Shown here: positions 1-64,000 of the stretch, piece after piece
How positions within the stretch are numbered: the stretch's first letter is position 1
Layout: every line of letters starts with the position of its first letter
Assembly (NCBI GenBank): GCA_023898365.1
Contig: CP060219.1
Location: 334,688 to 398,687 of the forward strand
Reading direction: 5' to 3'
DNA from: Candidatus Woesearchaeota archaeon
GTDB lineage: Archaea; Nanobdellota; Nanobdellia; Woesearchaeales; GCA-023898365
DNA length: 64,000 nucleotides
Program-made: the position numbers and the translations under genes
The notes under the pieces: model-generated
What the model was told of the DNA's origin: nothing
Databases searched by the model: none
Seen by the model: the letters and a program-made list of their open reading frames with translations, nothing else

Positions 1-1356
1 AGATCTCTTTAAAACACCATGCTTAAAAAGATAAAAGCGATAAACAAAATCCTTAATATAATCTCTTGCCACATCAACAAATCTATCAGACTCGGAAAAA
101 GCAAGACCTTTCTGAGGAGTTATTCTCATTTCAAAGAGTGATGAAGTCTTCCAAAATTCTTGAAAAGCGCCGCCAGCATCAAAACCACCCGGATGAGAAC
201 GCATAGTCTCAACAAGACCTAACGCTTCACTTTCATCAACAAGAAAATGATTATTTCTGCGAGAAATACGATCTCTAAATTCTTGTTTGGAAAGAGGATC
301 CCCTCTAGTATACGTTGGTTCTGAAAGAACAACAAGAACATCATCTAACGATTTTTCATCAAAAGATAAATTTCGTTCAATAAACCATGCTTTTATCTCA
401 TCTTGCGTTATATGTAAACTACCTCGATCTCGAATAGATTTGATGAATTCGTACACGACAGTAAGAGTTGAACCCTGAGCAATAACATCTCCCGCTAACG
501 CACGTTTCAACAAACGATCATAATACTCCTGCAATAAATCATTTACCATCGGTTCTGATGTAAGAGGGGGAAAAGAAAGAATTTCTTCATCTATGCGCTG
601 GCCAGCTTGCAAAGCAAGATAATTGCCAAAAACCAAATCATACACCCAATCAGGACGCCTACTTGTTAGAAGCTCTCTGTTTTCAAGAAAATGAACTGTT
701 TGCAATCCTACTTCATCAAGAGTTCTTTGTTCGGAAGCGAGAGTTAAATGTGTTGCCCAGTCATAATAAAACAATTCTAAAGTTCGATTGATATGAGTAA
801 CATAATCAGAAGGAGAAACAGGAATCATTTTTGCTTGACCGACACGATCCTTAAGAACAGCAAGATGTTGGTCAAGAGGTTCTTTAAGTAAGTCTTCTAA
901 ACCTTGCGGTCGTCCAAACAAAAGGCCGATAGCTTCAGGAAGTATGCGAAATAGTGGGTGAGAAGATAAGTGATCTTGATCAAAAGGAGTTTTCAATTTA
1001 TCCAATGAAATTCCTTGAGCGTTCAAAGAAGATTCTGCTCCAGAATAATCACTCAATTCTAAGGCAAGATAAGCAACAATAAAACTCAATTTGTCCACCA
1101 CATGCAAATTACCAACAAACAACTGGTGATCTGCCAGGCGAGAAAAAGAAGTGTCAAGAAGAGGAACAAGAGAGTTGAAATATTCTTGAAGAGAACCCCT
1201 AAATGAAAGAGGAACTTGACCGATAATGTGGCGTCTCTGATCTTGATGTTTCAAGAAATTGCCAATTTTTTCCTCTAACAAATGAGAACGAAAACGATCT
1301 TTAGTCTTAGGAAACTCCGTCATTGATGAACTTAACACTTCTTGACTACTTTCCAT
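1..1356 (-). CDS. Partial CDS: N-terminal ~452 aa of a large hypothetical protein, with the ATG at 1356..1354 and the ORF continuing past the window start with no stop codon. It is the fourth gene of the tandem array of large proteins. It is absent from the supplied ORF track because its stop lies outside the window.
   Basis: Manual minus-strand translation from ATG 1356 gives MESSQEVLSSSMTEFPKTKDRF...RDYIKDFVYRFYLFKHGVLKRS with no stop down to nt 1. The frame was spot-checked at nt 1-60, 601-660 and 1261-1356. It lies 7 nt downstream of the stop of the 922-aa gene. Confidence 0.5.
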   Translation of the reverse strand, partial: MESSQEVLSSSMTEFPKTKDRFRSHLLEEKIGNFLKHQDQRRHIIGQVPLSFRGSLQEYFNSLVPLLDTSFSRLADHQLFVGNLHVVDKLSFIVAYLALELSDYSGAESSLNAQGISLDKLKTPFDQDHLSSHPLFRILPEAIGLLFGRPQGLEDLLKEPLDQHLAVLKDRVGQAKMIPVSPSDYVTHINRTLELFYYDWATHLTLASEQRTLDEVGLQTVHFLENRELLTSRRPDWVYDLVFGNYLALQAGQRIDEEILSFPPLTSEPMVNDLLQEYYDRLLKRALAGDVIAQGSTLTVVYEFIKSIRDRGSLHITQDEIKAWFIERNLSFDEKSLDDVLVVLSEPTYTRGDPLSKQEFRDRISRRNNHFLVDESEALGLVETMRSHPGGFDAGGAFQEFWKTSSLFEMRITPQKGLAFSESDRFVDVARDYIKDFVYRFYLFKHGVLKRS

Positions 1357-1362
1357 ATTCTT

Positions 1363-4131
1363 CTAAAACCCTTCTGGAGGAAAAACAATAAATCCCTCAC
1401 CTGATTGTGCTTGTGTAGGTAGCTTTTCATTGTGGATCATCGGTTTCTTTTTCTCCATCCCAAATCGCTCCATTTCTCTTTCCACATCTATTTCTATTGC
1501 TCTCAAATAACCTTCGCCCATATTCCAGTGCGGCATCGGATTACCAGGATTGCTATGCCGTTCCCACTCATAAAACGACGTTAAATATTCTTCACCACTG
1601 TACGGCAAAGTTTGCGGCAAACGCGAAGCAACAATATCACGCAAACGCCTCATAAACGGCGGCATGACTTCAGCTATGTCTACGACTGACCCATCGGGGC
1701 GCGTAATACCTTCGCGATCTTCCTCATAAAAATACGTCGGATCCTGAGCATTTTGTAACTTCGCAACCAAATCAGCAGGCAAAGGAGCCTTACGAACCTG
1801 ATGCGTATAAGCAAAACCATCAACTTCATGAGGTGTGCGAAGCAACACAAACTTTCTCACCCCATCCGCATCAACTTCTTTGAAAGTAAAATCAACTCCT
1901 TCATGCAAACGCGCTTGCGAAGCAACATAACGAACAAAATCCTGCGTGCTCTGCTGATCACGACTATGAGAGGCGTTCACTAACAGTCGGTTCACTCCCC
2001 GCCTATGTGCCAATTGAAGAAGGTTATGATAATTAAACTTATGCCATAGATAAGGTGTTCGATCACCTATAAAAGCCAAGGAGTGTGTTTGCAACGTAAT
2101 AAGTTCTGACTCGGGTCCACCAACAGTTCCATCAAGAACTAACACGCGCCCATGTCCTGCAGCGTAGCCTTCAAAGAGAATGTTCTTCACAGAAGAGCCA
2201 ACAAATTCATCTCCCTGATACAAATTAATATGAGGTAAATAAACACTAGGATCTAAACGAAAAACAAGTTGCGCAACACTTTCATCACAACCAGCACCTA
2301 AACAAGAAGCAGTCAAATCACAAACATCATCCAAAAAATCTTCATTTGTTTCAAAAACAATTCTATCAAATCTCTGTGAACCTTTCAATCGGTGTTTAAT
2401 TCTTGTTAAAAAATCAGCTGTGTGCGTTTCACCAAGTCTGTCTAACAAATTCGACTTGCCCCAACCTGCTTCCATTCGATAATATTTCGGAGGCGGAGGA
2501 TGTCGATAAGTTCTCACTCTGATTAATTCATCAATCGCAGAACACAATTCTTCATCAGATAATGATCTAACTGGATCAAGAGAACTCTCAACTTGCATTT
2601 GACGAAACAACGAACTCAGTACGGGGTTTGCAAATTCATCAAGTAAAGAAAATATTTTTGGTTTTGAAGTGATCAAGTAAGAACTCACCATGCTATCACC
2701 ATCTAACCAATCAGGTAACAACTCAGAGAAAATAACTCTTCCAAAGCGATCTTTATGCAACAAGTGACCTTTGGCAACGGCACGTTTCATATCTCTGTGT
2801 GCTAAACCACCATCATAAGCAGTTTTTTTTAATGGAAGAAGCATTTTTAACAAGAGTGCTTGCTGAGCAATAAATTGAATTGCAGTTTCACGAGCATCAA
2901 CAAGATCGGTTGCTATGCGACCAGCCAATGTTTCAGTAACCGAGCGAGCAAGGAGTTGCAGCTCTCTACTACCCCTTTCAGCATCACGATGTTTTGCAAC
3001 AACAGCGCCATAACCGCCCTCGGGAAGATCTTCTCGCAATAATTCAAATGCTCGTCGTTCATCAACAAGAGGATGACGTTGTAAGATTGGCGCAGTAAAG
3101 AGTTTCGTTAAATATTGTTGATGACGCAAAGCACGAACATCGCCAATCGTTGATCCTTCTGAAAATGCTTTCTTAACCAGCGATATATACAGTGAAGCTC
3201 TTTGATCATCAGAAAATGCTGGTAGAGCAAAATGAAACCAACGGTCTTGTTCTTCTTCACTTAACTCTTCAAATGACTTTCCTTTCAAAACACCAACTAA
3301 TTCGCCGAGAGCAATATAGATTTCGGGAATTTCCAGTAATCTTTCTCGTAAAAACAGCTTTGAAATAAGATTAGTAACTCGTTCACTCAGATCAGGTCTT
3401 GAAGCGGTTCTAGCATAGTTGTAAAAAAAGAAAAACAAAGGATGAGAACCATAATTTTCTTTAAGAAGCCGTAAACCCAATTGATAGGATAGGCGAGCAT
3501 CAGTTCTGTGTTTAGCACCAAAAAATTCTAAAGGTGCAAGCATCCCATAAGCACCAATGCCTTCTGGTCGCGAATTTTGAAAAATGAGTTTTTGATCAGC
3601 TTCTTGTTGTAAAACATCCCTTAGCGAACGATAGTATTCTGCATAAAGAAAATGATAAAACATTGATGTTGCTTCTGAAATAAATGAAGGTTTTTCATCT
3701 AAAATTGTTGCAATTGTTGAAAAATATCTGCCGGCAAGTCGCAAAACCTCGTGGTGATCATCCTCCATTGGGAGAAATCTTCCAAAAGAAAAAGGTTTAT
3801 TCTGATTCGTTGTGACAGCAACTAATGCAACATCTTCTTCGAAAGTTTTCATAACTTTCAAAAATTCAAGACCGAATGCCACATACTCTTGCAAACGAGA
3901 AGCACCTTTTAAAATTGCAAGTTCTTGATTGAAAAAAAAGAGTGTGCGTTCATTGTATTCATCAAATGAATCACCAATAATATCAATATCTCTAAAAGAA
4001 GGGTTTGCAAAGGATTCTATCTCAGCCAACGTTTGTTGCCAAAAATCCTCATCAGGATGCATTTTAGCAGTTCTTGCAAAGTTTGGCATTTCAAGCCGTT
4101 CAAAATCCGCAACGATTTGGTCAAGTGTCAT
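1363..4131 (-). CDS. Large hypothetical protein (922 aa), paralog P1 of the tandem array. It has a divergent helical N-terminal region and a conserved C-terminal domain with Cys and His motifs (approximately nt 1363-2390).
   Basis: Long ORF starting at ATG 4131 (MTLDQIVADFERL). The C-terminal ~340 aa share motifs with the next two genes: DDVCDLTASC, AQLVFRLDP, GSSVKNILFEG, LVLDGTVGG, NASHSRDQQSTQDFVRYVA, YLTSFYEWE and HWNMGEG. Confidence 0.85.
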   Translation of the reverse strand: MTLDQIVADFERLEMPNFARTAKMHPDEDFWQQTLAEIESFANPSFRDIDIIGDSFDEYNERTLFFFNQELAILKGASRLQEYVAFGLEFLKVMKTFEEDVALVAVTTNQNKPFSFGRFLPMEDDHHEVLRLAGRYFSTIATILDEKPSFISEATSMFYHFLYAEYYRSLRDVLQQEADQKLIFQNSRPEGIGAYGMLAPLEFFGAKHRTDARLSYQLGLRLLKENYGSHPLFFFFYNYARTASRPDLSERVTNLISKLFLRERLLEIPEIYIALGELVGVLKGKSFEELSEEEQDRWFHFALPAFSDDQRASLYISLVKKAFSEGSTIGDVRALRHQQYLTKLFTAPILQRHPLVDERRAFELLREDLPEGGYGAVVAKHRDAERGSRELQLLARSVTETLAGRIATDLVDARETAIQFIAQQALLLKMLLPLKKTAYDGGLAHRDMKRAVAKGHLLHKDRFGRVIFSELLPDWLDGDSMVSSYLITSKPKIFSLLDEFANPVLSSLFRQMQVESSLDPVRSLSDEELCSAIDELIRVRTYRHPPPPKYYRMEAGWGKSNLLDRLGETHTADFLTRIKHRLKGSQRFDRIVFETNEDFLDDVCDLTASCLGAGCDESVAQLVFRLDPSVYLPHINLYQGDEFVGSSVKNILFEGYAAGHGRVLVLDGTVGGPESELITLQTHSLAFIGDRTPYLWHKFNYHNLLQLAHRRGVNRLLVNASHSRDQQSTQDFVRYVASQARLHEGVDFTFKEVDADGVRKFVLLRTPHEVDGFAYTHQVRKAPLPADLVAKLQNAQDPTYFYEEDREGITRPDGSVVDIAEVMPPFMRRLRDIVASRLPQTLPYSGEEYLTSFYEWERHSNPGNPMPHWNMGEGYLRAIEIDVEREMERFGMEKKKPMIHNEKLPTQAQSGEGFIVFPPEGF

Positions 4132-4161
4132 GGTAATTTATTATTTTCAAAGCCAGCGTGA

Positions 4162-6285
4162 TTAGAATGGTAAGTCTTCACCATCATAATCACCTAATTC
4201 CGTTTTTAAACCCATTCTTCTCATTTCTTTCTGCACATCTATTTCAAGAGCGCAAATGGCCCCTCGTCCTTTTGTCCACTGGTGCTGACCGCCAATCACC
4301 TTCTCGTCTTGTTCACTTTCGTGTTGGAAAAAAGAGTCTAAATATAAAAGTCGATCAGAGTGTAGTTTTCCTTTCAGTTGAGGATACTTTTCTATCAAGT
4401 AAGATTTGTAGTCTTCAGGACCAATTACTTCAACATGGTGCGTATAGCGAGGCGCGTCTCCTGAAAAGCGCATACCTTGGACCAGTATTTGAGAGCCTTT
4501 TCTCTGAATTTTTAATTCTGTTGAACCATTTTCTAATTGTGAAGCAACATAACGAACAAATTCATGAGGGGAGTCTTGCCCTGGCGAATGATGTGTGTTT
4601 AGCAGGAGCGCGGAGTAACCTAAGCTGTGTGCTAATAATAGTAAGGCACGATAATTTTCCTTCATCCAAGTCTCTTTTGAAAACAACGTGTCTGCAGCTT
4701 TTCCTGCAATACAACCATCTAATAACAGTCCCTGTTTAACAGCAGATGCGTCATCTTCATCAAGTCGTCTGCTTGTTACTTCTGCAAGAATATTTTTAAC
4801 ACCTCCTCCAATTGAACCGCCAATAGTTATTAAATCAAGATGAAGTAAATGTGTGCGTGGATGTAAGAGATAGAGCAATTGTGCATGGGTATTTATACCA
4901 CCTTTGGAAAGACAAGAATCGGTCACATCACAAACACATCTAAGAGCATTAGTTTCAACTTTGAATTCTGTTTCCCTAACTCCTTGATAAGGCGTACCAT
5001 ACCTAGAAAAAGTTACTTGATGATAATAGTCTATTGTTCGTGAGAGCCAATCATCAATTGCTTCATAACCCCAAAAAGGACTCATATCTCTTTGTGAAGT
5101 TCTAAGTTGATCTTGGTGGTTTTTTCTTCTATTTGAAGGATTTTTTCGACGAACATCAAGCTCTCTTGCAACTGATCGCAATTGCGTAAAACGATCTTTT
5201 ACAAATATGTGAACATCTCGCATTACTCGAATTATTTTTGCTGGATGGGGTGCTGAGTCTTCCTGATTCGGCAATGAAGAAAAAATTTCAAGCTCGCCCT
5301 CCAAATCGCCCTCTTCATGAGTTTCAATGAATTTTTGTGGATCATCAAAAAATTGTTTCATTTCAGGGTGATCAGGTCTGTACAGCTGAGATAAAAAACC
5401 TAAAAGATTAGTTTCCTCGAGAAAATGTTGCAAAGAAGTCAAGTCTTTTCGTGAAAAAAGAAGCTGCACGTCATCAAGGTCTTCAGTTAAACAAGGTAGC
5501 ATAAATCTATGATGACCTCTGAGGAATGGCCAGAAACGATAAAGGTTTTCTTCAGAAAAAGAAAATTCTTTATCTAACAAACGTCTAGCATCGCGTGCAG
5601 TATCAAAGGGAACATCTTTAAAGTCATCCCAAGGCTCATCTAAAGAAGAAAAATGTTCCAACAACCCCTCTCTAAAAGGATTTCTTTCTCCAAGAAAAGC
5701 AAACTGTAAGCGTAAAGAATCATGATAATCACTGAGCATATCTGTTAGAAGTACAGGTAACTTCCGACCTGACTTCTTTTTAAGTGCCTTTCTTTGACGT
5801 TGCATGGAATAAATGTACAACAATTCACCTAAAAAAAACAAATAGTCGTTGAATATCTTTGCAGAATCATTCTCTGAAGTGGACAATTTTATCAGATGTT
5901 CTCTACCTGGTCGTAAGTTGATCCTTGGTGGAGGGCTTTCTTCATCAGAAAGATCATACGATCTATCCAAAAAAATTTCAAACAAAGCAGCTTCATCTAC
6001 AACATCATTTAATTGAGAGGGTGCTAGACGAGCACGAGGAGAAGAGGGATCTTGTGAGAGTAAAAGTATTCTGCTTAAATAGTTCTTTTGTTTTCCAAGA
6101 CGCTCGGCGTATAATTGTGAAGAACGAACACCATCGCTGTGCTGGTAAAGGTCTAACTTTTCAGGTTCACTAACTAATGATTCGAAGTGTGCAGTAGGAT
6201 TACTAGTGATCAGTCGGATTTCTTCTTCAATTTTCCTAATGGCGTCTTCGAGCTTCTCCCTTCGTTCGCGAATTTTTGAGGTCAT
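4162..6285 (-). CDS. Large hypothetical protein (~707 aa from ATG 6285; the track's 6297 start is a TTG), paralog P2. The conserved Cys/His domain lies at approximately nt 4162-4950.
   Basis: Motifs CDVTDSC, AQLLYLLHP, GGSIGGGVKNILAEV, LLLDGCIAG, NTHHSPGQDSPHEFVRYVASQ and a C-terminal ALEIDVQKEMRRMG shared with P1. The N-terminus MTSKIRERREKLE is identical to that of P3. Confidence 0.85.
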   Translation of the reverse strand: MTSKIRERREKLEDAIRKIEEEIRLITSNPTAHFESLVSEPEKLDLYQHSDGVRSSQLYAERLGKQKNYLSRILLLSQDPSSPRARLAPSQLNDVVDEAALFEIFLDRSYDLSDEESPPPRINLRPGREHLIKLSTSENDSAKIFNDYLFFLGELLYIYSMQRQRKALKKKSGRKLPVLLTDMLSDYHDSLRLQFAFLGERNPFREGLLEHFSSLDEPWDDFKDVPFDTARDARRLLDKEFSFSEENLYRFWPFLRGHHRFMLPCLTEDLDDVQLLFSRKDLTSLQHFLEETNLLGFLSQLYRPDHPEMKQFFDDPQKFIETHEEGDLEGELEIFSSLPNQEDSAPHPAKIIRVMRDVHIFVKDRFTQLRSVARELDVRRKNPSNRRKNHQDQLRTSQRDMSPFWGYEAIDDWLSRTIDYYHQVTFSRYGTPYQGVRETEFKVETNALRCVCDVTDSCLSKGGINTHAQLLYLLHPRTHLLHLDLITIGGSIGGGVKNILAEVTSRRLDEDDASAVKQGLLLDGCIAGKAADTLFSKETWMKENYRALLLLAHSLGYSALLLNTHHSPGQDSPHEFVRYVASQLENGSTELKIQRKGSQILVQGMRFSGDAPRYTHHVEVIGPEDYKSYLIEKYPQLKGKLHSDRLLYLDSFFQHESEQDEKVIGGQHQWTKGRGAICALEIDVQKEMRRMGLKTELGDYDGEDLPF

Positions 6286-6289
6286 TTCT

Positions 6290-8350
6290 TCAATCAATCA
6301 CCTCATCATTCGTTGCAGTTCCACCCCAATCAAGGTCTTTCAAAGACTCAGGGTCGGAATTCCAATTATCATAATAATTAGTTTCTTTTTGGGAAAGTTC
6401 AACAGGAGGACCTGGATCATCTTCTAAGTATTTAGAATACGTATCGCCCATTTCAAATCTACGTTTCGTTCTCTCAAATTTAATTCGTTTTTCTGTCAGA
6501 GAAGTAAAAACCATACCTGCAACAGTAACTTCCAACCCAGTCATTAAACCTTCGCCTTGATTCCAATGAGGCGTCGGATTTTTAGGATTGACGGTCTTTT
6601 CCCATTCATAAAAAGAGGTCAAGTATTGTCGCCCATCATATGGTGTTGCAGCATCACCAAACATTTTTTTGCTCTCGGCGTTAATCTGATCAATTACTTT
6701 AGTAAAATCTTGAGTGACTTTCTTTCTAACACGGTGTGTGTGAGTCAAACCTGTTGTTTCATCAGAATTTAAACCTCTAAACAATCTGAATTCTCGAACT
6801 CTTCCTTTTCGCTCAAAAGAATAATCCGATCCGTCTTGCAAACCAATCTGTTCAGCCACATAACGAACAAAATCATGTGTACTCTGCTGATCGCGACTAT
6901 GAGAGGTGTTAAATATAATTCTGGAGTAACCGTTTTTTTGCGCAAACAACACAAGCGATCTGAAATTAAGATCAAACCATTGTTCTCTAAATTCATTACC
7001 AGAATAATGAATCATGTCAGCTTCCAAACCTCCAACACAACCATCATGAACAAGAACTTTTCCAGAAGAATCTTCTCCTTCAAACACTATGTGCTTTAAA
7101 GAAGATCCTGCAAACAATCTATGATCAAAGAATGACTGGTGCAAGTATTGCCTTTCCATTTGATAGAGATTAACATGGAAAATATGTGTAGAAGGATCCA
7201 AACGATAGAGTAACTGGGCAACAGTTTCATTTCCCATACTTGAAAAACAAGAAGCGGTCAAATCACACACATCATCAAGAACATCAAGATTATGTTCAAA
7301 CCGCACTCCATTAAATTTTCTTGTAGCACCTAAAGATTTCTCCAATCTTAACAAATAATCATAAAAGACCACGACTTGATCATAGCGATCTTGAAATTGA
7401 GGATTCTGAGCATCATGCCGTTCTCCTTTTGAAGAAATACGACCTAATCTTTTTCCAACGTAAGCTCTTATGGTTTGAACAAGTTCTGCAACTTTTTTTG
7501 ATCGAAAATCATTAACATAATTTGTATGACCCACTTCCTTTACTGCTTTAACTAACTTAACTAGGGGCCACAGATATTGTTGTCGTGGCGAAAGAGGTTT
7601 AGCTGGCCAAGCATCTGCCAAAACCCTACAAGCATTCACTAAATCAACTAATTCTCTACCTGGAAAAGCAGGACTGGCAAACAAGTTAAAATCAGAATCG
7701 TCTTCTTTCAAATCATCTATAGAAAATACTTCTAATTGTCGAGGTTCCTCTGGATCCTCCTTGATAGGATCTTTAATGACAAACGACATGTTTACCTTAT
7801 CAAAAGATTTTTTTGCAAACACAACTTCAGCATAGTATTCAAATATCTTCTTCAATAACGTCCTACCTTGAAACAAGGGGCCAGATCTTGATTTCACAAG
7901 AGTGGCAAAAGGCCTCTCATCAATTTCCCCTACATCCTCAGAGAAAGCAATCTCTGCAGGAGTTCTAAAATTTACTAAATCTGCATCAGACCATTGAAAA
8001 ATTGGCAACAAAGGTTCATTCCAAAAATTTACCAATGGATACTTAAAAGAAGACTTGAACTCATGAAAAATCTTAGCAAGAGCTTGATAGTTTGGATCCT
8101 CACCAACCACACCAAATTGATCAGGTTTTGGTTCTTCAACATTCTCAAATTGATGAAGATTTTCTCTATCTAAAACTACTTCAAGCACAGGTTTCATATC
8201 AGCAACAGGATGTTCTCCAGGTTCTGCAGTTTCTGCTCGTTTTAAGAAAGCAATTTTCTCCCGTAAAAGAGAAGTATCGCGACCTTTAGCCCAATCACTA
8301 GCTAGAATCTCCTCAAGTTTCTCCCTTCGTTCGCGAATTTTTGAGGTCAT
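6290..8350 (-). CDS. Large hypothetical protein (686 aa), paralog P3. Its conserved Cys/His domain is internal (approximately nt 6520-7320) and is followed by an ~85-aa acidic tail.
   Basis: Motifs LDDVCDLTASC, AQLLYRLDP, GSSLKHIVFEG, LVHDGCVGG, NTSHSRDQQSTHDFVRYVAEQ, YLTSFYEWE and HWNQGEG. Its stop is 4 nt before the P2 ATG. Confidence 0.85.
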   Translation of the reverse strand: MTSKIRERREKLEEILASDWAKGRDTSLLREKIAFLKRAETAEPGEHPVADMKPVLEVVLDRENLHQFENVEEPKPDQFGVVGEDPNYQALAKIFHEFKSSFKYPLVNFWNEPLLPIFQWSDADLVNFRTPAEIAFSEDVGEIDERPFATLVKSRSGPLFQGRTLLKKIFEYYAEVVFAKKSFDKVNMSFVIKDPIKEDPEEPRQLEVFSIDDLKEDDSDFNLFASPAFPGRELVDLVNACRVLADAWPAKPLSPRQQYLWPLVKLVKAVKEVGHTNYVNDFRSKKVAELVQTIRAYVGKRLGRISSKGERHDAQNPQFQDRYDQVVVFYDYLLRLEKSLGATRKFNGVRFEHNLDVLDDVCDLTASCFSSMGNETVAQLLYRLDPSTHIFHVNLYQMERQYLHQSFFDHRLFAGSSLKHIVFEGEDSSGKVLVHDGCVGGLEADMIHYSGNEFREQWFDLNFRSLVLFAQKNGYSRIIFNTSHSRDQQSTHDFVRYVAEQIGLQDGSDYSFERKGRVREFRLFRGLNSDETTGLTHTHRVRKKVTQDFTKVIDQINAESKKMFGDAATPYDGRQYLTSFYEWEKTVNPKNPTPHWNQGEGLMTGLEVTVAGMVFTSLTEKRIKFERTKRRFEMGDTYSKYLEDDPGPPVELSQKETNYYDNWNSDPESLKDLDWGGTATNDEVID

Positions 8351-8526
8351 AGTCTTACAGCTAGGAATTCGAGCCTTTTGGACTATACATAAAGGGTTTC
8401 ACACTTATAAATCTTACTATTTTTACCTCTATATAGTGGTATCAAATGAGAAAAACACTAAATATTTCCTTTCAACACAACAAACTTAATTAATTTCCAT
8501 ATAGAAAATAATTAAAACAAAAAAAA

Positions 8527-8994
8527 TTAGCCTTGGAGCTCAAGTAACTTTTTCTTAACCAAAGCAGCATGGCCTTTTGCTTTGACTGCCTTCCACCAGT
8601 GCACAACCTTGCCAGAAGGGTCAATAATCACAGTCGAACGTTTAACGCCGTTAAACATCCGTCCGTACAACATTTTCTTTCCCCAAGCACCATAGTTTTC
8701 CATCATGTGCGCATCGGGATCGGATAATAATCGCACTTTCAAATTATACTTTTCACGAAATTTTTGGTGCGATGCTGAGGAATCTTTGCTGACACCAAGA
8801 ACAGTAGCACCTATTTTCTCAAAACCTGCAAACTCATCAGTAAATTCGCACGCCTCTACTGTGCACCCGGGCGTATTGTCCTTTGGATAGAAATAAATCA
8901 CCACCCATTTGCCTAGATAATCCTTCAAGGACACGTTTTTCTCATCCGTATCGCGTAATGTAAAGGCAGGAGCCTTTTTTCCAACCAATTCCAT
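8527..8994 (-). CDS. bcp: Peroxiredoxin of the Bcp type (thiol peroxidase, AhpC/TSA family)
   Basis: 155 aa with KAPAFTL, the peroxidatic cysteine motif YFYPKDNTPGCT and the resolving-Cys region CEF. The length is typical for Bcp. Confidence 0.85.
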   Translation of the reverse strand: MELVGKKAPAFTLRDTDEKNVSLKDYLGKWVVIYFYPKDNTPGCTVEACEFTDEFAGFEKIGATVLGVSKDSSASHQKFREKYNLKVRLLSDPDAHMMENYGAWGKKMLYGRMFNGVKRSTVIIDPSGKVVHWWKAVKAKGHAALVKKKLLELQG

Positions 8995-9025
8995 AATTCA
9001 CCTCAAAAAATAATAAAAAAATAAA

Positions 9026-9421
9026 TTACTTCTTATTTACCCACAGTCCGTGTAAATTACAGTAGGCACGCACTTTGACATCGCTTGCATCTAAAACAAG
9101 AAACTCAGCTTTAGGCGCATCGCCTGGCGTTAACTTCTGCGTTAAGACTTGAGAACCTGCTAAGACCTGAATAAAGCCAATGTAATGATCTTCATCCATG
9201 GGATGAGGAATAGAGCCAACATTAACAATGACTTTGTTTCCTTCAATTTCCACAATGGGCACGTGCTTTTCTTTACCTTCATCTTTTAAGAAGATTTCAG
9301 GCAAATTTCTCCAGGATGCATCTGCAAGAGTTTCTCCATCAAATAATTCTACAACAACTTTACTTTCTTTATGTTGATATATGTCCATTGTTATTACCTC
9401 AAATTTTTCCAACCAAGTCAA
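9026..9421 (-). CDS. sor: Superoxide reductase (1Fe-SOR / neelaredoxin class, desulfoferrodoxin family)
   Basis: EKHVPIVEI, GSIPHPMDEDHYI and CNLHGLW motifs. The longest ORF overlaps ahpC by 23 nt; an alternative start MDIYQ at nt 9388 would give ~120 aa. Confidence 0.8.
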   Translation of the reverse strand: MTWLEKFEVITMDIYQHKESKVVVELFDGETLADASWRNLPEIFLKDEGKEKHVPIVEIEGNKVIVNVGSIPHPMDEDHYIGFIQVLAGSQVLTQKLTPGDAPKAEFLVLDASDVKVRAYCNLHGLWVNKK

Positions 9422-9959
9422 GTCCTGGTTTTAATGTCTTACCACCTGGCGTCCAGCTTGCAGGACAGACTTCGCCGCCATGAGCTGCAACGTATTGTGC
9501 TGCTTGCAATTTACGAACAAGTTCAGCTGCGCTTCGACCGATAGAATTATCATGTAGTTCGTAGGCCTTTAGTATGCCGTCAGGATCAATAATGAATGTT
9601 CCGCGAAGGCTCAAACCTTCTTCTTCAATCATCGTGCCATACGCTCTGCAAATCTTTCCTGTTGGGTCTGCAACCATGGGAAAGGTTATTTTCTTAATCG
9701 TGTCCGATTCATCATGCCATGCTTTGTGAACAAAGGCAGTGTCTGTTGAGACGCTTAGAACTTCAACATTCATTTTCTTAAGCGCTTCATAATGATCGGC
9801 CATTTCGCCAAGTTCCGTTGGACAGACAAAGGTGAAATCAGCAGGGTAGAAGAACAACACCGTCCACTTCCCAGCGTAATCTTTCAGATTGACTTTCTTT
9901 ATCTCGCCACCAACAAATGCGTCAGCAGAGAACTCTGGTGCTTTTTCATTTATTTTCAT
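9399..9959 (-). CDS. ahpC: Typical 2-Cys peroxiredoxin (AhpC/Tsa family)
   Basis: 186 aa with FFYPADFTFVCPTEL (peroxidatic Cys) and C-terminal GEVCPASW (resolving Cys). Confidence 0.9.
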   Translation of the reverse strand: MKINEKAPEFSADAFVGGEIKKVNLKDYAGKWTVLFFYPADFTFVCPTELGEMADHYEALKKMNVEVLSVSTDTAFVHKAWHDESDTIKKITFPMVADPTGKICRAYGTMIEEEGLSLRGTFIIDPDGILKAYELHDNSIGRSAAELVRKLQAAQYVAAHGGEVCPASWTPGGKTLKPGLDLVGKI

Positions 9960-10330
9960 TTTTTCATACCTCCTTTGGCGCCAACACGACAGATAATGTC
10001 GACATGTGTTGGCTCAATTCCTTTTTGTTTCAACGAGTCAAATAGGGTGCGCATGAGCGCGGAATCAAGTTCGTCAACAATAACGCCCTGCTCATCGATA
10101 ATATGAATGTGCGGCTCTACAATCGCATCAAAATGTAATTGATCATGAAGGGAAAACTGTGATAATTCGCCTTGCGCAACAAGCTTATGCAAATTGCGAT
10201 AGACGGTGGCGCGGGTAATCGTTGGGACTTCTTTGACAACTGCGAGAAACACTTCTTCTGCTGTTGGGTGCGAGGTAACAGACGCCACATAGGACAAGAT
10301 TTTTTGGTTTTGAATTGTTTGTCGTTCCAT
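9956..10330 (-). CDS. Fur-family metal/peroxide-responsive transcriptional regulator (PerR-like), the first gene of the oxidative-stress operon
   Basis: 124 aa with HPTAEEV, ITRATVYRNLHKL and the HxH site PHIHIIDEQG. It overlaps the ahpC start by 4 nt. Confidence 0.75.
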   Translation of the reverse strand: MERQTIQNQKILSYVASVTSHPTAEEVFLAVVKEVPTITRATVYRNLHKLVAQGELSQFSLHDQLHFDAIVEPHIHIIDEQGVIVDELDSALMRTLFDSLKQKGIEPTHVDIICRVGAKGGMKK

Positions 10331-10335
10331 CTTAT

Positions 10336-10347
10336 TAATAATTATTA
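10336..10347. promoter_or_regulatory. Candidate Fur/PerR-box operator: a perfect 12-bp AT palindrome TAATAATTATTA, 5 bp upstream of the perR-like ATG. A TATA-like element TTTTATATAG lies at 10367-10376 on the same promoter.
   Basis: Read directly from the sequence. It resembles the PerR/Fur box consensus TTATAATnATTATAA. Its position between the TATA box and the start codon suits autorepression. Confidence 0.35.
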
Positions 10348-10450
10348 TTATTTAGAAATCATTATTGTTTTATATAGTTTTCGCATTATTTCGCAGTTAT
10401 TAAAAAAACGAAACTAAGCAGCCCAAAAGATTTATATAACTGCCCTGCTT

Positions 10451-11623
10451 GTGTTACCATCGATAAGTATGTTACAACTGTTCAAGCCATTGGGAAAGAT
10501 GAATAAAGGCCATTTGCGGCTCATTGCAGAATATCTGCCACGAGAAGATGTGCAAGCAATCACCACACTTCTGAAAAAAAACCTGATTACAGTCACGTAC
10601 GAACAACTCAGAACAACAATCGTACGACCAAAAACCTATCCACAACTCCAAGCAAAACAATCAGACGGCAAACTTGAAAATAAACTTCGAAGCTACAACA
10701 CCTTCATAGAAGAGCGGTTCTATCAAAAAGTATTCAGAGAATTCTCAAGTGTCGCGTTTGAAAAAATAAATTACTTCTTCGAACGAACCGGATTTAAGAA
10801 AAAAGAAATAACAAACGCACTCATCCTGAGCTTGTTTGCGAAAAACCCAACGCACCTACTCCTTCTTGGCGATCCCGAACAAGGACAAAACGAACTACTC
10901 TCTTCAGTAAGCACCCTTTCACCAATTGGCGTAATTGCAGATCTTAAAGAAATTCCTGAATCGCACCTCTATATGAAAACGATCAACAAAAAACGAGAAC
11001 CTGGCTGCATTGCAGAAGCGCACGACGGCATTCTCATCCTCAAACATCTCCAATTCAAAAGCGATGCAGCAACTCACACGTTTGCAAAAGCATTAGATAC
11101 AGGAAAAACAACCTTCAAACGAGGTAAAGCAGAAGTGCACGTAACAAGCAATTTTTCGTGCATAGCCACCTCGTATCCAGATAGTTTTCATTTTGTTGGT
11201 AAACGCATCTCTTTCTTACATGGACAACTCATGTTCCCCCAAACCTTACTTCAAGACTTCTCACTTGTCTTCTTACTGCGAAGAAGTCCGCAACAAGAAT
11301 TCTTCAGAGAAAAAAATTTCTATTCCCTTAACATGCACACGCAAGACATTAATGATCCGGATATTGAATTTGTCAGAAAATACATTGAGTATGCACGAGA
11401 GCACACCATCGACTTTGCCCAGCTCTTAAAAGCAGAAGTAGCAGACTTTGTTGAAAGTCTTATGGGCAAAAAAGAATACTTTATAGAACCAAACAAAAAC
11501 ACTATCAAAGGCATCATTAACTTAGCAAAGGCACGAGCAGCACTTCATTTGCGCAAAGACGTCACCACAGACGATCTCGAATTTGTCTTCTCTATCGTTA
11601 AAGAAAGCGCGATTTCATTCTAA
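10451..11623 (+). CDS. Inactivated MCM-like AAA+ protein (MCM homolog with degenerate Walker A/B motifs and no canonical N-terminal domain)
   Basis: Positional equivalents of MCM motifs: HLLLLGDPEQGQNELL (Walker A lacking GK[ST]), AHDGILILKHLQF (Walker B lacking the DE), SCIATSYP (cf. AAANP), LQDFSLVFLL (cf. SRFDL arginine-finger region) and FVRKYIEYAREH (cf. the MCM LRKYIAYAR motif). Confidence 0.5.
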   Translation: MLPSISMLQLFKPLGKMNKGHLRLIAEYLPREDVQAITTLLKKNLITVTYEQLRTTIVRPKTYPQLQAKQSDGKLENKLRSYNTFIEERFYQKVFREFSSVAFEKINYFFERTGFKKKEITNALILSLFAKNPTHLLLLGDPEQGQNELLSSVSTLSPIGVIADLKEIPESHLYMKTINKKREPGCIAEAHDGILILKHLQFKSDAATHTFAKALDTGKTTFKRGKAEVHVTSNFSCIATSYPDSFHFVGKRISFLHGQLMFPQTLLQDFSLVFLLRRSPQQEFFREKNFYSLNMHTQDINDPDIEFVRKYIEYAREHTIDFAQLLKAEVADFVESLMGKKEYFIEPNKNTIKGIINLAKARAALHLRKDVTTDDLEFVFSIVKESAISF

Positions 11624-11686
11624 TCCGCCAATGATGACGTTATTCCCGGCTGAACACATGATGACAAGGAGTAACTGCTGAGGCGT
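11624..11686 (+). ncRNA. C/D-box sRNA (archaeal snoRNA-like 2'-O-methylation guide)
   Basis: C box AUGAUGA 11631-11637, a 12-nt guide, D' CUGA 11650-11653, C' UGAUGA 11659-11664, a 13-nt guide and D CUGA 11678-11681. The terminal stem pairs CCGCC (11625-11629) with GGCG (11682-11685). It is followed by a T7 run that acts as an archaeal terminator. Total length is ~62 nt. Confidence 0.6.
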
Positions 11687-11735
11687 TTTTTTATTATACC
11701 AACAAAAGAAAAAATAACTATTGAAAGTTCAGACG

Positions 11736-13505
11736 CTACTTCTTTCTGTATGAGCCGCCGCAATGATGCATTCCCGGATGCTTACGCGCATGAACGCGAT
11801 GGTTACATCGCTCACAGGTAAACTCTTTCTTGCGAAGCAAAAGCACCGCAAAGAAGATAACCAAACCTGCAACAACCGCAATGCCAACATAGACAATCAT
11901 ACCACTTTCAAGTTCAAGCACTAAGACTGCATGAAGCGATTTAATAAGTGCTTGTTTACGCACGCCATAATCTACACGAACATCTACTTCTTCATTATCT
12001 TCAATGTCAAGCGCGGAGAGCTTTGCGCGAACAATGAGTGCTTGTGATTGACGAGGTTCGAGAGCAGCAATCTTGCCACTCGTAAGCGTCATTTCTTCGC
12101 CGTCAACAATAACATCTGTAAGGGTGGCTTGCGCGTACGTTCGTTCAGTTCCTAAATTAGTGACATAAATTTTAAACGCAGAATTGATGCGATCATACGT
12201 CACACGATCAAGTAACAAATTAGAATCATCTTGAATGCTCACTTGAAGCACGTTTACTGCAGTTGCGACAAGAACATTTTCTAAACTCAAATAAAACGGA
12301 CCGTACGCAGTTGTTAAATCAGCAATGAGTGAGGAACTAGGAAATTCTTGATCATAAGTTATGGTCGCCACTCTTCCCGAATCAAGAAAGTGAGATTCGT
12401 TATCACCTAAAGCGAAGACCTCACTTCCTGCACGCACCGTAATGGTATTTCTAAAATACAAAGGCAAATCGCCAACGTTTTCAAGTGCAACCTCGAGTTG
12501 TTTCGTGTACGCATTATAGCGTATTTCTTGCAATTCAAGAAGTGGTCGAATAACAGGAAGTTGATAATAGTCAAGTTCACGCACCGTATTTCCTTGCGCG
12601 CCACTTGCCGTGCCAATTTCCAAGAAAACCCCCATAGAATGATTATGTTCATCACGAAGAACTTTCTTAATCTGCGCAGCAGGATTACTTAATTGATGGC
12701 CTACAACGACAACACTGCGAATATCATTATCAAGAAACACACGCTCAATCATTTCAGGATAAATATCTCTCCCAATAAAAAGCACCGGATATTCACCAAT
12801 AAAAAATTCTTCGCGCAAAAATTCGCCGTTCGTTGCATAGAGTTGTTTTTGTGGACTAATTGCTAAATACCTATTCAATATTTCTAGATTGTTCAAAAAC
12901 TTATCTCCCTTATCTATGACTTGGGCATCATAAGAAGAAAGCACGGATTTGACATCCCTATCGAAACTTCCGTAAAACAAAAGAGAGGACGCTAAAGAAA
13001 GATAGGGTGTTATGCGAGAAACAGATGTTTTATCTGCAAATAACACATAGCTGTCAGTGAGTGAAGCATACGAGGCAACACTTACTGAATCAAATGGAAA
13101 ACTTGGGTTGACAACAACATATGACGTGACTCCCTCAAGTTGCTCAGCAAGAAAAGTGTTCATATCGGTTGAGACAACCATTTCCTCAACATCAAAACCA
13201 GTATCAGAGAGAACAGTACGATAATGAGCATACACAGGATCGCGAGAGGTTAAGAGCAAAACGCGAACGGGATCACCAGCACCTGTTTCTCGAGGCAAGT
13301 GTTGGGGCAATTCAAGTGCTTGAAGAGAGTTAGTGAGAAAAAATGATTTTGCGCCAACTAATTCGGCGAAAAGAATCGAAGAATACACGTCAGTCCATTC
13401 TTGAGAATTAACGACAACAACATCAACACCAAGGTTTGTCGTTGCACCATAAGCAAAAGAAACCAATAACAACAATCCAATAAAGACAAGACTTGTTCGC
13501 ACCAT
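11736..13505 (-). CDS. Secreted, membrane-anchored hypothetical protein (589 aa). It has a signal peptide, a large extracellular region, a C-terminal TM helix and a short cytoplasmic zinc-ribbon-like tail.
   Basis: N-terminal signal peptide MVRTSLVFIGLLLLVSFAYGA and a C-terminal TM helix followed by CERCNHRVHARKHPGMHHCGGSYRKK (a CxxC...HHC motif). Confidence 0.6.
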   Translation of the reverse strand: MVRTSLVFIGLLLLVSFAYGATTNLGVDVVVVNSQEWTDVYSSILFAELVGAKSFFLTNSLQALELPQHLPRETGAGDPVRVLLLTSRDPVYAHYRTVLSDTGFDVEEMVVSTDMNTFLAEQLEGVTSYVVVNPSFPFDSVSVASYASLTDSYVLFADKTSVSRITPYLSLASSLLFYGSFDRDVKSVLSSYDAQVIDKGDKFLNNLEILNRYLAISPQKQLYATNGEFLREEFFIGEYPVLFIGRDIYPEMIERVFLDNDIRSVVVVGHQLSNPAAQIKKVLRDEHNHSMGVFLEIGTASGAQGNTVRELDYYQLPVIRPLLELQEIRYNAYTKQLEVALENVGDLPLYFRNTITVRAGSEVFALGDNESHFLDSGRVATITYDQEFPSSSLIADLTTAYGPFYLSLENVLVATAVNVLQVSIQDDSNLLLDRVTYDRINSAFKIYVTNLGTERTYAQATLTDVIVDGEEMTLTSGKIAALEPRQSQALIVRAKLSALDIEDNEEVDVRVDYGVRKQALIKSLHAVLVLELESGMIVYVGIAVVAGLVIFFAVLLLRKKEFTCERCNHRVHARKHPGMHHCGGSYRKK

Positions 13506-15997
13506 TATAACTCCCTTAATGCCCTCGAAATTTCTGCCTCTTCCTTGACAATATCATATTGCCGTGATTTAAGCAAGACAGCTTGTTTTTTTAAAGATTG
13601 TTGTTTTTTCTCATAAAGTGCAACTTTTTCTTGCAAATGAGCAAGTTCTTTTTGTTTAAGAACGGAATAGTTAGATTCGGAGTTTTTAACCAGCGTACGA
13701 ATTTCCTGAAGTTTTGCATCAAGCGAAGCAAGCAATTTTTCCTGTTTTGCAAGTTTACTCTGCACTTCCTGATGCGATTTTTCAAGTTGCGTTTCTCGTT
13801 CGCGAAGAGAAGTTCTCGTAGCATCAAGAGCAGTTTCCGCAGCAACTAACTTGTTTTCCTTTGCTTGCAATGAAGCAATACGATTATGAAGAGCGTCTTT
13901 CTTTCGTTCAAGAGATTTAATTTTTCCCGAAAGTCTTGCCACATCACTTTCGATATGATGAATTTGTTTTGGCAAGAGTTTCTTTTCTTTGCCGACATGT
14001 TGTTCCAGAAGTGCTTTTTCTTTGAGAATTTTTTCACGTTCATCAAGAAGTTCATGTTCTATCTTGACAAGGGAACTTGCTTCTTCATGATGTGCTTTCG
14101 ATTTCCGTACAAGAAGAATACGTTGTATTTTCAAAGAAATTCTATCTTCAAGATACGTGAACAAATCTTTTCGCCCGCCAACATAAGCAAATATGCCAAC
14201 AAGAAACAAAAGGAGGAAGAGAAAAATCAAATACGTTAATTTGAGAGGTGATTGCAGATTCTCTTGCGTTGTTATACTGGTGTTTGTTTGATTAATCGGT
14301 TGGACAGGAACAACAGGAAGGAGGGGAAGCACACCTAATTCTGAGCCTACAACAACCAAATCTTTTTGCACCGTATGCAAATCTCTTCCTCGCTCATACG
14401 AAAGTTTCGAAGAAAGAGAAAGAACAGAAGTTTCTGTCACTTCATCAGTTGGAAGCAATTCATAGACGTACAAAACCTTTTTTTCTTTTGGACCGAGTGT
14501 GACTGATGCATGCACAATTCCTTTTGAAAACAACGTATCAGGAAGCACTTCAGCGACAGAAACGTTTGAGAGAGCATAACTCAACGGGTTAGTGACCGAA
14601 ACAGAAACAAAATATTTTATGTTCCCATCTGTTTCTTTTGTAAGAAGTTCTTTTGAAATAATCGGCTCCACATAAGGAAGCACAGGGAACACCCCATCAA
14701 AAGAAATAGGCATAAAACTTCCAAACTCGGTGCGACAAGAACCATCAACGCGTAGTTCATGAGCACCATAAGAAATATTGTGAGCAAAGGAAAGAACGGT
14801 GTGAAAGATGCTTTGATCCTCATCCAAGTTTCTTGATCGCCAACGTGTCGAAAGATCAAACAACGTTGTCAGAAGTTCAAAATCACAATATTCTAAAGAA
14901 AAATATTCATTAGGATTGTCAACAATCAATGAAAAGTCATAGACGCCTCCTTCATGAAATGACGCATTCGCAAGAGTGGCATTGTTAATAAGAACAAGAA
15001 CGTGTAAGGGAACTGTTTCAAGAGAAACAGGCACTTCATACCATTGTTCATCTCCGTCAATAGTAATGTAGAGAAAAAATTTGGTTAAGAGAGGATCGAT
15101 CGGAACAACAGTGATCGTCTGCACCCAGGTCGAGCCATTCATAAAGGATTCATCATTGCGATAATACGAGTCTCCTTCTCGAAATTCTTCTGAAGAAGCA
15201 AGCAACCGAACCGATGAAGTAGGTATTTCAAAAGTTAAATCATGAGGCATCTCATCAGCAAAAGTAAACGTGACAACAAATGATTCGCCGTACGTTGTAG
15301 CAGGATCCACATCGATAGCAAGCACGGCAAAATGATGCTTTACTGTTAACGAATTTCTGTACGTGCCAGAAAAAAACTCATCATCATGTCGATACGTGTA
15401 GGTGCCAGTTAACGTATAGTCCCCGGTGGGCGCCGTTGGTCGCAGCGTCGCAAAACAATCATCACTGCGATCAGCAGCAATGGACGTTCGCAAATACAGG
15501 TGCGTTGCATTTTCTTCGCAAGAACCAGTTGAGACCACTGTCAATCCTTGAGGAATAGGTATGGAGAATAACAAATTCTTAACGCGACCGTCACCTTCAT
15601 TCATGATACTAATGTTAACTTCTACCGTATCATTCCAAAAAACAGTGCGAGAAACATTTACATCAACTTTTATGTCAGGAGTGGGATCGCGCAAATAAAC
15701 ACGAGCAGTGTCATTCGTTCGCGCCGTATAACAAAATTCAAAATCTTCACTGAGCACTTTACAATCATCAAGAAAGAAAATGAGAGGATCGGAGCGGTTC
15801 GTGCCATTGAGTGCTTCGTCAAGACGCAACGCAACTTTTGTTTGATTATGGGGCACTTGCAAAATGTACGTTTGATTACCAATCACCAACTCTTCGTTTG
15901 TTTCGTACGATGCGTTAAAGAGAACTTCAGCTGAAACAAATGGAAAAATCAACAAGAGACCTAACACCAACAAAAGGAGCGTATTCTTTTGCACCAT
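13505..15997 (-). CDS. Surface protein (830 aa) with a signal peptide, an N-glycosylation-sequon-rich ectodomain, a single TM helix and a long cytoplasmic Lys/Glu-rich coiled-coil tail
   Basis: N-terminal LLLLVLGLLLIFPFVSA, many NxS/T sequons, the TM helix LTYLIFLFLLLFLVGIFAYV, then ~230 aa of heptad-like K/E/L-rich sequence. It overlaps the upstream gene by 1 nt. Confidence 0.6.
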   Translation of the reverse strand: MVQKNTLLLLVLGLLLIFPFVSAEVLFNASYETNEELVIGNQTYILQVPHNQTKVALRLDEALNGTNRSDPLIFFLDDCKVLSEDFEFCYTARTNDTARVYLRDPTPDIKVDVNVSRTVFWNDTVEVNISIMNEGDGRVKNLLFSIPIPQGLTVVSTGSCEENATHLYLRTSIAADRSDDCFATLRPTAPTGDYTLTGTYTYRHDDEFFSGTYRNSLTVKHHFAVLAIDVDPATTYGESFVVTFTFADEMPHDLTFEIPTSSVRLLASSEEFREGDSYYRNDESFMNGSTWVQTITVVPIDPLLTKFFLYITIDGDEQWYEVPVSLETVPLHVLVLINNATLANASFHEGGVYDFSLIVDNPNEYFSLEYCDFELLTTLFDLSTRWRSRNLDEDQSIFHTVLSFAHNISYGAHELRVDGSCRTEFGSFMPISFDGVFPVLPYVEPIISKELLTKETDGNIKYFVSVSVTNPLSYALSNVSVAEVLPDTLFSKGIVHASVTLGPKEKKVLYVYELLPTDEVTETSVLSLSSKLSYERGRDLHTVQKDLVVVGSELGVLPLLPVVPVQPINQTNTSITTQENLQSPLKLTYLIFLFLLLFLVGIFAYVGGRKDLFTYLEDRISLKIQRILLVRKSKAHHEEASSLVKIEHELLDEREKILKEKALLEQHVGKEKKLLPKQIHHIESDVARLSGKIKSLERKKDALHNRIASLQAKENKLVAAETALDATRTSLRERETQLEKSHQEVQSKLAKQEKLLASLDAKLQEIRTLVKNSESNYSVLKQKELAHLQEKVALYEKKQQSLKKQAVLLKSRQYDIVKEEAEISRALREL

Positions 15998-16003
15998 CTT
16001 ACC

Positions 16004-16330
16004 TTATTTCACCCTAATTGATTCATCAACTTCTGAACTTGCACGAAAAATATTCTCTTGCAATTTCTTTTTTTCGAGGAGGTTGCGATAATCCCAATAA
16101 TAGCCGCCAAGCAAAATAACAATTCCGCTCACCTCTAAAGCCACAATTGCACGATCTGCCTTGAATTCATTGTAAAGCCAAAAAATGGTCGTGATAATGA
16201 TAATACCAATGCCAAAGGTTTTTAGAACACTAATAAACGGTTCCTCACCTTTTTGCTTGGTCTCAAGATCGATCTCGTCGCCAATAAGTTTTTCCTTTAG
16301 CTTAATCTTTCGATCGAACTCAGACGCCAT
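16004..16330 (-). CDS. Small two-TM membrane protein (108 aa), hypothetical
   Basis: ORF with two hydrophobic helices (IGIIIITTIFWLY and AIVALEVSGIVILLGGYYW). Confidence 0.4.
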   Translation of the reverse strand: MASEFDRKIKLKEKLIGDEIDLETKQKGEEPFISVLKTFGIGIIIITTIFWLYNEFKADRAIVALEVSGIVILLGGYYWDYRNLLEKKKLQENIFRASSEVDESIRVK

Positions 16331-16432
16331 AATGCCCTCTCTTCCTTATAAACCCTCTTGCTTTCACGTTTAAAAAAGTTCCGACAAGAGAAGTTGTGAG
16401 TAAAGAGGCAGAACAGGCAAAGAAATCAAGCA

Positions 16433-17698
16433 TTATCCTTGTTTGGATAAGGTAAACGACGTGCTTCGTTTCAAAGCAAATAATGAAGAAACTTTGTCCT
16501 TTGAAAAAACACCATTTTCGTTATAGACAGCATTAGCGTATGAACCCATCTGATGTTTTGCAAGACCTTCAGCAAAAAGCAGCGCGACACGAATTATTGA
16601 AGTGTTCTTTTTTAAGGGAAAGATAAGATTGTCTTCGACAAACGGATGTGAGTTACAAATGATGAGTTCTCGAAGGTCAGCAGAAGCAATTTTCTTCATA
16701 GCAGACTCAAAATTTCTTCCGGCAAAAACAGGGTGAACAAGCATTGTTGATACAGAAGCGGGAAGTTCCTGTCCTTTTGAAGTACGTATGCCTTCTGTTC
16801 GAAAATGTTTTGCTGCTTCAGAAATTGTTCCGGCCGTATCGACCAAATCATCAACGATAACAATATGTTTTCCATCCATCGTTGTATAATTTGAGGAATA
16901 GGGATCATGAGGATCGGGCAACACTTCAAGATTATCAGGATTGTTGGGCTGTCTTCTTATTTTTTTTAAGAACACTGCACTGACCCCTGTAAGGCCATGC
17001 TCTTTATGCAATAACTCAAGTAAGACATGTAACGTCTTCTTCGCACCACCATCTGGGCTAACAAGAACGAGTTCTTCGCCAAAATTGTTCAGTGGAAAAA
17101 AAGAATGTTCTGCGAGGTAATGTGCAAAGAGAGGCGCAGGAGAAAACACCTGCAACGCATCCGTTCGTCCAAAGACGTCTGCATAAATATCGCGGATGAG
17201 CTCACTATGTAATTCCATGGTAAAAACAGTCTTGATAGAACTTGCCGCAAAAAGTTTTGCTTGTAAGAGTGCAATCCTGCCACGTCCGGCGTTAGATGTC
17301 GAAGAAGGATTTTTTTTATCAAAGTCAGAAGCACTGCGATCAGCTCTGCTAAAATGCAAATCGGGAAGCACCGCATGAACAGCTTTTGCTCCGTTGTCAT
17401 ACGCTGCTTGTGCTGCGGCGCATACTCGAAATGAGAGCTCCCCAGGAAACAAATCGTCCTTTGTTTCAATGCTTGGCAATCCAAAAAGGTAGACTTCTTT
17501 GCCAACAACATCTACACGAAATTTTGGATCAAATTCGCCGCCAGAAAACGTGCCCGAACTAAATACTGCTTCCACTTCAGGAATGGGAAGAGAAGGAGCG
17601 TGTTGTTTATACAAAAAGTTCGTCACTTTTTGCGTAAACTCATAACTCATACGATTCTTTGAAAGACTTACCAGAACCATGCGTGAAACATCAAGCAT
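16433..17698 (-). CDS. prs: Ribose-phosphate pyrophosphokinase (PRPP synthetase) with an N-terminal extension and an internal insertion
   Basis: Motifs align to Prs: VGKEVYLFG, AVLPDLHFSRADRSA (cf. PYFGYARQDRK), TVFTMELHSELI (cf. TVDLHAHQI), LVLVSPDGGAKKT (cf. VVSPDAGGVKRA) and the PRPP-binding loop HIVIVDDLVDTAGTI. An alternative start MSYEFTQ lies at nt 17650. Confidence 0.7.
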   Translation of the reverse strand: MLDVSRMVLVSLSKNRMSYEFTQKVTNFLYKQHAPSLPIPEVEAVFSSGTFSGGEFDPKFRVDVVGKEVYLFGLPSIETKDDLFPGELSFRVCAAAQAAYDNGAKAVHAVLPDLHFSRADRSASDFDKKNPSSTSNAGRGRIALLQAKLFAASSIKTVFTMELHSELIRDIYADVFGRTDALQVFSPAPLFAHYLAEHSFFPLNNFGEELVLVSPDGGAKKTLHVLLELLHKEHGLTGVSAVFLKKIRRQPNNPDNLEVLPDPHDPYSSNYTTMDGKHIVIVDDLVDTAGTISEAAKHFRTEGIRTSKGQELPASVSTMLVHPVFAGRNFESAMKKIASADLRELIICNSHPFVEDNLIFPLKKNTSIIRVALLFAEGLAKHQMGSYANAVYNENGVFSKDKVSSLFALKRSTSFTLSKQG

Positions 17699-17748
17699 AA
17701 ACAGGAGAGGGCTCTACCGCTTTATAACGTTTGTTTTCAAGATGCTGC

Positions 17749-19167
17749 TCACCCATCCATATAATGATGCCGCAGATAGGCAACAAGATCTGGTCGTGAA
17801 GCAGAACCGGTGAGCGTTCCTCGTCCAACACCATGATACTGCACGCCTGCTTCTTGCAATGCAAGAACTTCCTCTGCAGACAAAACATTTTTCCCATCAA
17901 AAACAGTTCGTACCGAACCGAAGGGAGCGACATCCACACTTCGAAATTGATTATCTTCATTACCAATAATAATACTTGGATGATCAACGAGCGGAGCCAT
18001 ACCATACTGAGAATCATACGTGAATAAGTGATGGCCAAGAGCAGACTCAAAATCTTCTTCGAGATTTCTTCGTGCGCCAGCAACAGGATCGTACACATGC
18101 ACCGTTGCGCCCCTTTCTAAAAGCGTTCGCATCACTTCGACAGCCCTCGAGTCTCGAAGATCGTCTGTTCCTGCTTTAAAGCCAACTCCCCAGAGAACAA
18201 ACTGTTCTCCTGTGAGATCTCCATTATAACTGGCAAGAATATTTTGTGTAAAACGCTCTGTTGCTACTTCGTTTCCTGCAATTGCTGCTTCAACAATTGG
18301 AAGAGGAACATGCAAGCCACGAGCAAATGTCGCAAGCGCACGCGTATCCTTTGGAAAACAGGAGCCACCATAGCCAAAACCTGCGTTAAGAAATTTACTT
18401 CCAATACGAGGATCCATGCCCATCGCACGAGTGACTGCCTTAATATCTGCACCAACTGCTTCACAAAGGCGAGCAAGATCATTAACAAACGTAATCCTTG
18501 TTGCAAGCATTGCATTCGATGCGTGTTTAGAAAGTTCTGCAGAGGCAACATCAGTCATGAGAATCGTCCCTTCGCCATACATGGTTCGAAAAAACCGGTG
18601 TACTTCTCTTTGCGCTTGCGGATCATCTAAGCCAACCACAACACGATAAGGCGTGCGAAGATCTGCCATTGCTGTTCCTTCTGCTAAGAATTCTGGACAG
18701 GCACCAACCGCAACGCGAGCAGGACTTCCCGCAATACCTAGTTGTTCGAACAATACATCATCGAGCATGGAAGAAGTTCCTGGAGGAACGGTGCTCTTTA
18801 CTAAGACAACTGCATCATGCAGTAAATGAGAACCTATTGCCTGAGCTGCCTCAACTAAGTATTTAAGATTGGCATGTCCCGTTTCAGGAATTGAAGGTGT
18901 GCCAACTGCTAAAATAATTAATTCAGGTTTTTCTAAAGCTTCATCAAGAGTTGAGGTTGGATGAATGTTTCGTTTGTTCTTACGCAGCAACTCAACAAGA
19001 CCTGCCTCATGAATGTACAAGTGATCCGTATCGCCTTCCAGAACCGCCTCAATGGCCGTTCTCTTCACTTCATCAGGGTCATACACGACAACTTTATGTG
19101 TGCCTGCAACATGAGCTGCTGTTGTTAATCCTACATATCCTGCTCCAAAGAAAGTGACGTTTTGCAT
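17749..19167 (-). CDS. UDP-glucose 6-dehydrogenase / nucleotide-sugar dehydrogenase
   Basis: 472 aa with the N-terminal Rossmann motif FFGAGYVGL and the catalytic cysteine motif GFGYGGSCFPKDTRAL. Confidence 0.9.
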   Translation of the reverse strand: MQNVTFFGAGYVGLTTAAHVAGTHKVVVYDPDEVKRTAIEAVLEGDTDHLYIHEAGLVELLRKNKRNIHPTSTLDEALEKPELIILAVGTPSIPETGHANLKYLVEAAQAIGSHLLHDAVVLVKSTVPPGTSSMLDDVLFEQLGIAGSPARVAVGACPEFLAEGTAMADLRTPYRVVVGLDDPQAQREVHRFFRTMYGEGTILMTDVASAELSKHASNAMLATRITFVNDLARLCEAVGADIKAVTRAMGMDPRIGSKFLNAGFGYGGSCFPKDTRALATFARGLHVPLPIVEAAIAGNEVATERFTQNILASYNGDLTGEQFVLWGVGFKAGTDDLRDSRAVEVMRTLLERGATVHVYDPVAGARRNLEEDFESALGHHLFTYDSQYGMAPLVDHPSIIIGNEDNQFRSVDVAPFGSVRTVFDGKNVLSAEEVLALQEAGVQYHGVGRGTLTGSASRPDLVAYLRHHYMDG

Positions 19168-19273
19168 CGTGGCATTTGCAAGAATGTTATTTTTTATAAA
19201 ATGTACGAAAACAAGCTGAAACAGCCGAATTCATAAGGTAGAGGGTTTTTCACCACAGGCAAATAATAAATAA

Positions 19274-19282
19274 CTTTATATA
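19274..19282 (+). promoter_or_regulatory. TATA box (TTTATATAT) ending 23 bp upstream of the proposed RNase P RNA 5' end
   Basis: AT-rich element at the canonical archaeal -26/-27 position relative to nt 19305. Confidence 0.4.
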
Positions 19283-19304
19283 TTTCTCTTCATTCACCAT
19301 CATC

Positions 19305-19641
19305 GTAAGTAAGCGCCAGAGCTAGCTTCGGATCATTCGTGATCTGCGGAAAGTCCACCCACTCATTACCGACCGCTTGTCGCAAGGCAAGAAGGGGAGA
19401 CTCTTGGCAACACAGACAAGAGAAAAAACCACCTGTTTTTTGGGATGATACGCAAAAGAACCGCCTTGGTAACAGACGGGAGTTAACTCGTTGACGACAA
19501 AACAGGAAAGGATGAGAACTGTGCCCTGGTTGAGTGCAAGTCTTTTTGACGCTTAGTCTACTGCTAGCAAGGTCATCGCAAAGAAAAGTACTTCTTTGTT
19601 TGGGCCAATAACAGAAGGTGGCTTATCTGGCGCATACTTAC
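19305..19641 (+). ncRNA. rnpB: RNase P RNA (rnpB), ~337 nt
   Basis: CR-I-like GGAAAGUCCACC at ~19341-19352 and CR-V-like ACAGAAGGUGGCUUAUC at 19611-19627. The P4 strands CCACC/GGUGG are complementary and covary relative to the CCGGG/CCCGG consensus. A 16-bp P1/P2 terminal pairing links 5' GUAAGUAAGCGCCAGA (19305-19320) with 3' UCUGGCGCAUACUUAC (19626-19641). The locus is GC-rich relative to its surroundings and has no ORF. Confidence 0.65.
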
Positions 19642-19651
19642 CTTTCTTTGT

Positions 19652-21502
19652 TTAACTCATCGGACCAATGGGAGGATTATCATCCTTTTCACCATCGCGC
19701 TTGTCAAACATGCCAAGAAAGAATATGATGAGCAGTGGTAAGAGCAAGAGAAGCACAATCATAATCCAAGAATTTGACGTGCGAGACAAATTGTCAGATA
19801 GAAAAATAGTTTTTGCGCCAGTGCCATGAAGACCTGGAACCGTGTACTGGAGCGTTGTTTTCGCATCAAGAACCCCAACATCCCACATCAAAATAGGATC
19901 CGCATCAAGAACAATAAATTCTGCATCGCTACCAACAACAGAAGCTGAATTTGCAAGCGATTTAGGAATAACTTCAATAACTTTCAAACTACCAACTCGC
20001 GTTCCCGGTGTAGGAGAAACGGTAAGAGTGATGGTTGTCGTGTTCGACACATTATCTAACTCATAGGTTTTTTCAGTTGCAAGCTTTTTGATGGTTTGTT
20101 TCATTTTTGTAAAAACAACTTTATCAGTTAATTCTTCAGGAATATATTCTTGTTCGCGGGCTTTGCGCGCAGCCCTAACAAAGACCACATTATCATCATT
20201 TGAAAGGAGAGGTGTGGAACCAACAACATCTTCAGGAGCAAGCTCTGGAATGTTAAAAGGAGGGATGACGGTGAACGTGACGTGCTGCAACACTTCATCA
20301 TCAATAAGTACGTCGCGACCTCGAAGAGAAATGCTCAGCGCATAGGAAACTTCTCCCAGTTCAGAAAGGGAAAGAGACCACGAACCAAAAATGAATCCAT
20401 GAACTGCCGTTTCTCCATCTTGCTCTAGAGGAAAACTAAAATAATTATGTTCGTACGTGTCTTGAGCAACCGCACGAGCACCCGAGCGTAAGGTCAAATC
20501 ACCATCAAACGCAGAAAAATCTTCTGTTTGAATTAATTCAACGACATAAAAAACTTTAAACGGTTGATTACGAATAGGCTGGGGAGAATACAAGACATGA
20601 ACAAGAATATGATCCGAACCGCCAAGTTGCCAAACAGTTGTCTGCACGTTATTTAACAAAGGAGCGGTATTCTCATTAAAGAACTGGGCTGCAAAAAAAT
20701 CAAGTGAGTTGACTTCATAGGCAAGAGGACTTGCTTGCGGATACATAAAGAGATCGTTATAAAACGAAGCGGACGCTTCTTCTTCAGCATTCTGAGAAGG
20801 AAGTGCTGCATTATTTTGTGAATTCGATGGAGAAACAGGAGCTGCGAGAGGATCAGCAGCTGCATTCGGCGGAGAAGCTAGATCAACCGCCAAATTTGCA
20901 TCGTCATCAGTTTCAGGATCATTAGGGGAAGGAACGGTGACAAGAGAGGTGGTGACGTTAGCCGATGCGTTCGTATCATTGTTGGACTCAGGTTCGCCGC
21001 AAAGCATAGTATCGGTTTGTTCTTGAGGCACACATTGGCCCATAACAAGCACGCCATCAACGCAATAGTTGGTCACAACAGGAGGATAAGAAACAAATAC
21101 GCCATCGACACAACCAGTAACTTCTTCTTCGCTCCAAGAACACGTTGTTTCTACAGGAATAGTTGCAGGCTCAGACAACGTCTCAAAAACGAGAATGTCT
21201 TCTTCGCAGAAAAAATAGGTGCAAGGATTCTCACCATACCCTGCTTGCATGAGCTGTTCGCAAGAACAACCAAGAAACTCATCCGCAAAAGTAGGATAGT
21301 TTGCTACTTGAGCTTGTGAAAATGCTACGCCCTGCGTGCCCGGACAGGCATCAATACTATCAGGAATAAGATCGTTATCCTCGTCAGTGCCTGCTGGCGG
21401 CAACAGATTAGAATCATTCGAGAAATTTGCATCAGCAGCAAGCACGCCCCATAAGGCGCCAAGCAAGACAACAAAAACCACCACACGAACCACGGTTGAC
21501 AT
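19652..21502 (-). CDS. Membrane-anchored secreted protein (616 aa) with a signal peptide, a Cys-rich N-terminal region and a C-terminal TM helix
   Basis: N-terminal MSTVVRVVVFVVLLGALWGVLAADA, a Cys-rich segment and the C-terminal helix IMIVLLLLLPLLIIFFLGMF followed by a charged tail. Confidence 0.6.
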   Translation of the reverse strand: MSTVVRVVVFVVLLGALWGVLAADANFSNDSNLLPPAGTDEDNDLIPDSIDACPGTQGVAFSQAQVANYPTFADEFLGCSCEQLMQAGYGENPCTYFFCEEDILVFETLSEPATIPVETTCSWSEEEVTGCVDGVFVSYPPVVTNYCVDGVLVMGQCVPQEQTDTMLCGEPESNNDTNASANVTTSLVTVPSPNDPETDDDANLAVDLASPPNAAADPLAAPVSPSNSQNNAALPSQNAEEEASASFYNDLFMYPQASPLAYEVNSLDFFAAQFFNENTAPLLNNVQTTVWQLGGSDHILVHVLYSPQPIRNQPFKVFYVVELIQTEDFSAFDGDLTLRSGARAVAQDTYEHNYFSFPLEQDGETAVHGFIFGSWSLSLSELGEVSYALSISLRGRDVLIDDEVLQHVTFTVIPPFNIPELAPEDVVGSTPLLSNDDNVVFVRAARKAREQEYIPEELTDKVVFTKMKQTIKKLATEKTYELDNVSNTTTITLTVSPTPGTRVGSLKVIEVIPKSLANSASVVGSDAEFIVLDADPILMWDVGVLDAKTTLQYTVPGLHGTGAKTIFLSDNLSRTSNSWIMIVLLLLLPLLIIFFLGMFDKRDGEKDDNPPIGPMS

Positions 21503-21601
21503 AAGAATCCTTGATAAACGCTGGTTTATAAATTTTGTTTAGAAGAACCTTCTTAAACCAATAGATTAATAAAAAAAAACAGCGCGTGAACGGATGGTGA
21601 G

Positions 21602-23035
21602 TTGATGAGATCGGTTTCCATACAAAAACTAGTTGGCCTTCTCTTCCTGTCCGGTGTTATCTTAATTAACCTGTTTGACTTCTTCACACTCCTTACTCCT
21701 GAATGGGATCTCTTCAAAAAAATCCTTTCGTGGTCGATGATGATCTATGTGCTCTACCACCTTTCGTTCTCAAAAATACTCTTTGGCAAAGCAAACAAAG
21801 CAGCAGATCTCCTTCTCAACATGGGCTTTTTTGCATTCGCACTCAAAGAAGTAACTACCTACGCCAATCAATTTCTTTTACTGGGAAGCGCATTTGATAG
21901 CCTAAACACGGGAGCAGTCATTGTTTCGCTGTATTCGTTTGACATTGAGTACTATGGGCTTCTTGTCGGCATGATCACGTTGCTTTCTGTTGCAATATTC
22001 TACGGATATAAAGGAGTGACCGAACCGAGCATCATAAACTCGCTTGCTCCTCACGCAAAAAAAACATTACGATTTTTTCTCACACTTGGCGTGCTCTTTC
22101 TCGTATTTGTCAGCATCTTTAATTTAGTCATGGAATGGTTTGCGCTCGCCATTGATTCAATCATCTTGCTCGCGACGTTTCTGTTCTACATCATTTTAGA
22201 GCTTCGCACAAGACATTTACATGCATCAACACTCATTAGACGAATTGCGAGTGCAGGAAGTACCTTTTACACACATCTTCTGCAAAAAGCCTATGAAAAA
22301 AAGAACATGGTGCGTATCCTCACCGGCATGCTCATTATTCATCCATTGACAGATATTGCCATTTTTATCTTGCCTGCGCTTACAGGGTTACAAAATTCAT
22401 TCTATTCCAATCTTCTTGCCAATGAACCAACATTCTGGGCGTATCTTGGAACAACAACACACGAACTGCCACTGAACTTGAAACTCCTCTTCGGAGCAGG
22501 AAGCATACTAAGCTTGTTAGGTATTGTGAGTTTGCTTACCATTCCCGCCGTGTTTTGGCTTTTGCGATTACAAAATAAACCTGCAAACACAACACTCTCA
22601 GTCATGCTCGGATTTGCCATTTTCTACATCTTAATGCCAATCATAGGATTTAGCAGACTTGTGGCAGAAAGATACAGTGGCGCACAACTCTCCTTTATTT
22701 CACCACCTCACCAAACAAGTTCCGTCCTCATCGCGCTCATTCTTGCCATAGCAGTGGTGCTCCTTGCAAAACGAGATAATCATGCCTGGATAAGCAAAGG
22801 AACCTTTGGTTTTGGACTTCTTTTTTTTGGCATGTATCTCTTTATCTACGCGGGCAGCATCATTTCTGCGTACATCCGTTCACTTAGCCTCGGATTGCAA
22901 ACAGGCTATTATGATTTTGTATTGGGATTGATCCTGTTCACTATCACCTCTGTTTGTTTTTACGTAGGAGGATATCTCTTGCTCATCAGAGAATATGTGC
23001 TGTTTTGGAGGAAAAAGGAAACGGATTCTCCCTAG
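21602..23035 (+). CDS. Polytopic integral membrane protein (477 aa, ~12 predicted TM helices), hypothetical
   Basis: Long ORF that is hydrophobic throughout. No recognisable catalytic motif. Confidence 0.6.
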   Translation: MMRSVSIQKLVGLLFLSGVILINLFDFFTLLTPEWDLFKKILSWSMMIYVLYHLSFSKILFGKANKAADLLLNMGFFAFALKEVTTYANQFLLLGSAFDSLNTGAVIVSLYSFDIEYYGLLVGMITLLSVAIFYGYKGVTEPSIINSLAPHAKKTLRFFLTLGVLFLVFVSIFNLVMEWFALAIDSIILLATFLFYIILELRTRHLHASTLIRRIASAGSTFYTHLLQKAYEKKNMVRILTGMLIIHPLTDIAIFILPALTGLQNSFYSNLLANEPTFWAYLGTTTHELPLNLKLLFGAGSILSLLGIVSLLTIPAVFWLLRLQNKPANTTLSVMLGFAIFYILMPIIGFSRLVAERYSGAQLSFISPPHQTSSVLIALILAIAVVLLAKRDNHAWISKGTFGFGLLFFGMYLFIYAGSIISAYIRSLSLGLQTGYYDFVLGLILFTITSVCFYVGGYLLLIREYVLFWRKKETDSP

Positions 23036-23089
23036 CCAATGGTTATGAAAATTTAAAAATGGATAAAAACATTGAAATGCGTGTGAGTT

Positions 23090-24055
23090 ATGAGCGAATC
23101 AGTATTTGAGATACGAAATTTGAGAAAGAGCTACGGCAAGCATGTCGTGCTTGATGATATTAATATTAAAGTTAAAGCTGGAGAAATTCTTGGACTTATA
23201 GGCAGCAGCGGATCAGGAAAAACAACTCTTCTCAACTCAATCATTGGGTTTATCAAGCCAGACAGTGGAGAGATCATGTTTCGCCATAAGACACACGACA
23301 AAAAAAAGAGCGATTATTTGTCCGTTGAACGACACCAACAACTGGTCAAAACGAAATATGGGTTTGCGTCACAATCACCATCGTTTTATGATAAACTTAC
23401 CGTAATAGAAAATCTTCGCTACTTTGGCAGTCTCCATGGATTGTCACGATTAACTATTGAAACGAATGCACAAACACTCCTCAAGCTCATGGGACTTGAA
23501 GCGGCAGAAAGCACGCTTGCAAAAAATCTCTCTGGAGGAATGGAACGACGACTTGACATATCTTGCGCCATGATGCATGATCCTGACGTCCTTCTCCTTG
23601 ACGAACCAACAGCAGATCTTGACCCTATTCTTCGCAAACACATTTGGGATCTGGTCAAGATGATCAATAAGAAAGGCACCTCAATCATTCTCGCATCTCA
23701 CCATCTAGCCGAGCTTGAAGATTTGTGCTCTCGTATTGCAATTATCAAAAAAGGAAATATTCGTGCGGTAGGATCTCCAAAAGAAATTCTTGAACAATTT
23801 TCAGAAAATCAAGAAATTAGACTTACCTCATCACCAGGAAAATATGGCGAGTTGCTTAAACTGATGAATAAAAAACATATTACCAACAGCAAAGTAAGCA
23901 ACAAAGTATTAATTATGCAAACAAATAAGCAACAAGAAGCGCTCGAATCAATAACGAGCGCTCTTCGAAAAAGAAATGAAAAACTTCTTTCTATCAGTAT
24001 TAACAAAGCGACACTTGATGAAATATTCATGAATGTCATGAAGGATGAAAAATGA
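23090..24055 (+). CDS. ABC transporter ATP-binding protein
   Basis: Walker A GLIGSSGSGKTT, ABC signature LSGGMERRL, Walker B LLLDEPTADLD and H-loop SHHL. Confidence 0.9.
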   Translation: MSESVFEIRNLRKSYGKHVVLDDINIKVKAGEILGLIGSSGSGKTTLLNSIIGFIKPDSGEIMFRHKTHDKKKSDYLSVERHQQLVKTKYGFASQSPSFYDKLTVIENLRYFGSLHGLSRLTIETNAQTLLKLMGLEAAESTLAKNLSGGMERRLDISCAMMHDPDVLLLDEPTADLDPILRKHIWDLVKMINKKGTSIILASHHLAELEDLCSRIAIIKKGNIRAVGSPKEILEQFSENQEIRLTSSPGKYGELLKLMNKKHITNSKVSNKVLIMQTNKQQEALESITSALRKRNEKLLSISINKATLDEIFMNVMKDEK

Positions 24056-26088
24056 AATTTGTTCGGGCTATCTTAAAAAATTTTAAACTGCTCTTGCGTA
24101 ACAAGGCAAGCGCGTTTGTTGTACTTATCGGCCCTCTTATTATTATGCTTCTTGTTGGTCTTGCATTTTCAGGACCCTCGACCTACGAACTGTCCATTGG
24201 AGTTGCCGTTAGTGAAAAAACAGAACTTGCCGAACAATTCCTTGCAGGACTGTCACAAGACAATTTTATCATCAACGAATTTAGTGATGTTGAACAATGT
24301 AAAGAACTTATCAGGCAAGGAGCACTGCACACCTGCATTGCAATACCTGATGATTTTCGCATCAAAAATAACGAATCCGTTGTCGTCACCTTCTACGTTG
24401 ATAAAACCCGCATAAATTTCGTCTATCAAATCATCACCGACATTAAGGATCGAATTGGAGTAAAGACAAGTCAAATTTCTAAAGAACTCACCGAACAATT
24501 GCTTGAAGTCATTGAAGAAAGTTACACAAACTTGTCTGTGCGCATGGAAGAACTCGATGTCGTTGCAGAAGACTCCTCAGCCGTGCAACGAAAAGGACGA
24601 AACATTATCAGCGATCTCTCAGAGATTAATCTCACTGCTGAACCAATAAGTGTTAGCGCACTTGAAACAGCAGTTGATGTCTATGTTGCTCGCATGATTC
24701 TCTTTGATAATCTCAGTCATGATGTAATTCAAGAAGGAAACAAACTTCTAAGCAACCTTGACGCGATCGGGTTTTCGGACACTGCAGGTCTTGAAGACTC
24801 GCTTGATGATTTAACAACCCTGCGCAACAGCACCACGACAAGCAAACCTGATTGGGATGAAGCGTATGAAGAAGCACTTGATGCAGTAGTAATGAAAATC
24901 AACGATATTAATGATCGCATTCAAGAAGCAAGTGAAAAAAGGAATGATGCGAGCGTCGAACTTGGCGAACTTAATGCCGCGACAAATTTGCTTGAAGATA
25001 AAATTATGAAAACAAAGGATGCGCTTGATGGAATGCGTAGCGATATTCGCGCACTTGAAATTACTAGCTCAGAACGTATCGTGTCACCAATCACGACAAC
25101 TGTTGAACCGATCACAACAAACGCCTCACAAATTAGCTTTGCCTTCCCCTACTTAATCATTTTAGTCATCATGCTCATTGGCCTGATGCTCTCAAGCACA
25201 CTTGTGCTTATGGAAAAAAAATCAAAAGCCGCGTTTAGAAATTTCACCTCGCCAACATCAGATCTTTTCTTCATGACCACAAGTTTCTTTACCTCATTTA
25301 TTATTCTCTCACTACAAATTCTCGTTGTGCTCTACGCAAGTTCATTTTTTATTTCATTCAACCTCTTTGCGTCCCAGACAGGACTGTTTGTCGTTCTTCT
25401 GGCAATGATCTTGTTTATCTTGCTTGGCATGATTGTTGGCTATGCGCTAAACACACAAGAATCAAGTACGATGTTTTCGCTCTCGATCGCCTCTGTCTTT
25501 CTCTTTTTGAGCAATCTCATTCTGCCCATAGAAAGCATGACCAAGAGTGTTCAAGTTCTTGCAAAACTTAACCCGTACGTTCTTGTCAGCGAAACGCTTC
25601 GAAAAGTCACCGTGTTTAATGCACCATATGAAGTTATAGAGCAAAACATGAATTTAATTGTCTTTTACATTTTCATTGGAATTGTTCTACTTGCAGCAAT
25701 CCAGCGCATCGCGAAATCACGCTTCCTAGAAAATATTCCGTCCATTATCACAAAACAACAAGTACTACGACCAGAAGATAATTATTTCAAAACAAAAGAT
25801 GGCAAGTTTGCACGCAATCTTAAAGAACTCTTTGGAGCTGTTGAACGCATGGATGAAGAAGAGTTTAGAGAAAAGCAATTCGAATTAGGAGAGATCAGTG
25901 CGTGGATTCGACAACATCTTAAGAAACGTGTACTCGCGCTACGCATCAGAAAAAGCAAGAAAGAGCGAGTGCTTAAACTTATTCATGACGAAATAATCAA
26001 AGACAGTGTGAAGAAACATTTAAAAATACAAGAAACGCACATTGAACAAGAAGTAAAAAACACAAGAAAAGGCAAGAAACGTGGTTGA
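24052..26088 (+). CDS. ABC-2-type transporter permease (678 aa) with an N-terminal TM helix, a large extracytoplasmic domain with coiled-coil segments, a C-terminal TM bundle and a Lys-rich tail
   Basis: It overlaps the ATPase gene by 4 nt. The hydrophobicity pattern is typical of ABC-2 permeases with a large external loop. Confidence 0.65.
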   Translation: MKFVRAILKNFKLLLRNKASAFVVLIGPLIIMLLVGLAFSGPSTYELSIGVAVSEKTELAEQFLAGLSQDNFIINEFSDVEQCKELIRQGALHTCIAIPDDFRIKNNESVVVTFYVDKTRINFVYQIITDIKDRIGVKTSQISKELTEQLLEVIEESYTNLSVRMEELDVVAEDSSAVQRKGRNIISDLSEINLTAEPISVSALETAVDVYVARMILFDNLSHDVIQEGNKLLSNLDAIGFSDTAGLEDSLDDLTTLRNSTTTSKPDWDEAYEEALDAVVMKINDINDRIQEASEKRNDASVELGELNAATNLLEDKIMKTKDALDGMRSDIRALEITSSERIVSPITTTVEPITTNASQISFAFPYLIILVIMLIGLMLSSTLVLMEKKSKAAFRNFTSPTSDLFFMTTSFFTSFIILSLQILVVLYASSFFISFNLFASQTGLFVVLLAMILFILLGMIVGYALNTQESSTMFSLSIASVFLFLSNLILPIESMTKSVQVLAKLNPYVLVSETLRKVTVFNAPYEVIEQNMNLIVFYIFIGIVLLAAIQRIAKSRFLENIPSIITKQQVLRPEDNYFKTKDGKFARNLKELFGAVERMDEEEFREKQFELGEISAWIRQHLKKRVLALRIRKSKKERVLKLIHDEIIKDSVKKHLKIQETHIEQEVKNTRKGKKRG

Positions 26089-26314
26089 GCGAACAGAACT
26101 CTACTGGAGAGAAAAAGAGAGAGGATCATCATATGGACCTACTTCAAGAGGGTTTACCTACATCAAATTTAGTATCCCTCTCATCCTTGGGATTACCCTC
26201 ATCATTGTTGGCAAACAACAAGAGAGTGGTTTCCTTACCGGTTTTGGCATGATCATTTCGATCATCTCCGCGTTAATTTTGCTCATTACGGCAGCAATGC
26301 CGCATGAAAGTTAA
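26081..26314 (+). CDS. Small membrane protein (77 aa), hypothetical
   Basis: ORF with two hydrophobic helices; it overlaps the permease stop. Confidence 0.3.
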   Translation: MVERTELYWREKERGSSYGPTSRGFTYIKFSIPLILGITLIIVGKQQESGFLTGFGMIISIISALILLITAAMPHES

Positions 26315-26350
26315 TTATTTTTCGTACAAAAAAAAGAGGTGTGAAGTAAT

Positions 26351-28768
26351 TTGAATAAACAAGACGCTTTCATTCTATGGTTTGACCAGTTAGGTATTGA
26401 AGATGTGCCGCTCGTAGGTGGCAAGAATGCTTCTCTTGGAGAAATGTATCGGGAACTTGTTCCGAAAGGAGTCCTGGTGCCAAATGGATTTGCGATTACC
26501 GCAACAGCATACCATTATCTCCTTGAAAAAGCAGGTATTAGGAATCAAATTAAACAAATTTTATCAGATCTTGATACGACCAATATGAAAAATTTATCTG
26601 AGAGAGGTCATAAAGTAAGAGAACTTATCAGATCTGCAAAATTTCCTCAAGAACTACATGATGTGATTGTAGAAGCATATGGAAACATGTGTAAACAATA
26701 CGGAGATAATTGTGACGTTGCTGTGCGAAGTAGTGCAACAGCGGAAGACTTGCCTGACGCATCATTTGCCGGACAACAAGAAACATACTTGAACATACGA
26801 GGACCAGAAGATCTTATTATGGCATGTAAAAAATGTTTTGCCAGTCTCTTCACGAATAGAGCAATTTCATATCGCGTCGACAAAGACTTCGATCATTTCT
26901 CTATCGGACTCTCCATTGGCGTGCAAAAAATGGTCAGATCAGATCTTGCAACAAGCGGCGTAATGTTCAGCATTGACACGGAAAGCGGATTTCAGAACGT
27001 CATCTTTGTTACAGGAGCATACGGTCTTGGCGAGAATGTCGTGCAAGGAGCAGTTAACCCAGACGAATTCTACATCTTCAAACCAACACTTCGAGAAGGA
27101 AAAAAATCCATTATCAGCAAACAAATGGGTTCGAAAGCGATTAAGATGATCTACGGTCATGGCGGAAACAAACCTGTCAAGAACGTAAACGTCGATATTA
27201 AAGATCGAAAAGTATATTGTTTGAGTGATGACGAAGTTATTACCTTAGCCACCTGGGCACAAATTATTGAAGACCATTACTCTGCAAAAGCAGGCCACTT
27301 CAAACCAATGGATATGGAATGGGCTAAAGATGGAGAAAGTGGACAACTCTATATCGTACAAGCAAGACCTGAGACTGTGCAGTCAAGAAAAGACACGGCA
27401 AAAATAGTAACTTACGAACTCAAAGGCGAAGGAAAAGTTCGCGTTGTGGGACGAAGTGTTGGACAACGTATTGGCTCAGGAAAAGCAAGAGTCATCAAAG
27501 ACGTTCACAACATCGGCGACTTTCAAAAAGGCGAAGTGCTCGTCACAGAAATGACCGATCCTGATTGGGAACCAATCATGAAGATAGCCTCAGCAATTGT
27601 CACGAACAGAGGTGGAAGAACGTGCCACGCAGCAATCATTTCAAGAGAACTTGGCATTCCTTGTGTGGTTGGAACAGACAACGGTTCTGAAAAGATTCAA
27701 ACAGGAGAAGAAATAACTGTTGACTGTAGTAAAGGCGACGATGGATATGTTTATGAAGGCCTTGTCGACTTCGAAGTTAACGAAGTCTCGCTTGAGCATC
27801 TTCCAAAAACAAAAACGAAGATTATGATGAACTTGGGAAATCCTGAGCAAGCATTTGAATCTAGTTTCTTGCCAAATGAAGGCGTTGGACTTGCGCGAGA
27901 AGAATTTATCATAAATTCGTATATAAAAATACATCCTCTTGCCTTGCTTCATTTTGATGCGGTAAAGGATAGCGCCACAAGAAAACAAATTGAAGAACTC
28001 ACCGCAGGATATGAGGACAAAGGCTATTATTTTGTTGAAAAACTAGCTCATGGCATTGCAAGGATTGCTGCAGCGTTCTATCCGAAGAAAGTCATTTTAA
28101 GAATGTCCGACTTCAAAACAAACGAATACGCAAACCTTATCGGAGGCAAGTATTTTGAGCCAACAGAAGATAATCCTATGATTGGCTGGCGAGGAGCAAC
28201 AAGATATTACAAAGGCAATTACAAAGAAGGATTCGCACTTGAATGTCAAGCAATCAAAAAAGTTCGAGAAGAATTTGGTTTGATGAATCTTGAAGTGATG
28301 ATTCCCTTTTGTAGAACTTTAGAGGAGGCACATAACGTTGTCAATGAACTTGCAGCAAATGGTTTGAAAAAAGGCGAGAACGGTCTTAAAATCATTGGCA
28401 TGTGTGAGATTCCTTCAAATGTGATCTTAGCAGACGAGTTCTTAGATATCTTTGACGGGTTTAGCATCGGAACGAATGATTTGACGCAATTGACTCTCGG
28501 ACTAGACAGAGACAGTGAAATAGTAAGCTATCTCTATGAAGAACGAGATCCTGCGGTTAAGAAATTGGTCAAACAAGTCATTGATGTGGCCATTAAGAAA
28601 GGCAAATACATTGGTCTTTGCGGACAAGCACCAAGTGACAAGGTTGACTTTGCAGAATTCCTTGTTGAATGCAGTATTCAATCAATGAGTTTGAATCCGG
28701 ATACCGTTATTAAGACAACGTTAGCCATTGCGGAAGTTGAAAAGAAACTCGGTATTAGTCCTGACTAA
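26351..28768 (+). CDS. ppsA: Phosphoenolpyruvate synthase (pyruvate, water dikinase)
   Basis: The N-terminus LWFDQLGIEDVPLVGGKNASLGEM matches the PpsA N-terminus. The PEP-utilizing mobile domain GGRTCHAAIISRELGIPCVVG carries the catalytic His. A C-terminal PEP/pyruvate-binding TIM-barrel region is present. The apparent start is TTG at 26351. Confidence 0.9.
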   Translation: MNKQDAFILWFDQLGIEDVPLVGGKNASLGEMYRELVPKGVLVPNGFAITATAYHYLLEKAGIRNQIKQILSDLDTTNMKNLSERGHKVRELIRSAKFPQELHDVIVEAYGNMCKQYGDNCDVAVRSSATAEDLPDASFAGQQETYLNIRGPEDLIMACKKCFASLFTNRAISYRVDKDFDHFSIGLSIGVQKMVRSDLATSGVMFSIDTESGFQNVIFVTGAYGLGENVVQGAVNPDEFYIFKPTLREGKKSIISKQMGSKAIKMIYGHGGNKPVKNVNVDIKDRKVYCLSDDEVITLATWAQIIEDHYSAKAGHFKPMDMEWAKDGESGQLYIVQARPETVQSRKDTAKIVTYELKGEGKVRVVGRSVGQRIGSGKARVIKDVHNIGDFQKGEVLVTEMTDPDWEPIMKIASAIVTNRGGRTCHAAIISRELGIPCVVGTDNGSEKIQTGEEITVDCSKGDDGYVYEGLVDFEVNEVSLEHLPKTKTKIMMNLGNPEQAFESSFLPNEGVGLAREEFIINSYIKIHPLALLHFDAVKDSATRKQIEELTAGYEDKGYYFVEKLAHGIARIAAAFYPKKVILRMSDFKTNEYANLIGGKYFEPTEDNPMIGWRGATRYYKGNYKEGFALECQAIKKVREEFGLMNLEVMIPFCRTLEEAHNVVNELAANGLKKGENGLKIIGMCEIPSNVILADEFLDIFDGFSIGTNDLTQLTLGLDRDSEIVSYLYEERDPAVKKLVKQVIDVAIKKGKYIGLCGQAPSDKVDFAEFLVECSIQSMSLNPDTVIKTTLAIAEVEKKLGISPD

Positions 28769-28772
28769 GTAT

Positions 28773-29498
28773 TTAACGAAGCGAGAAATACAACCGTCTA
28801 TTGTTTTTTCCTTTATTTTTTAATTCTTCAATGTTTATTAGGCCACATTCTTTTGTGCTATGAACATGAGTACCTCCATCTGCTTGCACATCAACACCTG
28901 TAATGTCGACAATGCGCAAGATAGAAACATTTGGAGGAAGCGCTCCTGCAAGTTTCACCATGCCTGGCATGCGCAAAACGTCTTCGCGAGGTTTAAAACT
29001 GATTTCTACCTTATGATCTTCTTGTAAGTAGCGATTAGCTTTTGCAACTAAGGCCTCCATTTGTTCGCGATCAAACGTATCAAGTGAATAATCCACTCGT
29101 GAAAGCGCGACATCAAGTTGATTGCCGGTGATAAGAACCTGCTCTTGGAAAAAAACTTGAGAGAGTACATGACTTGCCGTATGCATTTTCATAAGCGCAT
29201 AACGACGTGGCCAGTCCAGTTTGCAGCGAACGCGATCGCCAACATGTAATCCTTCTTTGTTTACTTCATGAGAAATTGCGCCATCAAATTTTCCTACAAA
29301 GGTAACGGAGTACATGTCTTTACCCAACCCATCTGGTCCAAGAACTTCAATTTGACCCTCATCATGCGGTTGACCACCTCCTTGAGGATAAAAAATAGTG
29401 TCCGCAAGAATAATGAATGTTCCCTTATTCACTGCAGTAACCGTAGTAATGAATTCCTTACAATAAGCATCTTTCGCATACAACGGATACGCATCCAT
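28773..29498 (-). CDS. alaX: Alanyl-tRNA editing protein AlaX (AlaX-M type, the trans-editing domain of AlaRS)
   Basis: The zinc-binding motifs HTASHVL and GGTHVHSTKECG are present. The probable start MDAYPLYAK is at 29498; the track ORF extends to 29669. Confidence 0.75.
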   Translation of the reverse strand: MDAYPLYAKDAYCKEFITTVTAVNKGTFIILADTIFYPQGGGQPHDEGQIEVLGPDGLGKDMYSVTFVGKFDGAISHEVNKEGLHVGDRVRCKLDWPRRYALMKMHTASHVLSQVFFQEQVLITGNQLDVALSRVDYSLDTFDREQMEALVAKANRYLQEDHKVEISFKPREDVLRMPGMVKLAGALPPNVSILRIVDITGVDVQADGGTHVHSTKECGLINIEELKNKGKNNRRLYFSLR

Positions 29499-29532
29499 AA
29501 TAAACTGAGTCAAGTCGTTTTCTTTAATAACG

Positions 29533-30210
29533 TTGTGGAAAACACATTTAAAGTTTGCTTCTTCAAAAGACCTATTGATGTCTGGAAAAGAACTTTCTCT
29601 TCTTGAGGCGCTTAAAGAAGTGCCCTGTCGCGTTGCTGACTTGCTTGCGACAAAGAACATCGTTCTCATCGGCTTATCTGGAGGTAGTGGTTCAGGAAAA
29701 GGATTTGTTGCAAGACATTTGAAAGAAAAAATTCCTGATTGCGCTGTTCTTTCTATGGATGATTATTATTTTGGCAAAGAAAAAATTACTGATGGGAATT
29801 TTGATAAACCAGAATCGCTCGATCTCAAACTTCTTGTTTCACAGTTGCAACAACTAAAACAGGGGAAAAACATTCAAAAGCCAGAATACGATTTCGTTAC
29901 CAGTTCAAGAAACGGAGAAGTGAATTACGCGCCAAGCAAAGTCATTCTTCTTGAGGGATTGTTTGCACTCATACCGGAAGTCGCTAAAGAACTTGATCTC
30001 AAACTTCTTGTTGTAGCAAAAGAACCACTTCGGTATGTGCGAAGATGTTCTCGAGATCAGAAAACCCGAGGGAGAAGCAAAGAAAGCATTGCGCTCCAAT
30101 GGAAGACCTTTGCAGAGCCCATGTTTCAACTCCATAAAACAAAACAAGAAGAACAAGCAGATATCATAATAAAAAATGAAAAAAAATTTGTGAAAGTAAC
30201 TAAAACTTAA
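29533..30210 (+). CDS. Uridine kinase-like P-loop nucleoside/nucleotide kinase
   Basis: The P-loop IVLIGLSGGSGSGKG is followed by LSMDDYY (cf. Udk ISQDSFY). An alternative start MSGKEL lies at 29578. Confidence 0.55.
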   Translation: MWKTHLKFASSKDLLMSGKELSLLEALKEVPCRVADLLATKNIVLIGLSGGSGSGKGFVARHLKEKIPDCAVLSMDDYYFGKEKITDGNFDKPESLDLKLLVSQLQQLKQGKNIQKPEYDFVTSSRNGEVNYAPSKVILLEGLFALIPEVAKELDLKLLVVAKEPLRYVRRCSRDQKTRGRSKESIALQWKTFAEPMFQLHKTKQEEQADIIIKNEKKFVKVTKT

Positions 30211-31006
30211 CTACTTTCATGATCTTCCATGCGTTCTCGAAGAGCACTTGAACAGTCTGCGCGAAGAACGGTGTGTTAATCCAAATACCTATGTCATATG
30301 TTGGATGAACTTCCGCATCGTCAAGAACCATAAAGACAATCTCTTTGCCATCTACAACGACAAAACGACCCTTTATATCGGTATGACGAACTTCAACAAC
30401 TCCTGCAAGAGGTTTTGCTGATTTCTTCATTTCAGGAGTCATGGGCGCAGCAATACGCACTTTAACTCCTCGCTTCTTGAGCTGCTCAAAGACACCGCGA
30501 AGTGCTTCAAGTTTACGGATAAAACCTTGAGAAGTGGTCAGAATATCGACCGTTTTTTCCGCACCTTTAATTGTCAAATCCAAATGATTATACAAATTAT
30601 GTCGTCCACGAAGAGAACCGGACAAATCTGTTGGTTCGACTAATTCTACACCTTGTGAATGCAATCCTGAAAGCTCATCTAAGAGTTCTGTTCCCTTCAA
30701 ACTATCAAGCTTTTTTACCTGTGCGTCTGCAGATTTTTTAACATTCTTTTTCACACGCTCAAGCACTTCTTTTGGTGGTACTGCAATATATTTAATGGGT
30801 TTGCCAATTTTCATGACAACAAATCCTTTCTTCTCGAGAGACTCGAGAACATCGTAGCTTCTTGACCGAGGCACATTTGCTATGTCCGATAATTCACCTG
30901 CAGTCGATACACCACGAGAAAGTAGCGCACTCCACACTTTCACCTCGTAGAGGTTGAGTGAGAAGTATTTTCGTAAGTCATTTAAGAAATCCTCACTTAC
31001 AATCAT
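30200..31006 (-). CDS. TrmB-family transcriptional regulator
   Basis: N-terminal winged HTH LNLYEVKVWSALLSRGVSTAGELSDIANVPRSRSYDVLESLEKKGFV. The length (268 aa) and a C-terminal effector-domain-like region are typical of archaeal TrmB. Confidence 0.75.
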   Translation of the reverse strand: MIVSEDFLNDLRKYFSLNLYEVKVWSALLSRGVSTAGELSDIANVPRSRSYDVLESLEKKGFVVMKIGKPIKYIAVPPKEVLERVKKNVKKSADAQVKKLDSLKGTELLDELSGLHSQGVELVEPTDLSGSLRGRHNLYNHLDLTIKGAEKTVDILTTSQGFIRKLEALRGVFEQLKKRGVKVRIAAPMTPEMKKSAKPLAGVVEVRHTDIKGRFVVVDGKEIVFMVLDDAEVHPTYDIGIWINTPFFAQTVQVLFENAWKIMKVVKF

Positions 31007-31141
31007 TTTACTTATACCCCCTTACTCGTAGGTAATCCTAAAATCACCCCTTTTTACTGGTAAAGAACAACCACTACTATATATATGTTACGTTTTTAAT
31101 TCTTTTTATAGAAAGGCCTTAGCTAGCAAAATTTGACAACC

Positions 31142-31960
31142 TCAGAGCTTAACAACGAAGAAGAGCTCTGTGGGAATAACAAAACTATCGGCGCGAACAC
31201 CCAATTCTGTCAACACGCGGACAAGCCAACCACGGTGTGATTGCTGTTGTTTACCTCCAATCGTTTGTGTTGGAAACGATATAACAATCATGCGAGGATG
31301 CTTGGAGAGAAGAAGCTCAAGTAGCTTCTTTGAATGCCCCCTCTTCCCCCGTTCGAGATCGTCAAGCACCTTAAAAAGAAAAATAGTATCAGGGCGTTGC
31401 ACTGCGTTATCAACCGCTTCTAAGTCCATTAAATCAAGCGGTGCTGCGGAGCCTGTTTGTTGCCTCGTTTGAAAAAACGTTTGTAATAAGTGTAAATCCT
31501 TATTTGGTAAATCAAAAGCATAATAGGTTACATTAGTTGGCAAAAAAATACTTGATAAAGGATTTAGACCACAACCTAAGTCATGAATTGATGTTGGCAC
31601 TATTTTTGCAAAGAGTTCGCCATACACTTGCGCATAAAATGATAATCGTTCATTCGTGCTTCGATGTGTTTGTAACAATTTGAAGACATCATCATCAGAA
31701 AAAGTTCCTGTTTTTTTCTTTGTCTGTAAATGATACACACCAAATTTATCTCTCAAACGTTTTCGAAGAGCTTTGACAAGAAGTTTGTACCCTGCTGCGC
31801 GGTGATTTTCTTTAAGAAACAAATCATGAGCCACGCGAGAAAGTGCATCGTTCGTTTCGAGAAGCGCATCTAACTCTTTTTGAGCAAAGAAAGGATCAAG
31901 ACCGTTCAATTCTTGTTTTTTTAAAACATCAATAATGAACTGCTCTTTGAAAGTCGTCAT
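31142..31960 (-). CDS. FmrO/ArmA/Rmt-family SAM-dependent 16S rRNA methyltransferase homolog (the aminoglycoside-resistance m7G1405 methyltransferase family)
   Basis: LLQTHRSTNERLSFYAQVYGELF resembles the ArmA segment LLKIHSSTNERVATLNDFYTYVFG. SAM motif I IHDLGCGLNPL matches ArmA LDFGCGFNPL. YYAFDL matches YHAYDI. The C-terminal FLFKVL...MIVISFP matches ArmA FLLKML...FVISFP. Confidence 0.6.
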   Translation of the reverse strand: MTTFKEQFIIDVLKKQELNGLDPFFAQKELDALLETNDALSRVAHDLFLKENHRAAGYKLLVKALRKRLRDKFGVYHLQTKKKTGTFSDDDVFKLLQTHRSTNERLSFYAQVYGELFAKIVPTSIHDLGCGLNPLSSIFLPTNVTYYAFDLPNKDLHLLQTFFQTRQQTGSAAPLDLMDLEAVDNAVQRPDTIFLFKVLDDLERGKRGHSKKLLELLLSKHPRMIVISFPTQTIGGKQQQSHRGWLVRVLTELGVRADSFVIPTELFFVVKL

Positions 31961-31966
31961 GCGAAG

Positions 31967-32989
31967 TTACCAGCGAACGACACCTGCGATGCCGCCAAGC
32001 CCATCAACTTTTTTGATGTTTTGTTCTGTTGTTAATAAATGCACCTTTCCCCCTGCACGATCAACATCTGCCATAAGGTGTTCAAGCTCTTCGAACGTAT
32101 CCTTTTGACGAGAAGCGGAAAGGAATGTTTCCGTTACGAGGAGATAAGAAATGTTTGCTTCGGTGACGAATTTCTTCGTTTCGACAAACCCATAACACGC
32201 ATGTTCTTTTGCAATTGCCTTCATCAAATCATCAACAAGAGAAGTTTCTTTCGCTTCTCGGTCATGTTCAAGGAGCTTTTTCATCCTTGGCGAAACAAGA
32301 ATTTCTTTGATGCCATTATCACTTACACTTGAAATAGTAACGGTCTGCACCAATTGCTTGACTTCGCTTGGCAACTCATTAAATAAGTAATCCTTCCAAA
32401 AATCAGAAGAACCCAAAATGACCGTTTCAACTTTGTATCGAGAAACATAAGAGGAGAGCGTTTCAGCAAGAAGAGAAAAGAAATTATCATGTTTTGCTTC
32501 AACCATTGCTTTTTTTGCCACATCACCTTTGAGTTCAGACAAGATACGATGACCTTGCTGTTCAAAAAGAGCAAAGATTGCATGATCGCGATCAAAAAGA
32601 AGTGCAAGAACAGTTTCTTGAGCAGTGTGCTCAGCTTCGCTCAAATAGTCTTTATGATAGCCAAGAAAGTTTTTCTTGATCTGGAGCACCGTGCCAATTT
32701 CAACAATGAGGGATTGGTGCACGCCACGAGGCATATCATCTGGCGCTTCACGAATAAGACCATTAATGCGGAGAGGATCAGCATAATCGAGCTTTTCAGC
32801 CTCAATGGTGGCAGTGAACTTCTTCTTAGCCAATTTATCGCTGTTATCTCCGACAGAAATTTTTCGCTCAGCAGTACCTGTAATCAAGTCTCCCGGTTCG
32901 ATAATTTTCGTTAGAAACCAATAATCATCAGGGGACGTCACCATGAGTTTGACAACTCCCTTGTGAAAATCACGAGAAGTAACCTTCAT
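31967..32989 (-). CDS. pelA: Pelota (Dom34-like mRNA surveillance factor)
   Basis: The N-terminal domain MKVTSRDFHKGVVKLMVTSPDDYWFLTKIIEPGDLITGTAER matches the Pelota N-terminus. The ~340 aa with eRF1-like central and C-terminal domains are present. The start was chosen at MKVTS (32989); the track ORF extends to 33049. Confidence 0.75.
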   Translation of the reverse strand: MKVTSRDFHKGVVKLMVTSPDDYWFLTKIIEPGDLITGTAERKISVGDNSDKLAKKKFTATIEAEKLDYADPLRINGLIREAPDDMPRGVHQSLIVEIGTVLQIKKNFLGYHKDYLSEAEHTAQETVLALLFDRDHAIFALFEQQGHRILSELKGDVAKKAMVEAKHDNFFSLLAETLSSYVSRYKVETVILGSSDFWKDYLFNELPSEVKQLVQTVTISSVSDNGIKEILVSPRMKKLLEHDREAKETSLVDDLMKAIAKEHACYGFVETKKFVTEANISYLLVTETFLSASRQKDTFEELEHLMADVDRAGGKVHLLTTEQNIKKVDGLGGIAGVVRW

Positions 32990-33357
32990 ACTGTGTAAAA
33001 GCCTTCCCTCGTTAATAAAGTTTTTGGAAAGAAAAGACATTCCATGCATATAAAAAGAAAAAAAAGAAATTTGTCAGAGAACCCTTAAGTTAAAAATAGT
33101 CTTCTAACTCGAAAGAATAGAGTTCTCCAATGTGCAAACGATTAAAGTTTTTTGTGTTATACCGCATAGTTTTCACCTCACAGACCCTCTCTTCAAGGGC
33201 ATAAAGAATTCCTAGAAAAATCAGTATATAAATGAACGGCAAGAAAACTAGAGAAGAAAAATTCACAAAGCTTATAAGAAAAATTCCTCACAAATAACAA
33301 CGAACACCTCAAAAAAGAAGAACTTTTTTTAAAGAACACCCTCTTTCTAGAAGTACT

Positions 33358-34344
33358 ATGTCAGAAAAACAGCAGCGTAGGGCAGCAAAAGTTCCTTTAC
33401 GAGAACTAAACACGTTTCGTGCAGTTTTTGCAAAAGATATTGATAAAAGTTGCCGTCATGAAAAACAAAAAGATTACATGCTTATCGCTCTGCATAGCAA
33501 ACACGATGTTAAAGGCTACGACATTATTGAATACGACTTTAGCAAAAAAGAACCAAGAGATTTTCGCTCAGCTATCACTAAAGTGCTGCCAACCTATAAC
33601 AAATTTGCATTTGATCAACTCGGCTCGATTGCCATCATCGAAGTTGACGAAGAATTTCGTGACAAAGAAGAACTCATCGCAAAGACCCTTCTTGAAACCA
33701 ATGCGACGGTGAAAACTGTTCTGCGCAAAGATTCGACACATGAAAATGAGTTTCGCACACAAACCTACAAGTTTTTGCAAGGCGTCGAAACAAAAATTGC
33801 GACGATCAAAGAAAATAATGTGACCCTTTCATTCGATGTTGAAGAAGTATATTTTTCTGTTCGTCTATCTTCAGAGCGAAAACGTGTTGCACAACAAGTC
33901 AAAGAAAATGAATCAGTGCTTGTTATGTTTAGCGGAGCAGGACCATACGCAATGGTGATAAAAAAAATGCATCCGTCTGCAACAGTGACTGCAGTTGAAA
34001 TGAATCCTGAAGGACACCGGTGGGCAGTGCACAACGCTAAAATAAATAAACTAGATATTACCTGTGTTAATGAAGATGTGGGCAAGCTCGCACTGGGAAA
34101 AACGTTTGACCGCATTGTCATGCCCGCTCCAAAAAACGCAGAAGATTTCTTAGAAAAAGCAAAAGAACACGCAACACAAGGAACCATTATTCATTTGTAC
34201 TGCTTTGGAGAAGAAAATGAATTAGCAGAAAAAAAGAAAAGAATAGAACACGTCTTTTCAAAAGTCACGTTTCTTGGAGACACGGTGTGCGGCCAACAAT
34301 CACCCCGCATCTATCGCTATTGTGTTGATTTTCGCGTCGATTGA
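33358..34344 (+). CDS. trm5: tRNA (guanine37-N1)-methyltransferase Trm5 / Taw2-like class I methyltransferase
   Basis: Motifs VLVMFSGAGPYAMV (cf. Trm5 MFAGVGPFA) and VTAVEMNPEG, with a Met-10-like fold arrangement. Confidence 0.75.
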   Translation: MSEKQQRRAAKVPLRELNTFRAVFAKDIDKSCRHEKQKDYMLIALHSKHDVKGYDIIEYDFSKKEPRDFRSAITKVLPTYNKFAFDQLGSIAIIEVDEEFRDKEELIAKTLLETNATVKTVLRKDSTHENEFRTQTYKFLQGVETKIATIKENNVTLSFDVEEVYFSVRLSSERKRVAQQVKENESVLVMFSGAGPYAMVIKKMHPSATVTAVEMNPEGHRWAVHNAKINKLDITCVNEDVGKLALGKTFDRIVMPAPKNAEDFLEKAKEHATQGTIIHLYCFGEENELAEKKKRIEHVFSKVTFLGDTVCGQQSPRIYRYCVDFRVD

Positions 34345-35903
34345 AAATCATCTAAATTGATCTGACCCTTACGTTTGTTCTTTTTAACCACTTCAGGCAT
34401 GGGCTCACCAACTTGCTCTTTAAGCACGCGAGCAGTTGCGGGACCAACTAAAGAAGAAAGAGAAGTCGGGTCGATCTTTTTGAGATCCCCCACTGTTTTA
34501 AGCCCGTTGCGAAACAAAATTCTTGCACGAACACGACCAACTTGCTTCAAACGAAGCAAAGCAAGAAGTTCCTCTTTAACCCCGTACGAAAGTCGAACCC
34601 GTAATCGTTCAATATGTTTAATTAGATGTTGACGCTTTGTTAACTGAGATAATTCTTTAAGTGCGTATAACAACCAATCAATGGTTTCTCGCTTAAAATG
34701 TAACTCACCAGGACGCAAACCGAACTCGTCAAGCAAAATATCCTCGCCGACTTCTTCAATCCAAGAAAGAAAAACAAGGGTTGTTTTCATCCCGTCAAGA
34801 AATTCCGCATACTCATGGTCGTACATACTTGGTGGTTGAAAAACGAACTCGTGATCATGCGCAACAATAGCTTTTTCGATCTGCTCAAGCTCCTTTGTGC
34901 GAACACGCAGTAATGGACGAATCTCCTTAGTTTTCATCAATGCTTGAAGTAACGAAAAAGGAGAAGGATCATCAGAAAGAAGCGAAAGCGCATCAAGAAG
35001 TAATTTTGCACTGTACGGATCAAGATAAAGTTCTGCAACGCGCTTACCTAAAGGAGTTGCTTCAAGTTTACGAGGAGAAGAAGAAAGAAGTGAGGAAGCG
35101 GATTGGAAACCTTTTGCGTCCGAAGATGCTGAAGCAACCAAAAAACCCCACAATTCGAGTTCACCAATAATTTTTTCAATTTTAAGAGCCACCGCCTCAT
35201 CATCACCGTATTGATCAGCATAGAACGTTTCCGAAAAAAAATCTTTTACTTCCTCTTGCGAAAACACCATACCTGAAGCAACCAAACTCAACACATACAT
35301 ACGAAGCACCGGTTCAACAGCCAACTTAGAATCAATATCCTCCGGAACACCAAGTAAATACTTATCATGCAAGAGTTCTTTTTGATCAGAAGAATCTGCA
35401 AGCAAAATAGCCTCGCCAAAATCATCCTTACCGGGACGACCAGCTCGACCCATCATCTGCAACGCCTCAAGCACAGGAATAAAATATAACCCCCGCGCAC
35501 CATACCTGCGCAAACTCTTAATCACCACACGAAACGCAGGAAGGTTAAGACCAGCAGCGAGCGTTGGCGTAGCACAAATCACCTTAATACGTTTATCCTT
35601 GAAAGCAGACTCCACAAGAGAACGCTGAGCGCTATGAAGACCTGAATGGTGGAACGCGACGCCACGATGCACCACCTTAGACAAACGCTTACATTGCTTT
35701 GTAGGAGAAGAAACAGCCTTAAGGATGTTCTCAGAAAGCTCCTCACAAGAAGCAAGAAGATCAAGTTGGCTTGCGATCGCATCAGCCTGCGCCTCAGCAG
35801 AAGCCTTCGTTGGAGCAAACACCAAGATCTGTTTATCATTCGCAATAGTGTCAAGCGCCAAATCAACCAATTGATCACCAGATCGTTCAGTGAGAGAAAC
35901 CAT
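34317..35903 (-). CDS. Hel308/Hjm-type Ski2-like helicase containing domains 2-5 only (RecA2, winged helix, ratchet, HhH). The RecA1 ATP-binding domain is absent, so this is a candidate split gene or an N-terminally truncated gene.
   Basis: The ORF begins exactly at the domain-2 boundary (DKQILVFAPTKASAEAQA). It has motif IV/V VICATPTLAAGLNLPAF and motif VI QMMGRAGRPGKD. No Walker A, DExH or SAT motif appears in any frame upstream; nt 35904-36078 is non-coding repeat DNA followed by tRNA genes. Confidence 0.7.
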   Translation of the reverse strand: MVSLTERSGDQLVDLALDTIANDKQILVFAPTKASAEAQADAIASQLDLLASCEELSENILKAVSSPTKQCKRLSKVVHRGVAFHHSGLHSAQRSLVESAFKDKRIKVICATPTLAAGLNLPAFRVVIKSLRRYGARGLYFIPVLEALQMMGRAGRPGKDDFGEAILLADSSDQKELLHDKYLLGVPEDIDSKLAVEPVLRMYVLSLVASGMVFSQEEVKDFFSETFYADQYGDDEAVALKIEKIIGELELWGFLVASASSDAKGFQSASSLLSSSPRKLEATPLGKRVAELYLDPYSAKLLLDALSLLSDDPSPFSLLQALMKTKEIRPLLRVRTKELEQIEKAIVAHDHEFVFQPPSMYDHEYAEFLDGMKTTLVFLSWIEEVGEDILLDEFGLRPGELHFKRETIDWLLYALKELSQLTKRQHLIKHIERLRVRLSYGVKEELLALLRLKQVGRVRARILFRNGLKTVGDLKKIDPTSLSSLVGPATARVLKEQVGEPMPEVVKKNKRKGQINLDDFQSTRKSTQ

Positions 35904-35948
35904 TTACTTGCAGAAGTGAAGCTTTGTTTTAAACGTTTTGTTAAAGAA

Positions 35949-36093
35949 GCAGACAACAGAAAACAGAAAAAAAAAACATGAGCCCGGGGGGATATAGGAA
36001 CGCCAACAACAATTTGGCGTTTGTGAGCCTGCATACGCTAACACGTAGCAGACAACAGAAAACAGAAAAAAAAAAACATGAGCCCGGGGGGAT
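35949..36093. repeat. Two direct copies (35949-35993 and 36048-36093, 45 and 46 nt) of the tRNA-Ile 3'-terminal 15 nt plus its 30-nt poly-T trailer, separated by 54 nt. This is an att-like tandem duplication of a tRNA 3' end.
   Basis: The string gcagacaacagaaaacagaaaaaaaaa(a)catgagcccggggggat occurs twice. The second copy is continuous with the intact tRNA-Ile. Confidence 0.8.
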
Positions 36094-36152
36094 TTGAACC
36101 CCCGACCACACGATTATCAGTCGTGCACTCCACCAGACTAAGCTACGGGCTC
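36079..36152 (-). tRNA. tRNA-Ile (anticodon GAT)
   Basis: Folded manually. Acceptor GAGCCCG/CGGGCUC, anticodon stem CACGA/UCGUG with loop CUGAUAA, T-arm GGGGG-UUCAAAU-CCCCC and discriminator A. CCA is not encoded. Confidence 0.85.
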
Positions 36153-36162
36153 GAATAAAAAA

Positions 36163-36237
36163 TGGCGCCTCCGACCAGGATCGAACTGGTGACCTTGCGG
36201 TTAACAGCCGCACGCTCCACCGCTAAGCTACGGAGGC
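36163..36237 (-). tRNA. tRNA-Asn (anticodon GTT), with 3' CCA encoded
   Basis: Acceptor GCCUCCG/CGGAGGC, anticodon stem UGCGG/CCGCA with loop CUGUUAA, T-arm ACCAG-UUCGAUC-CUGGU, discriminator G then CCA. It lies 10 nt upstream of tRNA-Ile. Confidence 0.85.
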
Positions 36238-36302
36238 ATGGCTTAGAGGGATTAAAACCCATTTATAATGTTTATTGTTTATAAAAGGGAAGATAAATAA
36301 AA

Positions 36303-37061
36303 TCAAGTATCAGTAGTTTCCAACAATCCAAGCATTTGCACAACTTGTTCCAATGAAACAACATTACGTGGATCCACCCCGTGTACCTGTTCATACCACA
36401 ATGAAGCAACATTGCTTCTTGGAGATTGTATGACTAATTCTCTAATTGCATGGATCCTTCCTGAAGATTTCCTCGCAGTCATTGCAGAAACTGCCGTTTC
36501 AAAACAATACTCGTTGTAACCACCTCCAAAAAAAAGCTCATTATCTTTGAAAAGATATAGTTCTTCAGGGTGAAGAGGTAAACCAGAATCATATCTTGTA
36601 AAAATCACTTGATCAATCAAACCAACTTCAACTAGAATACTTGTTGCTGCAGCATAATGATGAGGGGTTTCTAGTGCAACAACTCCAAAAGGTGATCGAT
36701 TAGATCGTAAGCTGAGAAAAGCTAAGAGTGCATCCAGATATGCTTCCGCTTCGCGTCGAATTTCATCAGTCTCAATATAATGCATGTGACTAAGATGTAA
36801 ATAAAAAGGATGTACAAGCATCACCATTTGGTCTCCTTCTTGAGGCTTTTGATGATCTCTTGCGTGTTCTTGACAGGCGATCAGCAATTTTTTAAAATCT
36901 CCTCTTTGATAACAGTCATCATCCTTAGATTCTCGATTTCTCAAGTTAACTTCGATATGGGAAGTCCAACCCGTGAAATTACGATTCAAAACGGCCGAGC
37001 TAGCATTATTTGTTGCAGGTAAAGCAGTTCTTAAGTTGGGATCGTAAAAATTTGACATCAA
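36303..37061 (-). CDS. Hypothetical protein (252 aa) located between tRNA-Asn and tRNA-Thr
   Basis: Uninterrupted ORF. His-rich segment HPFYLHLSHMHYIETDE. No family recognised. Confidence 0.45.
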   Translation of the reverse strand: MMSNFYDPNLRTALPATNNASSAVLNRNFTGWTSHIEVNLRNRESKDDDCYQRGDFKKLLIACQEHARDHQKPQEGDQMVMLVHPFYLHLSHMHYIETDEIRREAEAYLDALLAFLSLRSNRSPFGVVALETPHHYAAATSILVEVGLIDQVIFTRYDSGLPLHPEELYLFKDNELFFGGGYNEYCFETAVSAMTARKSSGRIHAIRELVIQSPRSNVASLWYEQVHGVDPRNVVSLEQVVQMLGLLETTDT

Positions 37062-37144
37062 ATCTGGAAACTATAAAGAATTTATTAAAGTTTCTTTATT
37101 TATTACTTTCAAGTAGTTTCGAATAGGGGTTGAGAAAAAGGAAA

Positions 37145-37226
37145 AGCCTCCGGTGAGATGAAACAAAGCAAAGCTTTGTGGATCTCACCTCAAACTAAAA
37201 AACAAGCCTCCGGTGAGATTTGAACG
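37145..37226. repeat. Two extra partial copies of the tRNA-Thr 3' end downstream of the intact gene: 37145-37160 (16 nt, followed by an inverted repeat that recreates the T-stem GGUGAGAU/AUCUCACC) and 37205-37226 (the 22 nt of the T-loop through the 3' end)
   Basis: agcctccggtgagat occurs at 37145, 37206 and 37307, the last being the real tRNA 3' end. Confidence 0.75.
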
Positions 37227-37306
37227 TTTGAGAGCGAAAGTGAGCAAACCACGGAAAAGTACGGAAGGGCTTTGACAGTGTCACGAAGGGAGTTCAAGAA
37301 ATTAAG

Positions 37307-37378
37307 AGCCTCCGGTGAGATTTGAACTCACGACCGCCTGATTACAAGTCAGGCGCACTACCACTATGCTACGGAGGC
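37307..37378 (-). tRNA. tRNA-Thr (anticodon TGT)
   Basis: Acceptor GCCUCCG/CGGAGGC, anticodon stem CCUGA/UCAGG with loop CUUGUAA, T-arm GUGAG-UUCAAAU-CUCAC and discriminator U. Confidence 0.85.
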
Positions 37379-37418
37379 ACAATCGGAAAAGAACTGCAAA
37401 CGATTTATATTAATTGCG

Positions 37419-37844
37419 CTATAGGAGCCAAACAATCGTGGCGATAAGAGCTCCGAGCACGCCACCAACGAAGACTTCTAAGAAAGTGTGGCCTGGAACA
37501 ACAGAAACTGGTTTCAGTTTGGCTTTTTCTGCAAGTTTATTTAAGAGCACTGCTTGATCACCAACGCTTTTTCGCATGCGAAAGGAATCTACGAGGACGA
37601 TGAGAGCGAAGATGAACGTGACAACGAGCAGATTGCCAAACCCATCATAATAAAACACGGCAAACGTCAAAGAAGAAACAAGGGATGCGTGCATGGAAGG
37701 CATGCCTCCGGTGGTGAGAAGCTCGATGAGAACGATTTTTGGAAAGGATCTGTTTTTCATTCCGTGATGGATCGTCGTAACAATTTTACCTAAGAGTGTT
37801 ATCACCCAGGTCAATAGCAACGTTATCACAATTCGTTCAATCAT
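37419..37844 (-). CDS. Divergent PAP2 / DUF212-family membrane protein (acid phosphatase / vanadium haloperoxidase-related)
   Basis: 141 aa with ~4 TM helices. Motifs SMHASLVSSLTFAV, LVDSFRMRKSVGDQA and VPGHTFLEVFVGGVLG match the DUF212 pattern. Confidence 0.6.
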   Translation of the reverse strand: MIERIVITLLLTWVITLLGKIVTTIHHGMKNRSFPKIVLIELLTTGGMPSMHASLVSSLTFAVFYYDGFGNLLVVTFIFALIVLVDSFRMRKSVGDQAVLLNKLAEKAKLKPVSVVPGHTFLEVFVGGVLGALIATIVWLL

Positions 37845-38800
37845 ACTACTCGCCTAAATCTTGTGTTTAAGAGCCCCCATTCAATAAAAAGCATGAACAG
37901 AGCAAATAACATCAAATAAAAGGACAATTCCCTCTTTAATAAAGTTTGTGTGCTTTCTTGAGGAATGGTAGCGATGGCTTCTTGCACGTCCTCAAGCGTT
38001 TCTAGGTGGAAATAGGATCCGTCAGTAATGTTTGCTAACTCTGTTAGCGCATCATCCTGATAGACAGCAGACACATTATAGTACTCCGGCAAATAACCAA
38101 CAAGACCTTCGTCCGTGCCAATACCAATGCTGTGAATGCGCACTTGATTTTGCGTCGCGTATGCCCCGCTTTGTTTGATAGAATCTGAAAGAAAGGGACC
38201 GTACGTGTTTCCCCCATCAGTAATAAGGATGATGATCTTTGCTTTTTCTGGATTGTTTAACAAAAGGTTCGTCGCAGAAATAATGGTGCCAGGAATGTCT
38301 GTTCCTGACGCCTTTGCGACCTTTATCTCATTGATCGCATCTTTTGTTGCGAATTTATTTGTTTCATAGACTGATCTGACAAGCGGCACCCCTGAGAAAC
38401 TGATCACCGAAAAAGTTGTCTCGAACGCGAACGCATCAACAAGAGAGTTTGAAAACGATTTGGCAACTTCAAGACGTGAGGGTGGCAAATCTTCAGCAGA
38501 CATAGATGCAGAATTATCAATAGCGATAACAACATCTGATTCGCTTGCTTCCGCTGTGTACCAAAACACTGGTGAAGAAACTGATAAGATTATAGCAATA
38601 AAAATCACGACGCGAATCAAGAGTTGGAAGGAGTTTTTTGTTAGCTGATGACTGCCAGAGACTCGTCGTAAGGTTTCAAAATTTGCAAAGCGCATACCTC
38701 GAAATCGTGCATGCTTTAAGGAAAGATAATGGGAGAAGACTAAGAAAGGGATTGCTAAAAGGAGCCAGAGATATACCGGTTCAGTAAATGATATTTGCAT
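37841..38800 (-). CDS. vWA-domain membrane protein, BatA-like
   Basis: Two N-terminal TM helices followed by a vWA domain with MIDAS motif VVIAIDNSASMSAED and ILITDGGNTYGP. It overlaps its neighbour by 4 nt. Confidence 0.75.
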   Translation of the reverse strand: MQISFTEPVYLWLLLAIPFLVFSHYLSLKHARFRGMRFANFETLRRVSGSHQLTKNSFQLLIRVVIFIAIILSVSSPVFWYTAEASESDVVIAIDNSASMSAEDLPPSRLEVAKSFSNSLVDAFAFETTFSVISFSGVPLVRSVYETNKFATKDAINEIKVAKASGTDIPGTIISATNLLLNNPEKAKIIILITDGGNTYGPFLSDSIKQSGAYATQNQVRIHSIGIGTDEGLVGYLPEYYNVSAVYQDDALTELANITDGSYFHLETLEDVQEAIATIPQESTQTLLKRELSFYLMLFALFMLFIEWGLLNTRFRRVV

Positions 38801-38811
38801 AAGTCACCTAG

Positions 38812-39711
38812 TTATGTTCTTGGTTTAAATAACCGTTTACGAAAAAAAGTAATTAGTTTGTCAAAATATTCTTCGTTTGTTTCTAAGACAATGAAATCTC
38901 CTTGCGATCCTGTGAAAATACTGTTAAGTGAGTTTTCGTCCTTTTTGACAAGTTCTTCATATTTTTTTGAAAAATCTTTTGTGTCAATATACATAGCTTC
39001 GTTTGTGGAAGGATTTTCGACCATGAGTTGACCGATGTCCTTTGGTAAATGTCGGTCTCTTGGATCTCGCACGCCAATACCAATAACAGAAAAAAATTGG
39101 CTAAAATTTCTAATGTAATTCGTCCAGTTTGGCTCAAGCCCAATAAAATCTGAAATGAGAATAAGAATACCGCGCGGATTAAGAAATGCAAGCGTTTCTT
39201 TTAGAGGACGCACAATACTTTTTGGACCACCATAATTACGTACGTCATGAAGTTCGTGTTTGATGCCTTGCAAAATCATCGGCCCGATGTTTGGCTCTAA
39301 TCGAACGCGCAAACCATCACTGAACATGCCAAAGCCAACAGCATCGCCACTGCGTAAGATCGCATCAGCAAGGACGTATGCAACTTCTGCGGCATATTCT
39401 ACCTTTAATTTCTGTGTGGAAGAAAACAACATTGAATCTGAAACATCAAGCAAAATAAATACGCGGAAATTACGATAAACCTCAAACTCTTTTACAAGAG
39501 GTTTATTTGATCGAAGCGAAACCTTCCAATCAATAAGCGACGCATCATCTCCAAATTGGTACGCGCGGTATCCTGCAAACTCCATACCTTGGCCTTTAAA
39601 TGATGTGGACCAATCACCTTCAAGTGCATCAATAAGCATATCTCTATTTGCAGCAATTGTTGCATGTTTTTTAGCAACTTCAAGATCAAGTTCGATATGT
39701 CGGAGTTCCAC
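38812..39711 (-). CDS. DUF58-family protein, the MoxR-associated partner
   Basis: 299 aa. FAGYRAYQFGDDASLIDWKV and ILLDVSDSM are typical of DUF58 proteins encoded next to MoxR. Confidence 0.75.
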   Translation of the reverse strand: MELRHIELDLEVAKKHATIAANRDMLIDALEGDWSTSFKGQGMEFAGYRAYQFGDDASLIDWKVSLRSNKPLVKEFEVYRNFRVFILLDVSDSMLFSSTQKLKVEYAAEVAYVLADAILRSGDAVGFGMFSDGLRVRLEPNIGPMILQGIKHELHDVRNYGGPKSIVRPLKETLAFLNPRGILILISDFIGLEPNWTNYIRNFSQFFSVIGIGVRDPRDRHLPKDIGQLMVENPSTNEAMYIDTKDFSKKYEELVKKDENSLNSIFTGSQGDFIVLETNEEYFDKLITFFRKRLFKPRT

Positions 39712-39712
39712 T

Positions 39713-40699
39713 TTACATCACAGGAACTTTCTTTAAGATCTCATCAATAATCTCATCGGAGGAAATGTTTTCAGCTTGTCCTTCGAAGTTGAGGATGATG
39801 CGATGCCTAAGAACAGGTTTTGCCACGGCTTTAATATCAACGGGAGAAACAACGGTGTTGCCACTCATAAGCGCATGCGCCTTGGCTGAAATAAAGAGTG
39901 CGATCGATGAACGAGGACTAGCGCCGTAGTTAATGTATTTGCCAAAGTCAATACCATACTCTTTTGCGTGCCTTGTCGCAGTAACAATGCGAATAATATA
40001 CTGTTGCATTTTTTTGCTCAATACAATGTTGTTAACAATTCGCTGTGCTTCGACAATTTCTTCAGCGCTAAAAACTGGCTGTAAATTAAATGAGTCAAAG
40101 CTCTTTGTCGTCATATTTGTTTCAAGTATCTCGACTTCTTCAGTTGCAGTTGGATAGGACATTTGAAGTTTAAACAAAAAACGATCAAGCTGCGCTTCAG
40201 GAAGCTTGTACGTTCCAAGCTGCTCTACGGGATTTTGCGTTGCCATAACAAAGAATGGTTTAGGTAATTGAAACGTCTCTTTTCCGATCGTCACTTGACG
40301 CTCCTGCATACCTTCTAGCAAAGCTGATTGAACTTTAGGAGGACTTCGATTGATTTCATCGCCAAGAACAAAATTTGCAAAAATAGGTCCTTTAACTGTG
40401 TAAAAGCCTTTTCCTTCTTCGTATGTTGTAATGCCTACAATATCAGAAGGAAGCAAGTCCGGCGTGAATTGAATACGAGAAAATGACGAACCAGTAATAG
40501 TCGAAAGCGTACGAATAATAAGTGTTTTTCCAACGCCTGGAATACCTTCAAGCAAAACATGACCATCGCAAAGCAACGCTTGAAGAAGAAAGTCAATGAT
40601 GTCCTTCTGACCGATAACGATCTTACCCATCTCTTTTTTTACAATAGAGAATCGCTTCCCAAGACTAGCGACATGTCTCGCCAACTCACCCTCGTCCAT
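39713..40699 (-). CDS. moxR: MoxR-family AAA+ ATPase
   Basis: Walker A GHVLLEGIPGVGKT, Walker B, and an overall match to the MoxR/RavA subfamily. 328 aa. Confidence 0.9.
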   Translation of the reverse strand: MDEGELARHVASLGKRFSIVKKEMGKIVIGQKDIIDFLLQALLCDGHVLLEGIPGVGKTLIIRTLSTITGSSFSRIQFTPDLLPSDIVGITTYEEGKGFYTVKGPIFANFVLGDEINRSPPKVQSALLEGMQERQVTIGKETFQLPKPFFVMATQNPVEQLGTYKLPEAQLDRFLFKLQMSYPTATEEVEILETNMTTKSFDSFNLQPVFSAEEIVEAQRIVNNIVLSKKMQQYIIRIVTATRHAKEYGIDFGKYINYGASPRSSIALFISAKAHALMSGNTVVSPVDIKAVAKPVLRHRIILNFEGQAENISSDEIIDEILKKVPVM

Positions 40700-40722
40700 A
40701 AGGGAAAATAGAAGCTGCTTTC

Positions 40723-40730
40723 TTTATAAA
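40723..40730. promoter_or_regulatory. Palindromic TATA box TTTATAAA, 24 bp upstream of the moxR ATG on the minus strand. A second copy at 40767-40774 lies 16 bp upstream of the plus-strand gene at 40790. Together they form a divergent promoter pair.
   Basis: Read from the sequence. The spacing fits leaderless archaeal transcripts. Confidence 0.4.
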
Positions 40731-40789
40731 TCTTGCTGAACAGCCCCAGAAAAAAACAAACAAAAATTTATAAATGAGAACATGTCAAT

Positions 40790-42082
40790 ATGTGGAGGAT
40801 GAGTGACCTAAAAGAGGTGGGTTACATTAGCAAAGCGTCTAGAAAGTTGCTTAAAGAAGCTACTCTCAAGAAGATTGCTTATGTAAATACAAAGCGGAAT
40901 ATCACCGAGAAGGAAGTATACCATCTTGTTAAAGATTTTCTTAGAGAATTTGTCGCAATCGAACACGAAGTAAGTATTGAAGAGTTGCGAGAAGAACTCA
41001 AAAAAGCATTTTTTGAAGCAAAAACGCGAACAAGAATCAACCACTTAATCAGTAAACTCGCATATGTCGAATACAAAGATGAAAATTCATCTCCGGAAAC
41101 GTTACGATCCATATTAAATGAACTTCGCTCCGTTGTCGCAAGCATTTCTGCTGATCAGCCACAAAAAGGCGGATTATTTGGAAAACTCTTTGGACGAAAA
41201 AAAGAAGAGATTGAAGATGTTGCAGAAGTCGACGAAACAATTGATCAAACAGGTTCATTCACACCAACAGAAAATTTAGGTCAAGAGTTCTATCCTGAAA
41301 CAAAAAGCAATCAACCATTCTTAGAAAAACAAGAAACAGAACCAAAAGATGCATTTTTTGATAAGGAAACAAAGGATACAGGAGAGAATAAAGAAGAACT
41401 AAAAGAGAAACCTTCAGAAGAGGATGCCTATGCGTCGTTTTTCTTTTCGGGCAAAAAAACATCTCCAAAAGCAGCCCCTTCAGACGATGAAACACATGCT
41501 AAAAATGAGCAAAATGAAACGTTCTTTTCTAAAATGAGCAAAGAAAGAAGGGCTGAAGAACATAAAGAAGTTGCAAAAGATCCTTCCCCAAGCAAAGAAC
41601 CAGTTCAAGAAAAAGACCGTGAAGTAAAAGAAGAACAAGTCAGGGGTGCAGAGGAAAAAGAGAAAACAACTTCTGTCGAGAAACAAGACAAGACAGCGAT
41701 TCCAGACATCTTTAGTAAGACAAATACTGTTGCAGAAAATGATTCAAAAACTGCAGAAGAACAGAAATCTCAAGAAGCAACCGAAGAAAAACTTGAGTTG
41801 CCTGATAGTTTCGAGGAAGAACCCCATCATAAGGAGAAAAAACATCACACCATCCATATGAAGACAAAAGCTCCTGAAGAAAAACCTCAAGGAAAGAATA
41901 ACGAAGAGAAAATAAATCATCTCGCAAGCGAAGTAAGTGCCGCAATCCACAAAAAAGATTCGACGGGCGCAAAGAAACAATATGCGCAGCTCCTTGAGGT
42001 CTACGAGTCGCTTCCTGATAAAGAAAAAGAAAATTGGTTCGATAGAATCAATATGTTCTATGAAGCAATTAAGATGTTGTAA
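40790..42082 (+). CDS. Highly charged Lys/Glu-rich low-complexity protein (430 aa), hypothetical
   Basis: Long ORF. The central ~250 aa are KE-rich and low in complexity. Both ends are conserved-looking and helical. Confidence 0.55.
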   Translation: MWRMSDLKEVGYISKASRKLLKEATLKKIAYVNTKRNITEKEVYHLVKDFLREFVAIEHEVSIEELREELKKAFFEAKTRTRINHLISKLAYVEYKDENSSPETLRSILNELRSVVASISADQPQKGGLFGKLFGRKKEEIEDVAEVDETIDQTGSFTPTENLGQEFYPETKSNQPFLEKQETEPKDAFFDKETKDTGENKEELKEKPSEEDAYASFFFSGKKTSPKAAPSDDETHAKNEQNETFFSKMSKERRAEEHKEVAKDPSPSKEPVQEKDREVKEEQVRGAEEKEKTTSVEKQDKTAIPDIFSKTNTVAENDSKTAEEQKSQEATEEKLELPDSFEEEPHHKEKKHHTIHMKTKAPEEKPQGKNNEEKINHLASEVSAAIHKKDSTGAKKQYAQLLEVYESLPDKEKENWFDRINMFYEAIKML

Positions 42083-42136
42083 TAATTCTTCTTGCTCACG
42101 TTTTTTGAAAAACTAACCAGTAAATAAGTTTAAGCA

Positions 42137-45100
42137 CTAATTATATTTTCTGTTTCTCCAGCGATCACGCACGTAGCTGACAATCATCATAAGGATCGTT
42201 ATTGCAATAACCCCTCCTACTGCAAGAACAACCCGTTCAGAAAGTAAATCGGTGAGGGTCACCATACTAAAAAGACCTCTTGGAGAATCAAGATTTATTT
42301 CATTCTTCTCATTATCAATTAGATACTTACATCCATTTATGATGTTATCAAGCTCGGTTAATGCTTGAGAGATAGGAATACTTGATGCTCTTCGTTCAAG
42401 CTCGGTAAGCAGTTCGTTCATTTCAGCACAGGCAGGGTTTGAAGCGAGAAGGTCTCGAGCAAACGTAACTTTTACTTTGTATGCTTCTTCATCGTCAGTT
42501 GATTTCTCAAGAGAGTTGATATGAATTGTTGCGGAGTCGCTTGCAACGGGATCGTCTGTTGTGACATTCACGACGATTTCATACGTGCCACTCGTGCGAT
42601 AATTGCCAAGAGTAAGTAACGTAGATGCGTTCTGCCCAATACCAAGTGAAGCAACGTAATCCTCACTGAATGTTACCGTAACATTTTCAGAGCCGGCAAT
42701 TGCGTTAAAATTAATTCCGTAGAGCGAATCATCCCAGGTGTTCACAACAGTGATGGGAACCGTGACCGTATCATTTTCATAAACGGCAACTACATCGCTA
42801 ACCACTATTGAGAACGGTTCAGGAGAATCAACTTCTTCCTGGAAAGGCACAGTAACTGTTGTGGTTACTGTTCTTGTTCCGCCAGGATTGTTTGATGTTT
42901 GCACATCAATTACAGGATCGGGAACATTAGTAATGACAATGCGAACCGTATTCGAAGAAACATATGCTCCTGCGTCATCAGTTGCGTTGAAGACCACATC
43001 ACAGTACCCTAATGATGTTGGAGTAATGGTTAAAGACGTATCTGTTATGCTCAGTGTTGCAACAGAGCAAGATTCGCCGTAGGCTAAAGAGAAGTTTAAG
43101 GTTGACGATTCCGCACCATCAAGCAAACCATTTGCGCTGGTATCATCATCTGCATCGTAAAAACGCTGAACGCTGTTACGATATATAAAATAATTTGCAA
43201 GTGCAGTTGTTTGTGAAACAGAGAAGTTATCAAGAGGACCATAAAATACAGGAGGACGATTAAGATTGGCAATAGTAATATTCCAACTAAAGTTTGCCGT
43301 GCTATAATACGCATCAGTTGCACTTACGACAATATCATGTGTTCCCGCGGTTGAAAAGTTAAATGATCTGGTGTAATTTGAATTGACCCCCGGGTCGACA
43401 CCAGGCAAATTAAGTTTCTGCACACCATCAACATACCATCTGTAAGAAATATTATTATTTATCTGGGTCGTGTCGTTTGTCGCGAGCGCATCAAACGTAA
43501 CAGTTGCGTTTTCTGAAAAATTGATGGTGATGTTTGTCAAACCACCAACGACAAACCATGAAGTGTTTAGTGAGGTATTTGACATGAAAGGAGTCACTTG
43601 GGTAAATTGAGGGGGAACAGATTCGTTGTAAATGGTGATGTTAACAAGCTGCCAATCGACCAACCCACCCGCATCAGTAACTGAAGCGTTTGCTTCGTAC
43701 ACCCCATACTCTCCTGATTGAGGAACAAAAGAAACAGTCACTTCATTGACATCCGTTTTTGAGTAAGCAAAGCCCGTTGGTGATGCCCCTGTAAAAGCAA
43801 AGTTAAAGGTCAGATTATCATCAAGAACAAAAAAATCAATATCAGTTGCGTAAAAAACATTTTCATAGAGAACATCTTCAACAAGAATGCCAAAATTGAT
43901 GGCATCAGACACATTGTCTTGATTATTGTCCCATATTGGCGCATCGTTTGCATTGCCTATTTCAAAGGAAAGAACTTCATAATCGCACACATTTGCAAGA
44001 TCACAGACCGAAACATTCAATGTTTTATTTCCAACTTGCGCATTTGTTGGTGTAAAATTCATCCAATAAAGCGTCATGTTACCTTGCACCAGACCAAGGT
44101 TTGACGCGTTAAATCCTGCTTCGTATGCAAACGACCAAGTAAGGTTGTCTCCGTCGCGATCAATTGCGGTAAAGTATGATGAACCAAGAATGCCTTGCGT
44201 ATAATTAACAAGAGAAACAGTCATTACAGGCACCGAATTGTTACGAATAGTGATGTTTGCAATAGCAGTTGTTATAGCCTCACCATCATCAACATACACT
44301 TCGAAGAGGTAATTTCCAATTAGACCTGGACCGACTGTAAAATTAAATTCTCCCGATGTGCTATTAATAGTGAAATTAGAATGGTTTGTTGAAAACGTTA
44401 AGGTATCGCCTGCATATGTTAGTTGGTCAACATCAGAATAATTAAGTGGTGAGGAAAACGTTGCATTCACATACCACGTAAAATTTGAAAGATTGTATAT
44501 GCCGTCGGTTAGTTCGTAAATTACCGGAGCATCATTTAGGTTTAAAATGTTAAACGTGACATTATTCTCCGTATAGCCTCCATGATCATCAGTTACTCGA
44601 ATGCGGACGTTTCGGCAGGCGACGTGGTCATTTGTCATAATTTGGTTGATCACGATAGAAGCGTTCGAACCGTTCACTAAGGTGGTGAATGACCAAGGAT
44701 TTGAAAGGGAGCACGTGCGGGGCGTGATAGTGAACGTGATATTGTCTGCAACATCTGCATCGGAAGCGTTGATATAAAACGTGAAGAGATCTGACTGATT
44801 AGTATCAGGAGTGACTAGGTTCGATGTGATCTGCGGCAATTGATTAACAGCTGAAACGTTAATGGTAAAAGAGGTTTCAACTGGCGGCAATAAACTTGCA
44901 TTGTCGCTAATGTTCATATACACCGTCCACAATCCTCTGTCAGCAAATTGAGGCGCGTTGCTTGGACGGTTAAAGGTAACATACCCTTCCGTGTTTGATG
45001 ACTGAACAAAAATAATTGAAGCAAGATCAGTGCTCATGTTAAAGGTGAACGGTTCGTCTCCTTCCTCATCAAACCCAGAAATTGAATAATTAAACGTGAT

Positions 45101-45775
45101 GTCTTCTGTCGCCTGTTGATTCGTTAAATTTGGTAAAAAATATGCTTGATCATTTACTTCTGCAACTGTGTAGGTTACGGTAATTCCTAAGAGCGAGGGA
45201 GTGTCATCTTTTACATAAAAAGTAAAATTGGTGTCACCAATATGTGCTGCTAAAGGTATGCACGTGACTAATCCCGCCCCAGAAATATCGCAGTAGTTTG
45301 TTCCGTCCGTTTCTAAAAAGGTCAGCGCATCACCATCGGGATCAAAAGCTGAAAGCTGTGTTTGGAAAACGACATCTTCTGTTAAGAGCTCATCAGTTGC
45401 ATTTGGAAGGTTAGGAAGGGAATTATTAATGGTGAACAATTTTCCTGCGGTGGCGCTTGTCGAACCATTCCACAACGTCACATTACAACTCCATCGTTCA
45501 CCACGCTGCGCAATATAGGAAAGTAACGTCGTGCGATTGTCAGTGAACGGAATGTTTGCAACTGTCGTGTAAGGAGAACTGCCATTATACCAAGTCACGT
45601 TTTGTTGTACGGTGTCAATTGAGGGTTTCCAAGAACAGATAATGTTGTCTCTTGTTGTAGGAGTTGACGGCGAAATGCTCGGCAGCGTAGAAAAATTTAC
45701 TGCAAGCGCAAATGCTATGATGAAGAGGGCAAGCGAAGTCACAACAAGTGTTTGGAAGAGGTCAACTCGTTTCAT
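42137..45775 (-). CDS. Giant cell-surface glycoprotein-like protein (~1213 aa from MKRVD) with a signal peptide, a sequon-rich beta-rich ectodomain and a C-terminal TM anchor
   Basis: Signal peptide MKRVDLFQTLVVTSLALFIIAFALAVNF, dozens of NxS/T sequons and the C-terminal TM helix VVLAVGGVIAITILMMIVSYV followed by a basic tail. The track ORF starts further upstream at 45841 and overlaps the RHH gene. Confidence 0.7.
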   Translation of the reverse strand: MKRVDLFQTLVVTSLALFIIAFALAVNFSTLPSISPSTPTTRDNIICSWKPSIDTVQQNVTWYNGSSPYTTVANIPFTDNRTTLLSYIAQRGERWSCNVTLWNGSTSATAGKLFTINNSLPNLPNATDELLTEDVVFQTQLSAFDPDGDALTFLETDGTNYCDISGAGLVTCIPLAAHIGDTNFTFYVKDDTPSLLGITVTYTVAEVNDQAYFLPNLTNQQATEDITFNYSISGFDEEGDEPFTFNMSTDLASIIFVQSSNTEGYVTFNRPSNAPQFADRGLWTVYMNISDNASLLPPVETSFTINVSAVNQLPQITSNLVTPDTNQSDLFTFYINASDADVADNITFTITPRTCSLSNPWSFTTLVNGSNASIVINQIMTNDHVACRNVRIRVTDDHGGYTENNVTFNILNLNDAPVIYELTDGIYNLSNFTWYVNATFSSPLNYSDVDQLTYAGDTLTFSTNHSNFTINSTSGEFNFTVGPGLIGNYLFEVYVDDGEAITTAIANITIRNNSVPVMTVSLVNYTQGILGSSYFTAIDRDGDNLTWSFAYEAGFNASNLGLVQGNMTLYWMNFTPTNAQVGNKTLNVSVCDLANVCDYEVLSFEIGNANDAPIWDNNQDNVSDAINFGILVEDVLYENVFYATDIDFFVLDDNLTFNFAFTGASPTGFAYSKTDVNEVTVSFVPQSGEYGVYEANASVTDAGGLVDWQLVNITIYNESVPPQFTQVTPFMSNTSLNTSWFVVGGLTNITINFSENATVTFDALATNDTTQINNNISYRWYVDGVQKLNLPGVDPGVNSNYTRSFNFSTAGTHDIVVSATDAYYSTANFSWNITIANLNRPPVFYGPLDNFSVSQTTALANYFIYRNSVQRFYDADDDTSANGLLDGAESSTLNFSLAYGESCSVATLSITDTSLTITPTSLGYCDVVFNATDDAGAYVSSNTVRIVITNVPDPVIDVQTSNNPGGTRTVTTTVTVPFQEEVDSPEPFSIVVSDVVAVYENDTVTVPITVVNTWDDSLYGINFNAIAGSENVTVTFSEDYVASLGIGQNASTLLTLGNYRTSGTYEIVVNVTTDDPVASDSATIHINSLEKSTDDEEAYKVKVTFARDLLASNPACAEMNELLTELERRASSIPISQALTELDNIINGCKYLIDNEKNEINLDSPRGLFSMVTLTDLLSERVVLAVGGVIAITILMMIVSYVRDRWRNRKYN

Positions 45776-45938
45776 GTGAAAGTAACCGCTTAATTGTTTT
45801 ATTTTTCTGAACATAGGTCTTTGTCTTTGCTGCGAGCTCATCTAAGACCAGTTCTTTAATCGTTTGCTGAGAAATAACTGATGCTAAACGCAAGCGTTGA
45901 TGCAAGTCGTCAGGTAAAGCAATATTCAGTCGTCCCAT
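45762..45938 (-). CDS. Small ribbon-helix-helix (CopG/Arc/MetJ-like) protein, 58 aa. Unannotated in the ORF track.
   Basis: Manual translation: MGRLNIALPDDLHQRLRLASVISQQTIKELVLDELAAKTKTYVQKNKTIKRLLSHETS. The N-terminal beta-strand plus helix (RLNIALPDDLHQRL) is the classic RHH signature. Its stop overlaps the surface-protein ATG. Confidence 0.55.
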   Translation of the reverse strand: MGRLNIALPDDLHQRLRLASVISQQTIKELVLDELAAKTKTYVQKNKTIKRLLSHETS

Positions 45939-45953
45939 GTTACATCCTACACA

Positions 45954-46100
45954 TTAAGTTTTTTTGCCTACTGGTTCAAGTGCTTGCGCATCCTTAAGCC
46001 AGGAGATAACTAGTTCTTTGAGAGAGGTTTCTTCAAGTGTTGCGATCATTTTTAGCTGATGATGCAATTCTTGCGGTAATTCAATATGTAAATTCGCCAT
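45954..46100 (-). CDS. Small ribbon-helix-helix protein, 48 aa, a paralog of the gene downstream. Unannotated in the ORF track.
   Basis: Manual translation: MANLHIELPQELHHQLKMIATLEETSLKELVISWLKDAQALEPVGKKT. It has the same RHH signature. Confidence 0.55.
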   Translation of the reverse strand: MANLHIELPQELHHQLKMIATLEETSLKELVISWLKDAQALEPVGKKT

Positions 46101-46103
46101 AGT

Positions 46104-46148
46104 CAATTAGTTAGCATAGTTCGCTTAGTTCACTTAGTTTCCTAAGTT
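46104..46148. repeat. Five tandem 9-bp direct repeats (NNNTTAGTT: caattagtt, agcatagtt, cgcttagtt, cacttagtt, tcctaagtt) between a TTTATAAA TATA box (46177-46184) and the RHH ATG. Candidate iteron-type operator.
   Basis: Exact 9-bp periodicity of the TAGTT core at 46108, 46117, 46126, 46135 and 46144. Confidence 0.6.
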
Positions 46149-46210
46149 CGTTTACTAATTCATAAGAACTGCGAAATTTATAAAGGTGTTGATTGAAAAA
46201 AGAACAATAG

Positions 46211-48274
46211 TTACTTCTTTGCCCACGTTAATGAATACGTAATTTGCAAGAATAACCGATGCAGATCGTAAAAGACCATGTCCTTTTGCTGCTGCGTTAA
46301 TGGGTCGAACACCTCTTTTAATTCAAAATATTTGCGCTTTGCAATCTCCGTTTCTTGAAATTCGAGGGCTAAGAGTGCATTACGAACACCTAGCTTAATA
46401 CGTTCCACAGGATTTCCTTCGAGATCCAATTCTTGCACAACACGATGAACGTCGCGTTCTTCAACAACGCTAATTTGATACACGAGCATCCGAAGTTCTT
46501 CGATAAGCAACGGAATATCTGCAAAAGTTACTCTGCGATGTTTGAACTCGAACTCAGAAACCTTTGTGTTAAACGATAAGAAAATCTTCTGCAACGTTTC
46601 GGACTTAATTTTTGTGCGAATTTCCTCAAGCAATTCGTTTGATTCGTACTCAAAAGCAAGATCAAACGTTTGTGAAAAAAAGAAGCGACTGAAATCCATG
46701 AGCGAATCAAGAAGCTTTTCAAGAGCGTCTTTTGCAGGATCATTTCCTAACGAAAGAAGTTTATTTTCAAGTGCGGCGAGTTTTACGAGTAAATCATTCT
46801 TTTGGGTTTCCCTGATAAGAATCTGCTTTCGAAATGAAGAAAGCAAGAACCAACCAAGCGTGACCAGCGCTTTATTAATCTTCGTTGAGAATGCACGGTA
46901 TAACACTGCAAGCACAGCAACAGAAAGAATACCGACCATGATAACCCCTGAAAAGACAGGGTTTGTTTCTTCAAAAAAAGAAGGAGATTGCACACCAATA
47001 CAAGGAGAGCAAGGCCCACCACAATCAACACCCTCTTCATCTTGGTTTTTTATACCATCAAAACAAGTCTCGCATGGCTCGCAAATAGGCCCGCCACAAT
47101 CAACACCCACTTCATCATAATTTCTAATGCCATCATGACAATTCTGGCACGGAGCGCAATACGGTCCACCACAATCAATTTCTTCCTCTTCATTATTTAA
47201 TTGGCCATCAGTGCAATTGCCACACGCAGGACAGGGACCCCCACAATCAACACCCTCCTCGCCTTGATTTTGTTCGCCATCAAAGCACGTCAGCAAATAT
47301 TCACATTCTTGCCAGTAATACTTTTTATACTCATTAGGATCACATGCATAAATATCGACACATTTGCGTCGCTGCGTGCCATTACGCAAACACGCACCCC
47401 AATCAGCACATTTCCATAAAGAGGTACAATCGGTAATACTCACACTCGAAGAGGAAGGAGAAGTAGTTTCTTCTTGTACTTCTTGTCGGCAGTTAACTTT
47501 AATTCTCACCAAATTACTTTGAGCGGAAAGATCACCTGGGTCCGTGGCAGTGAAAATAACATACTCCTCTGCGCAAGTAGAGCCTCGAATAAGTACTTCT
47601 CCAGTATCTTCAACAATCACAATATTAACGGAAGAAGTTGGCGTTACCGAAAAATTCAACGTATCACCGTCAGGATCATCAAAATAATCGTTAAGCCAAA
47701 AAACACTGTACAAAATATCTTCTTGAAGCGTTTGATCAGGAATAGGAGATTCTAAATTTGGAGGATCGTTAATATCTAGAACAGTAAATGTGTAGATGGA
47801 AGACGCATTGTTGTTGTCACATCCACTGTTGTCAACAACTTCAATTAATGATTGGTGCAGACCAACAGAAGCTTGAAATCCGTTCAAAGAAAGTGTTGTC
47901 CCAGTGAGCGTAGTGTTCATTTCAAAAACTTCAGTGGCAGAAATAGTATATCCTCCCTCATCAATAATTGAAATGACACACTCATACGCATTATCAACAA
48001 GCGCTGTTGATTGGTTAAAAGTTGCTGAACACCCAGAAAGATCGATAACTGGACGTGCATTAAAACACATTTGCACAGACCCTGTCGCCTTCCCCGAAGC
48101 ATCTGAATTCGTGTCGTGATACATAAATCGCGCAACACTACCTAGTAAGAGAAGATTCTGAGCTATTAAGAAGATCGCTACAAAGAGCACAATTCCTGTA
48201 AACAAACGATCAGATTTCGTTCGAGTAGCAGCAAGATGCTCAAGTGGTTTTTTCTTGTGTTTAGCGCGCTTCAC
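46211..48274 (-). CDS. Surface protein (687 aa) with an N-terminal TM/signal anchor, an ectodomain containing 4 tandem 25-aa Cys-rich CGGP repeats, a second TM helix and a cytoplasmic coiled-coil tail
   Basis: Repeat units of the form C-x-DG-x-x-N-x-x-E-E-G-VDCGGP-C-x-x-C, occurring four times. The underlying ~75-bp nucleotide repeats (ggcccaccacaatcaacaccc) lie at ~47013, 47089, 47164 and 47236. The TM helix VIMVGILSVAVLAVLY is followed by a helical K/E/L-rich C-terminus. Confidence 0.65.
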   Translation of the reverse strand: MKRAKHKKKPLEHLAATRTKSDRLFTGIVLFVAIFLIAQNLLLLGSVARFMYHDTNSDASGKATGSVQMCFNARPVIDLSGCSATFNQSTALVDNAYECVISIIDEGGYTISATEVFEMNTTLTGTTLSLNGFQASVGLHQSLIEVVDNSGCDNNNASSIYTFTVLDINDPPNLESPIPDQTLQEDILYSVFWLNDYFDDPDGDTLNFSVTPTSSVNIVIVEDTGEVLIRGSTCAEEYVIFTATDPGDLSAQSNLVRIKVNCRQEVQEETTSPSSSSVSITDCTSLWKCADWGACLRNGTQRRKCVDIYACDPNEYKKYYWQECEYLLTCFDGEQNQGEEGVDCGGPCPACGNCTDGQLNNEEEEIDCGGPYCAPCQNCHDGIRNYDEVGVDCGGPICEPCETCFDGIKNQDEEGVDCGGPCSPCIGVQSPSFFEETNPVFSGVIMVGILSVAVLAVLYRAFSTKINKALVTLGWFLLSSFRKQILIRETQKNDLLVKLAALENKLLSLGNDPAKDALEKLLDSLMDFSRFFFSQTFDLAFEYESNELLEEIRTKIKSETLQKIFLSFNTKVSEFEFKHRRVTFADIPLLIEELRMLVYQISVVEERDVHRVVQELDLEGNPVERIKLGVRNALLALEFQETEIAKRKYFELKEVFDPLTQQQKDMVFYDLHRLFLQITYSLTWAKK

Positions 48275-48331
48275 ACCCTACCAACCCCATATCACCATGC
48301 AAGACAGGCTCGTATATAAATGTTTTGAGCC

Positions 48332-48784
48332 CTACTTCTCATAAAAAGCCAAAACAACGTCTCCAGAACAGTTAAGATCCATTTCTTCTGGTGGAGCGGT
48401 GACATGGAATTGTAATTCAAAGGTTTCATCAGCGGCAAGAGAAAATGTTTTGTTACGCACCCACAAAAACTCCGTACACGCACCATCAAGCGAAACAAAG
48501 ACGTCAGAAGGAAAAGGAGAGGTAACAAACAAAGTTCGCGAGGCTGCTGAACCAGGCGTTAAAGTGCCAAGATGGATAGCGTCAGTTCCCACATCAAAAC
48601 CTGCAAGATCAGAAACATAAAAATCATAAGGAACACGCCTCACTTCATCAGGTTCAATAACATTCCAATAAGAGAAATAAGCAATTATTAGCGAAACAGA
48701 AACAAGCAACACAAGTAAAACCAAGATAACAAGCCAGTTTGTTGAAACGTCTTGAGGTGATGGTTTTTTTGTTGCGCGAGCCAT
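48332..48784 (-). CDS. Small N-terminally anchored extracellular protein (150 aa), hypothetical
   Basis: N-terminal TM helix WLVILVLLVLLVSVSLIIAYF followed by a beta-rich domain. Confidence 0.5.
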   Translation of the reverse strand: MARATKKPSPQDVSTNWLVILVLLVLLVSVSLIIAYFSYWNVIEPDEVRRVPYDFYVSDLAGFDVGTDAIHLGTLTPGSAASRTLFVTSPFPSDVFVSLDGACTEFLWVRNKTFSLAADETFELQFHVTAPPEEMDLNCSGDVVLAFYEK

Positions 48785-48795
48785 GGGAGGTCACC

Positions 48796-49944
48796 TTACT
48801 TTTTTCTCATGCGAAGGAAGGCAATGACAACAACCGCTAAGAAGAGGAAGTTGACAACAAGGACAAGGACCAGCCAATTGGAAAGAATTGACTCTTTTGT
48901 TGGTTCTTCAGTTGTTAAAAGAAACTCTGCAGGAAAGGACTTTGTCGCTCCCGCAAATGAAGCGAGAATCTCTCCTTCATACATTCCTTGCTTAAGATCT
49001 GTGGTGTCAACATATACATACGTGCTCTTGCGGTGCAGGCCTGGAAGGTCAATTGCAGGAGATGAGTCAGACCAGCGATCATCAATACGCACTTTAACAG
49101 AGACATCAGAAATCATTTCAGTCCACAGGCTCTCCAATTCAACATTCAACCTGGAAATCTTATCGATAAGCGTAACATTCTGATAATCGTAAAGATCAAC
49201 ATCGAGCTCGCCGACAACAAACTTTTTCCATGCGGATCGCGAGACGATGTCGCCATTATCCCCATATTGGAAGACTACGCTCATATTGTAGTTTCCAGGA
49301 AGAAAGGTGTGTGAAGGAATAACAATAAGGAATTCATCAGCACCCGCAGGTTCGAGAAGAATGTTTGCAACAGTCGTAGAATACACAGTCTGTCCTTGAA
49401 AATCAGTAACGGTGAGAACTGCTCGTGAATCCGAAAGAGGAAATGAGCCTCGATTATAGACGCGTAACGTGACGTTTGCATCAAAACCTACTTTCGCGTT
49501 TGGCATATCAAAACCAAATTCTGCATAGTTTCCTGGATAGGGAACGTCAATAAACATCTGCACCTTCGCACCAGTTCGTGCAGATGCGCCAGCAGTTGCT
49601 TGGTACGCTTCAATTGCTTGGAAATACGTTAATGTTCTCCCATATTTCGTGAATTCTTGAGGAAGCGTATAATTAATTGTCACGCGAGCAGAACCAGAAG
49701 GACCTGGAATAAAAACCTTATCTTCAGCAATACTAAAGACTTCTTCATACGTTCCATAAATGTCAAAGTGCATATACACATCTTGCCCAGCAGTGTGTTG
49801 CACCGTAATATTAAATTGACCAGAATCACCAGGAATGGGTTCAATAAAAACCCTCGGAGGAGAAACACCAACAGCAAGAACAGAAGATATGGCGCAAAGG
49901 ACAAATAGGACAACAAACAATGTTGATTGCATTCTATTACCCAC
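48796..49944 (-). CDS. Surface protein (382 aa) with a signal peptide and a C-terminal TM anchor. A paralog of the 413-aa protein at 51311-52552.
   Basis: Signal peptide LFVVLFVLCAISSVLAVG. C-terminal WLVLVLVVNFLFLAVVVIAFLRMRKK. Shared motif FIDVPYPGNYAEF versus FRFNVPYPGKYLKAEV. Confidence 0.6.
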   Translation of the reverse strand: MGNRMQSTLFVVLFVLCAISSVLAVGVSPPRVFIEPIPGDSGQFNITVQHTAGQDVYMHFDIYGTYEEVFSIAEDKVFIPGPSGSARVTINYTLPQEFTKYGRTLTYFQAIEAYQATAGASARTGAKVQMFIDVPYPGNYAEFGFDMPNAKVGFDANVTLRVYNRGSFPLSDSRAVLTVTDFQGQTVYSTTVANILLEPAGADEFLIVIPSHTFLPGNYNMSVVFQYGDNGDIVSRSAWKKFVVGELDVDLYDYQNVTLIDKISRLNVELESLWTEMISDVSVKVRIDDRWSDSSPAIDLPGLHRKSTYVYVDTTDLKQGMYEGEILASFAGATKSFPAEFLLTTEEPTKESILSNWLVLVLVVNFLFLAVVVIAFLRMRKK

Positions 49945-49999
49945 CTAACACCACCTCAAGGAAAAATAAAGGAAAAGAAAAAAGTAAAAAAAATAGGCC

Positions 50000-50656
50000 T
50001 TATGCCTGCGTTACCGTGAACGTCAGATTGAAATCGTGTCGTCCAGTATTTACTCCAGAGGGAACCATCATCGCAACATCGATGGCAAGTGTTCCTGCAG
50101 GATCAAGATCATCACAAACGACATGTTCTATCATCGCTCCTGCGGTGAAGTTCACATAACCACCATTCGTTCCAAGAGTTCCAGCGCAGTCATCTCCTGT
50201 TTCTGTTGTCTTATACGCAAGCCATGAAAGATCTTCTGCATACTGCGAGTCAAGAATGAAATATCCTGCTGAAGTGTTTTGAGCTTCACCCGTCTTACTT
50301 GGAGTCACATTAACATAACCTTGTACGTTCCCATTATTTTGCAAGTCAAATTGATCAGCATTAAAACCAGTACAAACTGATGCAGTATCATTTGAGTCAT
50401 CAGATGTGATGGTAGAATTTGCTCCTGCTTGTGGCTGGCAATTTCCAAAGTCAATATCCGAATCAAGCAACGTAATTGATGCCTGAGCACTCACGTTTAG
50501 GAGAACAGAACCGTTTGCAAGTGATGCAAAACCCGTTATGTCCGTTCCTCCTCTTGACATAGAAGAAAGTAAGTTCAAACTCATCATTGTTCCGCCAAGA
50601 GATACTACCAATGCCGCAACAAGAATCATTGCGAGCGTTCGATTTGAAACATCCAT
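50000..50656 (-). CDS. Secreted or N-terminally anchored protein (218 aa), hypothetical
   Basis: N-terminal hydrophobic helix LAMILVAALVVSLGG followed by an S/T/N/G/D-rich domain with sequons. Confidence 0.5.
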   Translation of the reverse strand: MDVSNRTLAMILVAALVVSLGGTMMSLNLLSSMSRGGTDITGFASLANGSVLLNVSAQASITLLDSDIDFGNCQPQAGANSTITSDDSNDTASVCTGFNADQFDLQNNGNVQGYVNVTPSKTGEAQNTSAGYFILDSQYAEDLSWLAYKTTETGDDCAGTLGTNGGYVNFTAGAMIEHVVCDDLDPAGTLAIDVAMMVPSGVNTGRHDFNLTFTVTQA

Positions 50657-50677
50657 TCTAAATCACCTTACACTTTG

Positions 50678-50920
50678 TTAATTAACAATATTTAATGTCA
50701 CCTTTCCTGAAATAGGAGAAGAAGGTTCCGAAATTGCAAGTTGGACTTGCCCAAGTGCCGAATCAAGCCGTTGTACAGCAGAATCGGATGGTTGCGGGGA
50801 AGTCGTATCAAGTTGACTTACATGCACCAAAATAGTGAACGTGCTCACTAGAGAGAACACGACCGTCAGAAATACCAACACAACCACTACATGTCTTGAG
50901 ATATCAACCATACACAACAC
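50678..50920 (-). CDS. Small N-terminally anchored protein (80 aa), hypothetical
   Basis: N-terminal TM helix VVVVLVFLTVVFSLVSTFTILV. The ORF could be spurious. Confidence 0.35.
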   Translation of the reverse strand: MLCMVDISRHVVVVLVFLTVVFSLVSTFTILVHVSQLDTTSPQPSDSAVQRLDSALGQVQLAISEPSSPISGKVTLNIVN

Positions 50921-50957
50921 GCCTTTTTGTTATTACTTTCCAAAAAATAAAACTCAT

Positions 50958-51311
50958 TTAAATATGTTTCGAAAAACTGGCTTGCATTTTCTTCTCAGCC
51001 CGCTTAAACACCGTCCAAATCGTTCGATTGTCACGACACAACAGTTTCGCGACATCCTTATACGCTAGTTTTTTCTCATGATGCAGATGATACACTAATG
51101 CTTCAAAGATAGTTAATCGTCTATCTGAGAACACCGACAAAGGAACTGAAGCAGACGATTGAGAAGAAGTTACGCGCGTAAAAAGAGATTCGTTTTGTTT
51201 ACGTTGCTCCACATCAGAAAATGCGGGCGAGAGAGATACAGAAGGGGACAAGAGCATACCTTGTATGAGAACGAATTGATTTAGTTGCGAATCAAAATAG
51301 GAAGTATACAT
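50958..51311 (-). CDS. Small HTH_10 (Bat/sigma-70 region-4-like) DNA-binding protein (117 aa)
   Basis: C-terminal RLTIFEALVYHLHHEKKLAYKDVAKLLCRDNRTIWTVFKRAEKKM matches the HTH_10 pattern LT..E.L..A....Y....ELA..LG.S..T...HLRRAE.K. Confidence 0.5.
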   Translation of the reverse strand: MYTSYFDSQLNQFVLIQGMLLSPSVSLSPAFSDVEQRKQNESLFTRVTSSQSSASVPLSVFSDRRLTIFEALVYHLHHEKKLAYKDVAKLLCRDNRTIWTVFKRAEKKMQASFSKHI

Positions 51312-52552
51312 CAGACCTTCCTCCTTGAGCGCATAACAAAGAAAATGATGACAACATTTGAAACAAGAACAATAAGGACGAGCACCACAATAAGACCGAT
51401 GCCTGACGAAGAAGACTCCTTTGCGCCACCTACAACTTGACCAGTTACCTCGCCAAACTTCTCTAAAGAAACTTCGTCTGGTGCAATCACCGCAGAATAG
51501 ATGTCGCTTCGCACCTTCCCATCATAATGCAACGTCACATCAAAATCATACGTGCCAGGCAATATATCCTTTGTATCCCAAAACCCTTTGAGAACAGCGC
51601 TTGAAAACGCAGGCAAACGTTCAGTAGGGGTTTTAAAGGAAGTTACTTCGGCACCGTTTGTCTCCCGCAAGATAACTTCAGCATAGAGTTCCTCAATAGG
51701 ATTATTCCATAAACTGCGTACCAGAAGATCGATGCGAGCAATTTCTCCAAGATGATATGAAGAAACTGCAAAGCTTGCCAATTCTACCGAAAGAGATCCT
51801 GCTTCAAAGATACGATCCTTGATAAGCGATTCTCCATCATACGTAATTGATGCTTTCAACGTGTACGTACCAGGGTTAGGCGGCGTCCATAACGCAGTAA
51901 GTTTTCCTTCCTCTTTTGAGGGAAGCGAAATTTCAGAAGAGGTAACTGTGCCAACAACCTCATTAGCAGGGTTAAGAACGGTGAAGGTTGCGCGCACTGC
52001 TCGCAAAGGATCAGTTCCGACATTCATCGCGGAAACAATGAACTCTACAACATCCGTTCGAGGAACTGCGGTAACTTCAGCTTTAAGATATTTCCCTGGA
52101 TAAGGAACATTAAAACGGAATTGAGAAATAACTGCGGTCGTTGCGGCAATAATGCCATTATCAGTTGCAACAGAATTAACTTCTCCATTACCAAGAGATT
52201 CAGGAAGAAGCAAAATAACCATTTCGAGCATGTGAAGGCCGGGTTCGATATCTCGTGGAAAAGTAAAACTAAACGAGACCGTTTTTTTCTCATCACTCTC
52301 ACGAACCGTAATAACACCAATATCTGATTTGACCGCATCAGATAAGACGCCTGTTGGATACACACTTACTTTGAAACTCTCCCTGTTCGGATTAAGAATG
52401 TCAAATGATAACTGAACAGTCTGACCAGGAGCATAATCTATCAATCGTGCTGCAGGAGAAACAGTAAGGGCAGAAACTTGCGTAACACAAAGCACACTCA
52501 CTAACAAAAGCAAGCCAAGCAACAAACCTTTACTTTGTGTTAATTGTTTCAT
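51311..52552 (-). CDS. Surface protein (413 aa) with a signal peptide and a C-terminal TM anchor; a paralog of 48796-49944
   Basis: Signal peptide LLLGLLLLVSVLCVTQVSA. C-terminal IGLIVVLVLIVLVSNVVIIFFVMRSRRK. Start codon overlaps the stop of the giant gene in an ATGA arrangement. Confidence 0.6.
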   Translation of the reverse strand: MKQLTQSKGLLLGLLLLVSVLCVTQVSALTVSPAARLIDYAPGQTVQLSFDILNPNRESFKVSVYPTGVLSDAVKSDIGVITVRESDEKKTVSFSFTFPRDIEPGLHMLEMVILLLPESLGNGEVNSVATDNGIIAATTAVISQFRFNVPYPGKYLKAEVTAVPRTDVVEFIVSAMNVGTDPLRAVRATFTVLNPANEVVGTVTSSEISLPSKEEGKLTALWTPPNPGTYTLKASITYDGESLIKDRIFEAGSLSVELASFAVSSYHLGEIARIDLLVRSLWNNPIEELYAEVILRETNGAEVTSFKTPTERLPAFSSAVLKGFWDTKDILPGTYDFDVTLHYDGKVRSDIYSAVIAPDEVSLEKFGEVTGQVVGGAKESSSSGIGLIVVLVLIVLVSNVVIIFFVMRSRRKV

Positions 52553-55500
52553 GGAGGATTATCCGCCGTAGCCAAAAAGACAATTAATGTCGACTTAATT
52601 CCTGGCGTCTCATATGTAGGAATGGTAATTTTGAAATCTACTTGTGCCTGATCTTTCGTGTCATTATACTGTAATGTGTGGATGAAACGAGTTGAAACAT
52701 TCGTCACATTAAGCCAACTCGTCGAACTGCCTGTTGTGTTAAACGAAGAAGCCTCATCTTGATCGGCTTTGTACTGGAAGTAAGAGGTGTTGAGTTCTTC
52801 AGTAACAAAGAAACTCTGCGTTGCATTTATTGAAACATTGATGCGCACATTACCATCATTACGAATAACCATAGGAGAAGGGTCATCATCAGTCGAATCA
52901 TCAGTTACCCCCGGATTAAGATTTGAGAAATCAGTCTCATTCGTGACAAGAGAAATACTCACCACATTAGTTACATTAAAGAAATGAGGTGAAGAAAAAT
53001 TAGAACAGCCGTAAAAATCACATGCACGCACTTGGAATTGGAAGGAGCCAGAACTATATTGGGCCAACGTACATAACTCAGTTGTTGTTGTATAATTGTT
53101 GATGTTTTGCGACGAGTTTAGCAAGAAACCATAACAACCAAGACCACTTGGCGCCGTTAAGTTAACCGTGTAGTTAATATCATCTCCGTCCGCATCAGTT
53201 GACGCCGTCCAATTAAATGTAGGGAAACGATTCGTTATTGTTGATTCATTATCAGGATAATCAAGAACAGGAATGGAAGGAAGAGAATTTCCAATAGAAA
53301 CCGCATCAGAATAATTGGTACTTCCAGACCCCGCATTTCCATCATAAGGAGTCACGGTGCAATTCCATGATTCACCAAAAGACGTATGAGCATAATGTAA
53401 AATGCTTGAATCTCCAACTCCCGATGTTTGACCGGATTCGTTTGCAGAAGAATAGTATGCGTCGTTCTTAAACCACGAAACATTTGCCCATAATGTTTCT
53501 CCAGGATTGGAATCGGTTATGGTAAAAGAACATGTCAAATTCTGCGTCGCATTAGGATTTGATGGAGTGATGACGGGTTTATTTACTGAAGGATCAGAAT
53601 TTACAATGCTTAAATTAGTTGAGTTTCCCCAAGAGGATTGATACACTCCATCATCCAATTGAATGCTACAATTCCAATTCTCTCCAACCGACGTATTGTC
53701 GCTTGTGAGAATTGCATAGAATGCTTGGCTTGAGGGATAGTCGTTATTGTAATACCTTGTTTGGTCAAGAACACCATCTTTGAACCAGCGAACAGAAACA
53801 TTTAGATTGTCAAGATCGGAATCATAAATAGTTGCAGAACAATTCAAGTATTCATTGGAACTGTTCATGCCATTTTCTGAACGTAGTTGAGGCGAAGGAG
53901 TTGTTGGCGCAACAGTAACAACAGTCAAATTCACACTATAACCCCATCCACTAAATTCTGCGCCATCGTCAAGACGCATCGCACACGACCAATTATCGCC
54001 AACAGAAGTGTTTGTATAACCCAAAACAGTATCAACAGCAACTTCGTTCGCGTATGAATTGTTGTAATAATCAGTTCTGTCTAATACTCCATTAAGATAC
54101 CATCTCACCGTCACATTAGTGTCATTTCCATTTGGATCATTAACTTGCGCGAAACAATGCAGATCCTGTCCTGTCGCGTTCGAACCATCAGTTGAGTTGA
54201 TTCCTGGCAAAGGAGTATCAGGAGTTGTTGCACCTGGGTCAACGGTAACTTCGCGCGAGGAAGTAGCAATGTTTCCCGCACCATCAATTGCCCACGCAGA
54301 ATAGCTATAGGTTGCAGGAGAGAGATCGCTCTGGTTTCGATATAACCTATTTACTGTGTTGTTATACACCGAACTTATTTCTGCAGCAGTTAAATTGGTG
54401 TTCCAAATTATAAGTTCGTCGAGCATACCTTCAAAGGGTTTGTTAGAGTCACGAATATCATAACCAACAGCCAAATCTCTTGCTGAAAGAATATTTCTTG
54501 CAGTTCCCCCCGTAGAATTGTCTAAAGACCCATCAATGTACACATATGCTGTTGATGATTCTCGCACCACCACCACGTGATGCCACTCTCCATCATCAAC
54601 TGATGATGCAGAATTTAATTGGAATCCATAACTTCCAGACCAATCATAAAAGTATATTGGTCCAGTAGCACGAACAAGAACAGAGTATTGGCCGGTTGTT
54701 ATCTCATCCCGTTGTTGCAGAATTGTTTGCCAGGTACCGGTGCCGTTCGTTTGTAACCAGAAAGAAACAGTAAACGGACCAGTGCCTGAAAGAGGGCCCG
54801 AATCTGTGGGAAATTCTAAATGATTGTTTGTTCCATCAAAATATAAACCGTTTCCATACATGGCAGGAGCAACATCATTAATTGACAACCCGTCCGTGAA
54901 TCTTCCGAAATTATTGTTAGAAGAGTTATCTTTAACACCAGTGGTGTTAACATATTCAAAATTGTAATAGGCAACAAGTGATCCATCCCAATCAAAAAAC
55001 GCGGAGGTGTCAAGCGAATCACTTATTGAAGTGTTCAAAGTAGCGTGATTAAGTGTTCTTGAAGAGCCATCTACTGGTGTTGGCGAGAGCCAAGTAATGA
55101 CTGGAGGAGTCGTATCTGCAAGAACTGAGAACGTGTCCGATGTCGACATCATGTTTGCGTCAGTGTCAATTGCTTGAAGATTAATCGAATACAACCCAGT
55201 CACCGTCAAATTTTGTGGTGTTAAGTTAATATCACCTGTTGCGTCAGTTGATGAAAATATGACCGTGCCATTGGGATACGTGACATTGAAAAGAACGGTG
55301 TCAAGTCCTGACCCGTCAACAGCTGACCAGTTCACGTAGATAGTGTCGACAGACAAAGTAGCAGTAGATGCATTTTTGTATATTTCAACAAGCGGGTCGA
55401 TAAGTACAGTATATGACCTATTTGCAACAGTCATATTTCCCCCTGCATCTATTACGATTGCAGAGAAATTGTAATCAGCGTTTGATAAGCCGGTGAAGTT

Positions 55501-58500
55501 ATGGTGCAAGCGATACAGACCATTATTGTACGACGCGTTAATTTCTTCTACGGTGAGTGCACGTTTATGGAACACGACTTCATCAAGATCTCCATTGAAA
55601 GCAAACCAACCCGCACCTGCGTTAGGCCAGGACGTACCAAAACCAATACCAATGTGATTATAATTCATAGATAAGTGATTTATTGCGCCGTTTAACGTGC
55701 CAACATACACGCCGTCCAAATACATACGCTGCGTAGTTGTTTCTCCGACAAGTGCGACATGGTGCCATTGACTATCATTGACAGTTCCTGCTGTTGTTAT
55801 CGGGTTCTGACCCCCAATCCAATATTCTCCCCTCAGTTTACCATCGGTACCAACATAGATGATCGGCACCCAGTTTGCAGGATTTGTAGGATAGGCAGTG
55901 TTTTGATAACCTAAAATTACCCCGTTGGCACTTGTTTTAAACCAAGTCATAAAAGTGATTTCTGTGTTGTTGCGCACTAAGCGATCGGTAATTCTCAAAT
56001 GATCATTCGTACCGTCAAAGTTTAATGCAGTTCCTCGTTTTCCAGGCACCAAATCTGAAACGCTTAATCCATACGCAAAGCTCGCAAAACGCGGATTGCT
56101 TGAATTACCATAGGCGCCAGACGAGTTCGTGTAATCAAAACTCCAATACGCCATAACATCATCATTGAATTCTAAAATTGCAGATGTTTCCAAAGCATCA
56201 GTAGTAGTTGTGTTCAAACCAGCATATGATTCATAAGAAACTTCTCCCTGAGAAGGCGTGGTGGACTCCCAAGTCACTGTTGGGTAAGGAGATGTTGCAA
56301 CGAGAGCTGAAGAGTTGCCAAACGAACTTTGACTAGTGCCATCATCAAGACGCATACTGCAAATCCACTGATCACCTTGTGTGATATTACTCTTTGTTAA
56401 ATTAACAACAATGAGCGAACCTGAAGCAAAGCTTGAGTTGTAATAGCGAACTTGATCAAAAACACCCCCCTTATACCACCACACGGTCACGTTCAAATCA
56501 TCATCGTCAGGATCCACAATGGTTGCATTACAATGAAAATCTTCATCTGATGCATTCAAACGAGAGGTGGCATTAATCCAAGGTGTTGGTGTTGTAGGGC
56601 CAAGGTTGAGAATGGTAAGTCCTGTACTGTTTCCCCAAGCACTCTGGTTTGTACCATCATCAAGACGCATACTACAATTCCAAATATCGCCAACAGATAA
56701 GTTTCCAGATGAAAGATTGAAAACGACAGTGGAGTCATCAGGATAACTGTTGTTATAATAATCAGTTCTGTTTAAGAGGCCGTTTTTGTGCCAGGTCACT
56801 GTCACATTCATATCTGAATAATCATAATCTGAAATAGTGTCAAAACAGTGCAAGTCTTGCGTGGTAAGATTCGTGCCATCAGTTGAATTAATTTCAGGCG
56901 TTGGTGTGGTTGGGGCAGTATGTGGCGAATAACCAGAACTTAATGCGTGGTAATCATCATCGAACTTAGCAACACTATAGGTGTCGTCACAAATACCGTC
57001 ATTGTCATCATCGGCACAAATTTGTGAAAATCCACCGGTTGAATTTGCCCAAAAATTACCACCAATGGTTACACCAGAACCATATATGCGGTTTCCGGTT
57101 TGAACTGAAGTGTTCCAAGCATTATAACCTGAACCAGCAGCAACATTGTTTGTGTTGTTAAAGAAATTGTTGTAAATGGTGATAAGTTCAAACATGCCTG
57201 GACCACCAGAGCTTGAAAGTTCTAAACCATAATTGGTGTTGTTTGCAAACCAATTATTATAGATACTAATGATATCGGTATTTGAAACAAACATGCCACT
57301 TCCTAAGTTATTTGTAAATGTATTGTTGTAATAACCACCGTAGCTCAAACCCGACAAATATAATCCTTCATCTCCGTTGTTTGAGAAATTACTCTGGAAG
57401 ACATTAATAAATGAAGAAGTTCCAACAGACACATACATACCATCATCGGCGTTGTACGTGCTTGTTACATTCTTGAAATCATTTGGTTTTGACGAGCTAG
57501 TAACGGTAATCCCATAATTTGCATTCGAAACAAACGCAGAATCATTAATCTCATTGCTCGAAGAACTCGAAGTAATTTCAAGACCGTTATACGTATCACG
57601 CACCGTCACATTCGTGATGGTCGCAGAGTCTGTTTCGACAAGCGAGATGCCGTTGTTTTCTTTATCAGTGTGGTCCATAAGAACATCAGTTACTGATGCT
57701 CCGTCAGCATTACAAAGAATGAGTTGTGAAAGGTTGTTGTTCCATCCTTGGATTGTTCGAGAAGTGTTCACGTACACGATTGGTTTGTTATCCGTGCCGT
57801 TCACGTTAACCAGATTGTTACCGGTACAAGTTGCAGTTCCCGTTATGTAAAAGTCATATTGGGTGTTATTCAAGAATCTGCTATTTTTAAAGGTGTTTCT
57901 GCTGCCAGAAGAATAGGCCACCCCACTTATTTGGTTTCTCAAAATAGAAACATTCGTGAAGTTAGAATATGCTGCGGCAATCATGCTTAGACCATACTGC
58001 GTATTCCCATGCGAGGAGACATTTTCAAAAGAAACATTATCAGAATTTACGAATCGAATTCCATACGTTGTGCCGTTGTAAAATTCTGAATTGTAAATGT
58101 GCGCATAATCTGAAGACAATACGTAGATGTTGTAATTAAATTCTTTTGCCACACAATTGTTCACGGTAGCGTTATACGATGAAGAAAGCACGTAGATACC
58201 AAAACTTGCACCAGTGCCGTCAACGTAATTTCCTTGGCAGTCAAGAGAAACATTTGCGGCGTTAATGGTCAAACAATTTCCAGCAGCATAATTATCAACA
58301 GATGATTTGAGTTCGAAATCTCCTCGTCCACCAATGGTGTCCCCGCACGTCACCGCATTAGTAACGGACAAGTTTGTGCTGTTCGTAAAACCACTCAAGC
58401 CAGTGCCATCATCTAAGCGCACACTACAATTCCAATTATCGCCAACGGAAGTGTTACCACTTGCAAGCGCGGCACTAAACGACGTGCCATTCGCATAGCT

Positions 58501-61500
58501 GTTGTTGTAATACCGCACTTGATTAAAGACGCCATCCTTATTCCAAAACACCGTCACATTCAGCGCATCGCCATTCGGATCAGAAATCGTTGTTGAACAA
58601 TTTAAGTTCTCATACGACCAATTATTTCCTGTTGCTGTTCGTAAAGAAACAGAAGAGGGGGCAGGAGGAGGAGAATTACCTTCTCGCACATCAAGTGTCA
58701 ATACATCAGTTTGCAAGAAATTATCGTGCACTGCAAATACGGCAATTGCGTTATCAATACTTGATACCGTATATAACTTTCCGGAGAGCAAAAATATTCT
58801 TCCCACACCATCAAGAGAGTAAGGTTCTGCACTATCAACGTATTGGAAAATAGGAACAGGGTTGGCAGGATTTGCAACATCAAGAACAGTAACCGAGTCG
58901 TTATCATAAGAACTCGCAAATAAGTAATTTCCTGAAATGGCAAGCCCTTCAGCATCAGCCACAGAGTAAGGCAGTCGTTCTTTTGAATAATTTCCAACAA
59001 ATACTGGGTTAGCAGGATTGCTTAATTCAAAAATACTAATAGCGTCCGTGATTGTTGAAAAAGATACGGAGACATACACATAATTATTTTCATAAACCAT
59101 TTGCTCAGTGCTGGTAAGAATTGATGTGGGCGTTGCAAGATACTGCCCAACACCGACAAGATTGCTTGGATCGGAAGCGTTGAGAACAGTAAAAACGTAA
59201 TCATTATCTCCCACTACATAAACATAGTCTCCATTAACATAAAGTACGTTAGCACCGTCAACGCTGTAAGGAGGAGTGGCCGTCGTATAATTTTCAAAAG
59301 GAACAATTGCGGAAGGATTACTCACATTAACTAAAGTAACAGAATCATCAATCTGAGAAGTGACATACGCAACATCCCCAACAACCATTATTGCATCAGC
59401 ATAATCAAGAGAATAAGGAGAAGCACTGCTCACATGATCATCTAAAAAAGTGATAGCGTCAGGATTGGAAACATTGACAAGTGTCAAACTGTCATCATAG
59501 AGCGACACAACATATGCGATGTTATCTTTGACAAATACATTTTGAGAAGTGTCGACAGAACCTGGAGGGGCATTATCCACATAATCATCGCGAGGCCCCA
59601 TACCTGCAGGATTAGATACGTCAATGAGCGATAATGAAAAATCATCATAGGAAGTAACATAAGCAATTGTTCCAACAACATACAAGCCGAAAGCACCATC
59701 AAGTGAAGCAGGGCCCGATCCTGCAGATGTGCTCCCTAAAGGACTTAAGAAAGAAACTTTTTCTCCTTCGACAAGAACCGCAACTTCTTTTGTTGAAGCG
59801 TTAACATAGTATGAGCCTCCACTTACTACGGGACTGTTCAAAGAAAATTCTGTTGCAGCTCCCGATTCAGAATAATTCAATTGAACCCATGCGTTTGATG
59901 TCCAATTCCACAAACTAATGTTGACTGTGTATCCTGAATAATTATCTCCAAAACCTTCCCAGCTTAAAGTAATATTATCAATCGCGCTTGCGTTATAGAT
60001 ATTCGCGCTCAAATTGTACACATAGACTTGACTGTTAATTGTGTTGTTTGTGCCATTCAAATCTGTTTTCCATCGACGATCATCGCTCGCGTTCATGTAA
60101 AAATAATCAACCTCAGCACCTTCAGACAAAGAAGGATCGAAAGGACCGGTTGGTGTTCCTTGCATTTCGTAAATGGAAAGATTGGTGTGACCAATAACAA
60201 TTTCTAAATTTGACGAAGCATTCCAAGCAGAATAATTTGTACCATCATACACGCGCATCGCACAAGACCAATTATCGCCAAAAGTTGTTAGCGTGTTTGA
60301 TAGGTTAATAACGAGAGCACTATTATTACCATAACCATTCCAATAATACGCTGTGTGATTGTAGCGATCGTTCAAGAACCATTTAACAGTTACGTTCATA
60401 TCATCATTATTTGCATCATAAATGGTTGCAGCGCAATGTAATTCCTGACTTGTTAAGTTGGTTCCTCCAGAAGTGGTCAGAGAAACCGCTCCAGTATACG
60501 GAGCAGCATTGACATCACCGGCAAGAGGAGCATAATCGACATTATTTCCATCAAGCGTTTTGTCCGTATCACAAATTCCGTCGGCGTTGCCATCAACACA
60601 CGTTTCAGAATAGCCCGTTCCTGTTGGTGTTGCCCAGTAATTACCACCAATTTTTGTTCCCGCACCAAACACGCGATTTCCTGTACCTTCTGTCGTGTTC
60701 CAATAGTTTACATAGGACGTGCCACCGATAAACTCATTTGTTGTACTATTAAAGAGATTGTTGTAGAGTCTGTTCGGATTGTTTAACCCGGCACTTGTCA
60801 AAGCGATCGATCGTGTTCCCGCATCTTGAAAGGTGGAGTTTGCAACGACCGTGCCCCTCGATGAGGCAAGATACAATCCGTACGAACCAGCTGAAAAAGA
60901 ACTCACGTTGCTAAGCGTGTTGTTAATTGATGAGGAGATATAATACCCGGTTGTAGCGGCTCCTTGAGAAGTTATATTCGTTATACGATTTCGGTGACTT
61001 GAAGTCAACTCCACATCATATTTGAATCCTCCAAGAGAAACATTAGAAATTGTTGCATCGTCAGTTAAATACAAGTACAACCCACTGTTGATGTTTGAAG
61101 TAACCACCAAAGATGAGTTAGCAACAACTGAATTATCCGCGTTACACAGAATAAGCATTGAAACATTATTGTTCCAACCAGAAATGGTCGAGGTCTTGTT
61201 ATATAATGCAATTGGTAAGTTTTCTTCCCCCGTAACATTTTGCAATGTTAAAGAACAAGAATAAACAGTTAAGTCTTTGATCGATTCGCCTGTGAATGAA
61301 GAGTTATACAAGTTATTGTTAAACGAGTTGGCAGTAAAATACATTCCTGAACCAGCCGAACTGGTTACGTTAATGCGTTCAAACGAATTACGATATGAAT
61401 TGGTGACCCAAAAACCATCGTCACCCCCTGAACTGTTTGCTTTGACAAACCAAGAATCGTTTATGCGATCAAGCAAATAATCAGGACCTTCGGCAGAACC

Positions 61501-64000
61501 TGATCCGCTGATTTCTTCAAAATGACTGTTGGCAACATATTGCAAGTCAAAGGCATAACCAAAATCAGCAAACGAACAATTTCCTGCAGTAATATTATCA
61601 AGATACACGCTGCTTGTTCCTTTGATATTCAATCCAGCGAAAATATCTCCAACTCCCCCAAGAGCATTTCCTTGACAGTCAAGCTCCACATCTGATGAGG
61701 TAATATCAATACAGGGTGCGCCACTATTATCATAGCCAGCAACAGGAGAAGTGACCACGTAATGACCAGGTACAGAAATAGATTCGCCGCAGGTAACTGT
61801 TGATTGCAAAATAGTAAGATTCGATGAATTAGCCCACGCGCTCATCGCATCCCCATCATCCAATCGCAAACTACACGTCCAGTTTTCGCCAACTGAGGTG
61901 TACGTGTAAGACAAGTTTGCTAAGAATAGCGAACCACTCGCATAACTATTATTGAAATACGTTGTGTTAACAAGCACCGCATCGTTGTACCAACGCAAGG
62001 TGATATTGAGATCGTCACTGTCTTGATCTGTAATGGTCGCATTACATTGCAACGTTTCATCAGTTTCATTCTGGCGATTTGACGTGTGCACATTAACTGT
62101 TGGAATTTCAGGTGCGATGTTTGAAACAATAACCGAATCGTTTTTCAACGTCCCGTTTTCGTAGCCATCGTAAGGAATGACCGTACACGTCACATTTACT
62201 GCTTCATCACACCCACCGACAGCACCACAATCAAGAGAACCGTTATTTGACGTAGGACCTTGCTGCGTTTCAAAAACATCATCAAAGAACCAGCGATAAT
62301 AATATTGGGCGGCGTCACCTTGACCATCAGACCAGCCTGAAGGAGAACAATTAATTGTAGAATTTGTATACGCAGGATCAGTTACCGTAACTCCTGTAAT
62401 ACTTGGTAAAGAATTCATGATGAAAGCATCGATTGCGGAATAACTTACAGAATACGCCTGACCATCAAAATTACGAAGACGTAATCCATAGGAAACCCCG
62501 TCTGTTAATGTTTGATTGTAACCAATAAGATGGCTTGAAACACCCGTCGTCATGTTTTGCTGTAACCAGGTAATATCATTTGTTTGAGAAATAGTGTAAA
62601 TAGTGTCCCCGTCATCATCTGTGCCAACAGTGAAATTAATAAGGGGAAAATGCTGTAATTGATGCCCATTATCAAGGTTCGAAACCATAACAGGGGCTGG
62701 TGGCGGCGTGTTCGAAATAGTAATTGAAGTGTTTACTTGCGTATTTGCTCTGCTCACGTTTCCCGTGACGTTTACTTTACACCACCACGTATTCGTTCTC
62801 GACGTGTTCCCCGAACCCAAGGTGAAATTATATGTTGAGTTATACGGTGGTGAAGTGAAGATATGCTTGACAAATTTCTGTGTTGAGCCATTAAACCAAT
62901 AAACACTTACATTCATTGCCTCGTTAGCTGTTGAGTTAATGGTAAAATTACACAGCAAATTATTTGCAGTAAAAGCAGGATCGGGAGTAATATCTAAGTA
63001 TTGAATGGTGATGTCAGGTGTTAACGTTAAGATGTAAGGATTAAATCGAAACAATGACTGAGAAATACTTTGATTAGAAAAATTATATCGATAGCCAGGT
63101 TTTGAAGCACCAACAGTAAAATTTCTGTAATCAATATCTATTCCTGCATTATCAATAGTGTAGGGAGTAATCACTCCTTTGTTCGTATACCCGTCAGCAT
63201 TGGTGAGTTTTGAAAGAACAACAGTATCTCCTGAATTATTTACTTCGATGGTAACACCTGAAAGAGGAGTACCCAGAGAATCTTCAATATAGGCAGTAAA
63301 ATATTTTTGAACGTTAACCGTACCCGTTCCAAAAAAATCAGCTAAACCACTTTCATTGAAAGAAGCATTCAATAAATTAATGGTGAATTGGTTATTCCCA
63401 AGAAATATCGAATATCTTTGAGAGGGATGGATACACGAAGAATTGATGACCGTCACCGTCCCCGCATTATTAACCATAAGACAAGATGAGAAAGGGTTCG
63501 CTCCCAATCCCGAAACTTCCAAAAGGGAACGATCAATGGTGACTCCATCTCCGGGTGTAGAAAAGACCTTGACAACATACTGGTCGTTATTTGAAAAGTT
63601 TGTACGATTCACAATAAGACGAGAAACGTTATTAGGCTGAAACTGGCCTAAAAATGAAGAGTCGAGTATGGTTGCATTTGACCATAGTAATTCGAAGCTT
63701 TCTGCGGCTTGAGAAACACTCTCCCAATCAACAAAACGCATTTCAAAATAGGAAGGAGTGTAGAAGTTGACATAAGGCATGAAAGTCATATTAACGGAAG
63801 TAAAATTATTTACCGTTGCATTAACATAAAAATTATCTACAGCGGAACCGCTTTTATTTAACCACGTGTTAGAAATATCAATGGTTGAATCTCCACGAAT
63901 ATCAACAGTGTAATAATTGTTCGTCGCACCCCTCGTCACGACCGTATTATTTGCAGTGACTAGCGTTGTGCCATTATCAACATACAACCCAAATGCGTTG
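52549..64000 (-). CDS. Giant extracellular protein, partial (>3812 aa; the N-terminus lies beyond the window end). It contains two LamG/ConA-like lectin domains, right-handed parallel beta-helix (PbH1) repeats, LVIVD repeats and many Ig/PKD-like sequon-rich modules.
   Basis: LamG: NFDGTNDHLRITDRL...ITFMTWFKT...WHHVALVGETTTQRMYLDG and LYFDGTNNHLEFP...FTVSFWLQT...WHHVVVVRESSTAYVYIDG. Beta-helix: NCVAKEFNYNIYVLSSDYAHIYNSEFYNGTTYGIRFVNSDNVSFENVSS... LVIVD: GTIAYVTSYDDFSLSLIDVSNP, DNIAYVVSLYDDSLTLVNVSNP, GDVAYVTSQIDDSVTLVNVSNP. There is no stop before the window edge. Confidence 0.8.
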   Translation of the reverse strand, partial: NAFGLYVDNGTTLVTANNTVVTRGATNNYYTVDIRGDSTIDISNTWLNKSGSAVDNFYVNATVNNFTSVNMTFMPYVNFYTPSYFEMRFVDWESVSQAAESFELLWSNATILDSSFLGQFQPNNVSRLIVNRTNFSNNDQYVVKVFSTPGDGVTIDRSLLEVSGLGANPFSSCLMVNNAGTVTVINSSCIHPSQRYSIFLGNNQFTINLLNASFNESGLADFFGTGTVNVQKYFTAYIEDSLGTPLSGVTIEVNNSGDTVVLSKLTNADGYTNKGVITPYTIDNAGIDIDYRNFTVGASKPGYRYNFSNQSISQSLFRFNPYILTLTPDITIQYLDITPDPAFTANNLLCNFTINSTANEAMNVSVYWFNGSTQKFVKHIFTSPPYNSTYNFTLGSGNTSRTNTWWCKVNVTGNVSRANTQVNTSITISNTPPPAPVMVSNLDNGHQLQHFPLINFTVGTDDDGDTIYTISQTNDITWLQQNMTTGVSSHLIGYNQTLTDGVSYGLRLRNFDGQAYSVSYSAIDAFIMNSLPSITGVTVTDPAYTNSTINCSPSGWSDGQGDAAQYYYRWFFDDVFETQQGPTSNNGSLDCGAVGGCDEAVNVTCTVIPYDGYENGTLKNDSVIVSNIAPEIPTVNVHTSNRQNETDETLQCNATITDQDSDDLNITLRWYNDAVLVNTTYFNNSYASGSLFLANLSYTYTSVGENWTCSLRLDDGDAMSAWANSSNLTILQSTVTCGESISVPGHYVVTSPVAGYDNSGAPCIDITSSDVELDCQGNALGGVGDIFAGLNIKGTSSVYLDNITAGNCSFADFGYAFDLQYVANSHFEEISGSGSAEGPDYLLDRINDSWFVKANSSGGDDGFWVTNSYRNSFERINVTSSAGSGMYFTANSFNNNLYNSSFTGESIKDLTVYSCSLTLQNVTGEENLPIALYNKTSTISGWNNNVSMLILCNADNSVVANSSLVVTSNINSGLYLYLTDDATISNVSLGGFKYDVELTSSHRNRITNITSQGAATTGYYISSSINNTLSNVSSFSAGSYGLYLASSRGTVVANSTFQDAGTRSIALTSAGLNNPNRLYNNLFNSTTNEFIGGTSYVNYWNTTEGTGNRVFGAGTKIGGNYWATPTGTGYSETCVDGNADGICDTDKTLDGNNVDYAPLAGDVNAAPYTGAVSLTTSGGTNLTSQELHCAATIYDANNDDMNVTVKWFLNDRYNHTAYYWNGYGNNSALVINLSNTLTTFGDNWSCAMRVYDGTNYSAWNASSNLEIVIGHTNLSIYEMQGTPTGPFDPSLSEGAEVDYFYMNASDDRRWKTDLNGTNNTINSQVYVYNLSANIYNASAIDNITLSWEGFGDNYSGYTVNISLWNWTSNAWVQLNYSESGAATEFSLNSPVVSGGSYYVNASTKEVAVLVEGEKVSFLSPLGSTSAGSGPASLDGAFGLYVVGTIAYVTSYDDFSLSLIDVSNPAGMGPRDDYVDNAPPGSVDTSQNVFVKDNIAYVVSLYDDSLTLVNVSNPDAITFLDDHVSSASPYSLDYADAIMVVGDVAYVTSQIDDSVTLVNVSNPSAIVPFENYTTATPPYSVDGANVLYVNGDYVYVVGDNDYVFTVLNASDPSNLVGVGQYLATPTSILTSTEQMVYENNYVYVSVSFSTITDAISIFELSNPANPVFVGNYSKERLPYSVADAEGLAISGNYLFASSYDNDSVTVLDVANPANPVPIFQYVDSAEPYSLDGVGRIFLLSGKLYTVSSIDNAIAVFAVHDNFLQTDVLTLDVREGNSPPPAPSSVSLRTATGNNWSYENLNCSTTISDPNGDALNVTVFWNKDGVFNQVRYYNNSYANGTSFSAALASGNTSVGDNWNCSVRLDDGTGLSGFTNSTNLSVTNAVTCGDTIGGRGDFELKSSVDNYAAGNCLTINAANVSLDCQGNYVDGTGASFGIYVLSSSYNATVNNCVAKEFNYNIYVLSSDYAHIYNSEFYNGTTYGIRFVNSDNVSFENVSSHGNTQYGLSMIAAAYSNFTNVSILRNQISGVAYSSGSRNTFKNSRFLNNTQYDFYITGTATCTGNNLVNVNGTDNKPIVYVNTSRTIQGWNNNLSQLILCNADGASVTDVLMDHTDKENNGISLVETDSATITNVTVRDTYNGLEITSSSSSNEINDSAFVSNANYGITVTSSSKPNDFKNVTSTYNADDGMYVSVGTSSFINVFQSNFSNNGDEGLYLSGLSYGGYYNNTFTNNLGSGMFVSNTDIISIYNNWFANNTNYGLELSSSGGPGMFELITIYNNFFNNTNNVAAGSGYNAWNTSVQTGNRIYGSGVTIGGNFWANSTGGFSQICADDDNDGICDDTYSVAKFDDDYHALSSGYSPHTAPTTPTPEINSTDGTNLTTQDLHCFDTISDYDYSDMNVTVTWHKNGLLNRTDYYNNSYPDDSTVVFNLSSGNLSVGDIWNCSMRLDDGTNQSAWGNSTGLTILNLGPTTPTPWINATSRLNASDEDFHCNATIVDPDDDDLNVTVWWYKGGVFDQVRYYNSSFASGSLIVVNLTKSNITQGDQWICSMRLDDGTSQSSFGNSSALVATSPYPTVTWESTTPSQGEVSYESYAGLNTTTTDALETSAILEFNDDVMAYWSFDYTNSSGAYGNSSNPRFASFAYGLSVSDLVPGKRGTALNFDGTNDHLRITDRLVRNNTEITFMTWFKTSANGVILGYQNTAYPTNPANWVPIIYVGTDGKLRGEYWIGGQNPITTAGTVNDSQWHHVALVGETTTQRMYLDGVYVGTLNGAINHLSMNYNHIGIGFGTSWPNAGAGWFAFNGDLDEVVFHKRALTVEEINASYNNGLYRLHHNFTGLSNADYNFSAIVIDAGGNMTVANRSYTVLIDPLVEIYKNASTATLSVDTIYVNWSAVDGSGLDTVLFNVTYPNGTVIFSSTDATGDINLTPQNLTVTGLYSINLQAIDTDANMMSTSDTFSVLADTTPPVITWLSPTPVDGSSRTLNHATLNTSISDSLDTSAFFDWDGSLVAYYNFEYVNTTGVKDNSSNNNFGRFTDGLSINDVAPAMYGNGLYFDGTNNHLEFPTDSGPLSGTGPFTVSFWLQTNGTGTWQTILQQRDEITTGQYSVLVRATGPIYFYDWSGSYGFQLNSASSVDDGEWHHVVVVRESSTAYVYIDGSLDNSTGGTARNILSARDLAVGYDIRDSNKPFEGMLDELIIWNTNLTAAEISSVYNNTVNRLYRNQSDLSPATYSYSAWAIDGAGNIATSSREVTVDPGATTPDTPLPGINSTDGSNATGQDLHCFAQVNDPNGNDTNVTVRWYLNGVLDRTDYYNNSYANEVAVDTVLGYTNTSVGDNWSCAMRLDDGAEFSGWGYSVNLTVVTVAPTTPSPQLRSENGMNSSNEYLNCSATIYDSDLDNLNVSVRWFKDGVLDQTRYYNNDYPSSQAFYAILTSDNTSVGENWNCSIQLDDGVYQSSWGNSTNLSIVNSDPSVNKPVITPSNPNATQNLTCSFTITDSNPGETLWANVSWFKNDAYYSSANESGQTSGVGDSSILHYAHTSFGESWNCTVTPYDGNAGSGSTNYSDAVSIGNSLPSIPVLDYPDNESTITNRFPTFNWTASTDADGDDINYTVNLTAPSGLGCYGFLLNSSQNINNYTTTTELCTLAQYSSGSFQFQVRACDFYGCSNFSSPHFFNVTNVVSISLVTNETDFSNLNPGVTDDSTDDDPSPMVIRNDGNVRINVSINATQSFFVTEELNTSYFQYKADQDEASSFNTTGSSTSWLNVTNVSTRFIHTLQYNDTKDQAQVDFKITIPTYETPGIKSTLIVFLATADNPP

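Follow-up and report, generated by a model that had tools for sequence, protein, structure and literature searches.

In archaea and eukaryotes the core helicase of replication is MCM, whose N-terminal OB/Zn tier is considered an integral part of how the ring forms, is loaded and handles DNA. In the ATPase part of MCM, the arginine finger and sensor 2 act in trans on the adjacent subunit (PMC4619765). In MCM2 of Methanopyrus kandleri, a structurally characterised homologue (3F8T), the N-terminal subdomains A, B and C are all present (PMC4619765). Extra 'shell' MCMs, found in addition to the core replicative protein, have been ascribed to archaeal viruses, plasmids and integrated elements (Krupovic et al. 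2010, cited in PMC3914693).

The gene described here is located in a 64-kb stretch of DNA (the window, taken at its full length) from a genome of Candidatus Woesearchaeota (DPANN). Its open reading frame at 10451-11623 on the plus strand had been flagged in the initial annotation as an inactivated MCM-like AAA+ homologue, read as 390 aa from GTG 10451. The flagged product is identical to NCBI USN45837.1 (locus tag H6502_01750). The reading frame was upheld and its proposed start was not. GTG 10451 is probably not the true start, and ATG 10469 is favoured on the basis of the position of a TATA-like element, the alignment of the family N-terminus and an independent gene call. The element lies about 31 nt upstream of ATG 10469. 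The alignment begins at the same ATG, where LFKPLGK of the window protein matches a conserved L-x-P-L/I motif. Gene calling on raw-read assemblies, carried out independently of NCBI, returned the same 384-aa product from this ATG. The NCBI gene model (ATG 10499, 374 aa) is thus probably 10 aa too short. A scan for sigma-70 promoters and intrinsic terminators gave counts at chance level, these models not being meaningful for an archaeon. The gene and its candidate promoter are as follows.

10431..10438, plus strand: TATA-box-like element TTTATATA, a candidate archaeal promoter, read from the sequence
10469..11623, plus strand: CDS of the inactivated short MCM-like AAA+ protein, 384 aa and a TAA stop (11621-11623)

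Several independent comparisons place the protein with MCM. The protein scores 34.2 bits with the Pfam MCM model PF00493 (E 1.9e-8), above the gathering score of 23.3, and MCM_lid (PF17855) falls slightly under its gathering score, at 24.5 bits against 27.4 (E 3.7e-5). The lid region aligns structurally within the MCM matches, and the LRKYIxYAR motif reported earlier is present as FVRKYIEYAR. The NCBIfam MCM domain model matches at E 1.9e-12, and the cut-off of the whole-protein MCM model NF040949 is failed at 46.3 bits against 940; active members of the family described below also miss that cut-off, at 145-153 bits. When PDB sequences were searched with phmmer, the best match was Sulfolobus MCM (3f9v, E 5.7e-13), and about 30 further MCM chains came next. 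In the 390-aa reading, residues 132-384 align with the AAA+ core and lid of SsoMCM (3f9v residues 326-588). An AlphaFold2 model built with 17 family sequences was confident (pLDDT 86.8, pTM 0.87), and the best 50 PDB matches that Foldseek returned for it were all MCM subunits. The protein is therefore MCM-like above chance level, and the MCM-type AAA+ core skeleton first recognized by eye was confirmed by Pfam, by the PDB search and by motif alignments.

Other AAA+ clades were considered. MoxR/RavA and the Mg-chelatase BchI belong to the same pre-sensor-2-insert superclade, and the protein matches them weakly (Mg_chelatase E 8e-4, BchD E 3e-6). A MoxR or Mg-chelatase assignment was rejected: neither Mg_chelatase nor AAA_3 gave a match at the gathering score, and the best structural neighbours are MCMs. 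Orc1/Cdc6 and Lon, which had been named with MCM as the clades to compare, were rejected as well, neither being nearest by sequence or structure. By Pfam, NCBIfam and Foldseek, the protein is placed with MCM and in no other AAA+ clade.

The layout of the protein, in 384-aa numbering, combines an unfamiliar N-terminal module with an MCM core and lid in which the ATPase motifs are degenerate.

10469..10753, plus strand: family-specific N-terminal module, aa 1-95, with three short helices, a beta-hairpin and a long helix
10754..11338, plus strand: MCM-type AAA+ alpha/beta core, about aa 96-290
10868..10891, plus strand: degenerate Walker A GDPEQGQN, aa 134-141 (G to E, T to Q, K to Q, S/T to N)
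10982..11005, plus strand: helix-2-insert region INKKREPG, 6 residues shorter than in canonical MCM
11030..11053, plus strand: degenerate Walker B ILILKHLQ, aa 188-195 (canonical hhhhDE, DE to KH)
11111..11143, plus strand: equivalent of the pre-sensor-1 beta-hairpin, TFKRGKAEVHV, aa 215-225, placed by alignments
11162..11182, plus strand: degenerate sensor 1 IATSYPD, aa 232-238 (canonical AAANP, N to Y)
11246..11272, plus strand: degenerate arginine-finger segment LLQDFSLVF, aa 260-268 (SRF(D/H)L to QDFSL, R to D)
11354..11608, plus strand: MCM AAA-lid domain, about aa 296-380, from the PF17855 match and the helices of the model
11369-11398, plus strand: FVRKYIEYAR in the lid
11486..11506, plus strand: degenerate sensor 2 EPNKNTI, aa 340-346 (PR to KN, R to N)
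11522-11545, plus strand: LAKARAAL in the lid

The N-terminal module has no cysteines, no OB barrel and no Zn motif. When its first 95 or so residues were modelled alone, the model was again confident (pLDDT 90.5), and a fold search with the module gave no significant match. The OB/zinc N-terminal domain that structure prediction had been expected to look for is absent, and neither PF14551 nor PF17207 matches. Only 140 residues precede the Walker A position, where canonical MCMs have a median of 334. After sensor 2 there are 40 residues against a canonical median of 127, and the model ends with the lid, leaving no C-terminal winged helix. Compared with canonical archaeal MCMs (SsoMCM, 3F9V/6MII; M. 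acidophilum MCM, 8Q67), the protein thus lacks the N-terminal helical, Zn and OB subdomains and the winged helix, has a helix-2 insert 6 residues shorter and has lost all ATPase residues. Since there is neither an OB/Zn domain nor a winged helix, the gene is not a decayed copy of a normal MCM. It also differs from M. kandleri MCM2 in lacking the A, B and C subdomains and in belonging to a different, Woesearchaeota-specific family; 3f8t is matched only at E 0.3.

The alignments bear out the earlier statement that all catalytic residues are substituted: Walker A, Walker B, sensor 1, the arginine finger and sensor 2 are each degenerate. The canonical and family Walker A is GDPGTGK[ST], and the key change in GDPEQGQN is K to Q. 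LLQDFSL stands in place of LLSRFDL in the arginine-finger region, and the six catalytic positions read Q, K, H, Y, D and N. A GLGSG segment has also been lost. Because the residues acting in cis and the trans-acting arginine finger and sensor 2 are lost together, both faces of any ATP site are disabled. Nucleotide binding persists in some AAA+ and P-loop proteins whose motifs deviate, and the P-loop backbone pattern GDP...G is kept here, as would be expected if nucleotide were still bound through non-canonical residues in a switch or a weak ATPase. We consider this highly improbable. The replacements go together: Lys and Ser/Thr of Walker A, the two acids of Walker B, sensor 1, the arginine finger and sensor 2 have all changed, leaving a Glu within the P-loop and Lys-His at Walker B. 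The same coordinated loss is seen in 30 family clusters.

The scaffold around these positions is preserved. Motif spacing in the window protein (K to D 52, D to N 44, N to R 27, R to sensor 2 81, tail 40) equals the family medians (52, 44, 27, 81 and a tail of about 40-41). The shortened helix-2 insert is common to the whole short family, with a Walker A to Walker B distance of 52 against 58 and a 6-residue gap in the alignment. The length of the pre-sensor-1 hairpin is kept, the D to N spacing being 44 in canonical and short MCMs alike, and a basic residue at its tip (R218) occupies the position of K430 of SsoMCM and of the invariant K of active family members.

The family itself emerged from a HMMER scan of 1.84 billion representative proteins, clustered at 50% identity. 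About 80 clusters of 350-430-aa proteins match over their full length, N-terminal module included, with E values from 1e-137 to about 1e-30. They outrank the canonical MCMs of 640-710 aa, which match through the AAA+ part alone. The window protein (P0001 in the family set) scores E 1.4e-100 against the family profile and is colinear with the family over its full length, including the conserved PL, N77, F89 and F92 of the N-terminal module. Compared with active short MCMs (MBD3354716.1, P0156; MBN1544940.1, P0159; the JGI protein P0002), it is colinear throughout with identical spacing, at 24-31% identity. Its identity as a dead member of the short-MCM family is held with high confidence. It is a singleton at 50% identity, its sole cluster mate being identical.

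All family members with a named source come from Candidatus Woesearchaeota or Nanoarchaeia. GTDB species-representative genomes were also scanned, with an alignment of active-type members (A3); the best 80 loci (L001-L080), in which degenerate members are unrepresented, each belong to another assembly and match over the full length at 43-58% identity. Many TPA records of these loci are titled "uncultured Methanosarcinales", probably through an error of labelling. When canonical MCMs were aligned and used as query, the best 120 matches were all from Methanobacteriales, Archaeoglobi and Thermoplasmata. In cluster look-ups, the named canonical MCMs nearest the family were from Altiarchaeum or Thermoplasmata. 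A crude neighbour-joining tree grouped the short family into one clade apart from canonical MCMs. Neither the window nor 1.16 Mb of family loci gave a match to an MCM N-terminal domain; with only about 1.4 expected by chance, this absence carries no weight. There is no curated model for the family; NCBIfam and Pfam detect the MCM domain alone, well under the whole-protein cut-off, and NCBI names the members "hypothetical", "ATP-binding protein" or "AAA domain-containing protein". The literature searched contains no description of an MCM of short or truncated form from DPANN or Woesearchaeota. This is a Woesearchaeota/Nanoarchaeia-specific, uncurated family of short MCMs.

The family contains active and dead forms. 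All six catalytic residues are kept in 27 of the 63 cluster representatives; some are lost in six, and three or fewer are retained in the remaining 30. The active type carries the signature GDPGTGKT, IDELN, ATANP, SRFHL and SPR. It probably predominates at the species level, because clustering at 50% identity over-represents fast-evolving lineages. The degenerate forms show a coordinated loss of all ATP-site elements, GLGSG included, and keep the invariants of the fold core and of the N-terminal module. In two pairs of degenerate proteins, substitution rates clearly point to strong purifying selection. The pair P0164/P0062 has a pN of 0.13, a pS of 0.65 and a dN/dS of about 0.10, and P0165/P0067 has a pN of 0.08, a pS of 0.73 and a dN/dS of about 0.03; these ratios are approximate, with dS near saturation, and describe two degenerate pairs to which the window protein does not belong.

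These data bear on whether the window gene is a decaying relic, left functionless by the loss of its ATPase and awaiting stops and frameshifts. The loss of the six catalytic residues and of the GLGSG segment would fit such a course. So would its placement in the tree, where degenerate members form long branches that mostly group together, with P0083 as the partner of the window protein, a topology that may reflect long-branch attraction. The protein keeps only 35 of the 81 positions conserved in active members, and as a singleton it has no conserved synteny. Decay is nevertheless unlikely. The 384-codon frame is intact in a genome of 40% GC (GC is uniform across the window), the motif spacing is exact and free of indels, the AlphaFold2 model is confident, and a TATA-like element is present. 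The fold-core positions common to all family members are kept as well (N67, H119, D125, G177, A223, P227, Q243, F254, A345, A347 and D359 in the 374-aa numbering), and other members just as degenerate are under strong purifying selection.

The window gene stands alone between gene sets on the opposite strand. Downstream and convergent with it are large surface-protein genes. Upstream and divergent from it are the genes for a Fur-family regulator, a peroxiredoxin, a desulfoferrodoxin-like superoxide reductase (SOR) and a Bcp peroxiredoxin. The gene had been described as sitting next to a stress operon; the adjacency holds, with the qualification that the operon is on the opposite strand and is divergently transcribed. 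Its divergent orientation to a Fur-family regulator and three antioxidant genes raises the question of an oxidative-stress recruit, co-regulated with the Fur/PerR-peroxiredoxin-SOR operon through the shared intergenic region of 138 bp. An AT-rich imperfect palindrome, TCTTATTAATAAT/ATTATTATTTAGA, is indeed present at 10330-10356. However, it adjoins the Fur gene, and the TATA of the MCM-like gene is about 75 nt further downstream. The same arrangement occurs in 0 of 86 loci of relatives, and divergent adjacency is weak evidence in a compact genome of 1.1 Mb. Recruitment to the stress response is thus quite improbable. The window also carries an archaeal RNase P RNA and ordinary housekeeping genes, and it has no rRNA.

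Relatives are found in other surroundings. In about 25 of the best 80 loci, the active-type gene is directly followed by genes for a small GTPase, OapB (PF09846) and OapC (PF09845), which form the oapABC/arvABC operon. This operon was named oapABC for its adjacency to a Haloferax replication origin, and as arvABC it has been tied experimentally to the formation of extracellular vesicles (PMC10927574). HerA and an Mre11-like phosphoesterase are encoded upstream in relatives' loci, and one recurrent arrangement includes genes resembling the RFC large subunit and SSB. P0002 lies near Orc1/Cdc6-like and DNA ligase genes. In two degenerate lineages, the gene directly follows rpS15, RecJ/Cdc45(GAN) and rpS3Ae. 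Since rpS3Ae is also found 3-4 kb upstream of some active-type genes, there is a hint that active and dead forms are positionally orthologous. The relatives' contexts are chromosomal and enriched in genes of DNA metabolism; because tRNA synthetases and other housekeeping genes are mixed in, the link to DNA processes is suggestive only. Active short MCMs, which keep all motifs, often adjoin arvABC/oapABC and HerA, whereas the window protein has neither the motifs nor these neighbours. There are no replication genes near it and no oap, herA, recJ or S3Ae genes in the window, and the window shares no synteny with the 80 family loci.

Inactivated MCM paralogues had initially been associated with mobile elements, and this association does not apply here: the 64 kb hold no mobile genes, and viral and plasmid matches are ordinary MCMs. 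According to PMC3914693, integrated elements are a frequent source of the extra, divergent MCM copies of archaea, and the short family resembles the 'shell' MCMs in consisting of divergent homologues beyond the core replicative MCM. That the window gene is such a copy, delivered by a virus, plasmid or integrative element, might also be read from its unconserved neighbourhood and from a match to PHROG phrog_10371, a viral MCM-type helicase, at E 1e-14. The probability of this is very small. No integrase, transposase or viral genes were found in the window, the nearest tRNA is 25 kb from the gene, and GC is unremarkable. The IMG/VR scan gave three distant matches at 23-27% identity, in the AAA+ part only. 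GenBank archaeal viruses and plasmids held only ordinary MCM helicases at 22-31% identity, with matches that begin past the N-terminal module. In all these collections the matching proteins are full-length MCMs, and PADLOC returned nothing for the window protein. The family, by contrast, is found among chromosomal housekeeping genes, in at least 80 genomes of Woesearchaeota. 'Shell' MCMs are full-length and occur in mobile contexts, whereas the short family is chromosomal, and none of its members was viral or plasmid-borne in the collections searched. A mobile-element origin was therefore rejected.

The gene is followed by a C/D-box sRNA, with these elements.

11625..11685, plus strand: C/D-box sRNA, from Rfam matches, a box regex and a terminal stem in the MFE fold
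11625-11629, plus strand: 5' stem CCGCC
11631-11637, plus strand: C box ATGATGA, then a 12-nt guide
11650-11653, plus strand: D' box CTGA, 4 nt before C'
11658-11664, plus strand: C' box ATGATGA, then a 13-nt guide
11678-11681, plus strand: D box CTGA
11682-11685, plus strand: 3' stem GGCG, closing the terminal stem CGCC/GGCG
11686..11692, plus strand: T7 run, a likely archaeal transcription stop for gene and sRNA, judged from sequence

This is a real sRNA, canonical in its boxes and terminal stem. Twenty Rfam C/D families match at identical coordinates; the best, sR1, scores 34.7 bits (E 4.2e-7) and misses its gathering score of 45, as is expected when guide sequences are lineage-specific. 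The fold energy is no better than that of shuffled sequences (z 0.01), which is normal for C/D sRNAs. An sRNA sharing the 3' region of the gene had been proposed in the initial annotation. The sRNA was substantiated and the overlap with the coding sequence was not, as it starts after the TAA stop. No TATA-like element was seen directly upstream of it, and the simplest reading is that it is probably co-transcribed with the MCM-like gene from the candidate TATA promoter of the latter and then processed. A strict C/D box regex found no such sRNA in 1.16 Mb of relatives' loci. The window copy is the only one, and the sRNA is thus not a conserved partner of the family.

The explanation we favour, and regard as reasonably probable, is that the window protein is a catalytically dead short-MCM member that works without ATP, as a structural or adaptor subunit, in DNA replication or repair. 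Such a role is proposed because the protein would neither hydrolyse ATP nor complete the ATP site of a neighbour. The retained AAA+/lid scaffold is predicted to serve as the structural or adaptor subunit, contacting nucleic acid through the basic pre-sensor-1 hairpin (K217-R218-G-K220) and binding partners through the N-terminal module. The functional part taken alone, a pseudo-ATPase adaptor in a replication or repair setting, is tentative and somewhat short of probable. Several observations weigh against the favoured explanation: the protein has no close relative, shares no neighbourhood and has no replication genes nearby. Moreover, the neighbours of its relatives mix replication and repair with housekeeping, and arvABC is tied to vesicles and not to replication (PMC10927574).

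A wider proposal is doubtful at present, although it can be stated. The short family may be a lineage-wide second MCM-derived protein in which the OB/Zn tier and the winged helix were swapped for a 95-aa module, associated with origins or repair (its neighbours include arvABC/oapABC, HerA-Mre11 and RecJ/Cdc45). In many lineages, the present one included, it would have become a pseudo-ATPase that selection maintains, as a new accessory subunit of the replisome or repair machinery. In the extreme version, the short form would stand in for canonical MCM in some of these reduced genomes.

What is new here is a phylum-restricted family of short MCMs with a new domain architecture, of which the window gene is one degenerate member. 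JGI annotates P0002 as "DNA replicative helicase MCM subunit Mcm2", and COG or Pfam surveys that score "Mcm present" in DPANN may be counting short and sometimes inactive proteins. A paralogue family that lacks the OB/Zn tier and is conserved across a phylum would be a natural experiment on the lone AAA+ tier of MCM. With its new N-terminal module, its active and dead forms and the selective retention of the dead ones, the family could reveal an unrecognised accessory factor of replication or repair in DPANN archaea.

The MCM-like gene, which encodes a catalytically dead short MCM-like AAA+ protein, is annotated at NCBI as USN45837.1 (374 aa, start at 10499). This protein begins 10 codons 3' of the better-backed start at 10469, which is backed by the short-MCM family alignment and by an independent gene call of 384 aa.

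The surroundings of short-MCM genes were compared among relatives. In many Woesearchaeota, an operon of an arvA/oapA-like GTPase, OapB and OapC lies directly 3' of the active short-MCM gene. This order was found in L002, L005, L010, L015, L017 and about 20 other loci, and in loci with OapB/OapC the active gene has HerA and an Mre11-like gene upstream. The GTPase, OapB and OapC have been described as extracellular-vesicle or 'origin-associated' genes (PMC10927574). Degenerate short-MCM genes were found at the end of a string of rpS15, RecJ/Cdc45(GAN) and rpS3Ae (L084, L081), and in L081-L083 a MazE/PemK toxin-antitoxin pair comes next after the degenerate gene. Examples are:

L010 9300-10650, genes just downstream of the short-MCM match
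L084 4031-7694, degenerate short-MCM closing the rpS15, RecJ/Cdc45(GAN), rpS3Ae string
L081 9415-11092, degenerate short-MCM closing a string of the same genes

The title 'uncultured Methanosarcinales archaeon' stands on many TPA metagenome assemblies with a Woesearchaeota-type short-MCM gene and synteny (L003, L006, L008, L009 and many other loci). This label is probably wrong for these loci.

Several other features of the window were recorded:

10330-10356, AT-rich imperfect palindrome, TCTTATTAATAAT / ATTATTATTTAGA
19309-19637, plus strand, archaeal RNase P RNA (113.5 bits)
34317-35903, minus strand, Hel308/Ski2-like helicase of 528 aa
36079-37378, minus strand, three tRNAs
37841-40699, minus strand, operon of MoxR (AAA_3), DUF58 and VWA/BatA
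1363-8350, 11736-15997, 42137-45841 and 52549-63987, all minus strand, very large ORFs

The palindrome adjoins the start of the Fur-family gene and resembles a Fur/PerR operator; the oxidative-stress operon probably uses it for autoregulation. The helicase appears to be the C-terminal half only: Helicase_C spans residues 61-158, the other domains are archaeal helicase domain 4 and HHH, and the RecA1/DEAD domain is absent from this 528-aa protein. The gap between its gene and tRNA-Ile (36079) is only 176 bp, and the gene may be truncated or split. The MoxR-clade gene is a genuine AAA+ gene and offers an in-window contrast to the MCM-like gene. The very large ORFs, the longest of 3812 aa, match Pfam little or not at all (DUF11, Big_9), and probably encode surface or adhesion proteins, as is typical for DPANN genomes.

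Follow-up and report, generated by a model that had tools for sequence, protein, structure and literature searches.

Among the m7G1405 resistance methyltransferases, only enzymes of aminoglycoside producers and of pathogens have been characterised. The producer enzymes (Sgm, Kgm, GrmA, FmrO) belong to actinomycetes, while RmtC, RmtB, RmtF and ArmA make up the NF000466 group. Functional residues have been defined experimentally in RmtC, in which Ser107 contacts the SAM carboxylate, the universally conserved Lys204 and the aromatic Tyr60 position the target guanine, the N-terminal residues Lys20, Tyr21 and His54 contact helix 45, Thr207 contacts A1408, and Loop237-246 distorts helix 44 (PMC10288597). 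The RmtC literature also notes uncharacterised chromosomal homologues in Chloroflexota. From archaea, Husain et al. (2010, PMC2896518) described NEQ545 of Nanoarchaeum equitans as "the first archaeal ortholog" within the Arm family and reported that its C-terminal motifs are conserved, that its helical N-terminal domain has diverged strongly and that no function was assigned to it. The suggestion in the original prediction that the family had not been described from archaea is therefore wrong; our search of the literature for a clade of the FmrO family in archaea or in DPANN found this 2010 remark only.

Here, we analysed a 64-kb stretch of DNA (the window) that carries a further archaeal member of the family. 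The archaeal setting that had been proposed for it is supported by an archaeal RNase P RNA in the window (19309-19637) and by an identical protein deposited, under the label "hypothetical", from a 1.13 Mb contig of a Candidatus Woesearchaeota MAG. A search for rRNA within the 64-kb window found none. The gene and its surroundings are as follows:

30200-31006, minus strand: gene for a TrmBL2-like DNA-binding protein (Pfam TrmB and Regulator_TrmB)
31007-31141, minus strand: A/T-rich spacer downstream of the methyltransferase gene that includes TATA-like boxes as well as a GGGGGT motif (from the sequence)
31142-31960, minus strand: complete gene for an archaeal-type FmrO/Arm/Rmt-family SAM-dependent rRNA methyltransferase of 272 aa (ORF, Pfam, NCBIfam, PDB, AF2, Foldseek)
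31961-31966, minus strand: 6-nt spacer, CTTCGC, separating the TAA stop codon of pelota from the methyltransferase ATG (from the sequence)
31967-33049, minus strand: gene for pelota (aPelota/Dom34), which lies upstream in a putative operon with the methyltransferase gene (Pfam eRF1_1/2/3)

The 272-aa frame begins with ATG, ends with TGA at 31142-31144 and lies exactly where it had been predicted. All of the sequence blocks that had been quoted in favour of a relationship to ArmA are found in it, namely H-R-STNER (aa 99-105, nt 31646-31666), DLGCGLNPL (aa 127-135, nt 31556-31582), YYAFD (aa 146-150), FLFKVLD (aa 194-200, nt 31361-31381) and VISFP (aa 226-230). The proposed check against Pfam FmrO (PF07091) gave 66.6 bits (E=3e-18; gathering cutoff 27), and FmrO is the sole Pfam family above its cutoff, one other match staying below. 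With the generic NCBIfam Rmt model, aa 51-271 align to model positions 28-254 of 254 at 113.7 bits, far under the equivalog cutoff of 250 bits for Rmt (NF000466). The PDB matches found by phmmer are m7G1405 methyltransferases only (RmtB, 2.3e-15; RmtC, 7e-13; Sgm, 8e-12; ArmA, 1.7e-11). The AF2 model (pLDDT 88.8) has the two-domain architecture of the family, with helices through aa 116 followed by an alternating beta/alpha fold, and its best 14 Foldseek matches are all RmtC, Sgm, RmtB, RmtF and ArmA (1e-14 to 1e-10; for Sgm, 3lcu, E 1.5e-13 and TMq 0.62), whereas other methyltransferases score 1e-8 or weaker. A rival methyltransferase family with a higher score was sought in Pfam, NCBIfam and Foldseek, and none was found. 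The resemblance to the FmrO family is far beyond chance, and by sequence and modelled fold the protein is a genuine, divergent relative of the bacterial 16S rRNA G1405 methyltransferases.

Relatives were sought in species-representative genomes by a scan built on an 11-sequence alignment, and were confirmed in at least 190 of these genomes. The best 80 of the at least 190 relatives are all from DPANN-type archaea and are 28-41% identical to the protein studied here. In a phylogeny with Arm/Rmt sequences, as the original prediction had proposed, the protein falls on the archaeal side of a split that has 200/200 neighbour-joining bootstraps and sets the archaeal sequences apart from five resistance enzymes and every labelled bacterial member. 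Mean identity is 38% within the archaeal clade and 37% on the bacterial side. An archaeal-only HMM scores archaeal sequences at 199-316 bits and bacterial ones at 181 bits or less, the latter comprising Chloroflexota homologues at 154-181 bits and resistance enzymes at 110-130 bits. At least 150 archaeal-type clusters at 50% identity were counted, all at 236 bits or more; a count of 774 clusters at E<=1e-30 was rejected as the size of the clade, since Chloroflexota members also pass that cut. Methanosarcinales hosts, suggested by some contig labels, were likewise rejected because the flanks are syntenic with Woesearchaeota contigs, and a link to CPR/Patescibacteria was rejected as the Patescibacteria fragment concerned (P0024) is bacterial-type. 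As far as these trees and profiles can tell, the archaeal branch is large, old and archaea-only, and comprises Woese-, Pace- and Nanoarchaeota.

Mapping onto RmtC divides the protein into the following parts:

31730-31960, minus strand: N1 helical subdomain, aa 1-77 (DSSP of the model, alignment to RmtC, residue mapping)
31610-31729, minus strand: short N2 linker or subdomain, aa 78-117, including H-R-STNER (residue mapping)
31145-31609, minus strand: C-terminal Rossmann-fold catalytic domain, aa 118-272 (residue mapping, alignment)
31223-31270, minus strand: equivalent of RmtC Loop237-246, aa 231-246, TQTIGGKQQQSHRGWL (alignment, residue mapping)

In the model, N1 consists of helices at aa 4-13, 23-36, 38-50 and 56-77; the basic helix K59/K63/R66/R70 and the aromatic Y76 lie in it, as does a helix at aa 38-50 (nt 31811-31849) that RmtC does not have. 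The linker at aa 76-83 has low pLDDT. The Rossmann domain holds motif I (GxGxNP, here DLGCGLNPL), D150 in YYAFD, K197 in FLFKVLD, and VISFP. The residues that bind SAM and act on the guanine are kept throughout the archaeal clade. S101, equivalent to RmtC Ser107, is present in every sequence compared (80/80 archaeal, 16/16 bacterial); D150 (RmtC Asp160) is D or E in 80/80 archaeal members; motif I is invariant or near-invariant across the 80 archaeal sequences; and K197 (RmtC Lys204) is kept, and Y76 (RmtC Tyr60) aromatic, in 79/80 each. Two positions of the basic docking helix, K63 (RmtC Lys47) and R66 (RmtC Arg50), are conserved in 77/80 and 78/80 archaeal members, respectively. The conservation of K197, Y76, S101 and D150, together with K59, K63 and R66, favours the same docking geometry as in RmtC.

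By contrast, the part of the docking surface that contacts helix 45 differs across the clade. RmtC Lys20 is replaced by E17 (E in 65/80 archaeal members), Tyr21 by L18 (L in 67/80) and His54 by R70 (R in 64/80); the register of the Lys20/Tyr21 alignment is less certain than that of His54, and K14 and K15 lie 2-3 residues away. RmtC Arg39 corresponds to A55, so that within the essential N1 set of RmtC (Lys20, Tyr21, Arg39, Lys47, Arg50, His54) only the Lys47 and Arg50 equivalents are kept. In RmtC, any one of the substitutions K20E, Y21F and H54A is enough to abolish activity, and R39E likewise leaves the enzyme severely defective (PMC10288597). All archaeal members have an N1 insertion of about 20 residues relative to RmtC in the alignment, and the Thr207 position is Asp or Glu in 77/80 of them and Asp in the protein studied here, which also carries the signature of the clade (K-K-x-E-L, L-R70, K-V-L-D200). 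These changes could mean that an enzyme of the same family and chemistry acts on another target, either another decoding-centre guanine such as G1401 or a different RNA. This would also fit published data on N. equitans rRNA. The m7G1405 modification blocks RNase T1 cleavage, so that stoichiometric methylation would remove the fragment of nt 1406-1410, yet MALDI-MS detected this fragment; T1 thus cuts after G1405 in N. equitans, and G1405 is not fully N7-methylated there. In the same organism, fragments with nt 1402 are missing from the expected mass, and G1401 has a modification signature in RiboMeth-seq, to which the authors assigned no modification. By our inference, a modification of G1401 that makes it resistant to T1 would account for the missing fragments and the signature alike. 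However, the N. equitans data come from an organism whose family member, NEQ545, is compared with our protein by its published description; the residues for guanine and SAM, as well as most of the basic docking helix, are unchanged; and overall a different target seems rather doubtful. We searched 164 fetched loci for the 3' domain of 16S rRNA, in which the target site could be inspected, and found none. Taken together, the clade-wide docking changes and the N. equitans data make the exact target uncertain.

The loop that in RmtC distorts helix 44 is altered in this protein in particular. K237 replaces RmtC Arg241 conservatively (K or R in 76/80 archaeal members), but the hydrophobic residue expected at the Met245 position (Met or Leu) is absent: the position is Gln here, Met in 61/80 and Ile in 10/80 archaeal members. 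Compared with its counterparts in the closest relatives (L005 and L032), the loop (GGKQQQSHRGW) is shorter by one residue, and it shows 2-3 alignment gaps relative to other members. Since M245A abolishes the activity of RmtC (PMC10288597), it might be argued that the enzyme of this genome is catalytically impaired or decaying, its loop lacking an essential hydrophobic residue. We consider this highly improbable. The reading frame is uninterrupted, of full length and retains all SAM-binding and catalytic residues, the AF2 model is confident, and the tight junction with pelota is preserved. The loop is generally variable in the pelota-linked subclade (e.g., F/R in L004). Furthermore, the identical protein was recovered from an independent SRA assembly, and the short loop is therefore not an assembly error.

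The gene had been described as lying between a TrmB regulator and pelota. Both flanks are present and on the minus strand, although the former is more precisely TrmBL2-like: its product matches P. furiosus TrmBL2 structures over the full length (1e-19) and is 70-75% identical in relatives. This neighbour is conserved and probably not part of the function of the methyltransferase, and the spacer at 31007-31141 probably serves as its separate promoter and RBS. On the other side, the 6-nt spacer is too short to hold a promoter, and the methyltransferase gene is thus most likely co-transcribed with pelota. Pelota is found immediately upstream of the methyltransferase gene in 8/80 methyltransferase-anchored loci and in 12 TrmBL2-anchored metagenome loci; the second conserved context is a pilus-like cluster (about 30 loci). 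In at least five related loci, pelota abuts TrmBL2 and the methyltransferase gene is missing from the site, so that it is not strictly fixed there; in those genomes it may lie elsewhere.

Such presence and absence among related lineages resembles an accessory trait, as would be expected if the enzyme were a true aminoglycoside-resistance determinant, kept because producers in the neighbourhood expose these archaea to 4,6-disubstituted deoxystreptamine aminoglycosides. Resistance is also the sole experimentally shown role of the FmrO family, and archaeal 16S rRNA has the bacterial-type A1408. Several lines of evidence nevertheless make resistance an unlikely function. Searches near the gene found no mobile-element genes, the neighbours being housekeeping genes, and no aminoglycoside biosynthetic cluster or other resistance gene. 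The GC and GC3 of the gene lie inside the distribution of the window and match the host; plasmid-borne genes of the family, unlike this one, adjoin IS26 and blaTEM. The archaeal members form a monophyletic clade as deep as the bacterial side, occur in at least 190 species with genomes of about 1 Mb, and are in stable synteny with pelota or the pilus-like cluster. A recent horizontal transfer or mobile cassette was rejected on composition, neighbours and phylogeny: the acquisition by horizontal transfer raised in the original prediction is unsupported as a recent event because of the archaea-only clade with its 200/200 split, the host-like composition and the lack of a mobile context. In sum, the gene has the appearance of a chromosomal gene for ribosome modification, and not of a resistance gene that was acquired recently.

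We favour, with moderate confidence, the view that the gene is inherited chromosomally and that its product, a functional member of a DPANN-specific FmrO/Arm/Rmt subfamily, acts as a constitutive guanine-N7 methyltransferase of the decoding centre, most probably at the G1405 equivalent. By homology, the N-terminal helical domain would dock on the small-subunit rRNA around helices 24, 27, 44 and 45, and the loop after the VISFP strand would distort the top of helix 44. The guanine, by analogy most probably the G1405 equivalent of archaeal 16S rRNA, would flip out into the SAM pocket and be held there by K197 and Y76 in position for N7 methylation. The modification would then be installed constitutively rather than as an acquired drug-resistance trait, with any insensitivity to 4,6-disubstituted deoxystreptamine aminoglycosides arising as a side effect. 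The replacement of Lys20, Tyr21 and His54, the extra N1 helix and the missing Met245 equivalent count against this explanation, as do the score under the equivalog cutoff, the N. equitans T1 data and the absence of the gene at five or more sites. A tentative variant, to which we give a low probability, keeps the DPANN clade as a housekeeping branch with a constitutive decoding-centre m7G and moves the site to a guanine nearby, for example G1401; such a shift would bring the N. equitans mass spectrometry into line with the altered helix-45 contact residues.

Compared with known systems, the protein shares with RmtC, RmtB, RmtF and ArmA the Pfam family and the helical N-terminal and Rossmann C-terminal domains, and with RmtC-type enzymes the equivalents of Ser107/Asp160, Lys204 and Tyr60 as well as the Lys47/Arg50 basic docking helix. 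These enzymes are its best structural matches, yet only 22-27% identical. It differs from RmtC in E/L/R for Lys20/Tyr21/His54, Asp for Thr207, the extra N1 helix, a shorter N2 and the loop lacking Met245, and its gene is chromosomal and lies in a housekeeping operon, whereas resistance genes of pathogens are found in IS26/plasmid contexts. Sgm, Kgm, GrmA and FmrO have the same family, fold and chromosomal location, but Sgm is on the bacterial side of the split, and the archaeal gene has no biosynthetic cluster nearby. The Chloroflexota homologues (Dictyobacter, Ktedonobacteraceae, Anaerolineae, Flexilinea) are, like our protein, environmental, chromosomal and without an assigned physiological role, and are the nearest bacterial group to the archaeal clade by sequence; they retain the K-Y and His54 signature of the bacterial members, do not share the N1 insertion of the archaeal ones and fall on the bacterial side. 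NEQ545, compared by its published description, is of the same family and also from a DPANN archaeon, but was reported to lack one N-terminal helix, whereas our protein has one more than RmtC.

A deep, archaea-only branch in native contexts of genomes of about 1 Mb makes a non-resistance role in ribosome maturation directly testable. It also leads us to expect, in the rRNA of these uncultured archaea, a modification that no one has mapped so far. If the housekeeping reading is true, an ancient enzyme of ribosome maturation would count the bacterial aminoglycoside-resistance enzymes among its relatives, and the decoding centre of DPANN ribosomes would bear a modification unseen in any studied organism. 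Metagenomic resistome surveys based on FmrO-family profiles ought to leave the archaeal members out of their counts of acquired resistance genes, and archaeal FmrO-family proteins now deposited as "hypothetical protein" could be better annotated.

The methyltransferase gene occupies exactly the interval given in the original prediction, as a single reading frame:

31142-31960, minus strand: FmrO-family methyltransferase ORF, ATG start, 272 codons

All of the ArmA-like sequence blocks that had been read from it are present, namely HRSTNER (aa 99-105), DLGCGLNPL (127-135), YYAFD (146-150), FLFKVLD (194-200), and VISFP (226-230). FmrO (PF07091) is the sole significant Pfam family in the protein (E = 3e-18; 66.6 bits, where the cutoff is 27), with no other family scoring higher, and the proposed family assignment is therefore supported. 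The NCBIfam generic Rmt model aligns aa 51-271 with model positions 28-254 of 254, at 113.7 bits, well below the 250-bit equivalog cutoff. In a phmmer search of all PDB sequences, m7G1405 methyltransferases were the only matches (RmtB, 2e-15; RmtC, 7e-13; Sgm, 8e-12; ArmA, 2e-11; RmtF, 2e-10). A confident AlphaFold2 model (mean pLDDT 88.8, from 24 input homologues) retrieved RmtC, Sgm, RmtB, RmtF, and ArmA as its top 14 Foldseek matches in the PDB (1e-14 to 1e-10), with unrelated methyltransferases ranking lower, at 1e-8 or weaker. These results show a genuine and intact, though divergent, FmrO-family methyltransferase from a large archaea-only clade, encoded in a native chromosomal setting.

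The suggestion that the family had not been described from archaea was overstated, as NEQ545 of Nanoarchaeum equitans had already been presented as an Arm-family protein, "the first archaeal ortholog," whose catalytic motifs are conserved, whose N-terminal domain has diverged, and whose function was unclear (Husain et al., 2010; PMC2896518). Our literature search found no further mention of NEQ545 and no description of a DPANN clade of the FmrO family; Chloroflexota homologs are noted as uncharacterized in the RmtC literature. The Woesearchaeota protein is a member of a known family, with some variant features of its own, and the archaeal occurrence of that family is already on record.

Its nearest relatives share just 30-38% identity. 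When one genome per GTDB species was scanned by pattern plus tblastn, 190 relatives were confirmed, the best 80 of which (28-41% identity) come from archaeal MAGs throughout, labeled as Woese-, Pace- or Nanoarchaeota/Nanoarchaeia, or as "uncultured Methanosarcinales." The last label, carried by 12 low-GC (0.26-0.45) TPA_asm MAG contigs (loci L001, L002, L003, L005, L006, L007, L010, L023, L024, L030, L035, and L057), is probably a wrong placeholder, because the flanks of 8 of the 12 are syntenic with Woesearchaeota-labeled contigs at 40-90% identity. Among 5.8 billion proteins, profile searching detected at least 3995 family clusters, the named bacterial ones being mostly Chloroflexota; when 1.84 billion representatives were searched exhaustively with an HMM, 1924 clusters passed E≤1e-3. 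After calibration (labeled archaeal sequences, 199-316 bits; labeled bacterial sequences, at most 181 bits), at least 150 of the 1924 are archaeal-type, all at 236 bits or more. Two metagenomic proteins from the HMM search, P0193 (482 aa) and P0198 (489 aa), in which motif I is DLGCGANPY, combine an archaeal-type FmrO domain with another methyltransferase domain, of generic class I type (Methyltransf_11/25), a tandem architecture that to our knowledge has no description for the FmrO family.

The neighbor-joining tree (120 sequences, 251 aligned columns) comprised the Woesearchaeota protein, 78 locus-derived archaeal sequences, seven named Chloroflexota sequences, unlabeled metagenomic sequences, and RmtB, RmtC, RmtF, ArmA, and Sgm, the named resistance enzymes being taken from plasmids and PDB alignments. 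All labeled archaeal sequences fall on one side and all labeled bacterial and resistance sequences on the other (bootstrap 200/200); a Patescibacteria-labeled fragment is bacterial-type. Sequences on the archaeal side average 38% identity to one another and those on the bacterial side 37%, against a mean of 25% across the split, so that the archaeal clade matches the entire known bacterial family in depth. Such depth does not fit a recent horizontal transfer, which is not supported; it does fit either prolonged residence in DPANN archaea or a single ancient transfer.

A Candidatus Woesearchaeota MAG has the identical protein on a contig of 1.13 Mb, under the name "hypothetical protein H6502_01830," and an independent SRA assembly has it too, in unchanged gene order. 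With a GC of 0.396 and a GC3 of 0.326, the gene falls inside the distribution of the window genes (0.412 ± 0.023 and 0.351 ± 0.055). No integrase or transposase occurs among the genes around it in the window. The housekeeping neighbors include an AlaX-like protein, uridine kinase, Trm5/Tyw2, the C-terminal part of a Hel308-type helicase, PEP synthase, an ABC transporter, and MoxR/DUF58/VWA genes, and the window RNAs are an archaeal RNase P RNA and three tRNAs. For a gene in these surroundings a genuine resistance function, as in the named enzymes that it matches in sequence and fold, seems quite doubtful.

The predicted placement between a TrmB regulator and pelota was also borne out, the former being more exactly TrmBL2-like (30200-31006, minus strand; full-length match to P. 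furiosus TrmBL2 structures, 1e-19). Only 6 nt separate the pelota stop codon from the methyltransferase ATG, so the two genes are most simply read as co-transcribed. An A/T-rich spacer of 135 nt, which contains TATA-like boxes and a GGGGGT motif, precedes the next gene. Pelota has a role in ribosome splitting, and the bacterial family enzymes act on free 30S subunits. The pelota-methyltransferase order with a TrmB-like gene nearby recurs in 8 of the 80 methyltransferase-anchored loci, and beside the TrmB-like gene in 12 of 80 metagenomic loci anchored independently on that gene. In view of these roles, the linkage of pelota to a putative ribosome-acting methyltransferase is suggestive, but it is confined to a subclade and does not count as evidence of function. 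In at least five of the 80 TrmB-like-anchored loci, pelota abuts the TrmB-like gene and the methyltransferase is missing from this site; set against the 12 loci with the gene, this indicates gain or loss at the site within the lineage. This clean insertion/deletion polymorphism (adjacent in loci L119, L127, L145, L150, and L164; separated by the methyltransferase in L085, L093-L095, L104, and L130) could serve to date the gain or loss. The TrmBL2-like protein itself is conserved at chromatin-protein level in DPANN archaea: its identity is 62-76% among over 549 metagenomic relatives, and 70-75% in genomes where pelota is only 33-37% identical. In about 30 other methyltransferase-anchored loci, the gene has a different conserved setting, flanked by opposite-strand genes for pilin-like small proteins on one side and for FlaJ/TadC-like proteins and a FlaI-like ATPase on the other. 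This type-IV-pilus/archaellum-like cluster, with two FlaJ/TadC-like membrane proteins, hosts it at a conserved position in a large subclade (e.g., L025, L056, L058, L063, and L073).

We compared the protein with the functional residues defined by RmtC-30S cryo-EM and mutagenesis (PMC10288597). Several of these residues are conserved in it (RmtC Ser107 as S101, Asp160 as D150, Lys43 as K59, Lys47 as K63, Arg50 as R66, and Arg241 as K237); the N7-directing Lys204 (K197) is kept in 79/80 of the best archaeal relatives, and Tyr60 (Y76) is aromatic in 79/80. By contrast, the contacts to helix 45 (G1515/G1516) are replaced across the clade (Lys20 by Glu, 65/80; Tyr21 by Leu, 67/80; His54 by Arg, 64/80), as is Thr207 (by Asp/Glu, 77/80), and all archaeal members carry an insertion of about 20 residues, modeled as an additional N1 helix (aa 38-50). 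K20E, Y21F, and H54A each cause a severe defect in RmtC (PMC10288597). The His54 column falls in a helix (K-x-x-R-x-x-L-[HR]) whose alignment is robust; the register of the K20/Y21 loop is less secure, and lysines K14 and K15 lie close by. In the Woesearchaeota protein itself, the loop that would distort helix 44 (GGKQQQSHRGW) is shortened, with Gln at the position of Met (61/80) or Ile (10/80) in relatives. M245A inactivates RmtC (PMC10288597). An enzyme impaired in this particular genome, its catalytic residues being kept, seems very improbable.

We lean slightly toward an enzyme that would methylate N7 of a decoding-center guanine in small-subunit rRNA, with G1405 as the default; the modification would be constitutive, and insensitivity to 4,6-disubstituted deoxystreptamine aminoglycosides a side effect. 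An altered target with unchanged chemistry, for which the replaced helix-45 contacts speak and against which the kept Lys204 speaks, we consider unlikely, if less so than a resistance role. In N. equitans, MALDI-MS of 16S rRNA nt 1390-1446 detected the RNase T1 fragment UC(Am)(Am)Gp (nt 1406-1410), while fragments with nt 1402 were absent at the expected masses and G1401 was apparently modified (Seistrup et al., 2017; PMC5389701). Since m7G1405 blocks RNase T1, and stoichiometric methylation abolishes the 1406-initiated fragment (Savic et al., 2009; PMC2760815), these data argue against stoichiometric m7G1405 in N. equitans, the one DPANN archaeon examined, whose NEQ545 may belong to this clade. 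A modified, T1-resistant G1401 would be compatible with the data, a link that we infer. The clade makes a housekeeping origin of aminoglycoside-resistance methyltransferases a testable question.

Elsewhere in the window, the Hel308-type ORF (34317-35903, minus strand; 528 aa) combines the Helicase_C, HTH_61, archaeal domain 4, and HhH domains and lacks the N-terminal RecA1/DEAD domain; it may be a split or truncated gene. The 528-aa product is also called in the independent assembly, and tRNA-Ile and tRNA-Asn lie directly upstream (36079-36237). A 390-aa ORF (10451-11623, plus strand) weakly matches only the MCM P-loop and lid domains (34 and 24.5 bits) and may encode a truncated or divergent MCM-like AAA+ protein. 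A giant ORF of 3812 aa (52549-63987, minus strand) comes after several large ones, at 42137-45841 (1234 aa), 46211-48274, and 1363-8350, for which Pfam gives no match except a weak one to Big_9 in 42137-45841; all of these presumably encode DPANN surface or adhesion proteins. A compact oxidative-stress cluster (8527-10330, minus strand) within this putatively anaerobic DPANN genome encodes a Fur/PerR-family regulator, two AhpC/TSA peroxiredoxins, and desulfoferrodoxin (superoxide reductase).

What the first reader, a model, noticed from the sequence alone, without database searches (positions are those of the whole stretch)
34317..36078. Hel308 helicase lacking its RecA1 domain: a split gene or a truncation at a tRNA-linked rearrangement
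The ORF begins precisely at the domain-1/domain-2 boundary of Hel308/Hjm and encodes intact motifs IV-VI, the winged helix, the ratchet and the HhH domains. No Walker A, DExH or SAT motif exists in any upstream frame; the upstream 175 bp are repeat DNA and tRNA genes. A clean break at a domain boundary is the hallmark of split genes reported in Nanoarchaeota and other DPANN lineages, where the N-terminal half would be encoded elsewhere. Alternatively the N-terminus was lost in the same event that duplicated the adjacent tRNA-Ile 3' end.
Basis: partly seen in the sequence, partly recalled or inferred. Interest (0 to 1): 0.6.

Follow-up and report, generated by a model that had tools for sequence, protein, structure and literature searches.

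The report
Split Hel308 helicase: C-terminal subunit gene
This gene encodes only the rear two-thirds of the DNA-repair helicase Hel308, and it is intact rather than broken, because thousands of Woesearchaeota-type archaea encode a separate ~220-residue ATP-binding piece and a ~520-residue piece like this one, although both pieces have not yet been shown in one genome.

Summary
The ORF at 34317-35903 (minus strand, 528 aa) is real. It matches Hel308/Hjm from about residue 215 to the end: RecA2 motifs IV-VI, winged helix, ratchet and HhH domains. No RecA1 sequence exists anywhere in the 64-kb window.

It is not a local truncation. More than 5,000 homologues from Woesearchaeota/Nanoarchaeia start at the same position. 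They lie in unrelated genomic contexts, and a TATA-like box sits about 27 nt before the ATG.

A matching family of stand-alone ~220-aa RecA1 proteins exists in the same taxa. These carry motifs Q, I, Ia, Ib, II and III and end at ...WRPVKLxKGxYxxGxIEF. The two families tile full-length Hel308 without gap, overlap or intein. The break lies 18-20 residues inside RecA2, after its first beta-hairpin, so a non-covalent two-subunit helicase is the likely product.

The halves were never found within 10 kb of each other. The C-half often follows tRNA-Asn/tRNA-Ile, as it does here. The N-half often precedes ftsY and scpA.

The 46-nt tRNA-Ile 3'-end duplication is real but specific to this lineage and unrelated to the split.

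Not shown: the N-half of this genome, and both halves together in any one genome.

This is a new member of the known class of DPANN split genes. Interest is moderate.

The parts
34317..35903 (-). Complete CDS (528 aa plus stop) for the C-terminal subunit of a split Hel308/Hjm helicase. It is identical to NCBI USN45855.1 (H6502_01845, Candidatus Woesearchaeota archaeon).
35418..35903 (-). RecA2 motor domain (aa 1-162) lacking its first beta-hairpin. It carries motifs IV, IVa, V and VI, including the motif VI arginines R153 and R156.
   Evidence: Pfam Helicase_C; alignment to Hjm; invariant columns
35142..35417 (-). Winged-helix domain (aa 163-254).
   Evidence: Pfam HTH_61 at 22.9 bits, just below its cut-off; aligned to Hjm domain 3
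34581..34955 (-). Ratchet domain, Hel308 domain 4 (aa 317-441).
   Evidence: Pfam PF21280, E 1e-27
34416..34562 (-). Helix-hairpin-helix domain 5 (aa 448-496), followed by a basic C-terminal tail.
   Evidence: Pfam HHH_5 at 23 bits; aligned to Hjm residues 621-689
35927..35933 (-). TATA-like box TTTAAAA, ending 24 nt before the ATG. It is the presumed archaeal promoter of a leaderless or near-leaderless transcript.
   Evidence: sequence; in 81 homologous loci, TATA-like hexamers pile up at -30..-26, with 78 pattern starts against 16 or fewer in any other 5-nt bin
35948..35993 (-). Second copy of a 46-nt direct repeat (15-nt 3' end of tRNA-Ile plus its 31-nt trailer). It is specific to this lineage and is not the cause of the missing RecA1.
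   Evidence: absent from relatives with the same tRNA-gene arrangement
36047..36093 (-). First copy of the direct repeat, overlapping the true 3' end of tRNA-Ile. A 53-nt spacer separates the two copies.
36079..36152 (-). tRNA-Ile(GAU), on the same strand and directly upstream of the C-half gene. This is conserved synteny.
36163..36237 (-). tRNA-Asn(GUU), part of the conserved tRNA-Asn / tRNA-Ile / C-half arrangement.

Best explanation
The ORF is the intact C-terminal subunit of a Hel308/Hjm DNA helicase whose gene underwent fission early in the Woesearchaeota (class Nanoarchaeia) lineage.

In this lineage the helicase is encoded by two unlinked genes:
- An N-half of about 220 aa. It contains RecA1 (Q motif, Walker A, Ia, Ib, DEIH, SAT) plus the first beta-hairpin of RecA2, and ends ...WRPVKLxKGxYxxGxIEF.
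- A C-half of about 520 aa, which is this ORF. It contains the rest of RecA2 (motifs IV, IVa, V, VI), the winged helix, the ratchet domain and the HhH domain.

Each gene has its own promoter, start and stop.

Inferred mechanism. The two polypeptides associate non-covalently. The C-terminal hairpin of the N-half completes the RecA2 fold of the C-half. The ATP site then forms between RecA1 of one chain and the motif VI arginines of the other. The result is a normal 3'-5' Hel308 translocase for replication-fork repair and control of recombination.

Shown: the conserved C-half family, the conserved N-half family, their exact tiling of the full-length protein, intact catalytic residues in both, the absence of an intein, and separate conserved neighbourhoods.

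Inferred: that this genome has an N-half elsewhere on its 1.13-Mb chromosome, that the halves bind each other, and that the hairpin mediates assembly.
For: 1. Conservation. The 120 best homologues of the ORF are all 503-548 aa, with Helicase_C and Helicase_dom4_arc but no DEAD domain, and come from Woesearchaeota/Nanoarchaeota MAGs. A family profile finds 5,402 proteins at E <= 1e-50 among 8,000 scored candidates.

2. Same start, different contexts. C-halves begin 15-26 residues before motif IV. Their neighbourhoods differ.

3. Own promoter. TATA-like hexamers peak at -30..-26 in 81 loci.

4. The partner family exists. A profile of full-length N-termini returns mainly 219-229-aa proteins with a DEAD domain only, from the same taxa, and these are annotated as complete genes. 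Of 80 metagenome loci, 60 are stand-alone N-halves with a stop codon, median length 220 aa.

5. Tiling. N-halves end 18-20 residues after the R of RPV. Added to the C-half leader this gives 33-46 residues, against 42-45 between RPV and motif IV in five of the six full-length relatives examined (55 in P0140). On NCBIfam NF002654, the N-half covers positions 1-218 (282.6 bits) and this ORF covers 224-718 (416.8 bits). Their sum is close to the 695.9 bits of the full-length relative P0145.

6. Constraint on catalytic residues. Among N-halves, PTASGKT is present in 100%, DE[IVL]H in 99% and SAT in 100%. FHHAGL is present in 100% of C-halves, and the motif VI residues Q149, G152, R153, G155, R156 and P157 are invariant.

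7. Structure. AF2 models are confident for both halves. The C-half has pLDDT 83.5, and its best PDB matches are Hjm and Hel308. The N-half has pLDDT 88.6 and shows a RecA1 core plus a terminal hairpin at residues 209-218.

8. Domain boundary. Hjm domain 2 begins at residue 198 (PMC2636818), so the hairpin belongs to RecA2.
Against: - The N-half of this very genome was not seen. Only 64 kb of 1.13 Mb is available, and the window contains none.
- No genome or contig was shown to carry both halves. Matching contig lengths across searches gave no pair.
- The halves were never within 10 kb of each other, in ~90 C-half loci or in the stand-alone N-half loci. There is therefore no operon-type link to support partnership.
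- In a rough neighbour-joining tree the split forms are not cleanly monophyletic. 31 of 37 fall in one bipartition together with 3 full-length proteins, and 6 fall outside.
- Physical association and the role of the hairpin are inference only.
Confidence: 0.8

Rival explanations
1. Recent local truncation or pseudogene. A full-length Hel308 gene lost its 5' third in this lineage through a rearrangement at the tRNA-Ile locus, the same event that duplicated the tRNA 3' end.
For: A 46-nt duplication of the tRNA-Ile 3' end plus trailer lies directly upstream of the ORF. tRNA genes are known recombination and integration sites (general knowledge).
Against: - Thousands of homologues have the same N-terminus, in unrelated contexts.
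- All family-invariant residues are retained.
- The gene has its own TATA box at the canonical distance.
- Relatives with the same tRNA-Asn/tRNA-Ile/C-half arrangement lack the duplication. Without the 100-nt duplication, the distance from tRNA to ATG (75 nt) is in the range seen in those relatives (56-137 nt).
- No RecA1 remnant is present in any frame.
Confidence: 0.02
2. Assembly or sequencing artefact: a frameshift or mis-join hides a contiguous RecA1 domain.
For: The upstream repeat and the homopolymer run are assembly-prone. An independent short-read contig breaks inside the repeat.
Against: - An independent Logan assembly encodes the identical 528-aa protein.
- No RecA1-like sequence occurs in any frame of the window.
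- The same architecture appears in hundreds of independent assemblies.
Confidence: 0.01
3. Autonomous RecA1-less protein. The C-half works without a dedicated N-half, either as an ATP-independent DNA-binding or strand-annealing factor, or with the RecA1 of another helicase. The 220-aa family would then have a separate role.
For: - The halves are never linked.
- Co-occurrence is not demonstrated.
- Hel308/HELQ has an annealing activity besides translocation (PMC10484726 and PMC13623763, from their abstracts).
- The N- and C-halves have different conserved neighbourhoods.
Against: - The motif VI arginine residues, motif V and motif IVa are invariant in the C-halves. Their known role is ATP sensing across the RecA1-RecA2 cleft (established SF2 knowledge).
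- The N-half is specifically Hel308-type and stops exactly where the C-half starts.
- The C-half lacks the first strands of its own RecA2 domain.
Confidence: 0.1
4. Protein trans-splicing. The halves are joined covalently by a split intein, as in the split DNA polymerase B of Nanoarchaeum equitans.
For: Inteins are common in this helicase family. Inserts of 440-530 aa with Intein_splicing and LAGLIDADG domains sit at motifs V and VI in both split and unsplit forms.
Against: The N-half ends, and the C-half begins, with extein sequence only. Together they account for the full-length protein, leaving no room for the ~100-aa and ~35-aa intein pieces. No intein domain is found in this ORF or in N-half P0355.
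Confidence: 0.02

Closest known systems
Archaeal Hel308/Hjm (Ski2-like SF2 DNA helicase; PDB 2zj2, 2p6r, 2va8; NCBIfam NF002654 / NF040935)
   Same: The same domains 2-5 occur in the same order. Motifs IV, IVa, V and VI, the ratchet domain and the HhH domain are conserved. Alignment to Hjm has E 1e-82, with 44-48% identity across RecA2 for the family. The predicted fold matches Hjm and Hel308.
   Different: Characterised Hel308 proteins are single chains of ~700 aa. Here RecA1 and the first ~18-20 residues of RecA2 are missing from the polypeptide. In relatives they are supplied by a separate ~220-aa gene. Each half scores below the NCBIfam equivalog cut-off (416.8 and 282.6 bits against 887).
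Split protein genes of Nanoarchaeota: N. equitans and Nst1 (reverse gyrase, Lhr 'large helicase-related protein' NEQ003/409, AlaRS, topoisomerase I and others; PMC3655853 Table 1)
   Same: An information-processing enzyme of a DPANN archaeon is encoded by two dispersed genes that together tile the unsplit homologue. Lhr and reverse gyrase are also SF2-helicase-containing proteins.
   Different: - Hel308 is not on the published lists.
- The split seen here occurs across hundreds of species-level genomes labelled Woesearchaeota or Nanoarchaeia, not just one or two reduced genomes.
- The break falls inside a RecA-like domain rather than between functional modules, as it does between the helicase and topoisomerase parts of reverse gyrase.
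Split DNA polymerase B of N. equitans (joined by a split intein)
   Same: Two dispersed genes encode one enzyme. Inteins are frequent in the Hel308 family too.
   Different: There are no intein halves at the Hel308 junction, so the association must be non-covalent.

Membership tests
Hel308/Hjm helicase (single-chain family as defined by NCBIfam NF002654/NF040935 and PDB 2zj2/2p6r) | RecA1 domain with motifs Q, I (Walker A), Ia, Ib, II (DExH) and III (SAT) on the same polypeptide | tested here: not met
   Pfam finds no DEAD/ResIII domain. The alignment to Hjm starts at residue 228. No RecA1 sequence is present in the window.
Hel308/Hjm helicase (single-chain family as defined by NCBIfam NF002654/NF040935 and PDB 2zj2/2p6r) | RecA2 domain with motifs IV, IVa (F/YHHAGL), V and VI | tested here: met
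   KQILVF, FHHSGL, TPTLAAGLNLPA and QMMGRAGRP are all present. The first beta-hairpin of the domain (Hjm residues 198-215) is absent, however.
Hel308/Hjm helicase (single-chain family as defined by NCBIfam NF002654/NF040935 and PDB 2zj2/2p6r) | Winged-helix, ratchet (domain 4) and HhH (domain 5) accessory domains | tested here: met
   PF21280 hits at E 1e-27. HTH_61 and HHH_5 fall just below their Pfam cut-offs, but both regions align to Hjm. Foldseek's top hits are Hjm and Hel308.
Hel308/Hjm helicase (single-chain family as defined by NCBIfam NF002654/NF040935 and PDB 2zj2/2p6r) | Whole-protein score above the curated equivalog cut-off | tested here: not met
   NF002654 scores 416.8 bits against a cut-off of 887, covering profile positions 224-718 of 739 only.
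Hel308/Hjm helicase (single-chain family as defined by NCBIfam NF002654/NF040935 and PDB 2zj2/2p6r) | DNA-dependent ATPase and 3'-5' helicase activity | not testable with these tools
   This needs biochemistry on the reconstituted halves.
DPANN-type split (two-gene) protein | Each piece is a complete ORF with its own start, stop and promoter | tested here: met
   The C-half has an ATG, a stop and a TATA box near -27. N-halves in relatives are complete ~220-aa ORFs with stop codons.
DPANN-type split (two-gene) protein | The pieces tile the unsplit homologue without overlap or gap | tested here: met
   Junction arithmetic. NCBIfam positions 1-218 and 224-718.
DPANN-type split (two-gene) protein | The split state is conserved and under purifying selection across a lineage | tested here: met
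DPANN-type split (two-gene) protein | Both pieces are encoded in the same genome | not testable with these tools
   Only 64 kb of this genome is available. Collection scans return at most 10 kb around a hit. Matching contig lengths across lists found no shared contig.
Split-intein trans-spliced protein | Intein N- and C-fragments flank the junction | tested here: not met
   There is no extra sequence at the junction and no intein domain in this ORF or in N-half P0355.
Pseudogene / recent truncation | Lineage-specific, with decayed remnants nearby and relaxed constraint | tested here: not met
   The family has thousands of members with the same start and invariant catalytic residues, and no remnants are present.

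The most novel reading that the evidence does not exclude
The fission is a single ancient event at the root of a large Woesearchaeota-type clade, and it was tied to a tRNA locus. Since then the C-half has sat directly downstream of tRNA-Asn and tRNA-Ile(GAU). Loci that retain this arrangement are scattered over the whole split clade.

On this reading the event produced an obligate heterodimeric SF2 helicase whose RecA2 fold is completed in trans by a beta-hairpin from the other subunit. This would be a natural case of fragment complementation inside a motor domain. It would also let the cell dose or regulate the ATPase half and the DNA-handling half independently. For example, free C-half might act as an ATP-independent DNA binder or annealase.
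Probability: 0.2. Interest if true: 0.6.

Novelty: new member of a known kind. Interest (0 to 1): 0.45.

Why it matters
Hel308/HELQ is a conserved replication-fork repair and recombination-control helicase, studied until now as a single chain. A natural version made of two unlinked genes, broken inside RecA2 and apparently maintained in hundreds of species-level genomes, has several consequences.

- It would show that an SF2 motor tolerates being assembled from two chains.
- It offers a ready-made system for asking what each half does alone: ATPase, annealing, DNA binding.
- It adds a widespread case to the short list of DPANN split genes, extending them beyond the hyper-reduced Nanoarchaeum lineage.
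- It matters for annotation. Pipelines call the halves 'hypothetical protein', 'helicase-related protein' or 'DEAD/DEAH box helicase'. Surveys that require both helicase domains in one protein would score these archaea as lacking Hel308.

Tried and rejected
- **RecA1 in the window.** A regex for Walker A plus DExH/D in ORFs of 100 aa or more, tblastn with Hjm/Afu/Sso N-termini, a Hel308 N-terminal profile, a profile of stand-alone N-halves and tblastn with 94 N-halves found nothing. The only marginal hit (E 5e-4) lies inside the C-half itself and reflects RecA1/RecA2 paralogy.
- **N-half next to the C-half in relatives.** None was found in ~90 loci covering 1.2 Mb.
- **N-half of this genome.** It is not retrievable. 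The lineage has no close relatives (best C-half identity 51%), so no query would rank its N-half among the 120 listed hits.
- **Same-contig or same-genome pairing.**
  - Look-ups of N-halves P0379 and P0355 and of C-halves P0044 and P0025 gave no pairing.
  - Cluster accessions gave no pairing.
  - A degenerate DNA pattern from the Saanich Inlet C-half L060 found no match in metagenome contigs.
  - Tetranucleotide and ortholog comparison of N- and C-loci showed no same-genus pair.
- **Which half stayed in place.** I tried to infer this from the contexts of full-length genes. Seven full-length loci share neither the tRNA-Ile context nor the ftsY/scpA context.
- **Literature.** No paper in the searchable library mentions a split Hel308.
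- **Rejected readings.** Pseudogene, assembly artefact and split-intein trans-splicing; see the rival explanations.
Full report
**The observation**

The ORF at 34317-35903 on the minus strand encodes 528 aa from an ATG.
- It aligns over residues 14-490 to Pyrococcus furiosus Hjm residues 228-689 (E 1.4e-82), and equally well to Archaeoglobus and Sulfolobus Hel308.
- Pfam finds Helicase_C, a winged-helix (HTH_61), the archaeal helicase domain 4 (ratchet, E 1e-27) and HHH_5, but no DEAD or ResIII domain.
- An AlphaFold model built on 30 homologues is confident (pLDDT 83.5). Its best PDB matches are Hjm and Hel308.
- Upstream lie a 175-bp spacer, then tRNA-Ile(GAU) at 36079-36152 and tRNA-Asn(GUU) at 36163-36237, both on the same strand.
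- The spacer contains a 46/47-nt direct repeat (35948-35993 and 36047-36093). It consists of the last 15 nt of tRNA-Ile plus its 31-nt trailer, and a 53-nt spacer separates the copies.
- No RecA1-like sequence occurs in any frame of the 64-kb window.

Hjm domain 2 begins at residue 198 (PMC2636818), while the ORF begins at about Hjm residue 215. The first ~18-20 residues of RecA2 are missing as well.

**Not a local accident**

- The identical protein is NCBI USN45855.1 (H6502_01845) from a Candidatus Woesearchaeota MAG, on a 1,131,583-bp contig. An independent Logan assembly encodes the same 528 aa.
- An archaeal RNase P RNA in the window fits this origin.
- The 120 best homologues are all 503-548 aa, lack a DEAD domain and come from Woesearchaeota/Nanoarchaeota MAGs.
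A family profile found 5,402 proteins at E <= 1e-50 among 8,000 scored candidates.
- All begin 15-26 residues before motif IV. Their neighbourhoods are otherwise unrelated.
- In 81 loci, TATA-like hexamers pile up at -30..-26 from the ATG: 78 pattern starts, against 16 or fewer in any other 5-nt bin. In the window the box is TTTAAAA at 35927-35933. This indicates an independent, probably leaderless transcript.
- The window protein keeps every invariant column of the family, including FHH-GL (motif IVa), TP-LA-G (motif V) and Q--GR-GRP (motif VI).

**The missing half exists as a separate gene family**

- In a search of 1.84 billion cluster representatives, the ORF's relatives fall into three groups: ~500-560-aa C-only proteins, ~700-750-aa full-length Hel308, and ~950-1250-aa forms carrying inserts.
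- I took the N-terminal ~230 residues of six full-length relatives as a profile.
- That profile returned mainly 219-229-aa proteins with only a DEAD domain. They are named 'DEAD/DEAH box helicase' from Woesearchaeota or Nanoarchaeota and are annotated as complete genes.
- Among 94 of them, PTASGKT and SAT are present in 100%, DE[IVL]H in 99% and RPVxL in 98%.
- In a metagenome scan, 60 of 80 loci held a stand-alone N-half with a stop codon (median 220 aa). Seven held ordinary full-length genes.

**The halves are complementary**

- N-halves end 18-20 residues after the R of RPV (...WRPVKLHKGIYLDGEIEF-stop). C-halves start 15-26 residues before KQxxxF.
- The sum is 33-46 residues. The same interval is 42-45 residues in five of the six full-length relatives examined and 55 in the sixth.
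- On NCBIfam NF002654 (739 positions), N-half P0355 covers positions 1-218 (282.6 bits) and the window ORF covers 224-718 (416.8 bits).
- Together these come close to the 695.9 bits of the full-length relative P0145.
- There is no room for intein fragments, and none is detected.
- The N-half model (pLDDT 88.6) shows a RecA1 core followed by a terminal beta-hairpin at residues 209-218.
- The C-half model starts with the helix that precedes the motif IV strand.

**Mechanism**

Shown: there are two conserved gene families, with complementary boundaries and all ATPase and translocation motifs intact.

Inferred:
- The products form a non-covalent heterodimer.
- The C-terminal hairpin of the N-half belongs structurally to RecA2 and supplies its first strands. 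It would complete the RecA2 fold of the C-half and so hold the subunits together.
- The ATP site forms between the Walker A and DEIH motifs of one chain and the motif VI arginines of the other. Invariance of those arginines makes little sense without a RecA1 partner. This rests on established SF2 helicase knowledge.
- The complex would then act like Hel308 in fork repair and recombination control.

**Genomic arrangement**

- The halves are never close. No RecA1 hit occurs in ~90 C-half neighbourhoods covering 1.2 Mb. No C-half lies within 10 kb of a stand-alone N-half.
- Each half has its own recurrent context. ftsY lies within 5 kb downstream of the N-half in 11 of 27 informative loci, and scpA lies 2.5-5 kb away in 15 of 27.
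- The C-half is preceded by tRNA-Ile and/or tRNA-Asn in eight other genomes as well as in the window.
  - L062, L067 and L029 have the same tRNA-Asn/tRNA-Ile pair on the same strand.
  - L002 has tRNA-Ile only.
  - L041, L083 and L021 have one or both of these tRNAs on the opposite strand.
  - The call for L032 was ambiguous.
- These loci are scattered over the whole split clade in a neighbour-joining tree. Their common ancestor spans 84 of 89 leaves, and their pairwise identity is 44-59%. The linkage is therefore probably ancestral.
It is not evidence of a recent truncation.
- The 46-nt duplication is absent from the other tRNA-linked loci. Removing it brings the tRNA-to-ATG distance (75 nt) into the range seen in those relatives (56-137 nt).

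**Limits**

- I could not retrieve the N-half of this genome.
- The rough tree of cluster representatives is not clean. 31 of 37 split forms group together with three full-length proteins among them, and six lie outside.
- One fission followed by occasional re-fusion, several independent fissions, and tree error all remain possible.

**Comparison with what is known**

- The published split proteins of N. equitans and Nst1 include reverse gyrase, Lhr and AlaRS, but not Hel308 (PMC3655853; PMC6349945).
- Recent Hel308/Ski2 surveys and reviews do not mention a split (PMC10946056; PMC13623763).
- No paper in the searchable library does so either.
- The ORF works like Hel308 domains 2-5. It fails the single-chain membership criteria, because it has no RecA1 and scores below the equivalog cut-off.
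- It fits the class of 'DPANN split gene'. I rate it a new member of a known kind.
- Two features are notable: the break inside a RecA-like domain, and conservation across a very large clade.

**Verdict**

- The split-gene interpretation is supported at family level. The truncation alternative is rejected.
- Confidence is 0.8 that this is the C-terminal subunit of a two-gene Hel308.
- Interest is 0.45.

Noticed in passing
window 37137-37159, 37197-37219 and 37299-37321 (minus strand, downstream of tRNA-Thr 37306-37378): The 3' end of tRNA-Thr(UGU), ...ATCTCACCGGAGGCT, is repeated twice more within 170 nt downstream of the gene. The partial copies are 21 nt and 15 nt long. This is the same kind of 3'-end 'stutter' seen at tRNA-Ile. 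The copies may be scars of integration and excision at tRNA att sites.
   Followed up: partly
L062, L067, L029, L002, L041, L083, L021 (upstream of the C-half gene); window 36079-36237: The tRNA-Asn(GUU)/tRNA-Ile(GAU) pair, or one of the two, lies directly upstream of the Hel308 C-half in at least seven other divergent Woesearchaeota-type genomes. The tRNA-Ile of L067 carries one intron. That of L029 carries two: 13 nt after the anticodon and 18 nt in the T-arm region.
   Followed up: yes
proteins P0123, P0126, P0128, P0142, P0146 (split type) and P0153, P0161, P0165 and others (full-length): Inserts of 440-530 aa with Intein_splicing and LAGLIDADG domains sit at two fixed sites of RecA2: motif V (about residue 119) and motif VI (about residue 154). 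They occur in both split and unsplit Hel308. P0219 carries both inserts. A few proteins (P0169, P0202, P0212) show inserts in RecA1.
   Followed up: partly
N-half loci L085, L093 and 27 metagenome loci among L098-L177: The stand-alone RecA1 N-half gene has its own recurrent neighbourhood. ftsY (SRP receptor) lies within 5 kb downstream in 11 of 27 loci, and scpA lies 2.5-5 kb downstream in 15 of 27. A DUF4013 gene sits between them in marine representatives.
   Followed up: partly
window 33358-34344 (+) versus 34317-35903 (-): The Trm5/TYW2-type tRNA methyltransferase gene and the Hel308 C-half gene converge, and their 3' ends overlap by 28 nt.
   Followed up: no
window 36303-37061 (-): A 252-aa ORF between tRNA-Thr and tRNA-Asn has no Pfam match. 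It has no Walker A motif and is not a RecA1 candidate.
   Followed up: partly
window 19309-19637 (+): Archaeal RNase P RNA (Rfam RF00373, 113.5 bits). This confirms an archaeal origin for the window.
   Followed up: no
window 10451-11623 (+): A 390-aa ORF gives only a weak, partial match to the MCM P-loop domain (34 bits, profile positions 57-211 of 224). That is far shorter than a normal MCM. It could be a divergent AAA+ protein or another fragmented replication gene.
   Followed up: no
window 28773-29669 (-): A 298-aa ORF matches only the C-terminal end of the alanyl-tRNA synthetase core plus the tRNA_SAD domain. It is probably a free-standing AlaX editing protein. AlaRS is split in N. equitans, so this is worth a check.
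   Followed up: no
window 52549-63987 (-), 42137-45841 (-), 1363-8350 (-), 11736-15997 (-): A giant 3,812-aa ORF was not scanned against Pfam. Several other ORFs of 590-1,234 aa were scanned and have no Pfam match.
   Followed up: no
window 37841-40699 (-) and 8527-10330 (-): One cluster encodes a MoxR AAA+ ATPase, a DUF58 protein and a BatA/VWA protein. Another encodes two peroxiredoxins, a desulfoferrodoxin and a Fur-family regulator.
   Followed up: no

Follow-up and report, generated by a model that had tools for sequence, protein, structure and literature searches.

An att-like duplication of a tRNA-Ile 3' end in a Woesearchaeota archaeon and its miniature counterparts at tRNA genes of related genomes

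We find that the 3' end of a tRNA-Ile gene of a Candidatus Woesearchaeota archaeon, together with part of its trailer, is present twice around a short unrelated spacer, and that this locus is one instance of a frequent, polar and always miniature duplication of tRNA ends in Woesearchaeota. All coordinates below refer to the window, i.e., the whole stretch of 64,000 nucleotides of contig CP060219.1 that was analyzed. The tRNA-Ile (GAU; 36,079–36,152, minus strand) is intact, with CCA not encoded, and is predicted both by ARAGORN and by the Rfam tRNA model at 68.7 bits. On the minus strand, which is that of the tRNA, ATCCCCCCGGGCTCA-TG-T10/11-CTGTTTTCTGTTGTCTGCT is present at both 36,047–36,093 and 35,948–35,993, and the two copies differ solely by one T in the homopolymer, otherwise being identical. 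ATCCCCCCGGGCTCA corresponds to the last 15 nt of tRNA-Ile (Sprinzl positions 59–73), placing the start of the block inside the T-loop, and each block thus consists of tRNA positions 59–73 plus 31–32 nt of trailer (TG-T10/11-CTGTTTTCTGTTGTCTGCT). The initial annotation had described a 45-nt unit that occurs twice, 54 nt apart; the duplication is confirmed directly in the sequence, with copies of 46 and 47 nt in place of 45, and the gap between them is 53 nt (35,994–36,046). In 100 dinucleotide shuffles of the window, a match like this repeat never arose.

The two copies have different standing. The proximal copy (47 nt, minus strand) overlaps the tRNA-Ile 3' end at 36,079–36,093 and continues into the trailer TG-T11-CTGTTTTCTGTTGTCTGCT, such that it completes the functional tRNA and supplies an oligo-T terminator. 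The distal copy (46 nt, minus strand, with T10) is a displaced tRNA 3' end plus trailer that lacks a 5' partner strand, making tRNA folding impossible. Downstream of tRNA-Ile, the order is trailer, 53-nt spacer, second copy, 44 nt containing a TATA-like TTTAAAA, and the ATG of a helicase gene; a tRNA-Asn (GUU; 36,163–36,237, minus strand) located 10 nt upstream of tRNA-Ile has no end-copy. The arrangement is thus that of an att pair in that a part of a tRNA is directly repeated and one copy completes an intact tRNA, but the block of identity runs 31–32 nt into the trailer and does not end at or near the tRNA 3' end.

The spacer (35,994–36,046, minus strand) is unique in the window, belongs to no Rfam family and encodes nothing recognizable, in keeping with the earlier statement that no element remains between the copies. 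It harbors the hairpin that had been noted there (36,000–36,020), ACGCCAA (7-nt loop) TTGGCGT, which has 7 bp, extendable to 8–9, and not 6, and is of ordinary stability (z = −0.3 to −1.8). Local alignment to tRNA-Ile gives p = 0.38, and alignment to the sequence before and after the repeats gives p = 0.76–0.85; the spacer resembles neither the tRNA body nor the flanks, and we therefore reject both a decayed tandem tRNA copy, i.e., a diverged tRNA body, and simple slippage that copied flanking DNA. Across all 12 cases that we describe below, the local alignment of spacer to tRNA body likewise yields p above 0.06. Infernal reports no weak tRNA match in the tRNA-Ile spacer at E up to 10, and no similarity to other tRNAs or further copy is found within the window. 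Because the spacer is unrelated to the tRNA body and to the neighboring DNA, this was not a tandem copying event, and the 46-nt duplication was accompanied by the entry of 53 nt of foreign or filler DNA. Rfam searches reveal no known RNA in the spacers at E up to 10 (window region) or up to 1 (five related loci), no promoter-like TATA is visible ahead of the tRNA-Ile spacer, and a reading of the spacer sequences reveals no terminal inverted repeats.

The duplication probably did not originate in assembly. A Logan short-read assembly of SRR12358676 (k = 31) breaks inside the block on both sides: contig L002 ends ...GGGCTCATG-T10 and contig L001 starts G-T10-CTGTTTTCTGTTGTCTGCT-T, and the flanking genes are present on these contigs, their protein products being identical to those encoded in the window. 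L001 starts one base into a 31-mer of the block, which implies that its predecessor had two continuations, and two continuations fit a block that is followed by the spacer and also by the helicase leader. A falsely doubled 100-bp stretch might be suspected, as the length of a homopolymer, the one difference between the copies, is commonly uncertain in sequencing. The spacer is, however, unique sequence with no collapsed or expanded tandem unit, the independently made k = 31 assembly branches at the block on both sides, and the same architecture is found in a dozen MAGs and metagenome contigs from different assemblers; we consider an artefact very improbable, and this reading already largely refuted.

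The gene on the far side of the distal copy is intact as well. It encodes a Hel308-type helicase of 528 aa (34,317–35,903, minus strand) with Helicase_C, Helicase_dom4_arc and HhH domains and, by Pfam, no DEAD/RecA1 domain; residues 14–490 align with residues 228–689 of the 720-aa Pyrococcus furiosus Hjm/Hel308 (2zj2_A), and the product is identical to NCBI H6502_01845. The best 120 of 4382 homologues, all from Woesearchaeota/Nanoarchaeota, are 503–548 aa long and have the same domains with no DEAD domain, the closest being 51% identical in protein sequence. At each of 160 related loci the start residue of the gene is the same and the upstream neighbor differs almost everywhere, with tRNAs upstream only in a minority. 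The initial annotation had placed a truncation of the helicase gene at the repeat; this link fails because homologues of the same length are common and the start residue is shared, the N-terminal boundary being conserved in more than 100 homologues (505–548 aa) and at 160 loci with unrelated upstream genes. Judged from these comparisons, the helicase is a conserved free-standing gene and not a truncation. Its N-terminal half is not found elsewhere in the window, where no large ORF has a DEAD domain, and the missing RecA1 part is presumably encoded outside it. The TATA-like TTTAAAA (35,927–35,933, minus strand), read from the sequence ~27 nt upstream of the ATG, is the likely helicase promoter; from archaeal promoter geometry, it would lie downstream of the distal copy and be untouched by the duplication.

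A second array of the same kind lies 1.2 kb away and starts with tRNA-Thr (UGU; 37,307–37,378, minus strand). A second copy of the 3' end of this tRNA (37,205–37,225, minus strand; positions 53–73, 21 nt, then T6) begins 81 nt after the tRNA, and a third copy (37,145–37,159, minus strand; positions 59–73, 15 nt), 45 nt beyond the second, starts in the T-loop exactly where the tRNA-Ile block does. Both extra copies end at the discriminator. Such nested copies are what successive integrations would leave.

We surveyed tRNA ends in 160 related Woesearchaeota/Nanoarchaeota loci and the window, i.e., 161 stretches comprising 1.94 Mb and 91 predicted tRNAs, and find a pronounced polarity. With 11-mers, the 3' end has a copy downstream in eight cases and upstream in none, and the 5' end has a copy upstream in three cases and downstream in none. 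Over all word lengths, 3' ends are copied downstream 8–10 times and upstream 0–1 times, with the 5' counts remaining at three upstream and none downstream; words of 8–10 nt do not alter this result and reveal no accumulation of shorter blocks. About 12–14 of the 91 tRNAs (~1 in 8) are affected, including the tRNA-Ala of locus L025 and two degenerate copies, and the hits fall on at least seven tRNA species; the geometry seen at tRNA-Ile recurs at tRNA-Thr and, in related genomes, at about 10 further tRNAs. Of the 211 short-range direct repeats (≥13 nt), 14 fall in tRNA genes, although these occupy only 0.36% of the DNA. The end-copies lie 54–219 nt from the tRNA, always on its outward side, and the inserts in the related cases span 39–205 nt. 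No end-copy is found more than 219 nt away at any of the 91 tRNAs, 69 of which have at least 3 kb on the relevant side.

The borders of the duplicated blocks are as regular as their position. All nine 3' blocks start at positions 53–63, within the T-loop or the 3' strand of the T-stem, and none starts in the acceptor stem, though 8-mers would have detected such blocks. Seven of the nine end within 0–2 nt of the tRNA 3' end, the place at or near which the identity block of an att pair should end; the exceptions run into the trailer, by 9 nt at the L025 tRNA-Ala and by 31 nt at tRNA-Ile. The 3' repeats are 14–47 bp long, with five of the nine measuring 14–17 bp. Comparison with empty sites, for which the tRNA-Asn loci L074 versus L032 and L003 versus L023 were used, meets intergenic DNA that is unalignable at ~73% coding identity.

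The initial annotation attributed the repeat to a tyrosine integrase, and the att-like geometry agrees with this attribution; no element, integrase or attP accompanies that geometry, and the 31-nt identity of the trailers counts against it. A Pfam scan of 38 window ORFs of at least 90 aa (positions 1,363 to 52,552) reveals no integrase (Phage_integrase), other recombinase, Cas1 or transposase domain, eight ORFs without a Pfam match that were tested against PHROG families match none, and no viral or plasmid gene is found among the scanned ORFs. In place of an integrase-bearing element between or beside the repeats, there are 53 nt between the copies. The neighborhood is one of housekeeping genes, comprising ABC transporters, peroxiredoxins, DUF212 and a BatA/VWA-DUF58-MoxR set alongside PEP synthase, uridine kinase, an AlaX-like protein, TrmB, Pelota, an rRNA methyltransferase and TYW2/Trm5, and the window also contains an archaeal RNase P RNA; base composition is flat across the region. 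The ORF at 36,303–37,061, between the tRNAs, matches neither Pfam nor PHROG, which neither supports nor opposes a mobile origin.

Further copies of the unit flanking an element, a plasmid or a virus, an occurrence that the attribution to an integrase would lead one to expect, did not turn up in sequence collections. Exact scans of GTDB species genomes, JGI metagenomes and IMG/VR return no copy of trailer or spacer; the probes were a 25-mer of the trailer, scanned against all three, and a 24-mer of the left half of the spacer, scanned against IMG/VR. A 19-mer of the spacer hairpin has one IMG/VR match, located inside a viral ORF with unmatched flanks and at chance expectation, and the eight IMG/VR matches of the tRNA-Ile 15-mer lie in GC-rich coding DNA with no tRNA nearby; we dismiss both as chance. 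That the locus is the relic of a large element we can only infer, because no tRNA in the 1.94 Mb has an end-copy beyond 219 nt, and there is not a single full-size example in this lineage.

The reading that we rank first, and to which we give about an even chance, is that the locus is the footprint of recombination inside the tRNA-Ile T-arm, with att-like geometry. It takes this rank because of the polarity of the copies, the T-arm break points, the termini at tRNA ends and the nested tRNA-Thr array, along with the use of 3' or 5' parts of tRNAs by archaeal elements (PMC3293823; bioRxiv 10.1101/2022.07.05.498093). Incoming DNA with its own tRNA-Ile 3' end would have undergone recombination with the tRNA gene around position 58/59, with a site-specific recombinase as the probable agent. 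The incoming copy (36,047–36,093) would then complete tRNA-Ile and supply its oligo-T terminator, and the original end (35,948–35,993) would be displaced 53 nt downstream, in front of the promoter of the following gene, which remained untouched; the incoming DNA may have been mostly deleted later, or may have been only ~100 bp long from the start. Some integrases are known to prefer the T-loop, a sublocation that Williams reportedly defined in 2002 on bacterial islands and prophages with an adjoining integrase. Our blocks resemble that class in extending from the T-loop or T-stem to the tRNA 3' end, but no integrase is found among the scanned window ORFs, and we know of no description of this class of integrase site in DPANN archaea.

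Several observations sit uneasily with such a footprint. In addition to the lack of an integrase or mobile-element gene in the window scan and of an attP-bearing virus or plasmid, the 31 nt of identity fall in a lineage-specific trailer that an element's attP is not expected to share, as do the 9 nt at the L025 tRNA-Ala, and a plain attP/attB model fits this trailer identity poorly. Known archaeal tRNA-integrated elements have repeats of ~44 bp that are 9–23 kb apart, with an integrase gene, whole or split, between them (bioRxiv 10.1101/2022.07.05.498093), as opposed to 53 nt here. The at least seven tRNA species hit would call for many different elements, and a 5' case shared by loci L077 and L064, discussed below, is conserved as neutral scars should not be.

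A serious, if unlikely, rival to recombination at an att-like site is an insertion with a long target-site duplication, in which the DNA was nicked at two staggered positions, the first in the T-arm and the second at the tRNA end or past it, and fill-in then took place on either side of a short piece of inserted or filler DNA. The agent might be a casposase or Cas1-like integrase, or the repair of a break at a heavily transcribed tRNA gene, and both copies would then derive from the target. This accounts for the perfect doubling of a non-conserved 31-nt trailer (and of 9 nt in L025), for hits on many tRNA species in the absence of a matching donor for each, and for inserts that are always tiny (39–205 nt); target-derived copies explain all three more simply than the att model does, and the 14–17 bp of five of the nine 3' repeats are near the casposon value. 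Against it stand the lack of a Cas1/casposase or transposase domain among the scanned window ORFs, spacers devoid of terminal inverted repeats, repeat lengths that vary from 14 to 47 bp with no fixed stagger, and the fact that most blocks end exactly at the tRNA end, for which a donor-borne tRNA fragment is simpler. Quite improbable, in our view, is a rearrangement joint, in which a segment was relocated or inverted by a recombinase at two sites derived from tRNA-Ile elsewhere in the chromosome, bringing the distal copy and the helicase to the tRNAs. The different upstream neighbor of the helicase in almost every related genome does mark the junction as evolutionarily mobile, and inversions that an integrase drives between tRNA fragments have been reported for Thermococcales (PMC5495485). 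Such a joint nonetheless needs a second tRNA-Ile end with an identical 31-nt trailer, of which there is none in the window, and it leaves the tRNA-Thr array and the uniformly short spacing elsewhere unexplained.

We give only a small chance to the duplicated end and spacer being a working part of the tRNA-Ile locus, i.e., an alternative 3' exon or T-loop proto-intron for the splicing endonuclease, the source of an RNA by-product of processing, or an additional terminator or insulator before the helicase promoter. The best argument for function comes from L077 and L064, which are ~77% identical in coding DNA and both have a 5' tRNA-Asn fragment plus spacer: this structure has 70 nt at 100% identity, with the hairpin stem kept and the loop changed, and L009, which otherwise cannot be aligned with these two loci, has a 31-nt piece of the spacer ahead of its tRNA-Ile. 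The case speaks against pure neutrality, and a function of such structures is possible. The L064 tRNA-Asn also carries a 30-nt insertion, read as an intron, at T-loop position 59/60, adjoining the start point of the tRNA-Ile and tRNA-Thr blocks, and the first bases of several 3' spacers are complementary to the T-arm (13/13 in L003, 8/8 at tRNA-Thr; p = 0.017), forming an exon-pairing piece of the kind that introns need. The 5' case, the L064 insertion and the T-arm complements fit a published model in which tRNA introns have their origin in integration (PMC3293823). At tRNA-Ile, however, the tRNA and the spacer are divided by a T11 run, which acts as a strong terminator in archaea, and the spacer has no T-loop complement and no bulge-helix-bulge geometry as judged by eye, no Rfam match, a hairpin of ordinary stability and no promoter-like TATA upstream; elsewhere, the 3' case of L074 is missing from its relative L032. 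Because the T11 run intervenes, no T-loop pairing is seen and no promoter is visible, we consider the tRNA-Ile duplication probably inert today. A bulge-helix-bulge T-loop intron is rejected at this site, where the tRNA is uninterrupted and T11 and a 53-nt spacer lacking the T-loop complement follow, as is a split or permuted tRNA gene, given a complete tRNA-Ile, a redundant distal fragment and no complementary leader in sight.

Known systems each share part of this architecture. CIMEs are cis-mobilizable or decayed elements that keep only their att sites, are kilobases long and lie beside related intact elements. Like them, the loci described here have two att-like copies with no recombination genes between; unlike them, the remnants measure 39–205 nt and no parent element is known. 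Casposons target tRNA 3' ends and generate duplications of 14–15 bp. A doubled tRNA 3' end, with 14–17 bp in five of the nine related cases, is casposon-like, but the 46–47-bp duplication at tRNA-Ile, which comes with no Cas1 domain, no terminal inverted repeats and no multi-kb element, leads us to reject a casposon/Cas1-type insertion at this site. With integrase elements of the SSV and pNOB8 types (PYG1 in Pyrococcus yayanosii, TKV), our cases have in common the use of a 3' or 5' tRNA part and events that can be stacked at one tRNA; they differ in the 53-nt separation, the lack of an integrase in the scanned ORFs, the 31-nt host-specific trailer within the repeat and the lack of any full-size example in 1.94 Mb of related DNA. 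Sugahara et al. (2012) described a 1.8-kb insert with a recombinase gene between a tRNA fragment and the gene (PMC3293823). As in that work, tRNA fragments here lie beside intact genes, and the break points coincide with positions known for non-canonical T-loop introns of archaea (58/59 and 59/60), but tRNA-Ile is uninterrupted and a terminator precedes the spacer.

Taken alone, the tRNA-Ile locus is a minor and probably inert scar, and its practical lesson is a negative one, namely that the adjacent helicase is a normal split-type Hel308. The context is of greater interest, as about one in eight tRNA genes of these reduced-genome archaea bears a polar miniature end-duplication with T-arm break points and no full-size element. 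We tentatively suggest, as a proposal that is more likely wrong than right, that tRNA genes of Woesearchaeota are hit repeatedly by a process whose inserts measure only ~50–200 bp, never a kilobase element, and which doubles the tRNA from the T-arm to the 3' end or from the 5' end as far as the D-arm or the anticodon stem. This process might be a new class of miniature tRNA-targeting insertion, or repair or transposition with long target-site duplications; it might be a source of the non-canonical T- and D-loop introns and structured tRNA leaders in DPANN archaea, with tRNA-Ile as a young, still perfect example. How archaeal tRNAs acquire fragments and introns has been a question since split and multi-intron tRNAs were found, and a process of this kind would offer a testable route to tRNA fragments, non-canonical introns and structured leaders in archaeal tRNA genes. 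It would also point to a recombination activity that has gone unrecognized in DPANN archaea; to our knowledge, almost no mobile elements are known from these archaea. Annotation is affected too, as such fragments can distort tRNA counts and the calling of prophage borders from att sites.

As for the inserted DNA, we do not claim that the spacers form a single sequence family. The tRNA-Thr spacer and that of L003 (p = 0.006 per pair), as well as those of L038 and L077 (p = 0.00045 per pair), appear related when taken singly, and this evidence is weak after 132 comparisons, the family being lost at multiple-testing correction. An nhmmer profile of the module in L077, L064, L009 and L038 finds no further copies. 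The hexamer TCGCTC is present in 4 of 12 spacers, against 0.14 expected, an enrichment that is borderline after correction.

We find that tRNA-Thr(UGU) in the window has two additional copies of its own 3' end downstream of it, the whole array lying at 37145-37378 on the minus strand, with a 21-nt copy at 37205-37225 and a 15-nt copy at 37145-37159, both also on the minus strand. The first spacer of this array is 81 nt long and the second 45 nt; TTGAACTC, at the start of the first, is complementary to the T-arm of tRNA-Thr, GGTGAGAT, within the second, is the complement of the subsequent copy, and no strong T-run occurs in the array until a T6 past the second copy (37205-37225). In the duplicated trailer of tRNA-Ile, the T-run gives way to ≈2.7 tandem heptamers, CTGTTTT CTGTTGT CTGCT (35948-35966 and 36047-36065), the heptamer stretch being slippage-prone sequence. 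A mere 10 nt (36153-36162, TTTTTTATTC) separate tRNA-Asn from tRNA-Ile in the window, and tRNA-Ile would be expressed either from a promoter inside tRNA-Asn or by read-through of the T6 run.

Copies of tRNA 5' ends are found among the related Woesearchaeota and Nanoarchaeota loci collected for comparison. In two of these, L077 (5626-5850) and L064 (5570-5870), both on the minus strand, a copy of the first 22 nt of tRNA-Asn, then a spacer, lie ahead of tRNA-Asn, and this region includes 70 nt at 100% identity in two genomes whose coding DNA is ≈77% identical. L064 additionally carries three GGCATATTATATGAT units in tandem upstream of tRNA-Asn, and a 30-nt T-loop insertion at 59/60 of the tRNA itself, which we read as an intron. 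A third locus, L009 (3800-4070), contains an intron-bearing tRNA-Ile, read by eye, with a degenerate copy of its own 5' end ahead of it; this gene was missed by ARAGORN and went unreported in the Rfam scan of L009. A 31-nt stretch of its leader (TGGTTACGC...ACGCAAGG) recurs in the leader of tRNA-Asn in L077 and L064, and a GGGTTTC...TCAAGCCC hairpin is common to this leader and that of tRNA-Pro in a further locus, L038. Other comparison loci contain further long direct repeats at short range that lie apart from all predicted tRNAs, of 78 nt with 172-nt spacing in L071 (7628-7920), 46 nt with 177-nt spacing in L021 (1-225), and 31 nt with 194-nt spacing in L132 (9089-9315).

The Hel308 helicase of the window (34317-35903, minus strand) lacks the RecA1 domain, for which the window holds no gene; this RecA1-less form is a separate gene of 505-548 aa conserved across Woesearchaeota and Nanoarchaeota. 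A 390-aa MCM-like ORF (10451-11623, plus strand) comprises P-loop and lid domains only, with no N-terminal domain, and is possibly another shortened or split replication gene.

Between tRNA-Thr and tRNA-Asn lies a 252-aa ORF (36303-37061, minus strand) with no match in Pfam or PHROG, and the independent Logan short-read assembly of sequencing run SRR12358676 also encodes this protein, beginning at the second start codon. Several ORFs at 46211-52552, likewise with no Pfam or PHROG match, adjoin two very large minus-strand ORFs, of 3812 aa (52549-63987) and 1234 aa (42137-45841, its sole domain match weak and Ig-like), which likely encode surface proteins.
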